Assembly: GCA_030167145.1 (NCBI GenBank)
Contig: CP126532.1
Coordinates: 1,770,001-1,802,000, forward strand
DNA from: Ktedonobacterales bacterium
Lineage (GTDB): Bacteria; Chloroflexota; Ktedonobacteria; Ktedonobacterales; JADMIN01
Direction of reading: 5' to 3'
Length of the DNA: 32,000 nt
How positions within the stretch are numbered: position 1 is the stretch's first letter; every line of letters starts with the position of its first letter. Below the pieces are notes generated by a model. The model was given only the letters and a program-made list of their open reading frames with translations, was not told where the DNA came from and did no database searches. The translations under genes were made by a program, and so were the position numbers. Below, in pieces: positions 1 to 32,000 of the stretch.

Positions 1-1098
1 GGGCATGCCCGGCGGGGGCGGTGGGGGTGGATTATAGACTGATGCGACCCACTTGCCCTGTCCAGGCGCCGAGGATTGCATGATCGGGCTGACCGTCGGA
101 TCAGCCGGTGCGCCAGTCAGCACATAGCCGCCACCAGTAACGACCCCGCCAGCCGGGCAAATTGCATCCGCCTCACCAACCTGGCTGGTATCAACGGCTA
201 TATCTTGGCTTGTGGCAAGCGTCTCGCCAACAGATGTGTTGGTAGAAGATTGCAGGCACGTCGCATTTGCGAACACAAACACTGACGGCGGTGTCACTGA
301 GCCAAACCCAAGCGACTGATTTTCCACGATGACAGTCCACACAGGCTGGCCACTACTATCCTGAACGCTAGGATAATTGGCAGTGAGCTGATAGTTGGCT
401 CCCTCATCATTGTTGATGTAATATCCACCACCAAGCATCTGCTCTCCCGGCTGGCAACTGATCTGTGAATTGCCGGTTTCGCCGCCATTGATCATCGTGC
501 CTGTAGCGACAGCGCGCCGTATCACTTTGCCAGTTGGGATAGGCGTCGGCGTCGGCGTGATCGTCGGGCTGGGTGTTGCGGTGAAAGTTGCGGTAGCTTC
601 CCCACGCGTAGTACGAGGAGGCCCAAACGATAGATGTGGCCCGAACGCCAGAACCGTCACCGTTGTCAGCAGCAAGAGGAAAGCCGCAATGCCAATCGCT
701 GTCGTCGCGCGGCGGGCTGGCGAACGCGGACGGACTGGAATACGGCGCGCATGGCGGTTGGTCACGGTGAAGGTCGCGCCGTCTATGCGCTCCTCAATCG
801 CGACTTTGAAATCCTGATCCACGTCGCGAGTCAGATAGCTGGGCTGGCCTGTCTCCGAGAAACGCCACTCCAGTGTAAGCTGCTTCCTCGGCTGACTCGT
901 TTGTCCCGTGCCAACGCTCACGTTCTCGCCTTCCGGCGCCACACCATAGGTGACGGTGCCGGTGTCGTCGGCTTGCCAGAAGACCAGGGAGTTCGGCTGA
1001 ATGGTTTCGGGTGGCTCGATAGTGTAGGCAACACCCGTATGAATGACACGCTGTAATGGGTCGCGCAGTTGGTTGTCAAGCTGGATTCTCGCCATCAT
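1..1098 (-). CDS. Hypothetical single-pass membrane protein; the C-terminus runs off the left window edge. The extracytoplasmic part carries two copies of a C-x-x-G-x4-GGGY module.
   Basis: Absent from the supplied ORF track because it is open to the edge. My manual reverse-complement translation from ATGATG (1098/1095, preceded by AGAGGAGG) is stop-free to nt 1 (366 codons): MMARIQLDNQLRDPLQRVIHTG... It has a hydrophobic helix AIGIAAFLLLLTTVTVLAF (~643-699) and a Pro/Thr linker TPSPTITPTPTP. The two modules are ISCQPGEQMLGGGYY (~418-462) and AICPAGGVVTGGGYV (121-165). Confidence 0.6.
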   Translation of the reverse strand, partial: MMARIQLDNQLRDPLQRVIHTGVAYTIEPPETIQPNSLVFWQADDTGTVTYGVAPEGENVSVGTGQTSQPRKQLTLEWRFSETGQPSYLTRDVDQDFKVAIEERIDGATFTVTNRHARRIPVRPRSPARRATTAIGIAAFLLLLTTVTVLAFGPHLSFGPPRTTRGEATATFTATPSPTITPTPTPIPTGKVIRRAVATGTMINGGETGNSQISCQPGEQMLGGGYYINNDEGANYQLTANYPSVQDSSGQPVWTVIVENQSLGFGSVTPPSVFVFANATCLQSSTNTSVGETLATSQDIAVDTSQVGEADAICPAGGVVTGGGYVLTGAPADPTVSPIMQSSAPGQGKWVASVYNPPPPPPPGMP

Positions 1099-1278
1099 CG
1101 CCTCCTCTTGCTGGCCGCACGCGCTAGCGGCAGCCTCGGCTCAGCGGAATACACGATACAGGCCGGTAGAATACCTGGGGCGCGGGGAAAAGTCCTGTGG
1201 CAGGCCACGCTGTATCTGGCTGCGTATCTGGCTACGGCATCCCCACCAGCAGGCTATACCTGGATAAGAACCAGGAAG

Positions 1279-1905
1279 CTAGCGATTCAGCAGGTGCTTG
1301 ACGAAATCGGAGATGATTGGGATGTTCACCCAGGTCGAGGCGGCGAAAAGCGCCGCTACCAGGGCAATCACGCCGGTCACGAACCCCACCACCCGGCGCG
1401 TGGCGTTCCGCATAGAACCCCATGCGCTACGCCGGCTGGGAATGGGCACGTAGCGCGAAACATCCTGCATCACCACCTGCATATCCCTGTTGAAATCAGG
1501 GTCCGGGCGCACAGGGCGGGCATTCTGAAAGACGATCTGGCGCAGGCTGGGAGGAAGTTCACCCACTTTCGGAATCAGCGCGCCCTGCACCATCACCGGA
1601 AGGATGGGAATGCGTTTGGCGATAGCAGTTTCCACTTCCAGCCGTACCATGTCGTTGGGGTCGTCCAGACGTCTGCGCCCTTGATAGTCGGTGATTGTCA
1701 CCCACTGTGGACCAATCACCACCAGCAGAACACTGCACTGCTTCAACGCACCCTCAATAGAGGTGCGAAAATCCGCTGCGCCTGGAATTGTGTCAAGGTC
1801 GCGAAAGACTTGCCGCACGCCAAAAACAGACTTCAGGTACTCATAGATGCGGTCGCAGGTTAGCTGGGAATCGTCGCGCCGGTAGGAAATGAAGATCCTG
1901 CTCAT
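1279..1905 (-). CDS. TIR-domain protein with a C-terminal transmembrane anchor
   Basis: ORF 1279..1962. The preferred start is the ATG at 1905, preceded by GGAGGTGG. The N-terminus MSRIFISYRRDD..., then ...VLLVVIGPQW... and ...RLEVETAIAKRIPILPV..., match the bacterial TIR (TIR_2-like) pattern. C-terminal hydrophobic helix VVGFVTGVIALVAALFAASTWV. Confidence 0.8.
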   Translation of the reverse strand: MSRIFISYRRDDSQLTCDRIYEYLKSVFGVRQVFRDLDTIPGAADFRTSIEGALKQCSVLLVVIGPQWVTITDYQGRRRLDDPNDMVRLEVETAIAKRIPILPVMVQGALIPKVGELPPSLRQIVFQNARPVRPDPDFNRDMQVVMQDVSRYVPIPSRRSAWGSMRNATRRVVGFVTGVIALVAALFAASTWVNIPIISDFVKHLLNR

Positions 1906-2099
1906 TGGCCACCTCCCCGAGCACGTGTCTCGTAGAGTGATATAACCAACTACTCGCTGCATTCGACTTCCCGTGAATATATGTCGAGATAAGGCTCTGC
2001 GTCAAGTTGAAAGTTCGCGGCGTGAACTATGGCACGATTCCATCATCTACATGCCAGTTACCCTGTGAGTAGTCTAGTGATCGCCCAGCCCGAAATAGT

Positions 2100-2133
2100 A
2101 CGAAAAAGCGGGCCGCGCTTGGCGCGGCCCGCT
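2100..2133 (-). terminator. Rho-independent terminator candidate downstream of the L,D-transpeptidase gene
   Basis: On the minus strand: AGCGGGCCGCGC-caa-GCGCGGCCCGCT, a perfect 12-bp GC stem (2107-2133) followed by TTTTTCG. It lies 34 nt after the stop at 2167. Confidence 0.6.
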
Positions 2134-2166
2134 CATACCTGCTCGTTCTTCTTAGTATAGCCCTGG

Positions 2167-2913
2167 CTACGGATCCACCCGCACCGGCGTCCCCACATTG
2201 ACCCACGTAATAAGCCAGTGCGCCGCGCTCGTCGGCATCTGCACACAGCCGTGGCTGCCCGTTTCGGACGCGCCTCCCGGCCCGATGTGCGGCACATTGG
2301 TGCCGGGTCCGAAGTCGCTGCGCCACCAGGCATTGTGCAGGAAGTAGCCGCCATCCGCAAAGAGCATCGCATAATCAATATAGGTTGGATAGTAGTAGTA
2401 GGGCGAGCCAGGCGGCCACGGCGAACGCATCGTGATCCCGTAGTCCTTCTCCATCACATGGAACAGACCCGTCGGCGTTGCCAGCTCTGGGCGGCCCGTC
2501 GTCACCGGCGTCGTGAAGACCACCTGGCCATCTTGATACGCCCATAGCCACTCGTGCGTCTCGCTGACCACGATATACTGTCCGCTCGACGGCACATTCC
2601 CTGGCGCGGCGGGAATCAGAAAGCTGCCGATGGTGCAATCGCACGTGCCGGGCTTCGCAACCGGACCAACCGGCGTAGCGCTCGGCGCGGAATTGCGCGT
2701 GTACAGGCTGGTCACGGGCAATTGCGCGCGATACTTCATCGCCCCCAGCGGATTCGAAGCCACGCTGGCGACCAGCGCGCCCGTAACGCTGACCAGCACG
2801 ACAAAGCTGAGCAGCGCCAGCAAAACAAACTTGCGCCCACGTCGCCGGGACTTCCGCGCGGCATCCGGCGCGGTCGCGGTTGGGGCTGTGTTCTCGCCGG
2901 ACGAGGACTCCAT
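2167..2913 (-). CDS. L,D-transpeptidase (YkuD domain) with an N-terminal TM anchor
   Basis: C-terminal ...GGYFLHNAWWRSDFGPGTNVPH...GSHGCVQMP carries the YkuD catalytic His/Cys motif. The start is moved to the ATG at 2913 (MESSSGENT..., RBS AAGGAGA). The 107 codons upstream in the track ORF overlap the neighbouring gene and look non-coding. TM helix FVLLALLSFVVLVSVTGALVASV. Confidence 0.85.
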   Translation of the reverse strand: MESSSGENTAPTATAPDAARKSRRRGRKFVLLALLSFVVLVSVTGALVASVASNPLGAMKYRAQLPVTSLYTRNSAPSATPVGPVAKPGTCDCTIGSFLIPAAPGNVPSSGQYIVVSETHEWLWAYQDGQVVFTTPVTTGRPELATPTGLFHVMEKDYGITMRSPWPPGSPYYYYPTYIDYAMLFADGGYFLHNAWWRSDFGPGTNVPHIGPGGASETGSHGCVQMPTSAAHWLITWVNVGTPVRVDP

Positions 2914-3152
2914 ACACGTCTCCTTGGCCGATATGATAGTGAGCAATCGCAATATAGCAGAATCGTGGCCGCGCCGCCACTGTGCAGACCTCACAAGACG
3001 GCCGGCAAAATAGCGTAGGATACGAAAGGTAGCTGTGCAAACTACCCTGCATGTGAGACGGTTTAGCGGCGGTGAGATAACGCTGCCATCACCCACACCG
3101 CCGCTTCTTCCTACCCCGCTATCATCCCATCCACCCCGCGAACTGCTCGCCG

Positions 3153-4013
3153 CTACACCGTGATCACCACCGTCGCGCCGATCTTGGCCCAGGAGTAGAG
3201 CCACTTGCTGGCGCTCGGCGTCACATTGACACAACCATGGCTGCCCGTCTCACGCGCCCCGCTCGGGGTCGTATGCGGCAGATTCGAGCCAGGGCCAAAG
3301 TTCTCACGCCACGCGGCATCATGGATGTAATAGCCGCCCGCGCGGAAGTACAGCGCGTAATTGATATGTTCCGGCGCGTAATAGTACGGCGAACCGTACG
3401 GCCAGGGGGAGTAGAATGTCGTATTCGCCCGTTTGGAGAGAATCTGATACGTCCCGCGCGGCGTCTGCAAGTATGGGCGTCCAGAGGTGATAGGCGTAGC
3501 GAAGACCAGCCGCCCATTCTCATACGCCCACAGCCATTGCTGCGCTTCACTCACCAGAATCACCTGACCAGCGACATGCGGCACACCGCTCGCGGGCGTG
3601 GGAACGACGAGGCCATGCCATACGCAGCGCGCCACGTAGCCGTTGTCGCTGATGGTGCGCCCCGGCTGGCGTGGATGCGCAATCTCTGCCGGGGTAAGCA
3701 TCTTCCGCGTGGCGGGCAGCGGCATACACCGCGATTTCGGGTCATCACGCAGGGCCAGCCGTGACGACGCGGCATCGCTGCCAGGAGCATCCACCGACAC
3801 GGCGAGCGCGTGAGGTTGCGATGGCCCACCATCGGTCTGGCTGGAACACGCGCTGCTGGTGAGACTCAAACAGCATACGAGCAGTGAGAAGGCCAGCAGG
3901 GGCAGGTTACGGCGCAACCACGCGCGATGCCATGCGCGCTGATGCTGGCCTTGCGAAAGAGATGGATGCCTCATTTGAAGCCGTGTGACCTCCATTTCCA
4001 TGAGCGCTTGCAT
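3153..4013 (-). CDS. L,D-transpeptidase (YkuD domain), paralog of the downstream gene
   Basis: ...GGYYIHDAAWRENFGPGSNLPH...GSHGCVNVT motif. Signal-like segment LPLLAFSLLVCCLSLTSSAC. The start is ambiguous among the Met codons between 3974 and 4013. Confidence 0.85.
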   Translation of the reverse strand: MQALMEMEVTRLQMRHPSLSQGQHQRAWHRAWLRRNLPLLAFSLLVCCLSLTSSACSSQTDGGPSQPHALAVSVDAPGSDAASSRLALRDDPKSRCMPLPATRKMLTPAEIAHPRQPGRTISDNGYVARCVWHGLVVPTPASGVPHVAGQVILVSEAQQWLWAYENGRLVFATPITSGRPYLQTPRGTYQILSKRANTTFYSPWPYGSPYYYAPEHINYALYFRAGGYYIHDAAWRENFGPGSNLPHTTPSGARETGSHGCVNVTPSASKWLYSWAKIGATVVITV

Positions 4014-4221
4014 GTAGCTGGCGGAAGCGAACTACCGCATAAATGCGCTCTTGTCTCTTGGACGATGGAGAATAACACATGGTGACACAGCAGACCAGTT
4101 GACACATGACGGCCAGCGTTCGCCCACCGGCAGCCCCAGAAATCGTCACCCAGCCTGGCCCAGCCCCTTGGTAGCGCGCCTACGGCCACCACGCCCCTGG
4201 CACAACCAGATCGCAACCTCC

Positions 4222-4626
4222 CTACCGATTCGCGGGCACTTCCTGCACTGCCCAGCCATTGCCATCGGGATCGCTGAAAAAGATGAACGAGTTCCACGGT
4301 TCGCCTCGCCCATCCACCGCGACCCCATCTGCAAAGTGCTGCACCGGGCTGACCTCCACGCCCCGTCCAACCAGTTCCGCCCGCGCCGCCTCGATATCCG
4401 TCACCACCAGTTGCAGACCCTGCAGCGACCCCGGAGCCATCGCCGTCAGACCCGTGCCGATGGTAACTGAACATGCCGAGCCGCGTGGCGTCATCTGCAC
4501 TACGCGAAATTTGTCGCTGATCCGGTTGTCCACATCCACGACGAAACCCATCTGTTCACTGTAGAAATGCTTCGCCCGATCCACGTCCGCAACGGGCAGA
4601 ACCACCACTTCGAGTTTCCAGTCCAT
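4222..4626 (-). CDS. VOC-family (glyoxalase/bleomycin-resistance/dioxygenase fold) protein
   Basis: 134 aa. MDWKLEVVVLPVADVDRAKHFYSEQMGFVVD... and ...FFSDPDGNGWAVQE are typical VOC beta-alpha-beta-beta-beta module signatures. Confidence 0.8.
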   Translation of the reverse strand: MDWKLEVVVLPVADVDRAKHFYSEQMGFVVDVDNRISDKFRVVQMTPRGSACSVTIGTGLTAMAPGSLQGLQLVVTDIEAARAELVGRGVEVSPVQHFADGVAVDGRGEPWNSFIFFSDPDGNGWAVQEVPANR

Positions 4627-4777
4627 AGCATCATCCTTTCGTGCTCGCCGTTTTCATGACGCATCATTCTTTCGTGACCCATAATTGGCGGCAAAGAGCG
4701 CACCACACACGCCAGGCGCGCCCTCCGCCGCGATGTATGTCAGCCTTGGCCAGCATGAGATCACTGTCCTGCCGCTT

Positions 4778-5272
4778 TTACTCCGCCTGCTTCAGCCGCG
4801 CGAGCAACGCATCCAGCTTCTCCATTCCCTCATTCACGCCGCTCTCCATGCCCGACTCCACCATCGCATCGCGGTCCTCCACCGACTGAAACACCGCATT
4901 CGTGCGCACCAGCGTTCTGCCGCCCTGTTCTTCGAGCGTCAGCGTCTCCAGCGACACATGCCCCGGCGCCCCCTCGAACTCGAAGGTCCGCACGATGCCA
5001 CCCGCTGCGGATGGCGTGCCATGGAAAACCCCGTGAAAGCCGTACTCGTTGCCCTCCGCATCGCGATGCGTGAAGCGCCACATGCCCCCATCGCGCACAT
5101 CCTGCCGCTCAATCGTCATCGTCAGCCGCCGCGGTCCCAGCCACTGCACCAACAACGCCGGATCGGTATACGCGCGATAGAGCAGCTCGCGCGGCGCATC
5201 GAACTCCCTGATAATCACGATCTGCGGCACCCCTGGTTCCGCAATGATCTGTGTCTTCGCCTTCGTCGTCAT
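4778..5272 (-). CDS. SRPBCC / AHSA1-like (Aha1 domain) protein
   Basis: Start at the ATG at 5272 (MTTKAKTQIIAEPG..., RBS GGAAAGGAA). ...IIREFDAPRELLYRAYTDPALLVQWLGP... is the usual AHSA1/SRPBCC N-terminal pattern. This is the classic partner located downstream of an ArsR gene. Confidence 0.8.
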   Translation of the reverse strand: MTTKAKTQIIAEPGVPQIVIIREFDAPRELLYRAYTDPALLVQWLGPRRLTMTIERQDVRDGGMWRFTHRDAEGNEYGFHGVFHGTPSAAGGIVRTFEFEGAPGHVSLETLTLEEQGGRTLVRTNAVFQSVEDRDAMVESGMESGVNEGMEKLDALLARLKQAE

Positions 5273-5330
5273 GCTGCGTTCCTTTCCGATACATGTGCCT
5301 CTGAACTGCCTCTGACATACCGCAATACGC

Positions 5331-5666
5331 TCACGTCGTGTGTTCATCCCGCAACGCCGCCAGCAACGAGTCGAGCCGGTCGTAGCTCTCGTCCCAATAC
5401 TCGCGATAGCGGGCCAACCACGTCGTCGCCTCCAACAACGGCTCCGCCTCCAGGTGGCTCAGGCGCGCCGTCGCCCGTCGGCTGCGCGAAATCAGCCCGG
5501 CCTCTTCCAGCACCTTCAGGTGCCGCGAGATCGCCGGCTGCGACACCGCAAACGGCGCAGCCAGCTCCGCCACCGTCGCATCGCCCTTGGTCAGCCGCGT
5601 CAGGATCGCCCGGCGCGTGGGATCGGCGAGCGCGCCAAACACCGCGCTAAGCTGGTCAACAGCCAT
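5331..5666 (-). CDS. ArsR/SmtB-family transcriptional regulator
   Basis: MAVDQLSAVFGALADPTRRAILTRLTKGDATVAELAAPFAVSQPAISRHLKVLEEAGLI is the canonical ArsR winged HTH. Start ATG at 5666, with GAGGTGG 7 nt upstream. Confidence 0.9.
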   Translation of the reverse strand: MAVDQLSAVFGALADPTRRAILTRLTKGDATVAELAAPFAVSQPAISRHLKVLEEAGLISRSRRATARLSHLEAEPLLEATTWLARYREYWDESYDRLDSLLAALRDEHTT

Positions 5667-5684
5667 TGATAACCACCTCATTTC

Positions 5685-5700
5685 ATAACATATATGTTAT
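5685..5700. promoter_or_regulatory. Perfect 16-bp palindrome; candidate ArsR operator
   Basis: ATAACATATATGTTAT is its own reverse complement. It sits in an AT-rich patch 19 nt upstream of the ArsR start codon. Confidence 0.45.
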
Positions 5701-5829
5701 ATACATGACCAACATTGTTCCGTCAAGTGCCAAACCATCCTCTACGCCGATATACGCAGATCTCCCCATTGCGCGTCGCATCCCTGCTCATTCCCGCTCA
5801 TCCCTGCTCATCACCGTGCTGCTCCCACG

Positions 5830-8472
5830 TCACTCACCCCGCGCATCCGTATCCGCGCTAGCGAACTGCCCCAGCAGCGGATCGTAGTAGCGCGCGTGAT
5901 CGTAGTCGAGGCCCGTCGTCGCATCCCCTTGCTGCCCGGTGAAGCCCTTCGCCGTCGGCATCGCCCCACTACTATAGCGCACACCCCCATACGGCGCATA
6001 CCGCGCGGTGGACGTGACGCTGCCACTCGTGCTGAGCGCCGCCGTGACACTCCCCAGCCCGTCTTGCGCCAGGTAGCTCAGCGTGCCCCCGGCGTTGACC
6101 ACCGTGCAGACGCCGGGCACGCTGTAGTACTTGGTCGTCGTCACCGTGCTGCCATTCGCGGCGATCTCTTCGAGGCCGCCCGCCAGATAGTACGTCCGCG
6201 TCGTCAGGCTGCTGGTGATGGTCTTCTGCTCCACCCGCTCGCCTGCGCCATCATACAACTCGTCGGCCTGGGTGGCGGGACTGCTCGGCGCATTCTGCCA
6301 GTGGGTCAGCCGCCGCTCAGCATCGTAGCTCAGTTGCGCCCCTGTTTGGGTGCCGGAGCACGTCGTGCCGCTGCTCGGCGCACGGCAGACCAGATCCCCC
6401 GCCGCATCGTAGCTGCCGCTGTAGCCGCCCGTGCTGGTCGCCGTCGCCGCATGCAGATGCGCTGGGTCACCATAGCTATAGCTGCCCTGCGTCGTGGTGC
6501 TCGTCAGCCGGTTCTGCGCGTCGTAGCTGAAGCTGCTGCTGTAATACGCCGCCGTCAGTGTCCCCGCCGCCAGCCCGCTGCCACACGACGGCGTGCCGCT
6601 GCTGCCCGCCCAGGTCAGCCGGTTCTGCGCATCATAGCAGAACGTCTGGTGGTCCTGGCCGGCGGGCAGCGTCGTGTAGGCGCTCGTCACGTTGCCCACC
6701 GCGTCGAAGCTGCGCGCCAGGGCGAATTCGGTCGTACTGCCCGCCAGCACGCTCAGGTTGGTGAGGCGCAGGTCGGTGTCATAGGTCGCGCTCCACGAGT
6801 ACGTGTTGTTGGCCAGGCTCGCCCCCGTCGGCTTGCCCGCCGCCCCCGCGCTGTTGGTATAGCTCAGGTTCAGCGCCAGATTGGCCGTCGGCGTCGTCGC
6901 GTTCTGCAGCCAGCCGTAGCTGGTGTAGCTATAGCCGAGCGTCTCGCCATCGGTATAGGTCACCGTCGTTGGCTGCCCGGCGTCGTTGTAGCCGTAGCCC
7001 ACGTTATAGGTCACCAGCTCGGTCGTCGTCTGCTTCAGCAGCGTCACCTGCCCCCGCGCATCGTAGCTGTAGCTGTACGCCCCGCTCAGCGGATCGCTCG
7101 CCGTCCCACCCGTGAAGCTCTCGCTGGTCAGCCGCCCTTTGCCCTGATTGCCGCTGGCGGTGCTGTCGTAGCCATAGGTCACATACGCCCCGCTGCCGCT
7201 ATTCGTGGTGTTGCGCCACAGCGGGCGGTTCTGCCCATCGTAGCCGATCCACACCATGCCGCCGCTGGGTCGCGGATCCTGCGTGGAGAGCAGGTTGCCG
7301 TTGGCGTCGTAGGTGTACGCCCAGCCGTTGCCCAGGTCGGCGTCGTTCAGCGTCAGCGCCCGCCCCAACAAGTCATAGGTGCTGCTGGTCTGCATGCTGG
7401 TCGAGAGGCCCGCGCCACCGGAGAGCGCCGGTCCCGTCACGCTGAGCGTATCGCCCAGCCAGTCGTATTTCGACGACGTGACCCCATACAAACTATACCC
7501 ACTGGCGCTCGTGCCCGTGAACGTCTCGACGTAGCGCGTATGGCCGAAGCCATCCACCAGTTGTGTGCGCTGGTGGCTGTTGGCGTCCACCACTGTCGTC
7601 GCCTCGTACCAGTTGGTATCGCCGACGTTCACCCCCTGTGGCTGCGCCTCGCTGTAGCTGGTGTTCGTCACATTGCCCAGCATATCACTCGCCGCAACCA
7701 CCCGCCCCAGCCCGTCGTAGCTCTGGCTGCTCAGCGGCTTGCTCAGATCCGGTCGGAAGTAGCGCGGCGCGCAATCCGCCTGGGTGTAGCCCACGAAATA
7801 CGGGTCGCTCTGATACTGCTGCCGCCCGCTGGCATCACAGGTGGTGTACTGCACCACGAAGGTGCAGGCCCCACCGCTGTAGTTCTGCGGCTTCACCGTC
7901 TCCACCGCCCGGCCCCAGCCGTCGTAATACGTCGCGCTGGTCACCGTCGTCGTGCCGGAGAGCCGCTGCGTCGCCAGCAGCGCGGTGCAGGGTTCGCTCG
8001 CCCCCGTCGTCGCGCAGGTCACCTGATAGCTATAGCTCGTCGTCGGACTGCTCAGCGTATCGCTGTAGCCCGGCTGCGCCGTCGCCGTCAGCCGCCCCAG
8101 CGCGTCATAGGCGTAGCTCGTCGTCTGGCCGTTGGCGTCGCTGCTGCTGGTCAGCCACGTGCCCCAGCCGTTGGTCGCGTCCGGGCTGTTGGGATTCGCG
8201 CCATCCGTCGTATAGTTGAAGCTGCTGCTCTCATCGGTCGTGCTCGTCAACGCCTGGGTGATCTGCGTCGGCAGCGCGGAGTACAGCCCATCAAACTGCG
8301 CGCAAGCCGTATAGGCCACCGAGGCAATTGTGCAATTGGTCGCGTCGGTGTGCTGGGTGTTGCCCGCCACCGCGTCGGCGTCGCGCACCCCCAGCAGATT
8401 GCCGTTGCTGTCATAGGTTCGCGTCGTGCTCACCTGCCCATCCTGCGCCAGATTGCCGAGCGTGCCGAGCAC
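5830..8472 (-). pseudogene. Rhs/YD-repeat core remnant, truncated at both ends (no N-terminal region, no toxin tip)
   Basis: 880 aa of YD repeats (YDxxGN/YDALGRL motifs). It is divergent from the main Rhs, not a copy. The frame opens just after a TGA (~8487) right behind the upstream gene; the track start is a GTG with no RBS. It ends ...ARYYDPLLGQFASADTDARGE*, about 25 codons short of the GGLNRYAYVGGNPE..DPxGH core end seen in the other copies. Confidence 0.65.
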
Positions 8473-8515
8473 GTTGCCGATGTTTCATCGGCTCCTCGTG
8501 CTGGTTCAGCGCGAC

Positions 8516-9112
8516 TTACCAAGAATCAAACCATGCGACAAGCCGCACTTTATCATCACCATAGCGCTCAGCAAGAAGCGCCATGATCTTGAAGAGGAGT
8601 GTCCATCCCGCAGTGAGTACGCTCTTTCGCGTTCGCGTGGCCTCCCAATAGACGCCAAAGTCTTTTTCCTTTTCTCGGTAATAATCTTCCCACTCTGCGC
8701 CGGGCACGCTTGTGCGCCTGCGCCGAATATGCCAGCGCTCTCCCTCATCGCTCCACTCTGTATACACATAAGCGGGATCACGACCCTCGTCGTGTTCCCA
8801 GTCAACGGTATATCTGATTGCTTTCTTTCCCTCTTCGGTCCAATTGATGGCTTGAATCTCGCTCCAGAGCATCCACGTCGGTGCTACAAGACCCCCTCCA
8901 GCTCTAAGTTCATCCCCATGAACATCATCAGACTCGTCGGCTGGTAAGCCTCGATTGGGATATGCCGGGGTAAAAGCGTCTTCATTGCGCACACCAAACA
9001 AACTACCGAACATGCCATATGTGCGCCCCACGAGAGGTCGGATACGGACAACCCCGCTCCAACGGCTTGGCAGGTCTTGCACCTCGATCCACCCGATGAT
9101 ATCCACACCCAT
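8516..9112 (-). CDS. Putative immunity protein for the upstream orphan Rhs-CT (no recognisable family)
   Basis: A 198-aa acidic/Trp-rich cytoplasmic-looking ORF, immediately downstream of the toxin ORF and on the same strand. It has its own GAGGAG upstream of the ATG at 9112. The assignment is positional only. Confidence 0.5.
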   Translation of the reverse strand: MGVDIIGWIEVQDLPSRWSGVVRIRPLVGRTYGMFGSLFGVRNEDAFTPAYPNRGLPADESDDVHGDELRAGGGLVAPTWMLWSEIQAINWTEEGKKAIRYTVDWEHDEGRDPAYVYTEWSDEGERWHIRRRRTSVPGAEWEDYYREKEKDFGVYWEATRTRKSVLTAGWTLLFKIMALLAERYGDDKVRLVAWFDSW

Positions 9113-9217
9113 GTCCTATCTTACTCCTCTACCCACAGGCCATATAGATATGGCATTCGTGATCAGGACTATTGACACATAGCTGCACCTATCTGGCCTC
9201 ATCAGCACGGCAAACTG

Positions 9218-10168
9218 TTAATCCATCACGGGTTGGACATAGTTTGGATCAGCCTTCACCGGACCATAATTCAAAGGATTATAGTCATCTACAACTTTGC
9301 CATCGTAAATGAACAATACGCGTGCGACTCGTGACGGATCTTTTAGTCCCGGATATGGTGAAAAAACCGCGCGCGCCGCATACTCGTTCAACTGTGCCTG
9401 GCTGAGTGTGGCAGCCCCATCCACTTTCCGCAGGTCCACGACTACAATAGATGCCTGCTCAGCGCCCTTCTGAATGATGGTGTTGACGATTCCTCCTGGA
9501 TAATTGCCTTCAGTGTTATCCCATTTGGTCCCCTGGTCAGGAGTGTACAGGTCTACGGCAACGTGGCCAGACTCAAGCCTAAACGGATACAATCCAGCGG
9601 CATAACTCTGCTGGATGTATACGTCATAGTCAGGGCATTTCCCTGCCGGATAGCAGTTGACCAGCTGTCCATTGACCGCCAAGGTGTCTTTTAAACGTGT
9701 TACATGGATACCAAAATAGCTGGCCAAGACCGATCCGTCCTCACTCTCCTCAGGATCAGTTCTCCAATACTTTTGGTCTGTGAAGCATCCTTTCGGATAG
9801 CAGTTGTCATCTTCTTCCGTCAGCCCCCATCCTACCGTGTACGATCTGGGATTTGGCTTCCGCCAGTTGCTCCAAAAGGGCCAGCCGCCACCGGTATTGC
9901 TATCACAATCATCGCACACCCGATGCCCGCTCGGATCGGTCTTGGTCTCCGGGTTGCCACCGACATACGCATACCGGTTCAGCCCACCCTTGGCGTCCGT
10001 ATCCGCTTGCGCGAACTGCCCCACCGCCGGGTCGTAGTAGCGTGCCCCGTAATAATCCAACCCCGTGCTCGCGTCGGCATACTGCCCGGTGAAGCCCCGC
10101 GCCGTCGGCATCGTCCCCGATGCGTACCGGAACGTGCCATATGGACCATACAGCGTGCTCGCCGTCAC
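9218..10168 (-). CDS. Orphan Rhs C-terminal fragment: ~80 aa of core end plus a ~230-aa uncharacterised toxin domain
   Basis: ...GPYGTFRYASGTMPTARGFTGQYADASTGLDYYGARYYDPAVGQFAQADTDAKGGLNRYAYVGGNPETKTDPSGH, then a novel tail (RVCDDCDSNTGGGWPFWSNW...). The track start is a GTG with no RBS. The frame opens directly behind the stop of the preceding gene. Confidence 0.75.
   Translation of the reverse strand: MTASTLYGPYGTFRYASGTMPTARGFTGQYADASTGLDYYGARYYDPAVGQFAQADTDAKGGLNRYAYVGGNPETKTDPSGHRVCDDCDSNTGGGWPFWSNWRKPNPRSYTVGWGLTEEDDNCYPKGCFTDQKYWRTDPEESEDGSVLASYFGIHVTRLKDTLAVNGQLVNCYPAGKCPDYDVYIQQSYAAGLYPFRLESGHVAVDLYTPDQGTKWDNTEGNYPGGIVNTIIQKGAEQASIVVVDLRKVDGAATLSQAQLNEYAARAVFSPYPGLKDPSRVARVLFIYDGKVVDDYNPLNYGPVKADPNYVQPVMD
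9930..10087. repeat. Rhs core-end homology block, 158 bp, 100% identical to 13738-13895
   Basis: Base-by-base comparison of ctcggatcggtcttggtctccgggttgccaccgacatacgc...gtcggcatactgccc in both places. Diverged copies lie at ~11960-12140, ~16440-16600 and ~5840-5960. Confidence 0.9.
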
Positions 10169-10234
10169 GCTAGCGCTGCACCTGCACTTATGCTGCCCAG
10201 CCCATCGCTATGTCGCCTGGCCTCGTGCCCACTT

Positions 10235-11077
10235 CTACTCTAGCGCTACCGCCCATTGAAAAGGGTGACCGGTGGCACGCTCCCACTTTGCAATGGCTTC
10301 GCGCAAGCGCGGCGCATTGCGCTCATAGAGTTCCTGGTTCGTGGCTAGTGTACCTGAGGGTGGATCAGCTAACGTGATCACGAGCGGTGGGATGGCTCCT
10401 TCGCGGTCATCCCAGGTGAGTTGGGGGTTCTGCTGCCGTAACTGCTTCCAGTTCTCACGGACTTCGGCAAGTACAGCGCTGTTATCCCGCTGAAACACCG
10501 AGACAACCCCGAAGCGCAAGCGCGCGGTCCAGGGGGCAAGACCTTCATCCCGCACTCGCTGCGCATCCTCGCCGGTTGTCCCTGCCGAGAGCCGCAAGGA
10601 GCCAACATTGCGCAGCCAGCGCTGGCGCAGCGTTCCCTGCTCATCGCGCACCGAGGCCAGCACATCCAATTGGATACCGGCACCTCTGACATAGGGCAGC
10701 GGCACCACCCGCTCCTCTAGACGTTCCAGCAAGTCAGGGAGGGTGTCAGACTCGACAGAGAAGGGCGGGCCAAGGACGCTTGGGAAAGTGGTTTGATATG
10801 ACCCCCGTATTGTGTTCCGAACAGAGGCAACGGAAGCAAACGCCTCGGCAAACAGACGTATCTGTCGCGCAAGAAACACGCCGACCTGTGTTTCCCCTTT
10901 CAGCCCGCCTACTCCTATCGCCATTGCGCCAAGTTCAGCCAGGTCGTCGTAATACCAGGTATCCAACCACAACGACAGGATTTCCTTGCCAAGCTCCCCA
11001 TCGAAGAGACCATAGTTGGTATAGGCCTCGGGATGGATGCCTGTCCCATCCCGTTGACTGACATGTGACGATGGCAT
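10235..11077 (-). CDS. Putative immunity protein for the upstream orphan Rhs-CT (no recognisable family)
   Basis: 280-aa ORF with a strong RBS (AAAGGAGAG-4 nt-ATG at 11077), downstream of the toxin ORF. The assignment is positional only. Confidence 0.5.
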   Translation of the reverse strand: MPSSHVSQRDGTGIHPEAYTNYGLFDGELGKEILSLWLDTWYYDDLAELGAMAIGVGGLKGETQVGVFLARQIRLFAEAFASVASVRNTIRGSYQTTFPSVLGPPFSVESDTLPDLLERLEERVVPLPYVRGAGIQLDVLASVRDEQGTLRQRWLRNVGSLRLSAGTTGEDAQRVRDEGLAPWTARLRFGVVSVFQRDNSAVLAEVRENWKQLRQQNPQLTWDDREGAIPPLVITLADPPSGTLATNQELYERNAPRLREAIAKWERATGHPFQWAVALE

Positions 11078-11114
11078 ACATCTCTCCTTTTAGGGAAGCA
11101 CATCTATTCGAAAT

Positions 11115-11176
11115 GCACTTTGCCTAAAGCACTTTGCCTAAAGCACTTTGCCTAAAGCACTTTGCCTAAAGCACTT
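11115..11176. repeat. Tandem repeat, 14-bp unit GCACTTTGCCTAAA x 4.4
   Basis: Four perfect units (11115-11170) plus the partial unit gcactt. It lies in the 147-bp gap between the toxin stop (11225) and the immunity start (11077). Confidence 0.9.
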
Positions 11177-11224
11177 GAGCTTCACTCCACTCGCCAGTTG
11201 CACATCCTTATGGCTACGGCAATC

Positions 11225-12166
11225 TCAATCATAACTCGCTGGATCAGGACCAGGCCCCCAGCCAAAGGTATCATACTCAACAACTCCGTTCAAAATAAAG
11301 ATGACACGTTTGGGCACCGTTGTGCCCCGCGCCGTATTCGTAAGGTAATCGCCAAAGTCAACAAGCCCTTGGCTTGACAGCCCTTTGAGGTAGTTGTTCT
11401 CGCTCATATCGATGACAATAATAGGCGCCTGGCCAGCCGCCTTCGCGCGTGCCCTCCTATCAATGGTTCCCCGAGTAGTGTCTGCCTCTGGAAACATCAA
11501 ATCCATTGGAGTAGCCCCACCCAGGCCGAATTGTGCGCCGGGCCAACGTAACGCAGGGAAGGCTTGGAATAGGCCAACCAAATAATCAGCCCGCTTAGGG
11601 GTGTTCGGGTTGTTTCCATCGGACCGATCTTGAATGTAAACGGTGAGTCCGAAGTACGCCATCAGAACATAGGCATCCGCTGTCTCCTGATTATCTTCCC
11701 TTGTTCGATGGAACCCAAACACTTTCCACAAGTCCCCATCAAAACCTCGATCATCGAAAACCTCAGGCGGCAAAGTATTCCCATCGTGGCGGTGTTGCGC
11801 TATGTACTCGGCATAGTCAGTCCAACTGCCAAAGTCACCACCGCTCCCTCCGCCGCCATCTGCGGCGCTACTTCCACTGAAACCGCTAGCGCCACCGCCA
11901 CCACCACCACCGCCACCACCGCTGCCACAGCTATCATCCTCCTGGCAGTCGCGCCGATGCCCGCTCGGATCCGTCTTCGTCTCCGGGTTGCCCCCCACAT
12001 ACGCATAGCGGTTCAGCCCACCCTTCGCATCCGTATCCGCTTGCGCAAACTGCCCCACCGCCGGGTCGTAGTAGCGTGCCCCGTAATAATCCAACCCCGT
12101 GCTCGCATCGGCGTATTGCCCGGTGAAGCCCCGCGCCGTCGGCATCGTCCCCGACGCATAGCGCAC
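11225..12166 (-). CDS. Orphan Rhs C-terminal fragment: ~70 aa of core end, a poly-Gly linker and an uncharacterised toxin domain paralogous to 9218-10168
   Basis: (V)RYASGTMPTARGFTGQYADASTGLDYYGARYYDPAVGQFAQADTDAKGGLNRYAYVGGNPETKTDPSGH, then RRDCQEDDSCGSGGGGGGGGGGASG... The tail aligns by eye with the 9218-10168 tail: AYFGLTVYIQD vs SYFGIHVTRL; QAPIIVIDMS vs QASIVVVDLR; KRVIFILNGVVEYD vs ARVLFIYDGKVVDD. GTG start with no RBS, and an in-frame TGA 3 codons upstream. Confidence 0.75.
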   Translation of the reverse strand: MRYASGTMPTARGFTGQYADASTGLDYYGARYYDPAVGQFAQADTDAKGGLNRYAYVGGNPETKTDPSGHRRDCQEDDSCGSGGGGGGGGGGASGFSGSSAADGGGGSGGDFGSWTDYAEYIAQHRHDGNTLPPEVFDDRGFDGDLWKVFGFHRTREDNQETADAYVLMAYFGLTVYIQDRSDGNNPNTPKRADYLVGLFQAFPALRWPGAQFGLGGATPMDLMFPEADTTRGTIDRRARAKAAGQAPIIVIDMSENNYLKGLSSQGLVDFGDYLTNTARGTTVPKRVIFILNGVVEYDTFGWGPGPDPASYD

Positions 12167-12188
12167 ACTAGTTCATGCTACATGAGAG

Positions 12189-12737
12189 TCACTCTATATA
12201 TATGTGATATTGCCGAATCTCTGCGCTGTAGCTTTCGCGGATGTGCCGCACAAGGTCATGACTCGGTATCCGCAGCAGTATATCTGGAATATTGATGGGT
12301 GAGGGAGAAATCTTCGCATTGATTAGCATCGTCCATTTTTGAAGAATCGTTTGTCGAGAGAGCAAGGGTTCGAGATCCCGCGGAACAATCGCTAAATATC
12401 TCTGCGTTAGCACTCTATAAGATGAGATGGCCGCAATTTCTTCCCACTTGATAAGTCCAGCGCCGAACAGCGTAGTATTATCCCAAATGCCGGTATCGTT
12501 GACAAGAAGAGCGGGCCGGGGCGAAATGAGCGTGAAGAGGGCAGAGATACCTCCAAGAGCACAAAATGGCACTACTAAACACACAATGATGATGGACGTG
12601 AGAGAATTCGCTATGAGGTCTCGCGATTGGATGGCATATAGCACTCCTACTCCGGCACTGGTTAGCGCGATTAGAGCCAGAAACGCGGCGAGTCCCTTGC
12701 GTGAACCCAACGCTAGACTCTTCCCAGGGCAACCCAT
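12189..12737 (-). CDS. Two-TM membrane protein with a C-terminal soluble (bacterial PH-like?) domain; putative immunity for the glycine-zipper Rhs-CT
   Basis: Strong RBS (AAAGGAGGG-tat-ATG at 12737). Two hydrophobic helices: LAAFLALIALTSAGVGVLYAI and IIIVCLVVPFCALGGISALFTLI. Visibly AT-richer than its surroundings. The PH-like call is a guess from the architecture. Confidence 0.55.
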   Translation of the reverse strand: MGCPGKSLALGSRKGLAAFLALIALTSAGVGVLYAIQSRDLIANSLTSIIIVCLVVPFCALGGISALFTLISPRPALLVNDTGIWDNTTLFGAGLIKWEEIAAISSYRVLTQRYLAIVPRDLEPLLSRQTILQKWTMLINAKISPSPINIPDILLRIPSHDLVRHIRESYSAEIRQYHIYIE

Positions 12738-13100
12738 ATACCCTCCTTTGATTAACGCCGCTGACGTCTAGACTTGCCGACACACTACTTACTTGGTCAT
12801 GCGTAAGCTTCATCATGATCAGCATACTTGAATATGGCCCATTTCTCAAGATCCTGATTGTCCAGCTATCAATAGAATACGCAAACGAAACACACCTTCG
12901 TTGCTTAAAGCTGGAATGTCGGCTCAGCCAGAGGAGAACGTTTATCAAGCGGTTGCATGACATAACTATGCGTCCTAACTATAACGTGTTGACTTATCAG
13001 GCCAATTGTCATGGCCGCGCCGCATGGTACAGCTATGATTTTGGCACAGATGTACTCGCACTGGCCACGGCCGGCTCCTGATAAATACTTGGGCGACGAC

Positions 13101-14411
13101 TCATAGTCCACTCATAGGAACATCCGGAAGGTAATTCGGATCGCCAGTGTAGCTGTTGTTCGGAAGTTCATTAGCTTGCACTATTTGATCCCCCAACCAG
13201 TTGCCTACCAACGCCCCACCAAATGCACCAACAGCAGCACCAACAAATGGGATAGGTATCAGTGCTTGGCCAATGGCGGCGCCAGTGAAGGCAAATGCGG
13301 TTGTAAATGTTGCGTGTAGTGCCCCAATTCCCACAGCTTGAGCGACACCATCTTGTGGACGAGCAGCGTAATAGCTGGTGCTTGTGTTATACCAATCGGC
13401 AGCGAAGCCTGCAGCTGCTAGAAGGAGGGCCACCCCATCAACAACCCATCCATAGCGTTCAAGAAACGCTATCTTGCCTAGACTGCCAGGCGCTCGACGC
13501 CAATATGAATCCACTACGGTGCCATCCGCGCGAGTATAACCTTGCACAAATACCGTCTTCTTGTTCAGAGCCGCAATGGCACGAGCAATCCTTTCTTGTT
13601 CAAAACCAACGACTATACCTTGACCAGCCAAAAAATCACCCTCATTATGTAGCAACCACCGATAGATATTGAATGGGGAGCTGGTCTGGCCACTACTACC
13701 ACTCCCACCGTCACAATCATCGCACAGCCGGTGCCCACTCGGATCGGTCTTGGTCTCCGGGTTGCCACCGACATACGCATACCGGTTCAGCCCACCCTTG
13801 GCGTCCGTATCCGCTTGCGCGAACTGCCCCACCGCCGGGTCGTAGTAGCGTGCCCCGTAATAATCCAACCCCGTGCTCGCGTCGGCATACTGCCCAGTGA
13901 AGCCCCGCGCCGTGGGCATCGTCCCCGACGAGTAGCGGTAGGTGCCATACGGCCCATAGAGCAGGCTCGCCGTCACACTGGCGCTGCCCCCAGCCAGCGC
14001 CACGCTCACACTCCCCAGCCCATCGCTCGCCAGATAGCTCACGGTGCCACCGACGTTGAGCGCCGTCACGATGCCCGGCACGGCATAATACTTGGTGACC
14101 GTCGTGCCGGTGATCTCCTCCAATCCCCCCGCCAGGTAGTACGTCCGCGTGGTGGCGCCGCCGCTCACCACCTTCTGCCCGATGCGCTGCCCCTCGCCGT
14201 CGTAGGCATAGCTCACCGTCGTCGTCGGGCTGCTCGGCGCGTTCTGCCAGCTCACCAGCCGCCCTTGGGCATCGTAGGTGAGCTGCTGCCCGGTCGGCGT
14301 GCCTGCACACGTCGTCAGGTAGCTAGGCGCACGGTAGGTCATGTTCCCTGCCGCGTCATAGCTGGCGGTGTAGTATGGCCCACCGCTACCATTGCTGCCC
14401 GCCGCTGTCAC
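13101..14411 (-). CDS. Orphan Rhs C-terminal fragment: ~235 aa of core end plus a glycine-zipper membrane-type toxin tail
   Basis: (V)TAAGSNGSGGPYYTASYDAAGNMTYRAPSYLTTC... is colinear and nearly identical with the main Rhs up to ...GGNPETKTDPSGH. The tail ends in a Gly/Ala-zipper hydrophobic segment: AVGIGALHATFTTAFAFTGAAIGQALIPIPFVGAAVGAFGGALVGNWLG. GTG start with no RBS; the frame opens at a TGA ~14458. Confidence 0.8.
   Translation of the reverse strand: MTAAGSNGSGGPYYTASYDAAGNMTYRAPSYLTTCAGTPTGQQLTYDAQGRLVSWQNAPSSPTTTVSYAYDGEGQRIGQKVVSGGATTRTYYLAGGLEEITGTTVTKYYAVPGIVTALNVGGTVSYLASDGLGSVSVALAGGSASVTASLLYGPYGTYRYSSGTMPTARGFTGQYADASTGLDYYGARYYDPAVGQFAQADTDAKGGLNRYAYVGGNPETKTDPSGHRLCDDCDGGSGSSGQTSSPFNIYRWLLHNEGDFLAGQGIVVGFEQERIARAIAALNKKTVFVQGYTRADGTVVDSYWRRAPGSLGKIAFLERYGWVVDGVALLLAAAGFAADWYNTSTSYYAARPQDGVAQAVGIGALHATFTTAFAFTGAAIGQALIPIPFVGAAVGAFGGALVGNWLGDQIVQANELPNNSYTGDPNYLPDVPMSGL
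13738..13895. repeat. Rhs core-end homology block, 158 bp, 100% identical to 9930-10087
   Basis: See 9930-10087. Upstream of it, 13900-14420 is additionally near-identical to ~16600-17100 of the main rhs gene; for example, caccgtcgtgccggtgatctcctccaatccccccgccaggtagtacgtccg occurs in both. Confidence 0.9.
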
Positions 14412-14517
14412 CGCGTGCAGGTGGCTGTTCTTCGTCGCCCGTGGGTGCAGTCAGGGCGCCAGCTTTGCATACGTCTTCTACCGCAATGGTCCTGACGGCA
14501 GCACCCGTTCACCCTGC

Positions 14518-15480
14518 CTACCCATACCAGCCATACTCCCGTGCCATCCGCTCAGACCGTGAACGATTACCAATCTGGAGGAGCTTCTCGCGTTCGTAGA
14601 GCTGCAAGTATGCGTTGCGTGTCTCCAGGTCCAGGCCGTAGAGCCGCTCCAAGAAGTGGTCGAGGTCTGCACGTAGTTCCGGCAGATCCTGCCACCACTG
14701 CTCCTCGACCACAGGATACCGCTCATGCAGATACCCCATCAGCAGATGCACCGTCCACAAGGCGAGCGTCCTGGCACGGTCAGTGGCGCGCTCAGGATGG
14801 GCAGGAGCCACGCCAGTTAATGCACCCACCGCCCCCAGTTGCCCCAGCGCATAGACGAGTCCATCTTGATACCCCAGCAGCACCTGCAACTCTGACGCCA
14901 CGGTAAGCAATTCATTATCCTGCGCTGTCATGTTGTCGAAATCCACAATCTCTCCGCGAAACAAGATCGCTTCAGGGTTGAACGAATAGCTCCCCGTGAC
15001 CGCAATCGTCGCCTGCAGCGCACGCCGCAGGGCGGGGGCCGCCACAGGATCGCCTAATCGTCCTAACAGCCCGGGAATGTCAGCCTGCCACGATTCCAAG
15101 AAGCTCGCTAGTTGTTCTCGCCAATCGTCGTAAGGCGGCTCGCCAGGTAGAAATTCGCCGAGCAGTTCCATCAACGGCTGCACCGCCCGCTTGTCACCTG
15201 CATGCGCGAGAGCAATACGACATGCTTGCCGCTCAGCAACATCAGAACTCTCCATGAGAGATGCGAGGTAATCCCTGGCTTGCGGTATCCTCCGGCAGCC
15301 CAGCGCGAAGAGTGCAAACAGCCTATCGTTCCCCTCTGCCTCGTGGTGCATGCGCATCAGCGTCGGCACATCAGGACTGCCCCATCGGCTGTGCAGCCGC
15401 TCTAGCTGCTCTTCCATGTCATGCTCGCCGTAATCCAGCATGGCTGCGGCATAAGTCAAACCGGGATCCTGCTCGTCCAT
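14518..15480 (-). CDS. HEAT-like repeat protein; putative cognate immunity for the Rhs deaminase tip
   Basis: 320 aa, with GGAGG 5 nt upstream of the ATG at 15480. It is the first gene downstream of the main rhs. HEAT/PBS-lyase-like repeat strings: SSDVAERQACRIALAHAGDKRAVQPLMELL and LGRLGDPVAAPALRRAL. Confidence 0.55.
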   Translation of the reverse strand: MDEQDPGLTYAAAMLDYGEHDMEEQLERLHSRWGSPDVPTLMRMHHEAEGNDRLFALFALGCRRIPQARDYLASLMESSDVAERQACRIALAHAGDKRAVQPLMELLGEFLPGEPPYDDWREQLASFLESWQADIPGLLGRLGDPVAAPALRRALQATIAVTGSYSFNPEAILFRGEIVDFDNMTAQDNELLTVASELQVLLGYQDGLVYALGQLGAVGALTGVAPAHPERATDRARTLALWTVHLLMGYLHERYPVVEEQWWQDLPELRADLDHFLERLYGLDLETRNAYLQLYEREKLLQIGNRSRSERMAREYGWYG

Positions 15481-15607
15481 CTCAGCCTCCAGTACCGCGT
15501 GTTACCATCATCGCTGGTTACAAGTCGTCCTGTACATCACCTCCAGTCTATCCAAGTCGGTGACGCAACGACTCCTAAAGATGCCCGACCATTTTATGAA
15601 ATGGCTA

Positions 15608-18600
15608 CTACTGTTGACTACTATATAGTATAGGCTTGCCACCATCCCCTACCAACCAGACATTCAGTATCACGTTGACATTTCCTTGTCCTGCTATTTG
15701 TAAGCCTCCTAGCCATACGCCATCGAGAAGTTGGGGTCTGCAGAATGGAGAGCATGGTTCTTTTCCAGTCAGCAGATCAACCGTAATATCTCCCGTGTAT
15801 CCAGCCGCAACTTGTCCTTGAATCCACAAAGCTGCTGCTCGCAACACTTGCACCTCCGCATGCATTGTATTGTTACGTCTGCCAGTACCGAGAACAGGGC
15901 CGAACTGCGGAGACACTACTGCGCCCGATGCATCGCTAATAAAGGCAGCGGCAATTGCGGGCTTTCCTAGTTCTCGCCCAAAGTTCGATTGACGTTGGTC
16001 TACTAACTTGGCCAAGCTCGCGAGCATTGACAGTCTGTCTGCCCTGCGCCCTCCGCCATTGCCGCCACTATTCCCGCCCCCGCCTGCCGCCGCTACCTCG
16101 GCGCGTGACTGCACTGTCTCATCAGGCGCACCGGCCATGCCCCCATAGGGCAGGTCGGGATCCAGATTCGTATCTTGCAGGATCCTTTCGCCGTTTTTCT
16201 GCGTAACCCACTCGCTCTGGCCGTCTGGGGAGATATCATGTACTGTGCCATGCGCGTCGGTATACTGCACATCGCCCCAGTAGCTGTTGTTGCTGGAATC
16301 TCCACTCCAGGCGTTCGGCATACCACCGCAACAGTCGGGGGCGCCAGGTCCATCATTCGCCCAGCCACCTTCAAATGCAGCCGGGTCAACGTCATCTTGC
16401 ATGTGCCCGGTCGGGTCAATGCGTGTCTCGGGATTGCCGCCCACATACGCATACCGGTTCAGCCCATCGAGCATGGTATCGGCTTGCGCAAACTGGCCCA
16501 CCGCCGGGTCGTAGTACCGTGCCCCGTAATAGTCCAGCCCCGTCGCCGCGTCGGCATACTGCCCGGTGAAACCCCGCGCCGTCGGCATCGTCCCACCACT
16601 GCTGTAGCGGAAGGTGCCATACGGCCCGTAGAGCGCGGAGGCGGTCACACTCGCGCTGCCCCCAGCGAACGCCGTGCTCACACTCCCCAGTCCATCGCTC
16701 GCTAGATAACTCACCGTCCCCGCGACATTCACTGCCGTCACGATGCCCGGCACCGCATAATACTTGCTCACCGTCGTGCCGGTGATCTCCTCCAATCCCC
16801 CCGCCAGGTAGTACGTCCGTGTCGTCACGCCGCCGCTCACCACCTTCTGCCCGATGCGCTGCCCCTCGCCGTCGTAGGCATACGTCACCGTCGTCGTCGG
16901 GCTGCTCGGCGCGTTCTGCCAGCTCGCCAGCCGCCCCGCCGTATCGTAGGTGAGTTGCTGCCCCGTCGGCGTCCCGCTGCACGTCGTCAGGTAGCTCGGC
17001 GCACGGCAGGTCATATCGCCCGCCGCGTCATAGCTGGCGGTGTAGTACGGCCCGCCGCTGCCATTGCTGCCCGCCGCCGTCACCGCGTCCAGGTGCGTGT
17101 TCGCCACGCCATACGTGTACGCGCCCAGGCTGCCATTCGTGATGCGGTCGAGAGTGTCATAGCCGTAGCTATAGGTGTAGCTCGCCCCGCTCAAAGTCGT
17201 GCTCGGCGTCACCGCTGGCGTGCAACTCGGTGTCCCAGCGGTTCCCGCCCAGGTCAGCCGGTTCTGCTCGTCATAGCAGAAGGCTTGCGTATCTGTGCCG
17301 GTGGGCAGTGTGGTGCTGACGCTGGTGACATTGCTCACCGCGTCATACGTGCGCGCGCTGCTGAAGAGCGTCGTGCCGCTGTGGGTGAAGTTCAGGCTGG
17401 TCAGCCGCAGGTCGGCGTCATGGCTCGCGCCGAAGTTGACGCCGTCACCCAGCGTCGCTCCCGTTGGCAATCCAGCCGGACCACCCCGGTCGTAGGTGGC
17501 GTAGCTGATCCCCGTCACCACGTTCTGCGCCGAGCCACCGCTGGGCGTCCGTGTCACCGAGTCCAGCCAGTCCGCGCTATTATAGGTGTAGCTCAGCAGT
17601 TCGTTGTCAGCATAGGTGATACCCGTCTGCTGTCCCGCATCGTTATAGCTGAAGCTGAAGCTATAGTTTGCGGAATCTACCGTCACGTCCCAGATGGTGC
17701 GGTTGCCTCGCGCGTCATAGGCAAACGTATAGCTGCCAGCGCCAAAACTCGCCCCGGTATTGAATGTCTCGCTGGTCAGTCGCCCCTTGCCATTATTGCC
17801 GCCTGCCGTGCTATCGTATCCCCAGGTTGCGTAGGGACTGCTGCCACCAGCATTCACGCTGTGCCACACCGGACGGTTCAGCGGATCGTAGCCAATATAT
17901 ACCGTCCCCGCCCCACCGCGCGCATCCACCGACTTCGTCAGATTGCCGTTCGCGTCATAGGTGTAGGACTCACTTCCGCGATCCGGATCGTTCAGGCTCG
18001 TCTGTTGTCCCGCCGCGTCGTAGCCGAAGGTGGTCGTGCTCGTGCCGTTGGGATGTGTGATCGTCGTCAGGTTCCCAGCGTAGTCGTAGCTGTATGTCGT
18101 CCCCGAATAGAAGGTGTAGCCCGTACCGCTCGTGCCACTCGTGCGCACATCCTCGATGGTCCGTCCCAATGAGTCAACGATGCTGTAAACCCGGTGGCTC
18201 AGTGCATCGGTCACATTCTTCTGCTCGTCGCCGATACCACTGCCATCCCAGTTCGTCACCACCACATACGAGGTACTGGTGGTCTTCGAGTACGCATCCG
18301 TGGCGCTGATCACCCGCCCCAGGCCGTCATAGCCAGCGGATGTGCCCGGCTCGCTCGCGTCTGGTGCGGCGAAGGCCGCCGAGCCAGGGCCGCCGGTATA
18401 TGACGAGGTGTTGTAGCTGATGCTGGCGAAGATGTTGCGCTCCGAAGGGTCGTACTCTGCATAGCGGACTGCATCGTAGCCCGGCCCTGGTATGCGCGTC
18501 TCCGCAAGATTACCATAGCCATCGTAGAACGAGCGCGTCGTAATCGCCGTGCTTCCGTCCACCTGCTGTGTCTGATCCACCTCGACACATGGCGCCTGTG

Positions 18601-21600
18601 GCGCCGTCCCACTGCACCAATCGGTGTATGACCAGGTTGTCTTGCCTTGCCCGCTCGGCTCCCCCGGTACATCTGGCAGTGTCTTACTGGTCATCCGCCC
18701 CAGCGCATCGTACCCGACGGTTGTCGTCTGGCCGTTGGGGTCCGTGGTCGAGGTTGGCCATATCCCGAAGCTGCCACTTGCTGTCGTGATATAGCCCGTC
18801 AAGATGGACTGCGCCTTCGCGTTCGTCACCGAAACCACCAGCGCGTGAAAGGCGCTGTCGTAGGCGGTGCAGGCAGTGTAGAGTGTACTATTGACCGTGC
18901 AGCCTTTGTGCGTCGCGTCCCCCGCGTTGCCATCGGGATCCGTCATGGCGATCTGGTTGCCATACGTGTCGTAGACCGCCGTCGTTTCTTTCTGCCCGCT
19001 GGCGTCGCCGAAGTTGGGTGGCGTTCCACAGAAGGCAAAGCGATCTACCTTGGTGGTCTCACCCAGCGTCAGCCCGCCGCTCTGCCCACCGGCCCAGCCC
19101 TGGTTGTCATAGCTAGTAAAAGCGCACTGGCTATGCGGCGTGTTCTGAAGGTTCTGGCTGCCCGTCACATACGTCAGATTGGGGAAATCAATCAGATACG
19201 TTCCGGTCGCGCTTGTCGAGGTCACGCTGACCGCATCGTTCCAGATGTAGTCGGTGTGCTGGTCAATCAGCGTCGCACTATTGGTTAGGGTTCCGCCACC
19301 GTTGCTCGTGGTGACCACATCGGTCGTGCGCCCATAGGAGTCATAGCTGTACGTTGTCGTCTTCTGTGGCACGGTGCCGCTGCCGCCATCATAGGTATAC
19401 TCATCTGTGCGTGTCATCTGGATATCGCAGACCGCCACCGGATCGCCGTGGTCCAACTCGCTCACAAGATTCCCATTCCAGTTCCCGTAATCCGGGGAGG
19501 ATGACGTGCCACTCACCCCACTGGGTGGGCATGTCTCCTGGTATTGGGCCGTCGTCTTCTTGAGCAGTGTCGTGCCATTCGTGTCGTAATAATCCGTCTC
19601 GAACTCATGCCCGTGTGCCGAATTGCCAACATCGGTGCGATTGGTATTTCCCCACCAGGGCGAGTTATGGCACGGCGGCGTAAACGCTTTGCAGGTCACC
19701 TGGCTCGTGTCATACAATCCGTAGCCCTCGGTCGCATAATAATGATGCTTCACCACCGAGTCATCAGGATTGGTCACATCAGCCTCGGTGAAGCCCATAT
19801 ACTTGCCGTTGTAATAGTCCAGGTAGTCACCGTCGTTCTGATTGCCCCAATACATCCCTGCCACACAGTCAGGGCACTCCTGTGCTGCCAGGGGATAGGT
19901 CAAATCATACTGATAGCTCGCCGTCCCAGTGATGAGCACATTCCCGCTCGAAGCTGCGCGGTACTCCTGTGTCTGTTGCTGGGTCAGAACCGCATGGCTC
20001 CAATTCTGATCGTCCGCCTCGTTACACGGATACCCACTCTGATGGCTGTTGCAGTAGAGCGGATCAGGGGTATTGGGATTGTTGCTCGTGCCACCAGGAA
20101 CGCCATGTGTATTGTTGCGCCCATTATCCCAGGAGAACGTCTGCGCCAGTCCCAGCCCATTGCTCGCGGAGGCGAGATAGCGGCTATTGCCAGGCAAACT
20201 CTCTTCCCACAAGAGGCACCCGCTGCTGTTACCAGTATTCCAAGATGGCCCGCAGTTATCCGATGACACCGGATGATACGCATCGTCCTCATAATACTGA
20301 GTGACCGTCGTGTAGCCGAAAGTGCGTGTTGGCAGCGCTGTTGTGCCATCGTCACCCAGTTCGATGATCTGCGTCAGATCGAGCTCGCCTGCCACCGATT
20401 CATCTTTTCCAGTCACAGGATCTGCGATCTTGACGCTGGTGCCCGCATAATCTTCTTCATGCGGTGTTTGCTCATACCCAAGTTGATAGTCGCGCAACGT
20501 GTTCCAGGTGCTATTGTTGTAGACCTGCACCTGAACATCATTGAGCACATACGTGCTCTGCACGTCTGGCGCGGCCAGCCCACCGCTGCCGGATAGATCT
20601 ATCGGATCGTCGCAACGCAGGTTCCCATTCGCCGAGCAGCTTGAACCAGCCACATGTGTCACCCCATGCCCGGAGACAAAGTTCACCCGCATCAAAGGCG
20701 ACCAGCTTGACCCGATACACATACTCTGCGCGTTGTGGCAATTCGGCGAATCCCATTCGATGGTTTTCAGCACAGCGTCGCGAATGTAGGAGTGCCCCGA
20801 TTTGCTTTCCGTATCTTGCTGATAGGTGATATGAATCTGATTGCCTTGGGGATCGGTGATCAGATCCAGGTTCCAGTTTGAAATGTAGTCGTTTCCGGTT
20901 CCATAGTAATATTCGAGCGAGTCCGAGGTACAACCGAACTCCTCCATAATCCCATTCGTCAGGAAGACACGGAAGCATGGCGGATGCGCACCCCCACCAT
21001 CTGGCAGGGTAAGTGGCCCCGTGTACGAATAGATTTTGGCATGGTTCTCCGGTGCGGCATGCCACTGCACTGCGCCAGACGTTATCGAGTTGGCTGTATC
21101 ATCATAATAGGTCTTCTCTGTGATATTTGGCGGAATCAGTTCTGCCGCTGTGCCGAAGGGGTCGCTGAGTTGCCAGCTATCCTCCCAGCCGTTGCCACAG
21201 GTAGGACAGGTAGCGAGCGTATTGTGCTCAGCCCAGGAGATCGCTCCGAGTGAAAGGTTCCAGCCCTCACCAGTCCACCCCGTCGCTGCCTGCACGTTGT
21301 GCTGCTCGCTCACGCTGGCGCTACTATAGCTTAGCGTCACTGGCGGCGTGAGTCCCCCCGGCCCCGTGGGTACATCAATGGCAATACTGTCGGAGAGTGC
21401 TCCCGCGTTCAAGTCGGTATTAAAGGGATCTGGTTTACCAAATGTGGCAACAGGGCTGTTGGTATTGAAGGCCGCGGCCACACTTGGCGTACCGAGTTGT
21501 GTCGTAACCATCAGGGTCTGGGCGGTGGAATCGAAGGTCGCATTTTGCCAGTTTGGCGCGCCAAACTGACTTTCGGCCATAGTCGGCGCAGTAGGATCAG

Positions 21601-22351
21601 AAAGGTCTTGCTGTCGGCCAGAGGTGATTTGTCTTGGGGTCGGCGCGGTAATCGGCGCCAATGCCGTGCCATCGGGCAACAAACCATTGAAGGTGACGAA
21701 TACCTGTGAGAGGTCGAGTGCGCTGTCCTGTCTGCCGAGATGCAACTTGAGCGCCATGGGGGCATGCAGTCCGTGCGAAACCAGCACTCCACGTGTATCC
21801 ACCAATTGCAGCAGATAACTACCGAAGCTCACGATACCAGTGCCTCCCGCGTTCGTGCCGGAAGCTGGGGCAATCTGGCTGATCTCAAGGCTCAGGTTTC
21901 CGCCCGCTGCGGCTACATCGGCGCTGGTAACAGCGTTAGCTGGTACATCGACCTCGAAACGTCCATCACTTCCTGTGAAACGCGCGGCCTTCCCCGGCGT
22001 CAATGCCAGGATTCCCGGCAACATGGGGATAATTCCCACACGTCGCAGTGATTGTGGCGGCCCAGCAGGCGTGTGGGCGCTGGTATGCTGCGTATGCGGA
22101 TGTGATACAGATCTGGCATGCGAGCGTGGATCAAAGAGATTGAGCTTCCCGCCGTTACCCGGCCCCGCCGCCAGCGCCACCGGCACGTGCGCCCCGAAGC
22201 CTGCCTGCGCCAGTTGCCCGAACGCGCCACTCACCAGCAACGCCACCAGCAGCAACGGCATCCCGCCCCGTCGCGCCAGCCGCGCCGCCAACCGCGTGCC
22301 CCGCGCCCGCAGCCCATCCATCCACGCTCCTGCGCGCCAACCGCTCATCAT
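15608..22351 (-). CDS. Full-length Rhs/YD-repeat polymorphic toxin with a Sec-like N-terminus and a C-terminal deaminase-like toxin domain
   Basis: ORF 15608..22417. The preferred start is ATGATG at 22351/22348, behind GGGAGGAG. It has the hydrophobic signal MPLLLVALLVSGAFGQLAQA and dozens of YD repeats. The core end is ...RYYDPAVGQFAQADTMLDGLNRYAYVGGNPETRIDPTGH (H at 16403-16405). A 264-aa tip follows, containing HAE (15854-15862) and PCSPFC (15740-15757). Confidence 0.9.
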   Translation of the reverse strand: MMSGWRAGAWMDGLRARGTRLAARLARRGGMPLLLVALLVSGAFGQLAQAGFGAHVPVALAAGPGNGGKLNLFDPRSHARSVSHPHTQHTSAHTPAGPPQSLRRVGIIPMLPGILALTPGKAARFTGSDGRFEVDVPANAVTSADVAAAGGNLSLEISQIAPASGTNAGGTGIVSFGSYLLQLVDTRGVLVSHGLHAPMALKLHLGRQDSALDLSQVFVTFNGLLPDGTALAPITAPTPRQITSGRQQDLSDPTAPTMAESQFGAPNWQNATFDSTAQTLMVTTQLGTPSVAAAFNTNSPVATFGKPDPFNTDLNAGALSDSIAIDVPTGPGGLTPPVTLSYSSASVSEQHNVQAATGWTGEGWNLSLGAISWAEHNTLATCPTCGNGWEDSWQLSDPFGTAAELIPPNITEKTYYDDTANSITSGAVQWHAAPENHAKIYSYTGPLTLPDGGGAHPPCFRVFLTNGIMEEFGCTSDSLEYYYGTGNDYISNWNLDLITDPQGNQIHITYQQDTESKSGHSYIRDAVLKTIEWDSPNCHNAQSMCIGSSWSPLMRVNFVSGHGVTHVAGSSCSANGNLRCDDPIDLSGSGGLAAPDVQSTYVLNDVQVQVYNNSTWNTLRDYQLGYEQTPHEEDYAGTSVKIADPVTGKDESVAGELDLTQIIELGDDGTTALPTRTFGYTTVTQYYEDDAYHPVSSDNCGPSWNTGNSSGCLLWEESLPGNSRYLASASNGLGLAQTFSWDNGRNNTHGVPGGTSNNPNTPDPLYCNSHQSGYPCNEADDQNWSHAVLTQQQTQEYRAASSGNVLITGTASYQYDLTYPLAAQECPDCVAGMYWGNQNDGDYLDYYNGKYMGFTEADVTNPDDSVVKHHYYATEGYGLYDTSQVTCKAFTPPCHNSPWWGNTNRTDVGNSAHGHEFETDYYDTNGTTLLKKTTAQYQETCPPSGVSGTSSSPDYGNWNGNLVSELDHGDPVAVCDIQMTRTDEYTYDGGSGTVPQKTTTYSYDSYGRTTDVVTTSNGGGTLTNSATLIDQHTDYIWNDAVSVTSTSATGTYLIDFPNLTYVTGSQNLQNTPHSQCAFTSYDNQGWAGGQSGGLTLGETTKVDRFAFCGTPPNFGDASGQKETTAVYDTYGNQIAMTDPDGNAGDATHKGCTVNSTLYTACTAYDSAFHALVVSVTNAKAQSILTGYITTASGSFGIWPTSTTDPNGQTTTVGYDALGRMTSKTLPDVPGEPSGQGKTTWSYTDWCSGTAPQAPCVEVDQTQQVDGSTAITTRSFYDGYGNLAETRIPGPGYDAVRYAEYDPSERNIFASISYNTSSYTGGPGSAAFAAPDASEPGTSAGYDGLGRVISATDAYSKTTSTSYVVVTNWDGSGIGDEQKNVTDALSHRVYSIVDSLGRTIEDVRTSGTSGTGYTFYSGTTYSYDYAGNLTTITHPNGTSTTTFGYDAAGQQTSLNDPDRGSESYTYDANGNLTKSVDARGGAGTVYIGYDPLNRPVWHSVNAGGSSPYATWGYDSTAGGNNGKGRLTSETFNTGASFGAGSYTFAYDARGNRTIWDVTVDSANYSFSFSYNDAGQQTGITYADNELLSYTYNSADWLDSVTRTPSGGSAQNVVTGISYATYDRGGPAGLPTGATLGDGVNFGASHDADLRLTSLNFTHSGTTLFSSARTYDAVSNVTSVSTTLPTGTDTQAFCYDEQNRLTWAGTAGTPSCTPAVTPSTTLSGASYTYSYGYDTLDRITNGSLGAYTYGVANTHLDAVTAAGSNGSGGPYYTASYDAAGDMTCRAPSYLTTCSGTPTGQQLTYDTAGRLASWQNAPSSPTTTVTYAYDGEGQRIGQKVVSGGVTTRTYYLAGGLEEITGTTVSKYYAVPGIVTAVNVAGTVSYLASDGLGSVSTAFAGGSASVTASALYGPYGTFRYSSGGTMPTARGFTGQYADAATGLDYYGARYYDPAVGQFAQADTMLDGLNRYAYVGGNPETRIDPTGHMQDDVDPAAFEGGWANDGPGAPDCCGGMPNAWSGDSSNNSYWGDVQYTDAHGTVHDISPDGQSEWVTQKNGERILQDTNLDPDLPYGGMAGAPDETVQSRAEVAAAGGGGNSGGNGGGRRADRLSMLASLAKLVDQRQSNFGRELGKPAIAAAFISDASGAVVSPQFGPVLGTGRRNNTMHAEVQVLRAAALWIQGQVAAGYTGDITVDLLTGKEPCSPFCRPQLLDGVWLGGLQIAGQGNVNVILNVWLVGDGGKPILYSSQQ

Positions 22352-22432
22352 CGTCTCCTCCCGCCAAACCACCGCCCCCATGCGCCTCAGCACGCATGTG
22401 TAGCCACAGCCCAGCAAAAGGATACATGACTC

Positions 22433-22448
22433 ACAGTAAAACTACTGT
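22433..22448. promoter_or_regulatory. Inverted repeat ACAGTA-N4-TACTGT in the AT-rich rhs upstream region
   Basis: ACAGTAAAACTACTGT has 6-bp arms that are exact reverse complements. It lies ~85 nt upstream of the rhs start and 36 nt downstream of the LuxR-type gene stop. Its function is a guess. Confidence 0.3.
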
Positions 22449-22483
22449 CCCTATTTCTAGGTATTTTTTGCGCCCACTCGTCC

Positions 22484-22879
22484 TCACGTCCTCCTCACAC
22501 CCCCGCCTTCCTCCTCCCTTATCAATCCCAGCCGCCACGTCCGTGCCCCCGCCTGTCGCATCCCCGACACCCTCAGCTTCCGGCACACCCGCTTGCAATG
22601 CGTATTCACCGTATGCCACGAAATCGTCAGTTGCTCCGCAATCTCCGCATACGTCAGCCCCGCACACGCCAGCCGCAGCACCTCCAACTCCCGCGCCGAA
22701 AGCGCTGGCCCCATGCCGCCATGCCCCGCTGTCGCCTGCTTCTCCTGCTTCTCCTGCTCGATCATCGCCAACACACTCGCTCTCCACTCACGAGAACAGC
22801 CTGCCATCCCGCCAAGCGAGATCACCTGCCGCCCCCTCACCATCCTTCCCGACTCCTTGCCGGGCGCCAGACGCGCCAT
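22484..22879 (-). CDS. LuxR/GerE-family HTH transcriptional regulator (small, no receiver domain)
   Basis: LSARELEVLRLACAGLTYAEIAEQLTISWHTVNTHCKRVCRKLRV is a textbook LuxR C-terminal HTH. Same strand as the rhs gene and directly upstream of it. Confidence 0.8.
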   Translation of the reverse strand: MARLAPGKESGRMVRGRQVISLGGMAGCSREWRASVLAMIEQEKQEKQATAGHGGMGPALSARELEVLRLACAGLTYAEIAEQLTISWHTVNTHCKRVCRKLRVSGMRQAGARTWRLGLIREEEGGGVRRT

Positions 22880-23180
22880 GTGCCACCGACCCCAGGCTGC
22901 GGTTCATTCCATTTGCCTCGCTCGCATACCCACTCCCTTCGCTCGCCAAAATCATCCCCTTGCTCACATCGCGACACGAGTATACACCCCCTCCCCGCTA
23001 CACACAAGCTGCACCCGCTCCCTGCAACCGTCCTCCCCGCCATCCATCTCCACCGCGCCATTCCCTGCCGGCCTTTGACCGTCATTGTCCCCTCGCCATC
23101 CACCACCCCCCATGCTACACTGCCACTAGCCCAACAGCGACCCACCCGCCCCCGCGAAGGAAGCGCGCCATGCACATGAA

Positions 23181-23967
23181 GAATCGGCCACAAGTCACCA
23201 ATTGGGCAGACATTCCTCTCCGCCCGCGCGATGAAAATCGGCAGAATCGGCAACTCCCGTGGGGCGGACATTCGTGTCTGCCATGGTGCGAAAATCGGCA
23301 GAATCGGCAACGCCGGCAACTGCGCGTGCGCGAAATTGCGGCGAAAACGGCGAAAAATCTCCCGTTACTTCCAGCCAACTCCGGTCACATCTCCCCACAC
23401 CACCACGAAAATCGGCAGAATCGGCAACTGGCATCCCATCCAAAATCGGCCATTTCGGCCACTGCCCATCATACAAACATCAAAAATCGGCAGAATCGGC
23501 AACTCCGCGCCAACCTCCCTCGCGGGATTACCCGTGGCATTCATGCTACGATCTCGCTTTACCACCCAACCCGCCCTCCGCGCCAAATCGAAAAATCGGC
23601 AGAATCGGCAACGCCGGCCACTGCACGTGCGCGAAATTGCGGCGAAAACGGCGAAAATTCTCCAGCCATGTCCCCTCATCACCACCGCAAAAATCGGCAA
23701 AATCGGCAACTCCGCGCCAACCGCTCTCGCGGGATTACCCGTGGCATTCATGCTACGTCCTTCCCTCATCACCCATCCCGCCCTCCGCGCAAATCGGCAG
23801 AATCGGCAACTGCTTCAGTGGGGCAGACATTCCTGTCTGCCAGCATACGAAAATCGGCCACTTCGGCCACTGCGCCCATCCCGGCATTCATGCCCCACCG
23901 CTGTGCTCCGGCCATGTATGGCCGAGAGTGGCGCACGAATGCTGTGCTCCGGCCATGTATGGCCGAG
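23181..23967. repeat. Non-coding mosaic repeat array built on a 21-22 nt anchor (A/G)AAAATCGGCAGAATCGGCAAC
   Basis: Canonical anchors start at 23233, 23290, 23407, 23482, 23591, 23689 and 23791. Variant anchors (AAAATCGGCCAYTTCGGCCAC / GAATCGGCCAC) start at 23181, 23442 and 23849. Recurrent inter-anchor modules: hairpins at 23263-23282 and 23822-23841; a 50-nt module at 23312 and 23613; an 80-nt module at 23504 and 23711; and a 27-nt duplicate at 23900 and 23941. Confidence 0.85.
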
Positions 23968-24030
23968 GTGGCCGCTGGACAACCCACCTGGCAACCCCAC
24001 GTATAGTTCAGAGTGTGGAGTTGAGGATGA

Positions 24031-26022
24031 GTGGCAGCCAGGAGTCACAGCGTGACAAACCAACGCACCAAGCGCAAACCAAACCAGCCGAACACAACCG
24101 AAGAGACGCCCACCGCAGCGCAACGTGCCCCCAGAGTCCCGCTCAAGCGCGTGCTCGCGCTGCTTCGCCCCTACTCCGGGCGGCTCGTCATTGCCGCGAT
24201 CCTCCTGGTCATCACCACCAGCCTCGGCCTCGTCTTCCCCCTGGTCATCCGCTCGCTGCTCAATACCATTCTCGTCCAGCACGACGAACACCTGCTCAAC
24301 CTGATCGTCGAAGGGCTGCTCATCCTCTTCGTCCTCCAGGCGCTGATCGGCGCCGTCCAAGGCTACCTCGTCACCGCCCTCGGCGAACGGCTCTCCTTCG
24401 ACCTCCGCACCCGCCTCTTCCGCCACCTCCAGATGCTCCCACTCAGCTTCTTCGACCACCGCCGCACCGGCGAACTCATGAGCCGCGTCACCAACGACGT
24501 CACCCTCCTGCAAACCTCGCTCACCAGCAACGTCCTGCCCATCGCCTCCCAGGTCGTCATGCTCGTTGGCAGCATCGCCATCGTCGCCCTCATCAACTGG
24601 CGTATCACCCTCGTCGCCCTCATCGTCACGCCCGTCGCCGTCCTCACCATCGGCCTCCTGGGGCGGCGCATTCGCCAGACCACGCGCGGCGTGCAGGAAG
24701 GGCTGGGCGACGCGGGCACCGTGCTCGAAGAAGCGCTCTCCGCCCCGCGCGTCGTCAAAGCCTTCACCCGCGAAGACTACGAAACCGAACGCTTCACCAC
24801 ACGCATGCGCGGCTCACTCCGCGCTGCCCTCCGCCGCGCCGTCGCGCAGGCGATGTTGGGACCGCTCAGCGGCTTCGTCGGCTTCACCGCCGTCCTCATC
24901 GTCATCTGGTTTGGCGGCCGCGAAGTGCTGGCCGGGCGGCTCACAGCGGGCGATCTCGTCGCCTTCATCTTCTACCTCTTCCTCATCATCAGCCCGCTCA
25001 TCTCGCTCTCCAATCTCTACTCACAGATTCAGGCCGCGCTGGCAGCGGCAGAACGTGTCTTCGAGCTATTGGACGAACCAGTCGAACCTGCGCTCACCAC
25101 AGCCTCCGCCGCGCCGCTCCCACCCTTGCCGCCACTCACCGGCCACATCGCCTTCGACCACGTCTCCTTCGCCTATCCCGCCGACCCGAACCACAGCGCC
25201 AGCGACTCCGCCCCCGCGCAAGCCTCGCCGCCCTCGCAGCCACGCCCCGCCGTGCTGCGCAACGTCACCTTCGCGGCGATGCCGGGGCAGGTCGTCGCCA
25301 TCGTCGGACCCAGCGGCGCGGGCAAAACCACCATGCTCAGCCTCCTGCTCCGCCTCTACGAACTGGATGCCGGCGCCATCCGCGTGGATGACACAGACAT
25401 CCGCAACGTGCAGGTGCGTTCACTCCGCGAGCAAATGGCCGTCGTCCCGCAGGAGCCAGCCATCTTCGGCGATTCGATAGCCGAGAACATCCGCTACGGA
25501 CGGCTGGACGCCTCCGACGAGCAGGTGCGCGCCGCCGCCGCTGCCGCCAATGCGCTGGCATTCATCGAACAACTGCCCGACGGCATGCGGACCATCGTTG
25601 GCGAGCGCGGCGTCAAACTCTCCGCCGGACAGCGCCAGCGTATCGCCATCGCCCGCGCGCTGCTCCACGATCCCCGCATCCTGCTGCTCGACGAAGCGAC
25701 CGCCGCGCTGGATAACGAATCCGAGGCGCTCGTGCAGGACGCCCTCAACCACCTGATGCGCGGTCGCACCACCCTCGTCGTCGCCCACCGCCTCACCACC
25801 ATCGAGCGCGCCGACCTGATTCTGGTACTCAACGACGGCGCGATAGTCGAGCGCGGCACGCACACCGAACTCCTGGCGCGCGAGGGCCTCTACGCACGCC
25901 TCTATACCCGCAACTTCGAGGACCTCGACAGCACGCCCTCCGTAGGGGCGTCCGGCGGACGCCCTTCCTCCGCCATGCAAAACGCCATTGTCACCGTACA
26001 CGAATCCCTCAGCAGCGGATAA
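24031..26022 (+). CDS. ABC exporter, fused permease/ATPase (MsbA/MdlB-type half transporter)
   Basis: N-terminal six-helix TMD (...LVIAAILLVITTSLGLVFPLVIR...). Walker A GPSGAGKTT, signature LSAGQRQRIAIARAL, Walker B ILLLDEATAALD, and an H-loop in TLVVAHRL. The GTG start at 24031 is uncertain. Confidence 0.9.
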   Translation: MAARSHSVTNQRTKRKPNQPNTTEETPTAAQRAPRVPLKRVLALLRPYSGRLVIAAILLVITTSLGLVFPLVIRSLLNTILVQHDEHLLNLIVEGLLILFVLQALIGAVQGYLVTALGERLSFDLRTRLFRHLQMLPLSFFDHRRTGELMSRVTNDVTLLQTSLTSNVLPIASQVVMLVGSIAIVALINWRITLVALIVTPVAVLTIGLLGRRIRQTTRGVQEGLGDAGTVLEEALSAPRVVKAFTREDYETERFTTRMRGSLRAALRRAVAQAMLGPLSGFVGFTAVLIVIWFGGREVLAGRLTAGDLVAFIFYLFLIISPLISLSNLYSQIQAALAAAERVFELLDEPVEPALTTASAAPLPPLPPLTGHIAFDHVSFAYPADPNHSASDSAPAQASPPSQPRPAVLRNVTFAAMPGQVVAIVGPSGAGKTTMLSLLLRLYELDAGAIRVDDTDIRNVQVRSLREQMAVVPQEPAIFGDSIAENIRYGRLDASDEQVRAAAAAANALAFIEQLPDGMRTIVGERGVKLSAGQRQRIAIARALLHDPRILLLDEATAALDNESEALVQDALNHLMRGRTTLVVAHRLTTIERADLILVLNDGAIVERGTHTELLAREGLYARLYTRNFEDLDSTPSVGASGGRPSSAMQNAIVTVHESLSSG

Positions 26023-26092
26023 TCATGCGAGTGAACAAGAATCCGCGCATTGATCGCGCACCGGTCTTGACCTTCCAGCCACTGGAACGTGT

Positions 26093-26668
26093 ATGCTGAT
26101 GGGCGAAGGGGGCAACAGCAACACTATGGCGACGCAAAACAGCGACATCATGCCAGTGTATGGCAACCGTGCGACGCGCAAAGCCGACGGGCACGACGAC
26201 CTCACCATTGGCCAGGTCGCGCGCCTGACCGGCCTCAGCGCCAAAACGATTCGCTACTACGAAGAGATCGGCCTGCTGCCAGCGGCAGGGCGGACGGCCA
26301 ACCGCTACCGCCGCTACGGGCAGGCCGACCTCAACCGGCTGCGGCTGCTGCAACGTATTCGCCTGCTGGGTGTGCCCCTTTCGGCAGCGCGCGACCTGCT
26401 GGCCGCCACCTCCGACGCACGATGCGCCGAGGTGCGCACTGATCTGCTGGGGCTGGTTGACCAGCGCCTGCAAACCCTCGACCAGGAGATCGCCGCGCTG
26501 CGTGGCCTACGGGACGCGGTAGAACGCTACTCGCGCGCACTAGCCGACTGCCATCCCGGCGAGTCCGAGCTATTCAGCTCATGTGATGATATACGCTGTG
26601 TCGTCGAACCAGACGACCTGCACTGTTGTGATGAGGAGAACCCGAATGCGCTATCAAGCTGCGTGTGA
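26093..26668 (+). CDS. MerR-family transcriptional regulator with a Cys-rich C-terminal region
   Basis: LTIGQVARLTGLSAKTIRYYEEIGLLPAAGRTANRYRRYGQADLNRLRLLQRIRLLG is the MerR HTH plus wing. A coiled-coil follows, then ...ADCHPGESELFSSCDDIRCVVEPDDLHCCDEENPNALSSCV*. The start is uncertain (Met codons at 26093-26150). Confidence 0.85.
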   Translation: MLMGEGGNSNTMATQNSDIMPVYGNRATRKADGHDDLTIGQVARLTGLSAKTIRYYEEIGLLPAAGRTANRYRRYGQADLNRLRLLQRIRLLGVPLSAARDLLAATSDARCAEVRTDLLGLVDQRLQTLDQEIAALRGLRDAVERYSRALADCHPGESELFSSCDDIRCVVEPDDLHCCDEENPNALSSCV

Positions 26669-26726
26669 GCCGTGTGATTGCCCGGACGGCGAGTGTTCGT
26701 GCGGGTGTGACTGCGGCTGCTGCTAG
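26646..26726 (+). CDS. Cys-rich mini-ORF (26 aa, 9 Cys); either a metallothionein-like peptide or the frameshifted tail of the MerR protein
   Basis: My manual translation in the frame shifted one nucleotide 3' of the MerR frame: ATG(26646) MRYQAACEPCDCPDGECSCGCDCGCC TAG(26724-26726). It overlaps the MerR stop (26666-26668) and is too short for the ORF track. Confidence 0.4.
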   Translation: MRYQAACEPCDCPDGECSCGCDCGCC

Positions 26727-26736
26727 CCCAATCTTT

Positions 26737-26765
26737 GGCCTCCTTCCCTAAGTGGGAAGGGGGCC
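26737..26765. terminator. Hairpin between convergent genes (possible bidirectional terminator)
   Basis: GGCCTCCTTCCC-taagt-GGGAAGGGGGCC: a 12-bp stem with one mismatch and a 5-nt loop. The flanking U-tracts are weak. Confidence 0.35.
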
Positions 26766-26797
26766 CTTACCATCCCCGCTCGATCACCTTTTGCTAG

Positions 26798-27043
26798 TTA
26801 CCCCAAGTCATCCTTTACCATTTCGCGCGCTTTGTTGAGTTGGTCCTGATAATCGGGCATAAACGGTTCGACAAGTGTACTTTCCAGGGTGGCAAGTATG
26901 TCCCAGAGCACTCGCTGTTCTGCTTGGTGATGGAGAAGTATGCTTTGCACACCCGTCTCCCTCCAGCGGGAAAGCAACTCGAAGAGTACCAACGCCTCTT
27001 CAGCGGTAAGCTCAATCGTGACCTTCTCGCCCGCTTCATTCAC
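26798..27043 (-). CDS. Small hypothetical protein (~81 aa); start uncertain
   Basis: The track ORF 26798..27250 overlaps the divergent gene at 27245, and its first ~70 codons look non-coding. A GTG at 27043 behind AAGGGTGGA gives VNEAGEKVTIELTAEEALVLFELLSRWRETG...KAREMVKDDLG. No family recognised. Confidence 0.4.
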   Translation of the reverse strand: MNEAGEKVTIELTAEEALVLFELLSRWRETGVQSILLHHQAEQRVLWDILATLESTLVEPFMPDYQDQLNKAREMVKDDLG

Positions 27044-27244
27044 GGTGAATCCACCCTTTTCTATTGGAGGCTTCTTGGCATTCAGCCTACCATGTGGCTG
27101 TCTCTGTATGCCTCTTCGCGCTGCTGTTGAACGCTGGCTCCGCGTAACCTCTTGCGTAGTATAGAGCAAGGTTCGCTTGTCTGAGGTAGCGATGACAGCG
27201 GCAGCCGGAACCTCACTCCGGCTGGATAAAGCGGGAGGGGCGGC

Positions 27245-27832
27245 ATGCAAGACTCAATCAGCGTAGGCAATGGCTCCGAGACGAACCGGCGCAAGCCAAG
27301 CCGCGCATGGCTCGCGCTACCACTGGTAGTCTTCGCGCTGGTGGCGCTGACCGTGGGCATGGTGGCGCAACAAACGGTCAGGTCGCCCTATGCCACACCA
27401 TTCTTCCATCTGATTTTCAGCGACACGCTGCACATGAAAGTCTGGCTGGTAACGGCGGCGCTCGTCTTCGGCTTCTTCCAGTTGCTGACGGCGGCGCGTA
27501 TCTACGAACTGCTGCGCTTCCCACCAAAGGGACGCTTCTATAACATCGTACATCGCTGGTCAGGGCGCATCGCCATCGCGCTGACGCTGCCGGTTGCCTA
27601 TCACTGCATCTTTTTGCTCGGCTTCGACAAGTCCGACGCCCGCGTGTATATCCATTCACTGCTCGGATCAAGCATCTATGGCGCATTCCTGGCCAAGGTG
27701 CTGATCGTGCGTGTGAATCGCTTCCCCGGCTGGGCGCTGCCCATCGCGGGCGGCCTACTCTTCGCGATTCTCTTGGGCCTATGGCTCACCTCCGCCGCGT
27801 GGTTCTTTGGCACACACGGCGTCGGTCTGTGA
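27245..27832 (+). CDS. Multi-pass membrane protein with conserved-looking His residues (function unknown)
   Basis: 195 aa with RBS GGGAGGGG. About five hydrophobic helices: WLALPLVVFALVALTVGMV, VWLVTAALVFGFFQLLTAA, IAIALTLPVAYHCIFLLGF, LLGSSIYGAFLAKVLIV and LPIAGGLLFAILLGLWLTSAAWFF. Confidence 0.7.
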   Translation: MQDSISVGNGSETNRRKPSRAWLALPLVVFALVALTVGMVAQQTVRSPYATPFFHLIFSDTLHMKVWLVTAALVFGFFQLLTAARIYELLRFPPKGRFYNIVHRWSGRIAIALTLPVAYHCIFLLGFDKSDARVYIHSLLGSSIYGAFLAKVLIVRVNRFPGWALPIAGGLLFAILLGLWLTSAAWFFGTHGVGL

Positions 27833-27838
27833 TGGCGG

Positions 27839-29302
27839 TCACCGCAACGTAGATGGCAGAATGCTCAGTTGCTCGCGATACTTCGCCACCGTGCGGCGCG
27901 CCACCGGAATACCGCGTGCGCGCAGTAAATCGGCCAGCTCCTGATCGGTCATCGGCTCCTGTTCGCCATCAATCAAATCCTTGATCAAATCTTTGACGCC
28001 CAGGTTAGCCACAAAAAAATGGCTGAACGGAATCACCTCACCGCTCGGCAGCATACAATACTTCGCCGCCGTCGCCCGGCTCACCGTGGACTCATGCATC
28101 CCCAGATCCAGCGCCACCCGTGCGCGGGTCAGGGGCCGCTGCGCGCGGATGCCATAATCCAGAAAGGCCCGCTGCAACTCCACGATATGCTTGGTAATCT
28201 TATAGAGCGTCTGGCGGCGCTGGTTGATGTTCGAGATAAACAGCTTGGCCCGCGACACATACTGCTGAATGTGCCGGCGATCCGACTCGCTCAGCGAGCT
28301 GTGATGGCTGCTTACATCGGCGTACAGTTGCGCGTAGGACGGATTCAGATTCAGAAAGAAGCGCTTCGACTCCACCACCTCCACCTCATAGATACAACTG
28401 CTGGCGCTGGCATCGAAGAGCATTCGCTTGCTGATAATCACATCCGGCAGCACCGCCGTCGTCCGCTCACCCCCCGCGATCAGATTCGCCCCCAGATAGC
28501 CACGCGCCGGATACGGATTCAGGTTGCGGCGCATGAACTCACTCACCGCATGGATTGCGTCAGCCGTCGTGTTCAGAGCAGACGCGATCTGCGTATACTT
28601 GTGCTCGCCCAACTGCATCAGATGGCCCGTAATCACCTCACGCGCAAAAGGCTGCGTCACCCCCTGCGATTCGAGATAACTGAGCTGAATCAACAGGCAT
28701 TCCGGCAGATCGCGTGCGCCCACCCCCAGCGGCTCCATCGCCTGCAGCGAACGCAGAATGGTCTCCACGCGCGCCTCCGGCACGTCGAAGAGATCTACCA
28801 CTTCGTCCACGTCGCAGCGCAGCCGTCCGTTGTCGTCGAGATTCCCCACCAGATATTCGATGATCGGCGCGTCTTCAGGGCCATACTGCGCCTGCAACGA
28901 GAGCGTGAGATGTTCCGCCAGACTGATCTGCGCGGCCACACGTGTGGTCGGATCGAATTCGTCGTCGTCGCTGATCGCCCCGCCCGCAGTACGTCTACTC
29001 CACAGCGCCTGCTCATCGCCAGCATAATCCCCACTCGCGTCGCCGTCCGGCGTGGTGACGGTGGTAGCGGTGGACTGCGCCGCACACGATGCGCAGAAGC
29101 CACCATTTTGCAGTGGGCGGCCACAGTTCAGGCAAATCGAAACATCCTCTTTCTCCAGGGCGGGATTCTCGTCCAGTTCGCGCTGGATCGCCGCTTGCAG
29201 TTCATCCGACGAGAGCGACAGGATATGGTTCGCCGCCACCAATTGCGGCGACGCGACACGGACGGGCAACTGCTGATTGACTTGACCCATGTCCATAGCC
29301 AT
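27839..29302 (-). CDS. rpoN: RNA polymerase sigma-54 factor
   Basis: A region I-like N-terminus (QQLPVRVASPQLVAANHILSLSSDELQAAIQRELDENPALE). The C-terminal DNA-binding part carries an HTH (LDLGMHESTVSRA) and the RpoN box ARRTVAKYRE. RBS AAGGAG lies 9 nt before the ATG at 29302. Confidence 0.9.
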   Translation of the reverse strand: MAMDMGQVNQQLPVRVASPQLVAANHILSLSSDELQAAIQRELDENPALEKEDVSICLNCGRPLQNGGFCASCAAQSTATTVTTPDGDASGDYAGDEQALWSRRTAGGAISDDDEFDPTTRVAAQISLAEHLTLSLQAQYGPEDAPIIEYLVGNLDDNGRLRCDVDEVVDLFDVPEARVETILRSLQAMEPLGVGARDLPECLLIQLSYLESQGVTQPFAREVITGHLMQLGEHKYTQIASALNTTADAIHAVSEFMRRNLNPYPARGYLGANLIAGGERTTAVLPDVIISKRMLFDASASSCIYEVEVVESKRFFLNLNPSYAQLYADVSSHHSSLSESDRRHIQQYVSRAKLFISNINQRRQTLYKITKHIVELQRAFLDYGIRAQRPLTRARVALDLGMHESTVSRATAAKYCMLPSGEVIPFSHFFVANLGVKDLIKDLIDGEQEPMTDQELADLLRARGIPVARRTVAKYREQLSILPSTLR

Positions 29303-29350
29303 AGCGGATCACTCCTTTTTCTGCGGTTGCAACTTGACGTAATCCAAAAC

Positions 29351-29365
29351 GCATCTTCCGTGCCA
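29351..29365 (-). promoter_or_regulatory. Sigma-54-type -24/-12 element (TGGCAC-N5-ATGC) upstream of rpoN itself, next to a TTGACA box
   Basis: Minus strand: TTGACA(29381-29376)taacaaaaatTGGCACggaagATGCg. The GG and GC dinucleotides have the canonical spacing (positions 2-3 and 14-15). The -12 element lies ~50 nt upstream of the rpoN ATG. Confidence 0.4.
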
Positions 29366-29506
29366 ATTTTTGTTATGTCAATTTGTGCGCGCATTGAGGA
29401 TCGCCCTTGTCGGCTATCATGCCGCCGCATACTACCCGCGCGTCCTACCCGCCTGCCCCACTGGTGTACGCCATCCTCGGCACATCCCTGGCCTCAGCAA
29501 TAACTT

Positions 29507-29538
29507 CTGGCAGCCAACACACGTCTGCTGGCTGCCAG
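29507..29538 (-). terminator. Hairpin downstream of the beta-propeller gene (terminator candidate)
   Basis: CTGGCAGCCA-N12-TGGCTGCCAG: perfect 10-bp arms, 44 nt after the stop at 29582. The trailing sequence is only modestly T-rich. Confidence 0.35.
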
Positions 29539-29581
29539 GCACAATCTGCGCCACCGCTGTGGCACGCGCGACATACGCGAG

Positions 29582-31255
29582 CTAGGATGGCCGCAGCGCC
29601 ACCAGCAATCCATCTTGATTGCCCGCGTACAGCGTCCCATCGGCAATCGTCACTGGCCCCCAGAAGAGCTTTCCGCTGCTATCCGTATAGGTCGCCAGGG
29701 TCGAGCCATCCACCGTCGAGAGCGCCACCACCGTATTCCCCACTGGAACCGCCAGCACGCCGGGCGCGCCCGCCAGCGTCCCCAAAATCGGCGTGTTCTG
29801 GAAGCAGGTATGCCACAGCGGCGCGCCATTCAGCGGATTGACCGCCTGGACATTCGCGTTGCACACCTGAATCGTGGCAGGCGGAACGAAAAAGCTCACC
29901 TTATTGCCCGAAAGATACAGCGTCGTCCCATCCCAGACCGCGCCCGCAATCGCCGCCGCGCCACATTGCGGGCAGCTCCCGCCGCTCGCCACCTGCACGC
30001 TCCACTTCGGACCCCGCCCCACATTCAGCGCATCGAAAGCGTAGAACCAGCCGTTCTTGTTGGTCGCGCCGACGAAATATTCGGTGGCCCCATTCCATGT
30101 TGCCGTCCACAATTGCGGGCTGGACCCCCAATCGCTATCGTAAACCAGTTGGCCCGACGGCACCGACCACCGGCCCAGCAGGCTGAAATCACTGGTGCTC
30201 AGCGAGATAATGGATTCTCCGTAAATCTCCGGAGTCGGGCAGCTTCCGCCCGTCGGCGTACCCGCGCTCACGCATCCCTGTGGAGTGTTGCACGTGCCGC
30301 TATTGCCGGTGGCGAAGTAGAGCGCCCCATGCTGTTCATCCACGGCGATGCTGCCCCAGACACTCGCGCCAATGCAGCCACTGGGCACCGTGTAGAAGGT
30401 CTGCTCAACCTGTCCCGTGGTCGCGTTCAGCGCGTAGACGCGGCCCTGTACCAGCGGGCAGTCCCCCAGCGAGGCCATACCCACGTAGATATGCCCATTA
30501 CTGACCGTAGGCGAACTCCACAGATACTCCCCCACCGACGGATCGCCCAGCGTCGTCTGCCACAAGATTGCGCCGGTCAGCGCGTCCAGCGCATAGAACA
30601 CGCCCGCGCCGCCGCTGATATACAGCACGCCATTGGCGATGGTGGGTGTCGCGGCAATGCCAATACTCGATGGCCGGCACTGCGCCGCCTGCATCGTACC
30701 CAAAAACTGCGACCAGACAAGCACACCTGCCGTGGTATAGGCGTATTCATTGCCATCCCACGCGCCGATGTAGACCATCCCATTCACCACCACCGGCTGT
30801 GCCGACAGCGTATTCGGCAGCGTCAGCGTCCATGCGGGCGCCAGCGTGCTCGCGGTCTGCCCCGTCAGCAGCGTCTCATCGCCGTTATAGCTGGTGTGGC
30901 CGAGGTCGTGCAGATACGTGGTCCAGACACTATCCGCCTGCGTCGCGGGCGTGGACGCGCCTGATCCGCCATGCGCCGTCTGCTTGGCTCCAGATGTGCT
31001 CGTGGCCGTAGGCGTCTTCGCGGGCGGCATAGGTGTGCGCGTGGATTGCGGGTGTTGTGCTGCCCCCGCAGCCGAGCCAGCCGCCGAGCCAGTGCTGGCA
31101 CGTGCGTTCACAGGCGCGTTGGCCCCTTGCGCTGGCCGCATATGGCCCGCGGCCAAACCACCTAGCGTCAAGATGCTGGTGAACATCAGACAGATAGCCA
31201 CGGCAATCGCCAGCAGACGGCGTCGCGGCCATGCGGTGAATGGAAACAAATGCAT
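29582..31255 (-). CDS. PQQ-like (BamB/YVTN-type) beta-propeller repeat protein, secreted or membrane-anchored
   Basis: Start at the ATG at 31255 (RBS AGGAGA): MHLFPFTAWPRRRLLAIAVAICLMFTSILTLGGLAAG. A low-complexity linker follows, then repeated blades of the type NGMVYIGAWDGNEYAY, NGVLYISGGAGVFYALDALTGAILWQT, NGHIYVG...GRVYALNATTGQ and GTLYAGNQDGLLVAL. Confidence 0.8.
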   Translation of the reverse strand: MHLFPFTAWPRRRLLAIAVAICLMFTSILTLGGLAAGHMRPAQGANAPVNARASTGSAAGSAAGAAQHPQSTRTPMPPAKTPTATSTSGAKQTAHGGSGASTPATQADSVWTTYLHDLGHTSYNGDETLLTGQTASTLAPAWTLTLPNTLSAQPVVVNGMVYIGAWDGNEYAYTTAGVLVWSQFLGTMQAAQCRPSSIGIAATPTIANGVLYISGGAGVFYALDALTGAILWQTTLGDPSVGEYLWSSPTVSNGHIYVGMASLGDCPLVQGRVYALNATTGQVEQTFYTVPSGCIGASVWGSIAVDEQHGALYFATGNSGTCNTPQGCVSAGTPTGGSCPTPEIYGESIISLSTSDFSLLGRWSVPSGQLVYDSDWGSSPQLWTATWNGATEYFVGATNKNGWFYAFDALNVGRGPKWSVQVASGGSCPQCGAAAIAGAVWDGTTLYLSGNKVSFFVPPATIQVCNANVQAVNPLNGAPLWHTCFQNTPILGTLAGAPGVLAVPVGNTVVALSTVDGSTLATYTDSSGKLFWGPVTIADGTLYAGNQDGLLVALRPS

Positions 31256-31464
31256 GTCATCTCCTATAGCAAAGGAAGAAGTGCGGTCATGCAATGCGGA
31301 CAAAGCGGGAGAGGATGGCCTATCGAGGTGGTTCGTGAAACCATGATGTTAGCGCGGCTTCTTGTTCGGCGATTGGGTTTCCGAGCGCCGATGCGCCGTG
31401 TGCGAGCCGCTCAGCCAAACCGGCATCGCTGCGCTCGATGCTTCCCTTCCTCTATACTAGAGAC

Positions 31465-31516
31465 GCGCAAAGGGAAGAAACGGAACGGGACGCTCCCACG
31501 CTGGGGAACGTCCCGT
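31465..31516 (-). terminator. Rho-independent terminator downstream of rplI
   Basis: Minus strand: ACGGGACGTTCCC-cagcgt-GGGAGCGTCCCGT (a ~13-bp stem including one G-U pair) followed by TCCGTTTCTTCCCTTT. It lies ~75 nt after the stop at 31590. Confidence 0.6.
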
Positions 31517-31589
31517 GTATTCTTCGTCTCGGTTGTGCAGTGATTGCGCCTGGTACGCGCAGGCCGCTTGCGCGGCAAACGCGACCGCG

Positions 31590-32000
31590 CTACGCTTCCG
31601 CGCCTTCTTCGTCCACAGCCTCTTCCGTGGCCGTTACGTCTGCGCCAGTCTCTTCCAATGTCTCCTTGGAGACGATGCGCACCTTGACCTTCGGCTCAAC
31701 ACCCTGGGCGATACGCACCGGCACCTCGAACTCTCCAAGCTGGCGCAGCGGCTCGCGCAGGTGGATCAGCCGACGATCAATGTTGATGTCTTCCAGTTCG
31801 AGCAATGCTTCCGCGATGTTCTGGCTGGTGACCGAGCCATAGAGGCGGTCGCCCTGACCTACCCGCACGGCAAAGGTCAGCACGCTCCGTTCGATACGCG
31901 CGGCCAGCGCCTCATTCGACTCGCGCTGCCGCTGCACACGTCGCTGCGCGGCGGCGACGCGCTCGCGCAGATTGGCCAGCTCACTGGCGGTTGCCGCCGT
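31590..32000 (-). CDS. rplI: 50S ribosomal protein L9; the N-terminus lies beyond the right window edge
   Basis: ...RLYGSVTSQNIAEALLELEDINIDRRLIHLREPLRQLGEFEVPVRIAQGVEPKVKV... matches the L9 C-terminal domain pattern (LFGSVT..DIA; the I.L..PIK..G). The frame stays open from 31937 to 32000 (...TAATASELANLRERVAAAQRRVQ...). It ends in an acidic tail. Confidence 0.85.
   Translation of the reverse strand, partial: TAATASELANLRERVAAAQRRVQRQRESNEALAARIERSVLTFAVRVGQGDRLYGSVTSQNIAEALLELEDINIDRRLIHLREPLRQLGEFEVPVRIAQGVEPKVKVRIVSKETLEETGADVTATEEAVDEEGAEA

Follow-up and report, generated by a model that had tools for sequence, protein, structure and literature searches.

A chromosomal Rhs locus of a soil Ktedonobacterales bacterium with three orphan toxin/immunity modules and a core remnant, probably built by C-terminal displacement

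The C-terminal displacement model, which Jackson and colleagues are said to have put forward in 2009 for enterobacterial rhs genes, combines a GC-rich conserved core with AT-richer, horizontally acquired tips, and has displaced tips stacked downstream together with some of the core. Bacillus subtilis, a monoderm-type bacterium, exports its Rhs/YD-repeat protein WapA by the Sec route; the C-terminal toxin of WapA is variable and an immunity gene lies downstream, as Koskiniemi and colleagues reportedly described for WapA and its partner WapI in 2013. In Salmonella Typhimurium LT2 (rhs-main/rhs-CT-orphan/rhsI), a full-length rhs gene and its immunity gene are followed by a fragment homologous to the 3' core that has its own immunity gene and no translation-initiation or export signals; identity between main gene and orphan is 95% over 522 bp, and the proposed function is redeployment through homologous recombination (Koskiniemi et al. 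2014, PMC3967940). Cassette arrays are typical of polymorphic toxins, which are abundant in Chloroflexi, where a TcdB/TcaC-type architecture of signal peptide, SpvB and RHS occurs, and the median ratio of active toxins to cassettes is 1:3 (Zhang et al. 2012, PMC3482391).

Here, we have examined a 32,000-nt stretch (the window) of the chromosome of a soil Ktedonobacterales bacterium (Chloroflexota). A preliminary description had placed a main rhs gene, three orphan toxin/immunity modules and a core remnant in it, and every ORF was found at those coordinates, with all elements of the locus on the minus strand (Table 1). The host had also been called non-proteobacterial, which is borne out by the flanking sigma-54 gene, whose nearest named relatives are all Ktedonobacterales with identities of at most 74%, and by the closest Rhs cores, which belong to MAGs of Ktedonobacterales, Chloroflexia and Dormibacterota. 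No sister strain was found in the genome and metagenome collections, the best core relatives having at most 61% amino acid identity.

Table 1. Elements of the rhs locus (window coordinates)
Feature	Coordinates	Strand	Remarks
LuxR/GerE-type regulator, small	22484-22879	-	directly upstream of rhs, same strand; Pfam GerE E=1e-15
Main rhs, full-length	15608-22351	-	immunity gene 14518-15480
Main gene tip, presumed toxin, 264 aa	15608-16402	-	
Immunity candidate 1, HEAT-repeat protein, 320 aa	14518-15480	-	Pfam HEAT_2 E=3e-8
Module 1	13101-14430 + 12189-12737	-	orphan 1 + immunity gene
Orphan 1	13101-14430	-	core-end block 13731-14430; tip 13101-13730
Immunity candidate 2, membrane protein, STM3941 family	12189-12737	-	NCBIfam NF041635 E=1.1e-25, 90 bits, cutoff 40
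Module 2	11225-12166 + 10235-11077	-	orphan 2 + immunity gene
Orphan 2	11225-12166	-	core-end block 11957-12166 (70 codons); Gly-rich linker; ~200-aa tip 11225-11860
Immunity candidate 3, 280 aa	10235-11077	-	no family match; SD AGGAGA at 5 nt
Module 3	9218-10182 + 8516-9112	-	orphan 3 + immunity gene
Orphan 3	9218-10182	-	core-end block 9923-10182; tip 9218-9922
Immunity candidate 4, 198 aa	8516-9112	-	no family match; SD AGGAGT at 10 nt
Remnant of divergent rhs core, tip-less, 880 codons	5830-8472	-	

The layout is that of LT2, with the same order of genes, fragments that lack initiation and export signals, and the same proposed function. The array has every structural feature by which sequence can identify orphan rhs-CT/rhsI modules, and this assignment is supported. 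There are three orphans and a core remnant here versus one orphan in LT2, and main-orphan identity is 81-87% over 190-680 nt; further differences are the phylum, the Sec-type signal of the main gene and a setting without T6SS, as neither PAAR nor VgrG was seen. The loci that Zhang et al. (2012, PMC3482391) described as a string of cassettes forming toxin-immunity pairs are of the same kind and their 1:3 ratio fits this one, the only difference being that particular tips here are unmatched by the Pfam and NCBIfam models searched. Given that precedent, a non-proteobacterial host and a depth of four tips add little novelty: the layout is well known for polymorphic toxin loci, and the array is real but ordinary. 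What is new is the synonymous-only divergence of the orphan cores, the rare tip family of orphans 2 and 3, and the recurrence of the orphan 3 tip with its immunity gene.

The main rhs gene likely starts at ATG 22351/22348, with GGGAGG 5-8 nt upstream; the ORF finder placed the start at TTG 22417 and JGI at 22261. A signal-peptide-like N-terminus is followed by a weak SpvB-like region (18.9-21.5 bits, under the cutoff of 22) and an RHS/YD shell (Pfam RHS_repeat, E=3.9e-24), and MAGs of Ktedonobacterales and Dormibacterota have Rhs genes in which the N-terminal 678 aa are conserved (37-57%). The locus resembles WapA/WapI in export and general plan, and differs in having an SpvB-like N-terminal domain, not wall-binding repeats, and an orphan array. 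The end-of-core motif, NPETRIDPTGH, lies at 16403-16435. Behind it, the main tip carries a motif recognized directly in its sequence, HAE...(35 aa)...PCxxC, that is reminiscent of CDA-fold deaminases. No homologue of this tip was found in Pfam, NCBIfam, PDB or the databases searched, and a single-sequence AF2 model (pLDDT 54) was unusable. Immunity candidate 1 has a Shine-Dalgarno sequence (SD), TGGAGG, at 5 nt, and a 24%-identical homologue (E=7e-12) is found in metagenome contig L097 directly after another Rhs core end and tip.

Each of the three orphans begins within the 3' core, over 210-700 nt with 81-87% identity to the main gene. This homology, without which the preliminary description would not hold, was found by self-BLASTN: 13753-14430 of orphan 1 aligns with 16425-17102 of the main gene (87%, 681 nt), 11958-12151 of orphan 2 with 16404-16594 (84%) and 9924-10182 of orphan 3 with 16404-16662 (81%), and the orphan blocks are 92-94% identical to each other. 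The blocks stop exactly at DPSGH, such that the end-of-core motif PxxxxDPxGH is still present in each orphan and is followed by a different, AT-richer tail. Counted through DPSGH, the retained core amounts to ~241 codons in orphan 1, ~74 in orphan 2 and 85-90 in orphan 3, in agreement with the 70-235 first given. A profile that includes the core-end block finds, at E=1e-10 to 1e-7, the autoproteolytic C-terminal region in solved structures of TccC3, YenC2 and T6SS Rhs. Of the 97 loci with a core-end match, 12 likewise have two to four copies of it (for example, L016, L006 and L023). As had been noted, the cassette interiors are AT-richer, especially at 12170-13100: GC content is 0.66-0.67 in the homology blocks, 0.51-0.56 in the tips and 0.50-0.59 in the immunity genes, the latter two being 10-15 GC points lower than the core blocks, and is 0.48 in the spacer 12738-13100 (whole window, 0.60).

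The last 65 core codons encode an identical protein in all three orphans, and the pairs differ at 15, 11 and 4 nt, all of them third-position and synonymous; dN/dS across the blocks is 0.1-0.26. Differences that are synonymous only indicate that the fragments stem from distinct functional alleles, and the signature of purifying selection indicates that the blocks diverged while translated in functional genes, as independent acquisitions and not as neutrally drifting local duplications. Relative to the enterobacterial displacement model, this points to several closely related donor alleles; the present locus also differs in phylum and in an end-of-core DPxGH in place of DPxGL.

We consider it very likely that the chromosome holds an Rhs polymorphic-toxin locus in which C-terminal displacement has exchanged the tip at least three times, with silent orphans, expressible immunity genes and occasional re-fusion. 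Each incoming DNA would have brought a new tip, together with its immunity gene and a piece of 3' core, and would have recombined into the resident 3' core, so that the former tip was moved downstream along with its core end and immunity gene. The outcome would be a stack of start-less orphan fragments, each with an immunity gene having its own RBS. Only the full-length product would be exported, by its Sec-type signal, with the RHS shell enclosing the tip and autoproteolysis at PxxxxDPxGH. The orphan toxins would not be made, because they have no SD, signal peptide or shell, and the expressible immunity genes would protect the cell from relatives still deploying those toxins. The shared core blocks of 200-700 nt may permit occasional homologous recombination in which an orphan tip becomes joined to the main gene. 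We infer both the order of the displacement events and actual tip switching.

Such a fusion is plausible for orphan 1, whose longest exact run against the main gene is 55 nt, and would be marginal for orphans 2 and 3 (~200-260 nt). In the latter two, the longest exact runs are 23-24 nt, about the minimum for recombination by RecA, and with an identity of 81-84% these orphans may be effectively stranded. In addition, the closer relationship of the orphans to each other makes the present main 3' end a poor recombination partner. The same observations, together with SDs on the immunity genes only, would fit an immunity island, in which immunity genes alone are maintained against attack by neighbors and the orphan toxins are inert fossils, never redeployed. 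We regard this as possible, though rather unlikely: each of the three AT-richer tips is still an unbroken ORF, 200-240 codons long, with no frameshifts or stop codons, and orphan 1 retains its long block of homology. The synonymous-only core-end differences also speak against fossils, although they may reflect selection in the donors prior to acquisition.

Translation signals differ between the two kinds of gene: SDs of at least 5/6 were found at all four immunity genes (5-6/6 versus AGGAGG, at 4-10 nt), whereas the three orphans and the remnant score 3-4/6 at their first start codons. The strong RBS attributed to each downstream gene is therefore present. Each orphan frame opens 13-65 nt past the preceding immunity stop codon, in keeping with the claim that frames open right behind the previous gene. 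Orphans had been said to have only a GTG and no RBS; the second part holds, including at GTG 14411 of orphan 1, but in-frame ATGs, also without SD, lie a few codons in, such as that at 12145, which JGI took as the start of orphan 2. In orphans 1 and 3, core homology extends ahead of the GTG by 5-7 codons, and these GTGs are therefore arbitrary ORF-finder starts. No signal peptide or hydrophobic N-terminus was seen in the sequence of any fragment. Two observations weigh against the displacement reading: the spacers from tip to immunity gene are long (105-363 nt), and consensus promoter matches, with 12 against 7.5 +/- 2.9 expected from shuffled sequence, show no enrichment. The orphans are probably promoterless and silent, and the immunity genes are presumably expressed.

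The fragments might instead be independent small toxin genes that use internal or non-canonical starts and act without an Rhs shell. JGI annotates them as proteins of 413, 306 and 297 aa, in-frame ATG and GTG codons are available, and each keeps the autoproteolytic core-end motif. We nevertheless find this improbable, because early in-frame starts lack the SD that every neighboring immunity gene has, the called starts fall inside the core homology, no fragment has a signal peptide, and the variable boundaries (70, 85 and 240 codons) fit recombination scars and not a defined domain.

Toxin-type relatives were found for all three orphan tips. That of orphan 1 has a C-terminal glycine-zipper membrane segment (Gly-zipper_Omp, 22.8 bits, under the cutoff of 25) and a single database homologue, P0001, a WXG100-domain protein in an ESX/T7SS locus (38% over 100 aa). 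Its immunity candidate 2 has a perfect AGGAGG SD at 4 nt and is preceded by the 363-nt AT-rich spacer 12738-13100, which contains two sigma-70-like consensus matches (13005-12978 and 12849-12821) from a total not above shuffled expectation. The tips of orphans 2 and 3 are distant homologues (28% identity, E=2e-8). For orphan 2, the family has 10 representatives among 1.84 billion, and all that have an N-terminus carry an Rhs core end; the AF2 model of the tip (pLDDT 84) finds its best meaningful fold match in the CdiA-CT of the CdiA-CT/CdiI pair of Burkholderia pseudomallei 1026b (4g6v_A; probability 0.97, TM 0.59 on the 132-aa target, Foldseek E=0.049, 17% identity), with no sequence-level PDB match. 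Relative to 4g6v, the tip has an extra N-terminal part of ~70 aa, would be delivered by Rhs, not CdiA, and the immunity genes are unrelated to one another. A perfect tandem repeat (14-nt x4.4, 11115-11176) lies in the spacer upstream of immunity candidate 3. For orphan 3, Pfam CdiA_C scores 20.1 bits, under the cutoff of 26.6, and a 48%-identical tip sits behind an Rhs core end in L096, a soil metagenome contig. Directly downstream of it is a 41%-identical homologue of immunity candidate 4, indicating a toxin/immunity pair conserved as a cassette. The orphan 2 and 3 tips form a rare family that has to date been seen on Rhs core ends alone and gives a weak match to the CdiA-CT nuclease fold; neither this family nor the main tip matched the Pfam or NCBIfam models searched. 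The putative function of all four immunity candidates is assigned by position, supplemented by conservation in L096 and L097.

At the far end of the array, the 880-codon piece proved to be a core remnant, as described, that aligns to the main core and lacks the tip and the last ~20 core codons. Truncated at both its 5' and 3' ends, it closes with ...DTDARGE*, ~20 codons before a DPxG motif would be expected, and lacks an immunity gene and an SD as well as a tip; the missing end of the core is absent from all three downstream frames. Amino acid identity is 46% over main residues 1119-1959 and 57% with the Rhs of a Chloroflexia MAG (L002), self-BLASTN aligns 5861-6791 with main 16488-17430 at just 68%, and GC3 is 0.87 versus 0.69 in the main gene. 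By these measures, the remnant is a second, much more divergent rhs lineage and, as 68% nucleotide identity is too divergent for homologous recombination, stands outside the displacement series of the orphans.

The contig is a metagenome-derived 5-Mb JGI record and the locus holds repeats of 200-700 nt, so a collapse or mis-joining of repeats in assembly had to be weighed. We judge this highly improbable, as an independent short-read assembly (Logan, SRR22113990) has four contigs that match the window with 100% identity. They cover 14224-16799, 12125-13767, 10091-11144 and 1-9959, with breaks exactly in the repeated blocks; the one stretch of the array not covered is 11145-12124, the segment of the orphan 2 tip. 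Between them, they span main core-tip-immunity 1-orphan 1, orphan 1 tip-immunity 2-orphan 2, immunity 3-orphan 3, and orphan 3 tip-immunity 4-remnant-chromosome. The junction of the remnant with an ArsR gene is reproduced in independent contig L132.

At the opposite end of the locus, the small LuxR/GerE-type gene is a possible regulator of rhs. A similar gene is also found upstream of rhs in L047.

The full-length rhs gene (hereafter the main gene), three start-less fragments that join the end of an Rhs core to a tip (orphans 1 to 3), the gene that follows each of these four tips (immunity candidates 1 to 4) and a tip-less piece of a second rhs core (the remnant) are all present in the ORF list where the preliminary description had placed them, every element on the minus strand. 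BLASTN of the window against itself bore out the claimed homology between the orphans and the main gene, and showed that the orphans are 92-94% identical to one another. Each fragment contains only the 3' part of the core, homologous to the main rhs of the same locus, followed by a differing tip. The main core protein terminates ...YYGARYYDPAVGQFAQADTMLDGLNRYAYVGGNPETRIDPTGH and each orphan carries ...QADTDAKGGLNRYAYVGGNPETKTDPSGH; beyond that point the sequences are unrelated, and the orphan tips are also mutually unrelated apart from a distant homology between those of orphans 2 and 3.

Features of the locus (ORFs from the ORF list; SD, Shine-Dalgarno sequence; homologous blocks from self-BLASTN, core codons kept from BLASTN and alignment)
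Feature	Coordinates	Strand	Codons	SD	SD spacing	Homologous block in main gene	Core codons kept
ABC-exporter gene	24031 onward	+					
Non-coding stretch with repeats	23200-23970						
LuxR/GerE-type gene	22484-22879	-					
Main rhs	15608-22417	-	2269	GGGAGG	5-8 nt to ATG 22351/22348		
Immunity candidate 1	14518-15480	-	320	TGGAGG	5 nt		
Orphan 1	13101-14411	-				13753-14430 to 16425-17102, 87% over 681 nt	~241
Immunity candidate 2	12189-12737	-		AGGAGG	4 nt		
Orphan 2	11225-12166	-				11958-12151 to 16404-16594, 84%	~74
14-nt tandem repeat	11115-11176						
Immunity candidate 3	10235-11077	-		AGGAGA	5 nt		
Orphan 3	9218-10168	-				9924-10182 to 16404-16662, 81%	85-90
Immunity candidate 4	8516-9112	-		AGGAGT	10 nt		
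Remnant	5830-8472	-	880			5861-6791 to 16488-17430, only 68%	
YkuD L,D-transpeptidase genes (two)	2167-3234, 3153-4013						
TIR_2-domain gene	1279-1962	-					

The main gene matches Pfam RHS_repeat in six stretches (E=3.9e-24), and the JGI precomputed matches list RHS_repeat and TEN_YD-shell. The start of a variable tip is marked by the end-of-core autoproteolytic block, with the pattern …YYxxRYYDPxxGRFxxxD…PxxxxDPxGL. In the main gene this block reads GLDYYGARYYDPAVGQFAQADT…NPETRIDPTGH, and the final residue is H, not L, both here and in all three orphans (a DPxGH variant). A profile containing the core-end block matched the autoproteolytic C-terminal region of the TccC3, YenC2, Tse5 and T6SS Rhs structures with E values down to 2e-10, indicating that the orphan blocks are genuine Rhs core ends. 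The DPxGH block is the predicted autoproteolytic core end.

The downstream genes had been credited with strong ribosome-binding sites, and the fragments with a GTG only, in frames that open right behind the previous stop. All four immunity candidates do have an SD matching at least five of six positions, the first starts of the three orphans and the remnant match at only 3-4 of 6 (a consensus-level test), and the gap behind the preceding stop is 13-65 nt. In orphans 1 and 3, core homology extends 5-7 codons upstream of the GTG, which makes those GTGs chance products of ORF prediction; ATGs that lie in frame a few codons downstream, such as the JGI-chosen start at 12145, likewise have no SD. 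No orphan fragment has a hydrophobic N-terminal segment. The main gene has an SD and, from its ATG, an N-terminus composed of an Arg-rich n-region, a hydrophobic core and AQA, which as read from the sequence is signal-peptide-like, RR…MPLLLVALLVSGAFGQLAQA. Its SpvB match scores 18.9-21.5 bits, below the cutoff of 22, and the window showed no PAAR, VgrG or T6SS genes. The predicted delivery of the main Rhs is of the Sec type, not by a T6SS. The spacers that precede immunity candidates 1 and 2 hold matches to a sigma-70-like consensus, but total matches in the window were not enriched over shuffles, so the scan argues neither for nor against promoters; we infer from the sequence that the orphans are promoterless.

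With 3' core fragments, distinct tips and no start or export signals, the proposed likeness to known orphan reservoirs is well supported. The architecture matches that of the enterobacterial orphan rhs-CT/rhsI modules (PMC3967940), and the locus also fits the way in which Zhang et al. 2012 (PMC3482391) describe polymorphic toxin loci in general. [quoted passage not shown] The four tips and their same-strand downstream genes are candidate toxin/immunity pairs.

The last 65 core codons encode an identical protein in the three orphans. At the nucleotide level the orphans differ from one another at 15, 11 and 4 positions, all of them synonymous third positions, and dN/dS over the full core blocks is 0.1-0.26. 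Had the fragments drifted neutrally while untranslated, mostly non-synonymous changes would be expected; the blocks therefore diverged while they were translated. They derive from three distinct, closely related functional rhs alleles, acquired separately. The 3' end of the main gene is the most divergent, protein included (TMLDG/RIDPTGH versus TDAKGG/KTDPSGH in the orphans), which fits the main end being the latest arrival, having displaced orphan 1. Under such C-terminal displacement, each incoming piece would comprise part of the core together with a tip and its immunity gene, and would recombine in the core, pushing the older end downstream. A common recombination hot spot at the 5' boundaries of orphans across genomes was also considered and rejected, as these boundaries do not coincide, lying close to residues 1708, 1741 and 1772 of the main protein (TTG-22417 numbering). 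Synonymous-only divergence between orphan core ends offers a simple sequence test for origin from distinct functional alleles.

Whether the orphans could be redeployed depends on the homology that they share with the main gene. In Salmonella LT2, for which redeployment has been demonstrated, the main gene and the orphan share 522 bp at 95% identity (PMC3967940). Here the longest exact run shared with the main gene is 55 nt for orphan 1 (681 nt, 87%) and 23-24 nt for orphans 2 and 3 (~200-260 nt, 81-84%). Judged by these lengths, identities and exact runs against LT2, recombination onto the main gene appears plausible for orphan 1 and marginal for orphans 2 and 3. A scan with the last 505 core residues gave 45 loci in genome contigs and 80 in metagenome contigs; none exceeded 61% amino acid identity, and no sister strain in which to look for tip swapping was found among them. 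Exact-protein look-ups led to nothing beyond the source contig, JGI 3300045419 Ga0494333_323 of 5.07 Mb, and a single Logan run of that strain. No alternative tip junctions were seen, but short-read contigs break at repeats, which makes this result uninformative. A further reading holds that the stack consists of actively cycled cassettes in a filamentous soil Chloroflexota, with at least two undescribed toxin families among the tips, namely the nuclease-like fold of orphans 2 and 3, found only behind Rhs core ends, and the homologue-less main tip with deaminase motifs. If so, the synonymous-only divergence of the orphans would reflect continuing selection through regular recombination into the expressed position, and the locus would switch toxin identity for kin discrimination. 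We consider this reading improbable.

The tails of orphans 2 and 3 are distant homologues (28% identity, E=2e-8), and immunity candidates 3 and 4 are mutually unrelated despite the homology of the toxins. The tip family is rare: exhaustively searching 1.84 billion representatives with HMMER yielded no more than ten relatives, and all those that have their N-terminus begin with an Rhs core end. AlphaFold, given the family alignment, returned a confident model (pLDDT 84, pTM 0.82). Its best meaningful PDB match in Foldseek is the CdiA-CT nuclease of Burkholderia pseudomallei 1026b (4g6v_A; probability 0.97, TM(target) 0.59, but E=0.049), with restriction endonucleases lower in the list. Pfam CdiA_C (PF18451) matches the orphan 3 tip with 20.1 bits, below the gathering score of 26.6, and does not match the orphan 2 tip. 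In an alignment of nine family members E59, D92, D151 and R185 are invariant, and the D/E of a DLYYP motif and the K of an RxK motif are almost always kept. The tips of orphans 2 and 3 are thus likely, by prediction, to be PD-(D/E)xK-like nucleases. On one soil metagenome contig (L096), an Rhs core end is joined to a tail 48% identical to that of orphan 3, with a homologue of immunity candidate 4 (41% identity) next to it downstream; the recurrence of the pair argues that it travels as a cassette. This relative (L096 1655-2534 and 3185-5643) is an isolated orphan of ~240 core codons plus tip, just downstream of ORFs that look like transposases, as judged from their translations. The arrangement hints that IS elements are able to move such toxin/immunity cassettes.

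The tail of orphan 1 ends in a glycine-zipper membrane segment, with a Pfam match just below the cutoff. Its only database relative is a 302-aa WXG100-domain protein (L127, GCA_017880035.1, JAEDZT010000657.1, 4001-4909) in a type VII secretion (ESX/T7SS) locus, where it lies among genes for EccC, two WXG100 proteins and YukD/FHA. Occurrence on two delivery chassis, Rhs and T7SS, is a hallmark of a polymorphic toxin domain. Immunity candidate 2 is a membrane protein of the STM3941 family (NCBIfam NF041635; 90.3 bits against a cutoff of 40, E=1.1e-25, 153 of the 157 profile positions), a family without stated function. In the T7SS locus the WXG100 relative is followed by a 257-aa PF27351 protein, to which immunity candidate 2 is unrelated; the WXG100 and PF27351 genes form a candidate T7SS membrane-targeting toxin/immunity pair.

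CDA-fold deaminases combine a deaminase fold with two zinc-binding motifs, H[AC]E and PCxxC. The main tip contains HAE and PCSPFC (PCxxC) 35 residues apart, a deaminase-like spacing. It has no match in Pfam (E up to 5), NCBIfam or a PDB sequence search, no detectable homologue in a word-indexed search of 5.8 billion proteins and no BLASTP alignment with a sequence of the toxin DddA; a single-sequence AF2 model (pLDDT 54) was too poor to use. Deaminase toxins have served as base editors. Immunity candidate 1 is a HEAT-repeat protein, a relative of which occupies the same position after another tip on a comparison contig (L097).

The remnant has a different history. It is only 46% identical to main residues 1119-1959, and is closer (57%) to an Rhs protein of a Chloroflexia MAG. 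It ends ~20 codons short of the DPxG motif, and the missing 3' end was sought in every downstream frame and is absent. The remnant is part of a second rhs lineage, truncated at both ends and outside the same displacement series, and could have arisen by deletion between tandem rhs genes or when the present locus inserted into an older gene. Its GC3 of 0.87 is host-like (0.85 in the ArsR and ABC-transporter genes), that of the main rhs is 0.69, and the N-terminal half of the latter has only 0.58 GC overall. These values suggest horizontal acquisition of the main rhs itself, with the remnant perhaps the older resident of the two. The cassette interiors had been called AT-richer, correctly: GC content is 0.66-0.67 in the core blocks, 0.51-0.56 in the tips, 0.50-0.59 in the immunity genes and 0.48 in the spacer 12738-13100, with 0.60 for the whole window.

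Contigs of an independent short-read assembly (Logan, SRR22113990) are 100% identical to 14224-16799, 12125-13767, 10091-11144 and 1-9959, leaving only 11145-12124 of the array uncovered. Module order and the junction of the remnant with the chromosome are thus independently reproduced. The contigs break off precisely within the repeated blocks or within a perfect 14-nt tandem repeat (GCACTTTGCCTAAA, 4.4 copies) located in the spacer between the orphan 2 stop and immunity candidate 3, within which one contig (L131) terminates. The flanking genes are ordinary chromosomal ones (sigma-54, the C-terminus of ribosomal protein L9, an ABC exporter, MerR, ArsR and YkuD transpeptidases), and among named relatives those closest to the sigma-54 protein all come from Ktedonobacterales, at no more than 74% identity. 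For the closest Rhs cores identity is 46-61%; those in the genome collection belong to Ktedonobacterales, Chloroflexia and Dormibacterota MAGs, and the rest are on metagenome contigs. Rfam and tRNA scans of the window found nothing.

Stacking is not confined to this chromosome. Of the 97 loci that have a core-end match, 12 carry between two and four copies of it, examples being L016, L006 and L023 from Ktedonobacterales/Chloroflexia MAGs, and an Acidobacteriota locus (L041) has three at a looser threshold; similar arrays are present in related soil MAGs. The locus leaves current understanding of polymorphic toxin systems unchanged. It provides a clean, independently verified example of what we read as serial Rhs tip displacement outside the Proteobacteria, on a Ktedonobacterales chromosome, and adds four candidate pairs that had not been characterised before, including the Rhs-only family of CdiA-CT-like fold and the tip with deaminase motifs. 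Worth recording are the synonymous-only core ends, the rare orphan 2/3 family, the main tip without homologues and the DPxGH variant.

Several neighboring features were also observed. Directly upstream of rhs, on the same strand, is a gene for a small LuxR/GerE-type HTH protein, and on a metagenome contig (L047) the rhs gene likewise has an HTH segment upstream, 55% identical; the protein may be a dedicated rhs regulator. Between the ABC-exporter gene and the divergent LuxR and rhs genes is a non-coding stretch of ~700 nt with nine copies of a ~22-nt motif, AAAATCGGCAGAATCGGCAAC, longer repeats of 58-144 nt and a perfect 27-nt pair at 23900/23941. They could form an array of binding sites for a regulator, or belong to a repeat dispersed in the genome. 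A few kilobases downstream of the array is a gene for a TIR_2-domain protein (E=9e-11), which may be defence-related, adjoined by two tandem YkuD L,D-transpeptidase genes.

Follow-up and report, generated by a model that had tools for sequence, protein, structure and literature searches.

Introduction

Most descriptions of interspersed mosaic repeats come from proteobacteria, firmicutes and mycobacteria. REP sequences and BIMEs are extragenic and dispersed, and represent mosaics of a short core and a few recurring motifs, the composition of which varies by locus; the REP core, an imperfect palindrome, can fold into a stem-loop, its copies alternate in orientation, and BIMEs are mostly located 3' of genes or within operons. 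In Streptococcus pneumoniae, BOX elements (boxA-boxB(n)-boxC) occupy intergenic regions, frequently close to the start of a gene; they undergo transcription and can influence the genes next to them, and they combine a variable number of internal modules with defined A and C ends and a single long hairpin. The MIRU of mycobacteria are simple tandem repeats of one 46–100-bp unit, and the arrays studied by Supply et al. are reportedly intergenic, oriented with the transcription of the adjacent gene and traversed by open reading frames (ORFs). Rickettsia palindromic elements (RPE) are palindromic single units of approximately 100–150 bp, which also occur in frame within genes, where they add a peptide at tolerant sites. 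At the RNA level, CsrB, RsmZ and CrcZ carry many irregularly spaced copies of a short motif (GGA or CA) between hairpins, have their own promoter and exist as several paralogues per genome.

The current study concerns a repeat array at positions 23181–23967 of a stretch of 32,000 nucleotides (the window) from a Ktedonobacterales genome. The array resembles REP/BIME sequences in its extragenic, dispersed and mosaic nature, with at least four arrays in a 5.07-Mb genome in a count from partial reading, but its repeated core (the anchor) is a non-palindromic direct duplication of a 9-mer and the palindromic parts are confined to the cargo modules H, h2 and D7. Furthermore, all anchors lie on one strand in every array, while the arrays are positioned 3' of putative promoters and 5' of genes. 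As in BOX elements the repeat is modular with a variable number of internal modules, although here the anchor recurs between modules, the hairpins are small and local, and a preferred 3' block (V-h2-D7) is not always terminal. Orientation with adjacent-gene transcription and open frames are reminiscent of MIRU, whereas the units here are heterogeneous, irregularly spaced and joined by a 21-nt anchor; a single unit repeated head-to-tail at a constant period, as in a minisatellite, is not found. In-frame occurrence within genes is shared with RPE, yet the arrays are built of anchor plus cargo. Our literature search found no paper describing this array family, and none on interspersed mosaic repeats of Chloroflexota.

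Results

Architecture of the array

The existence of the 800-bp array in the window is confirmed, and ORF positions agree with its reported location between a LuxR-type gene (GerE/LuxR-type ORF, 22484–22879, − strand) and an ABC exporter gene (24052–26022, + strand). The anchor, AAAATCGGCA(G/A)AATCGGCAAC, is present in seven copies between 23181 and 23967, all on the + strand, the number given by the first-pass annotation. A search for AATCGGCAGAATCGGCAAC with at most one mismatch returned seven + strand sites (23236, 23293, 23410, 23485, 23594, 23692 and 23792), with no further copy outside the array across the 32-kb window and none expected by chance (100 dinucleotide shuffles). Three variant anchors had also been proposed, of which two are full copies of AAAATCGGCCAYTTCGGCCAC while the third amounts to the half copy AGAATCGGCCAC (Table 1). 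Successive anchors, canonical and variant, are 57, 117, 34, 41, 109, 98, 100 and 60 nt apart, a range of 34–117 nt rather than the estimated 50–110 bp.

The segments separating the anchors are drawn from a few recurring modules, and those listed by the first-pass annotation were all recovered: the GCGAAA-rich module occurs twice as a 72-nt repeat (96% identity) that includes an anchor, the CGCGGGATTACCCGTGGCATTCATGCTACG module twice as a 144-nt repeat (81% identity), the 27-nt unit at the 3' end as two copies (23900–23926 and 23941–23967) of 100% identity, and the H hairpin, with the consensus GGC(A/G)GACATTC(C/G)TGTCTGCC, as two intact copies and a degenerate third. Both copies of the GCGAAA-rich module were found to harbour AAATTGCGGCGAAAACGGCGAAAA, which represents a third type of anchor with the same period of 9. 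TRF detected solely micro-arrays of two 9-nt copies within individual anchors, without a period extending over the array, while a repeat search of 22800–24100 returned 0 inverted pairs.

The irregular spacing and recurring segments uphold the description of the array as a mosaic that is neither CRISPR-like nor a simple satellite. A CRISPR array similarly alternates a short repeat with other segments in one orientation, but here the spacing varies from 34 to 117 nt, the same "spacers" reappear both inside an array and in other arrays, the 21-nt repeat is non-palindromic and there are no nearby cas genes; none was found among the Pfam-scanned neighbouring ORFs, which matched RHS, HEAT, GerE, ABC, MerR, DUF6529, sigma-54, PQQ and YkuD or, in some cases, had no Pfam match.

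Table 1. Positions in the window of the array's constituents and of adjacent signals
Feature	Position	Strand	Remarks
Extended -10 element TGCTACACT, promoter-like	23113..23121	+	~60 nt 5' of first anchor-like sequence; putative function
Shine-Dalgarno-like GAAGGAAG, then ATG (23170)	23156..23172	+	Opens stop-free frame to 24006
Half variant anchor AGAATCGGCCAC	23180..23191	+	Left edge of array
Degenerate H module GGCAGACATTCCTCTCCGCC	23205..23224	+	Broken stem
Canonical anchor A1, AAAATCGGCAGAATCGGCAAC	23234..23254	+	
H hairpin GGCGGACA-TTCG-TGTCTGCC	23263..23282	+	One G.U pair on + strand
Canonical anchor A2	23291..23311	+	
G-type anchor AAATTGCGGCGAAAACGGCGAAAAA in GCGAAA-rich module	23333..23356	+	C-rich tail to 23407
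Canonical anchor A3	23408..23428	+	
Variant anchor V1, AAAATCGGCCATTTCGGCCAC	23442..23462	+	GGCC-N5-GGCC: small hairpin possible
Canonical anchor A4	23483..23503	+	
P module copy 1	23521..23591	+	GGGATTACCCG, hairpin GTGGCA-TTCA-TGCTAC, C-rich tail
Canonical anchor A5	23592..23612	+	
G-type anchor copy 2	23634..23657	+	Tail to 23689
Canonical anchor A6, G to A variant AAAATCGGCAAAATCGGCAAC	23690..23710	+	
P module copy 2	23728..23789	+	
Canonical anchor A7, CAAATCGGCAGAATCGGCAAC	23790..23810	+	
H hairpin GGCAGACA-TTCC-TGTCTGCC	23822..23841	+	
Variant anchor V2	23850..23870	+	
h2 mini-hairpin GGCA-TTCA-TGCC	23883..23894	+	
Two identical 27-nt D7 units	23900..23967	+	Each hairpin CGGCCA-TGTA-TGGCCG
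RBS AGGAG and GTG start (24052) of ABC exporter	24040..24054	+	85 nt 3' of array

Dispersal of the arrays

At least four arrays of the invariant 21–24-nt anchor were identified in the source genome, a Ktedonobacterales MAG of 5.07 Mb (locus tags OJF49_*), at about 0.50, 1.78 and 4.75 Mb and at OJF49_002964. Three of these were read as DNA (the window, L101 and L102) and OJF49_002964 is known only from an annotated ORF with diagnostic peptides; with approximately 190 kb of DNA read from the relevant genomes, the array count per genome is a lower bound. The arrays are situated upstream of unrelated genes, encoding the ABC exporter (window), acetyl-CoA carboxyltransferase (L101) and PEPCK (L102). 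Translated array frames used as protein queries matched nothing but other arrays (P0002; P0123–P0126), P0123, P0124 and P0126 being the same-genome annotated ORFs OJF49_002964, OJF49_000444 and OJF49_004563; a concatenated six-frame translation had no protein matches.

The same module set was encountered on two independent soil metagenome contigs, L096 (5' of a hydantoinase-type gene) and L103. The larger arrays share the cargo set H, G, P, V, h2 and D7, and the short L102 array is composed of anchors and one P module alone. The G-type anchor is identical in L096 (three copies), L101 and L103, and the block H-V-h2-D7 is collinear with positions 85–210 of L096 and also closes the L101 and L103 arrays. 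L103 contains four tandem 9-mers and 3.5 copies of CCCGTCACAT, and is laid out as promoter-like element, array, strong terminator hairpin and convergent gene.

In relatives of the source organism, anchors are absent from the orthologous ABC/MerR loci (L097, L105–L107); the sequence of L104 extends just 63 nt 5' of the ABC gene and is uninformative on array absence. The regions upstream of the ABC orthologues (L097, L098 and L105) contain nothing that can be aligned with the window, and since these empty regions are too diverged from it, insertion junctions could not be defined. The array is thus not specific to the LuxR, MerR and ABC genes, as the same arrays adjoin unrelated genes and the loci of relatives lack them. 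The first-pass annotation had named genome-wide dispersal as the observation that would count against a locus-specific element, and dispersal is what was found.

Regarding mobility, the array had no blastn match among plasmids and phages, one Chloroflexia array had chance matches only, and an anchor scan of viral contigs yielded two chance singletons. Terminal inverted repeats spanning units or array, as in a MITE, were not found, visual inspection of the edges (23180 and 23967) showed no flanking direct repeat or target-site duplication, and no transposase, such as the Y1 enzyme RAYT that is cognate to REP sequences, or other mobilising enzyme was present in approximately 90 kb around the arrays.

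Conservation and distribution of the anchor core

Across 20 anchor copies, identity is approximately 100% over AAAATCGGCAGAATCGGCAACT compared to 40–60% in the flanks. The core consists of the 9-mer (N)CGGCA-NNN in two tandem copies, and the anchors fall into three discrete conserved types, A, V and G. This invariant 21-nt block amid drifting flanks, together with the three types, agrees better with a functional recognition site than with neutral junk. Among the matches listed, 63 period-9 sites were present in 10 arrays, including those of Chloroflexia MAGs, which have the CGGCA period-9 core in common while their spacers are unrelated. In a weight-matrix scan, strong matches were confined to arrays, with a single orientation per array. 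A 19-mer scan of genome contigs revealed Chloroflexia and Ktedonobacterales arrays and, among the matches listed, mostly chance singletons, while a 21-mer scan of metagenomes returned six loci, including one encoding 2-oxoglutarate dehydrogenase E1.

The anchor core is also located in frame within two genes, in a loop of UvrA that is missing from solved UvrA structures and in a linker of 2-oxoglutarate dehydrogenase E1. The first UvrA insertion (residues 214–253) encodes ESAT-like peptides but was rejected as an anchor copy, its DNA not being anchor-like. Small anchor clusters were observed in the leaders of PEPCK (L102) and at L043. In all six informative cases the anchors are in sense orientation (all four arrays flanked by tandem genes, and the two coding insertions).

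Transcription, RNA structure and coding potential

In approximately 190 kb of Chloroflexota DNA, TGNTACACT occurs at seven distinct sites, four of which lie 50–250 nt 5' of arrays (window, L101, L076 and L021), the remainder preceding ordinary genes; TGCTACACT was also located upstream of the L103 array. Judging from this promoter-like sequence, the arrays probably give rise to a long leader transcript or an ncRNA. Chloroflexia arrays are often positioned just 5' of TTGACA/TAnnnT promoter-like sequences. Other candidate signals were rejected by eye: a sigma-54 -24/-12 promoter (GG-to-GC spacing 2 nt too short), a reverse-strand sigma-28 -10 element (GCCGATAA; no -35 TAAA and wrong orientation in tandem-gene arrays), a reverse-strand sigma-70 promoter inside the anchor (the single locus L090, probably by chance), the Spo0A 0A box (wrong period and wrong phylum), and DnaA boxes, iterons and parS sites (no similarity, and dispersed arrays).

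The folding energy of the whole array is approximately 2 sd below that of shuffled sequence (z about -2) on both strands, and because both strands score alike, folding does not indicate a strand preference. Predicted accessibility of the anchors is not raised (0.47–0.49 unpaired, compared to 0.44–0.49 for the remaining RNA). Pairing in the hairpins H, h2, D7 and P is kept across copies through G.U pairs and few compensatory changes, one of which (AGCAT/ATGCT) is in h2 of L103, with wobble changes favouring the sense strand by only about 2:1. At the gathering threshold, Rfam had no match for the array, the whole window or the related arrays, and matches in the array were at chance level (E of 0.77 or more).

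The view that the array is non-coding is substantiated by its composition. GC content at codon positions 1/2/3 is flat (0.63/0.56/0.58, versus 0.70/0.46/0.85 in the ABC gene), 3-base periodicity is absent (2.5 versus 36.6), window anchors lie in two different codon phases, identical anchors fall in two or three frames of a single ORF, and the array ORF has no Pfam match. Sense-strand stop triplets are nevertheless scarce in all three frames, with observed versus expected numbers of 3 and 11.8 in the window, 1 and 11.4 in L096, 4 and 11.1 in L101, 5 and 11.3 in L103, and 0 and 4.6 in the non-redundant modules. These arrays are more depleted of stops than real genes (observed/expected ratio 0.53–1.07), while stops are present in Chloroflexia arrays. 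Three arrays are headed by a Shine-Dalgarno (SD) sequence and start codon (window, ATG 23170; L101, ATG 10001; L103, GTG 158), from which translation is no more than possible because a codon signal is absent. Gene callers place ORFs across the arrays that are annotated as hypothetical proteins (e.g. WIG60216.1, WIG57699.1 and WIG61814.1).

Discussion

On balance, we regard the array as belonging to an apparently undescribed Ktedonobacterales family of dispersed and modular repeat arrays, interspersed mosaic in kind, and as untied to its LuxR, MerR and ABC neighbours. Among the three explanations offered by the first-pass annotation, that of dispersed or nested repeats fits best, given that anchors and cargo recur in at least three other places of the source genome and on two unrelated contigs, with differing neighbour genes. 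The cluster of small structured RNAs that it also named is less likely but tenable: small hairpins persist from copy to copy and a promoter-like element is situated 5' of the array, while Rfam matches were absent. Such arrays may grow and reshuffle through slippage and unequal recombination between identical anchors, as suggested by the internal 72-nt and 144-nt duplications, the two to four copies of the 9-mer and the tandem D7 units. The anchor would be the selected part, serving as the recognition site of a putative conserved partner. Sense transcription from the promoter-like extended -10 element may run through the array, producing a leader of approximately 0.9 kb for the ABC exporter or a separate upstream RNA, and this transcript would carry small hairpins of the GGCA-UUCN-UGCC type and sense frames depleted of stops.

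A functional multi-site RNA is a more doubtful but tenable alternative, in which a promoter-driven ncRNA or leader of approximately 0.7–0.9 kb would expose 7–12 single-stranded anchors between hairpins and, like CsrB, RsmZ and CrcZ, titrate a factor conserved in Chloroflexota (an RNA-binding protein or a complementary RNA), with the anchor clusters in leaders and coding loops as targets. The arrays are similar to these RNAs in the irregular spacing of many short-motif copies between hairpins, in being preceded by a promoter-like element and in their several genomic copies, as in sponge RNA families. Moreover, the cargo drifts around an unchanging anchor, the core is conserved over two classes and varies in a weight-matrix-like manner in the Chloroflexia arrays, which have unrelated spacers, the H, h2, D7 and P hairpins stay paired, and L103 looks self-contained from promoter to terminator, which favours an RNA gene. 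Against this, the motif is 21 nt long, not GGA or CA, and also occurs in coding DNA, protein sites seldom show perfect identity over 19–21 nt, the analysis yielded no candidate for a binding protein and an Rfam match is absent; nor is an RNA role favoured by the unraised accessibility of the anchors, the similar folding energy of both strands or the slight wobble bias. It seems to us unlikely, though worth stating, that the tandem 9-mer CGGCA acts as a sense-strand (RNA) recognition element in at least two Chloroflexota classes, the Ktedonobacterales arrays being promoter-driven decoys of 7–12 sites each that titrate a conserved factor in a CsrB-like fashion, and the leader (PEPCK, L043) and coding-loop clusters its targets.

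Improbable in our estimation is a DNA-level platform, whereby the anchors would be iterated operators for the adjacent LuxR/GerE or MerR protein, or for a global regulator, controlling the flanking promoters. A direct repeat of two 9-mers is a form typical of response-regulator sites, the divergent promoter region adjoins a GerE-type HTH gene, and Chloroflexia arrays frequently accompany promoter-like sequences. The local LuxR/MerR binding platform that had been suggested is nonetheless disfavoured by the other arrays of the same genome, which have no such neighbours, by the orthologous ABC-MerR pair of relatives, which has no array, and by the lack of helical phasing at spacings of 34–117 nt. 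Strict one-strand orientation and the in-frame copies in UvrA and 2-oxoglutarate dehydrogenase E1 are unexpected for operators, and the 9-bp period does not match the 10–11 bp of tandem winged-helix or NarL-type sites. We assign the lowest probability to a translated leader ORF or repetitive protein gene, in which ribosomes would proceed from the SD/ATG through the stop-free array to 24006, producing a disordered basic protein or shielding the C-rich leader from Rho and so coupling ABC expression to translation. While the depletion of sense stops beyond that of real genes, the SD and start codon heading three arrays and the ORFs placed by gene callers are consistent with this proposal, it is opposed by the flat codon-position GC and absent periodicity, by the reading of one anchor in two or three frames per ORF, by the lack of a Pfam match, by the conservation of anchors as DNA without synonymous variation, and by the stops in Chloroflexia arrays.

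Returning to the dispersed repeat-array family that we favour, its combination of features is unusual: a non-palindromic, unidirectional 21-nt anchor that is invariant amid drifting cargo, a core found in two Chloroflexota classes, a location immediately 3' of strong promoter-like elements, three open sense frames, and in-frame copies in housekeeping genes. In practical terms, the arrays are listed as hypothetical proteins by gene callers, and short-read assemblies may break at them. If the anchor is a binding site, the 21-mer would provide a direct handle on a putative conserved factor. We know of no global post-transcriptional circuit in Chloroflexota, and if the decoy-RNA reading were true, these arrays would reveal a new circuit of this kind in the phylum.

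Anatomy of the array and its surroundings

The repeat array proposed in the first-pass annotation is present between a GerE/LuxR-type ORF and an MsbA-like ABC exporter gene, with MerR and DUF6529 genes further downstream and a gene for a large RHS protein upstream, and a repeat search recovered every module claimed for it. The 19-mer AATCGGCAGAATCGGCAAC occurs in seven copies with at most one mismatch, confined to part of the array and to the plus strand, and no copy is expected in shuffled sequence. The earlier count of seven canonical anchors and three variants stands for the canonical copies, while the third variant is merely a half copy; the repeat search defined a 32-nt anchor family of nine members at spacings of 57, 117, 34, 41, 109, 98, 100 and 60 nt, a wider range than the ~50-110 bp suggested. 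The GCGAAA-rich module was recovered twice as a 72-nt repeat including the anchor (96% identity), the GGGATTACCCGTGGCATTCATGCTACG module twice as a 144-nt repeat, also with anchor (81% identity), the hairpin module three times, and the 27-nt duplication at the 3′ end proved to be perfect. The GCGAAA-rich module holds a third anchor type of like design, AAATTGCGGCGAAAACGGCGAAAA, and all anchor types are tandem 9-mer pairs with CGGC (AATCGGCAG/AATCGGCAA, ATCGGCCAT/TTCGGCCAC and GCGGCGAAA/ACGGCGAAA).

Elsewhere in the window, an RHS/YD-repeat protein cluster, which includes a HEAT-repeat ORF and a 2269-aa protein that matches SpvB weakly, resembles a polymorphic-toxin locus. A 14-nt perfect tandem repeat directly upstream of the start of a minus-strand ORF without Pfam match could be phase-variable or regulatory.

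Coordinates of features, with sense-strand stop triplets of the arrays against dinucleotide-preserving shuffles
Feature	Location	Strand	Remark	Stops observed	Stops expected
RHS/YD-repeat cluster	window 5830-8472, 13101-14411, 14518-15480, 15608-22417	-
ORF without Pfam match	window 10235-11077	-
Tandem repeat GCACTTTGCCTAAA x4.4	window 11115-11176
GerE/LuxR-type ORF, 131 aa	window 22484-22879	-	array flank
Extended -10 element	window 23113-23121
Half-copy anchor	window 23180-23191
Array	window 23181-23967	+		3	11.8
Called ORF	window 23195-23476	-
AATCGGCAGAATCGGCAAC copies	window 23236-23810	+
Three open forward frames	window 23259-24003	+	~750 nt
Called ORF	window 23534-24055	+
MsbA-like ABC exporter gene	window 24052-26022	+	array flank
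L101 array, ~600 nt	source genome, ~0.50 Mb		upstream of acetyl-CoA carboxyltransferase gene	4	11.1
TGNTACACT site	L101 4461	-
UvrA gene, 1036 aa	L101 15361-18471	-
L102 array, short	source genome, ~4.75 Mb		upstream of PEPCK; divergent from other neighbour	1	4.0
TGNTACACT site	L102 4201	-
TGNTACACT site	L076 897	-
L096 array	forest-soil contig			1	11.4
L103 array	soil contig			5	11.3
Anchors in E1 gene	L095 2187 onward
30-nt-period anchors	L005 6673-6770
T-box leader	L029 7212-7543
Contig start, ABC region	L104 1-63
Contig start, ABC region	L088 1-153

A dispersed family with a conserved anchor

Because gene callers translate the arrays, translated array frames could serve as protein queries in the search for further arrays. 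The first query led to a spurious ORF on the 957-nt contig L096, the DNA of which carries four canonical, three G-type (that of the GCGAAA-rich module) and variant anchors together with the H hairpin, two P modules, the GGCATTCATGCC mini-hairpin and a D7 (27-nt) unit, all on one strand and directly upstream of a hydantoinase/oxoprolinase-type gene. A second query of 1.84 billion representative proteins returned four more array ORFs, three of which are annotated in the source genome (OJF49_000444, OJF49_002964 and OJF49_004563); two of these three, L101 and L102, were read as DNA, and a further soil contig, L103, carries a complete array. The source genome (a MAG of 5.07 Mb; order Ktedonobacterales, class Ktedonobacteria, phylum Chloroflexota) thus contains at least four arrays adjoining unrelated genes. 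Of the options in the first-pass annotation, that of dispersed or nested repeats fits best. In another Ktedonobacterales MAG (L005), three to four anchors occupy the space between convergent genes, immediately following an ORF judged by eye to be similar to a phage terminase large subunit.

In an exact 19-mer scan of the genome collection, chance singletons predominate among the matches listed, which also include contigs of two Chloroflexia MAGs (four of the first, one of the second) and one Ktedonobacterales MAG; in these MAGs the matches sit in intergenic arrays of a degenerate motif such as AAATGCGGCAAGAATGGCAAT or AAAGCGGCAGAAACGGCAAG. From 63 period-9 sites in 10 arrays the consensus AAAAATCGGCAGAATCGGCAAC was derived, with information concentrated on two CGGCA blocks, and in the Chloroflexota DNA read, strong weight-matrix matches fall almost only within arrays, in one orientation per array, with essentially none in shuffled sequence. 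The Chloroflexia arrays share this core only, the cargo modules H, P, h2, D7, G and V being limited to Ktedonobacterales-type arrays. Twenty canonical Ktedonobacterales-type anchors from at least three genomes are ~100% identical over AAAATCGGCAGAATCGGCAACT and 40-60% identical immediately outside it, whereas aligned copies of homologous cargo modules have noticeably drifted between arrays; the anchor is far better conserved than the cargo and is therefore the constrained part. One Chloroflexia MAG locus (L029) also bears a T-box leader (91.4 bits against a gathering score of 93), unrelated to the arrays.

Coding potential and insertions in genes

The array is non-coding, as the first-pass annotation suggested: GC by codon position is flat (0.56-0.63, against 0.70/0.46/0.85 in the ABC gene), three-base periodicity is 2.5 against 36.6, the anchors occupy two different phases and a Pfam search found nothing. 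ORFs called across arrays, 'hypothetical proteins' of JGI and NCBI (WIG60216.1, WIG57699.1 and WIG61814.1 among the latter), are almost certainly spurious and lack coding signal; a conventional protein gene is excluded. All three forward frames are nevertheless open simultaneously, and sense stop triplets are depleted in all three frames of Ktedonobacterales-type arrays, but neither on their antisense strand nor in Chloroflexia arrays. This depletion exceeds that of real genes of the same DNA (observed/expected 0.53-1.07); with each window module taken once, no stop triplet is found where 4.6 are expected, a result that 0.3% of shuffles reach. A Shine-Dalgarno-like sequence and start codon open three arrays. 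Translation through a leader would fit these observations; modules being tolerated on landing inside genes would fit them equally well.

Two canonical anchors lie in frame in a 2-oxoglutarate dehydrogenase E1 gene of soil contigs L092 and L095, encoding EKSAESAT and PAESAT in the linker between the N-terminal and E1 domains. Compared with solved UvrA structures, the UvrA of the source genome contains two insertions. The second (~53 aa, residues about 487-540, where those structures have no residues) carries two in-frame, sense-oriented anchor-type motifs, GAAAACGGCAAAAACGGCAAC and AACGGCAAGAATGGCAAT. The first insertion (residues 214-253) was not counted as an anchor copy: the ESAT-like peptides there are encoded by DNA that does not resemble the anchor.

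Orientation, promoters and folding

With anchors taken as plus, 8 of 10 arrays point the same way as the gene downstream, and the other two (L103 and L005) converge on it. The informative cases number six, namely all four arrays between tandem genes and the two insertions in coding sequence, and in each the anchors read in the sense direction. In the window, L101, L103, L076 and L021, the array is preceded at 50-250 nt by an extended -10 element, TGCTACACT, with TACACT at its relative position in L102; the sequence around it showed no homology between arrays. Besides its sites upstream of arrays, TGNTACACT occurs three more times in ~190 kb, ahead of ordinary genes, and is often preceded at 17 nt by a TTGCCA-type -35 element, which some of these genes also have; as it precedes ordinary genes too, it looks like the common strong promoter form of these Chloroflexota. 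The order in L103 (promoter, array, V-h2-D7, strong terminator hairpin, convergent gene) suggests a transcription unit of its own. The L101 array stops ~25 nt short of the RBS of the next gene, and in L102, L029 and L076 another promoter-like site follows the array ahead of the downstream gene. The arrays are probably transcribed.

The cargo hairpins are of one style: GGCA(GACA)-UUCN-(UGUC)UGCC in H, GGCA-UUCA-UGCC in h2, GUGGCA-UUCA-UGCUAC in P and CGGCCA-UNUA-UGGCCG in D7. From copy to copy, the H stem varies solely via G.U pairs that work on the plus strand (three independent cases), and the h2, D7 and P hairpins show a few compensatory changes. There are also some A.C mismatches, because of which the sense strand is favoured only ~2:1. 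Whole-array folding did not discriminate between strands.

Discussion

In this study the array is shown to belong to a dispersed, modular repeat-array family, sense-oriented and beside promoter-like elements. In kind it is an interspersed mosaic repeat, alongside BIME/REP, BOX, MIRU and RPE, yet it lacks the palindromic core and alternating orientation of REP/BIME and the terminal inverted repeats that define MITEs. The view that it is neither CRISPR-like nor a simple satellite was upheld, as it has no regular spacing, unique spacers or cas genes among the scanned ORFs around it, nor the constant period of minisatellites. At the arrays examined there was no sign of a transposase, terminal repeats or target duplications, comparison with plasmids and phages gave no similarity, and the literature searched, also by anchor sequence, yielded no account of the array. 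Internal duplications at 301-nt and 207-nt offsets, tandem D7 units, the 9-mer in 2-4 copies and CCCGTCACAT x3.5 in L103 suggest that slippage and unequal recombination between identical anchors drive the expansion and reshuffling of arrays.

It is unlikely that the array serves the neighbouring LuxR or MerR proteins as a DNA operator platform, as the first-pass annotation had entertained. In other Ktedonobacterales (L097 and L105-L107; 75-77% protein identity), the stretch upstream of the ABC/MerR locus is short and contains no anchor, nor is there one in a further 22 kb of a second genome from the same sample; the closest relative, L104 (78%), fell outside this comparison as its contig includes only the last 63 nt before the ABC gene. 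Given its absence from the readable loci, the array at the ABC gene is a lineage-specific gain and does not belong to the conserved regulation of that gene. The contigs of the close relatives L104 and L088 open right by the ABC gene region or within it, and these starts may be assembly breaks at repeat arrays. The main rival reading, in which the arrays would function as RNAs with many sites for a conserved factor, whether decoys or leaders, draws on the invariant anchor, the core common to two classes and the stand-alone unit of L103; predicted anchor accessibility is not above that of the rest of the array RNA, an Rfam search of the array, window and related arrays found nothing, and we regard this reading as rather unlikely, though still alive. 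On the favoured reading, that of a dispersed repeat, the array would be transcribed together with the ABC gene or immediately ahead of it, and its anchor may be retained through recognition by a putative conserved partner. Should a conserved factor prove to bind the anchor, the value of the array would rise sharply.

Follow-up and report, generated by a model that had tools for sequence, protein, structure and literature searches.

The window, that is, the whole 32-kb stretch of Ktedonobacterales DNA that was analyzed (60% G+C), carries a merR-family gene and, across its stop codon, a second reading frame that is extremely rich in cysteine codons. According to Pfam, the upstream neighbor encodes a fused ABC exporter (24031-26022), and a DUF6529 protein and sigma-54 are encoded downstream. 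The MerR frame is open from 26093 and its product ends in ...SSCDDIRCVVEPDDLHCCDEENPNALSSCV / ...HCCDEENPNALSSCV. Because ATG 26093 lies inside the -10 hexamer of the promoter, ATG 26126 is the probable start of merR. In the +1 frame of the window, no stop codon occurs from GTG 26583 until the TAG at 26724-26726. Translation from the ATG at 26646 gives MRYQAACEPCDCPDGECSCGCDCGCC, a product of 26 aa with 9 Cys. This stretch, with nine Cys in 20 residues, is the most Cys-dense in the six frames of the window, where the next-best stretches have 7 (broken by stops) and 5; such a density is far above chance. The first-pass annotation had reported an out-of-frame Cys cluster across the MerR stop, and its coordinates and translation were correct on re-reading. 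It had also stated that skipping G26663 fuses the two frames; re-reading agrees, as deletion of this nucleotide would join the MerR frame to the Cys frame. The features of the locus are collected in Table 1.

Table 1. Predicted features of the merR/Cys-ORF locus (positions in the window).
Feature	Position	Strand	Remarks
MerR-type promoter/operator	26067-26097	+	-35 TTGACC 26067-26072, 19-bp spacer, -10 TATGCT 26092-26097
Operator dyad ACCTTCCAG-N3-CTGGAACGT	26070-26090	+	End of -35 box and spacer; read from sequence
merR-family gene of putative metal sensor	26126-26668	+	Stop TGA 26666-26668; ORF open from ATG 26093
Shine-Dalgarno (SD) GAGGAG of micro-gene	26632-26637	+	8 nt 5' of ATG 26646 (9 by another counting convention)
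Cys-rich micro-gene, 26 codons	26646-26726	+	23-nt overlap with merR 3' end, +1 frame; kept as peptide in about 25 loci
12-bp GC-rich stem-loop, probable terminator	26737-26765		11 nt past Cys-ORF stop; -30.4 kcal/mol, z = -3.07

The Cys frame has a start signal of its own. The bases of the GAGGAG element also encode the Glu-Glu pair in the acidic tail of MerR; the element lies 28 nt from the MerR stop. Both the SD and the downstream start codon are thus placed inside the 3' end of merR on the same strand, which is the arrangement of an overlapping, coupled gene pair, and peptide translation is probably coupled to the translation of merR. The stand-alone 26-aa peptide that had been proposed from ATG 26646 begins at an ATG with its own SD, and it is kept in about 25 loci. 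The SD and the MerR-type promoter are two signals that the first-pass annotation did not contain.

Promoters of metal-responsive MerR regulators are marked by a strong palindrome in a spacer of 19 or 20 bp, and the published signals of the copper regulators, ACCTTCCC-(5)-TGGAAGGT for CueR and ACCTTCCAG-(3)-CTGGAAGG for HmrR, both have 19-bp spacers (Permina et al., PMC1526738). The promoter in the window has this layout, with a palindromic operator inside the -35/-10 spacer, and its ACCTTCCAG-N3-CTGGAAGG(T) in a 19-bp spacer is identical to the HmrR signal. The CueR/HmrR operator ACCTTCC...GGAAGGT is also found outside the window. TTGACC-N19-TAnnnT with ACCTTCC-N7-GGAAGGT precedes merR in 17 of the 20 close loci and in all 10 further ones (27 of 30). 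A standard sigma-70 promoter scan reported no promoter, as expected, since it accepts spacers of 16-18 nt only.

The stem-loop that follows the Cys-ORF is located between this ORF and the convergent orf150 (26798-27250, minus strand). Strong hairpins are found 3' of the Cys-ORF in nearly all orthologous loci, with T-runs in several (L091, L093, L095, L169). The core of the stem-loop in the window is an exact CCTTCC-N7-GGAAGG, and a second operator was considered there. This candidate was rejected, as the exact motif is shared by L081 and L168 alone; hairpins elsewhere bear no relation to it, and a terminator is thus the simpler reading. The positions of promoter and terminator suggest a single transcript, and the Cys-ORF is likely to be co-transcribed with merR from the MerR-type promoter.

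The ABC exporter had been regarded in the first-pass annotation as part of the arrangement, and a transcription unit from 24031 to 26726 had been proposed. Synteny is against the former, since the exporter does not belong to the conserved module. Among the loci with readable flanks, only the window, L081/L082, and L166 have it upstream, and in eight loci with annotated flanks the neighbors are unrelated (carbonic anhydrase, peptidases, DinB, transposases, and others). A radical-SAM gene is found upstream in L174 and in no other locus. The longer transcription unit is probably wrong, because the conserved promoter lies between the exporter gene and merR. A hairpin is present 3' of the exporter gene. 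As judged by sequence comparison, the conserved module is a cassette of approximately 700 bp that consists of promoter/operator, merR, Cys-ORF, and terminator.

Loci for comparison were obtained from a scan of species-representative genomes, a metagenome scan (48-sequence MerR alignment), and ten exact-protein look-ups. Close orthologs have MerR proteins approximately 50-95% identical to that of the window; the named ones are Ktedonobacterales, and soil metagenomes supplied others. All frames around the MerR stop were scanned in every close ortholog. In about 25 distinct loci, the corresponding position is occupied by a Cys-dense ORF that encodes 21-43 aa, 8-11 of them Cys, for example, MKLFAAACECGCPCDCPDGDCTCDCGCC, MNTAQHEPCDCPCGTCPCGCGCCGC, MEPCDCPCGQCPCGCGCCGCC, and MKNNSTCCQGPDCCPCPECGGCDCGCC. 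Conserved Cys codons downstream of the MerR stop, which the first-pass annotation had named as something to look for in orthologs, are thus present in these loci. The peptides have a variable N-terminus, of 3-10 residues in most copies, and a conserved C-terminal core with the consensus EPCDCPCGxCPCGCGCCGC. No such ORF was found at that place in about 140 loci whose MerR/CueR genes are more distant. A peptide HMM searched against 28,352 stop-to-stop ORF segments (1.04 Mb of fetched DNA) gave matches only directly 3' of this MerR subfamily, and its sole match in the window was the segment 26544-26723.

The geometry of the two genes varies between loci. The Cys-ORF is in the +1 frame relative to merR in most of them and in the +2 frame in L093, L095, and L168. 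Most orthologs have an overlap of 8-68 nt, namely 68 nt in L001-L003 and 47, 26, 23, 20, 17, 13, 11, or 8 nt in others; the Cys-ORFs of L093 and L095 do not overlap merR and lie 14 nt past its stop. Every orthologous locus has an SD (GAGGAG, AGGAGG, or AAGGAG) 6-9 nt ahead of the start codon, which is ATG in most loci and GTG in L001-L003 and L166. The Cys frame of L003 has a stop codon directly ahead of the SD. Two tandem Cys-ORFs are found in L174, the second of which is fully intergenic with its own AAAGGAG. A variable frame, variable overlap or gap, and own start signals are as predicted for an independently initiated gene. In two further loci (L086, L088), a regulator of the same subfamily with the same promoter is accompanied by a permease gene and not by the peptide, so the regulator can also drive other outputs.

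Comparison of closely related loci reveals how the Cys frame has been maintained. Two independent assemblies, one from ENA (L081) and one from Logan (L082), contain a MerR 95% identical to that of the window (P0001), with the same MerR stop and the same +1 ORF. In the DNA alignment of the window with L081, conservation starts at the -35 box and stops at the stop codon of the Cys-ORF, and both flanks are unalignable. The stretch from the MerR stop to the Cys-ORF stop differs at 3 sites, all third positions of the Cys frame: GAC>GAG (Asp>Glu), TGT>TGC (Cys unchanged), and TAG>TAA. Just 5' of ATG 26646, two differences are synonymous for MerR and non-synonymous in the +1 frame. This substitution pattern implies that selection changes frame at about ATG 26646. 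Among L001, L002, and L003, changes in the Cys frame are mostly at third positions, with 15 synonymous and 6 non-synonymous codon changes. The Cys-rich core of these three has identical amino acids with synonymous differences only, and the MerR read-through frame is altered over the same bases. Cys codons across the family are 110 TGC and 74 TGT, and this free use of both codons means that the residue is conserved, not the DNA. Judging by these substitutions, purifying selection acts in the Cys frame. Conservation before the MerR stop is partly owed to merR itself.

The regulator belongs to the MerR family by its Pfam domains (MerR PF00376, MerR_1 PF13411, MerR-DNA-bind PF09278) and, like MerR activators, has an N-terminal HTH and a coiled-coil dimerization helix. 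Its best solved relative is E. coli CueR (E ~3e-13); MerR and CadR structures also match. Four Cys are invariant in 48 MerR orthologs (C111, C153, C164, and C169 in 191-aa numbering), and the metal loop is C153-x10-C164-x4-C169. For comparison, Tn501 MerR and E. coli CueR were aligned to the MerR of the window. In this alignment, C111 aligns to the Cys at the helix start of MerR and to Ser77 of CueR, C153-H154 align to the Cys-His of MerR, C169 aligns to the last loop Cys, and C164 sits in a 7-residue insertion. The two-Cys loop C112-x7-C120 and the Ser77 of Cu(I) sensors are not found, the Ser77 position being taken by an invariant Cys. In 2003, Changela and colleagues reportedly linked a Ser at this position to sensors of +1 ions and a Cys to sensors of +2 ions. 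The copper-type (CueR/HmrR) operator suggests Cu(I), and the Cys at the Ser77 position, with a Cys triad like that of MerR and one additional Cys, suggests a site that would suit Hg, Cd, Zn, or Pb. These two clues to the metal, a copper-type operator and a divalent-type ligand set, disagree. Many of the MerR orthologs have an acidic tail with a terminal Cys-Cys (...EEDCCV, ...HACCT, ...HVCC), and most terminate at about the same place. The terminal Cys-Cys resembles the CCHH tail of E. coli CueR, whose C-terminus is ...GCCHHRAG.

The pooled peptides contain 32.5% Cys, 16% Gly, 10% Pro, and 2.5% aromatic residues. The Cys residues are arranged in CxC, CC, and CPC motifs, and the few aromatics are mostly in the variable N-termini. 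A low mass (26 aa; 21-43 aa in orthologs), approximately 30% Cys in such motifs, and few aromatics are traits that the peptides share with metallothioneins. Database searches returned no relatives. Eight family members had no match in Pfam or NCBIfam at E up to 10, and a PDB profile search detected no metallothionein (including 1JJD), its only match being a chance one to Evasin-1 (E = 0.41). A query led by a 43-aa member found no match at E up to 0.01 among 5.8 billion clustered proteins. The 31-aa form of the window peptide gave 0 matches with phmmer in 1.84 billion representative proteins, a result that is poor evidence of absence, since one short query of low complexity has little power. 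When five of the peptides were looked up by exact sequence, only the 30-aa one (L173) was present in public records, as an unnamed singleton; 1 of the approximately 25 copies has been called as a gene there. A MerR-coupled Cys micro-gene in Chloroflexota was not found described in the literature. As no homology to known metallothioneins was detected, the term "metallothionein-like" is based on the composition and motifs of the peptide and on the linkage of its gene to that of a metal sensor.

Several explanations for the Cys frame have to be considered. A 1-nt indel, caused by a sequencing or assembly error or by a recent mutation, may have severed a Cys-rich tail from a longer MerR, which was the first of three options in the first-pass annotation. 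A one-base deletion near 26663 does give a continuous ORF. A search for the Cys tail in frame elsewhere, as that annotation had advised, reveals tails of the type CCxDDCCACCA in a few family members (P0089, P0092, P0066, P0079), but the loci with such tails (L096, L170) also carry a separate Cys-ORF. Moreover, the ENA and Logan assemblies independently have the same stop and frames, which excludes an indel or sequencing error for practical purposes. The two frames are separate in all of the approximately 25 orthologs, divergent ones included; three of these use another relative frame or a gap, and the common end point of most orthologous MerR proteins also speaks against a truncation. We give this explanation next to no chance. 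Programmed +1 ribosomal frameshifting near the MerR stop, the second option, would yield a Cys-dense C-terminal extension. Internal SD sequences stimulate +1 shifting in prfB, and the SD-like GAGGAG upstream of the junction, the +1 relation in most loci, and the GTG start of L001-L003 would fit this. However, there is no prfB-like slippery codon (the last codons in the window are AGC TGC GTG TGA), the sequence at the putative shift site differs from locus to locus, and L001-L003 have no frame-0 stop at the junction. The spacing of 6-9 nt between SD and start codon is that of initiation, and the SD of the window is 28 nt from the stop. Every copy has its own SD and start, and the +1-frame stop of L003 lies just before the SD. 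The frame relation also varies: L168 (+2 frame) and the two gapped loci L093 and L095 (+2 frame, 14-nt gap) cannot use a +1 shift. Frameshifting is thus highly improbable. The third option, an overlapping and translationally coupled metallothionein-like micro-gene, is supported by the approximately 25 loci with their own SD and start.

Other explanations accept a separate peptide and assign it another role. The peptide may be a RiPP or chalkophore-like precursor that is secreted by the adjacent ABC exporter. It is short and Cys-rich, its variable N-terminus and conserved C-terminal core resemble a leader/core layout, and the exporter gene is directly upstream in the window, L081/L082, and L166. 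Nevertheless, no maturase, protease, or exporter is conserved beside the module in the eight loci with annotated flanks, and the radical-SAM gene of L174 stands alone. The promoter separates the exporter gene from merR, a hairpin lies 3' of the exporter gene, and the N-terminal segment is too short for a typical leader in most copies. We consider a precursor role quite unlikely. Alternatively, the peptide could mainly be a partner of the regulator, acting as a metallochaperone or metal buffer by which the MerR sensor is loaded or unloaded or its threshold is set. It is found strictly with one MerR subfamily, for which no further conserved target gene is seen, translational coupling implies near-stoichiometric production, and the acidic tail of the regulator, often ending in Cys-Cys, could exchange metal with the peptide. 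The sensor is nonetheless found with other outputs and no peptide in L086 and L088, and a role mainly as partner seems unlikely. Such a role and sequestration are compatible and not exclusive.

A comparison with known systems helps to place the family. SmtA/BmtA and MymT are the bacterial metallothioneins named in a review (PMC7558416). MymT of Mycobacterium tuberculosis is encoded by a non-annotated ORF, is up-regulated by copper, and is predicted to bind up to six Cu(I) (PMC7558416). The peptide described here is similar to MymT (a Cu(I) metallothionein of 53 aa and 4.9 kDa) in that it is small, Cys-rich, missed by annotation, and associated with a metal-responsive regulator. Unlike MymT, with which no sequence similarity was detected, the peptide is half the size (21-43 aa), comes from Ktedonobacterales (Chloroflexota), and has a gene that overlaps, and is likely co-transcribed with, the gene of a MerR-family activator. 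The regulator of MymT is RicR, a repressor of the CsoR type. The SmtA/BmtA and SmtB systems of cyanobacteria and pseudomonads are also pairs of a dedicated sensor and a metallothionein that form a minimal metal-buffering module. SmtB is a divergently transcribed ArsR-family repressor, whereas the regulator here is a MerR-type activator in the same operon. SmtA has approximately 56 aa, a zinc-finger-like fold, and His ligands (PMC7558416), and the peptide has no sequence match to that Pfam family or to PDB 1JJD.

Closer in size are eukaryotic metallothioneins. The fungal Cu-metallothioneins of Neurospora crassa and Agaricus bisporus have approximately 25 aa, and the beta-domain of mammalian metallothionein has 9 Cys. 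Both share with the peptide a length of approximately 25-30 aa, 7-9 Cys, CxC motifs, and a core without aromatics. No homology was detected by PDB profile search, so the likeness to these eukaryotic proteins is compositional and may be convergent. On the side of the regulator, CueR and HmrR have the same MerR HTH and dimerization helix, and a C-terminal Cys-Cys tail is a common feature. They differ in the metal loop (C-x7-C compared to C-x10-C-x4-C here), and Ser77 of CueR is replaced by an invariant Cys, as in Hg/Zn/Cd/Pb sensors. The regulated gene is also different, being the sensor's own operon with a thiolate peptide instead of a P-type ATPase or multicopper oxidase.

On the basis of conserved start signals and substitution patterns, the Cys frame very probably represents an independent translated gene from ATG 26646 to TAG 26726. 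Composition and gene context make a metal-sequestering, metallothionein-like function of its product a fairly plausible proposal. The explanation as a whole, in which an overlapping micro-gene is the second cistron of a MerR-controlled sense-and-sequester unit, is in our view reasonably probable. According to the general MerR mechanism, the metal-bound sensor would remodel the promoter, whose 19-bp spacer is over-long, and activation would raise transcription of both merR and the peptide gene. The coupled internal ribosome-binding site would then yield a thiolate peptide of 2.6 kDa. With approximately 33% Cys and almost no aromatics, this peptide may bind several soft-metal ions in a single metallothionein-like thiolate cluster. 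Sequestration would lower the free metal and thereby reset the sensor, which would result in a minimal sense-and-sequester feedback loop.

The peptide is probably one of the smallest bacterial metal-binding peptides. By a slight balance of probability, we regard the family as an undescribed one of the smallest bacterial metallothioneins, which would be hard-wired to its own MerR sensor through an SD within the Glu-Glu codons of the regulator, confined to Ktedonobacterales, and missed by gene callers because it is below the length cut-off and overlaps merR. In a bolder version, metal would pass back and forth between the peptide and the terminal Cys-Cys of the regulator, and the peptide would tune the set-point of the sensor. 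What is new is the sequence family and the operon architecture; a metal-inducible metallothionein-like peptide is of a kind already known.

The case shows that functional genes of approximately 25 codons escape annotation. A compact cassette of approximately 700 bp could also serve as a part for biosensors or bioremediation. Ktedonobacterales are abundant soil bacteria, and their metal biology is essentially unstudied. If the explanation is true, they would contain a third and much smaller family of bacterial metallothioneins beside SmtA/BmtA and MymT. Its regulatory logic would be a different one, with a MerR activator that is co-transcribed with its effector from overlapping genes, and this would widen the view of soft-metal buffering.

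The 3' end of merR, which overlaps the Cys-rich micro-gene (Cys-ORF) in the +1 frame, differs among related loci. In three MAGs (L001, L002, and L003), the usual MerR stop is missing, and the MerR frame continues for 68 nt over nearly the entire Cys-ORF (...EEQLDLLPGARLLPVSGVRRL, then a stop). Substitutions in this read-through region are synonymous in the peptide frame and non-synonymous in the MerR frame, and for this reason the MerR extension looks like a passenger. An in-frame Cys-rich C-terminus (...CCEDDCCACCA) is carried by a sub-branch of regulators of 200-256 aa (P0089, P0090, P0092, P0066, and P0079). At L096 (merR tail end 930) and L170 (merR tail end 3850), such an in-frame tail and a separate Cys-ORF are both present, the latter being longer (42-43 aa) with the N-terminus MRYDAV....

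The terminator-like hairpin that follows the Cys-ORF contains a dyad that is also the core dyad of the merR operator, and the window's own operator deviates from it by one mismatch. This dyad could offer the regulator a second place to bind, or the match could be a coincidence of a GC-rich stem. After the stop of the Cys-ORF, the exact dyad was found beyond the window in only two lineages, L081 (+53), a relative whose MerR is 95% identical to that of the window, and L168 (+27).

In L081, a sigma-54 gene lies almost directly after the cassette, i.e., promoter/operator, merR, Cys-ORF, and hairpin, whereas about 1 kb holding orf150 and a DUF6529 gene separates the two in the window. The two close strains differ here by a recent insertion or deletion.

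Coordinates of features at the merR cassette, its flanks, and related loci
Feature	Locus	Coordinates	Strand	Remark
Site of MerR-frame read-through	L001	4491-4574		MAG
Site of MerR-frame read-through	L002	4461-4544		MAG
Site of MerR-frame read-through	L003	1536-1619		MAG
CCTTCC-N7-GGAAGG, exact	window	26742-26760		inside hairpin 26737-26765
Segment with orf150 and DUF6529 gene	window	26798-27832		~1 kb
orf150	window	26798-27250	minus	no family
DUF6529 gene	window	27245-27832
Interval compared with window 26798-27832	L081	1036-1125
Repeat-rich region	window	23224-23967		5' of ABC exporter
Perfect 27-nt direct repeat	window	23900-23926, 23941-23967
Tandem Cys-rich micro-ORFs	L174	5425-5676

Upstream of the ABC exporter, a region of about 800 nt with few genes contains nine copies of a motif of approximately 22 nt, AAAATCGGCAGAATCGGCAAC(T), together with duplications of 72-144 nt and a perfect direct repeat. 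A CRISPR array was ruled out because the motif spacing is irregular (34-117 nt); the region may represent clustered repeats of dispersed or MITE-like type.

In the region 26092-26126 of the window, the longest merR ORF starts at ATG 26093, which falls within the predicted -10 hexamer TATGCT, and the gene call of the public homolog P0001, the MerR of L081, begins at the corresponding ATG. Translation probably begins at ATG 26126 instead, and therefore gene calls in this MerR family may extend too far at their N-terminal end.

Among distant loci, the Cys-density scan flagged only L059, where an ORF terminating in ...GQDCGCGCCSSAE, with a masked base inside, follows a distant Chloroflexota merR (ORF end 4701) at about 266 nt. 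It did not match the profile of Cys-ORF peptides. At L174, one merR is followed by two tandem Cys-rich micro-ORFs, MDKKPAQADSGCCPHGLCPCQCPICSGR and then MTAYNVPCECPCGQCPCDCPGGCCLGCGC, the second preceded by its own AAAGGAG, and genes for a radical-SAM protein and a methyltransferase lie just upstream. L086 (merR stop 2450) and L088 (merR stop 702) share the MerR subfamily and promoter/operator of the cassette. The Cys-ORF is absent after merR at both loci, and its place is taken by a gene for a membrane permease that contains a CSCGGG motif, which looks like an alternative output of the same sensor.
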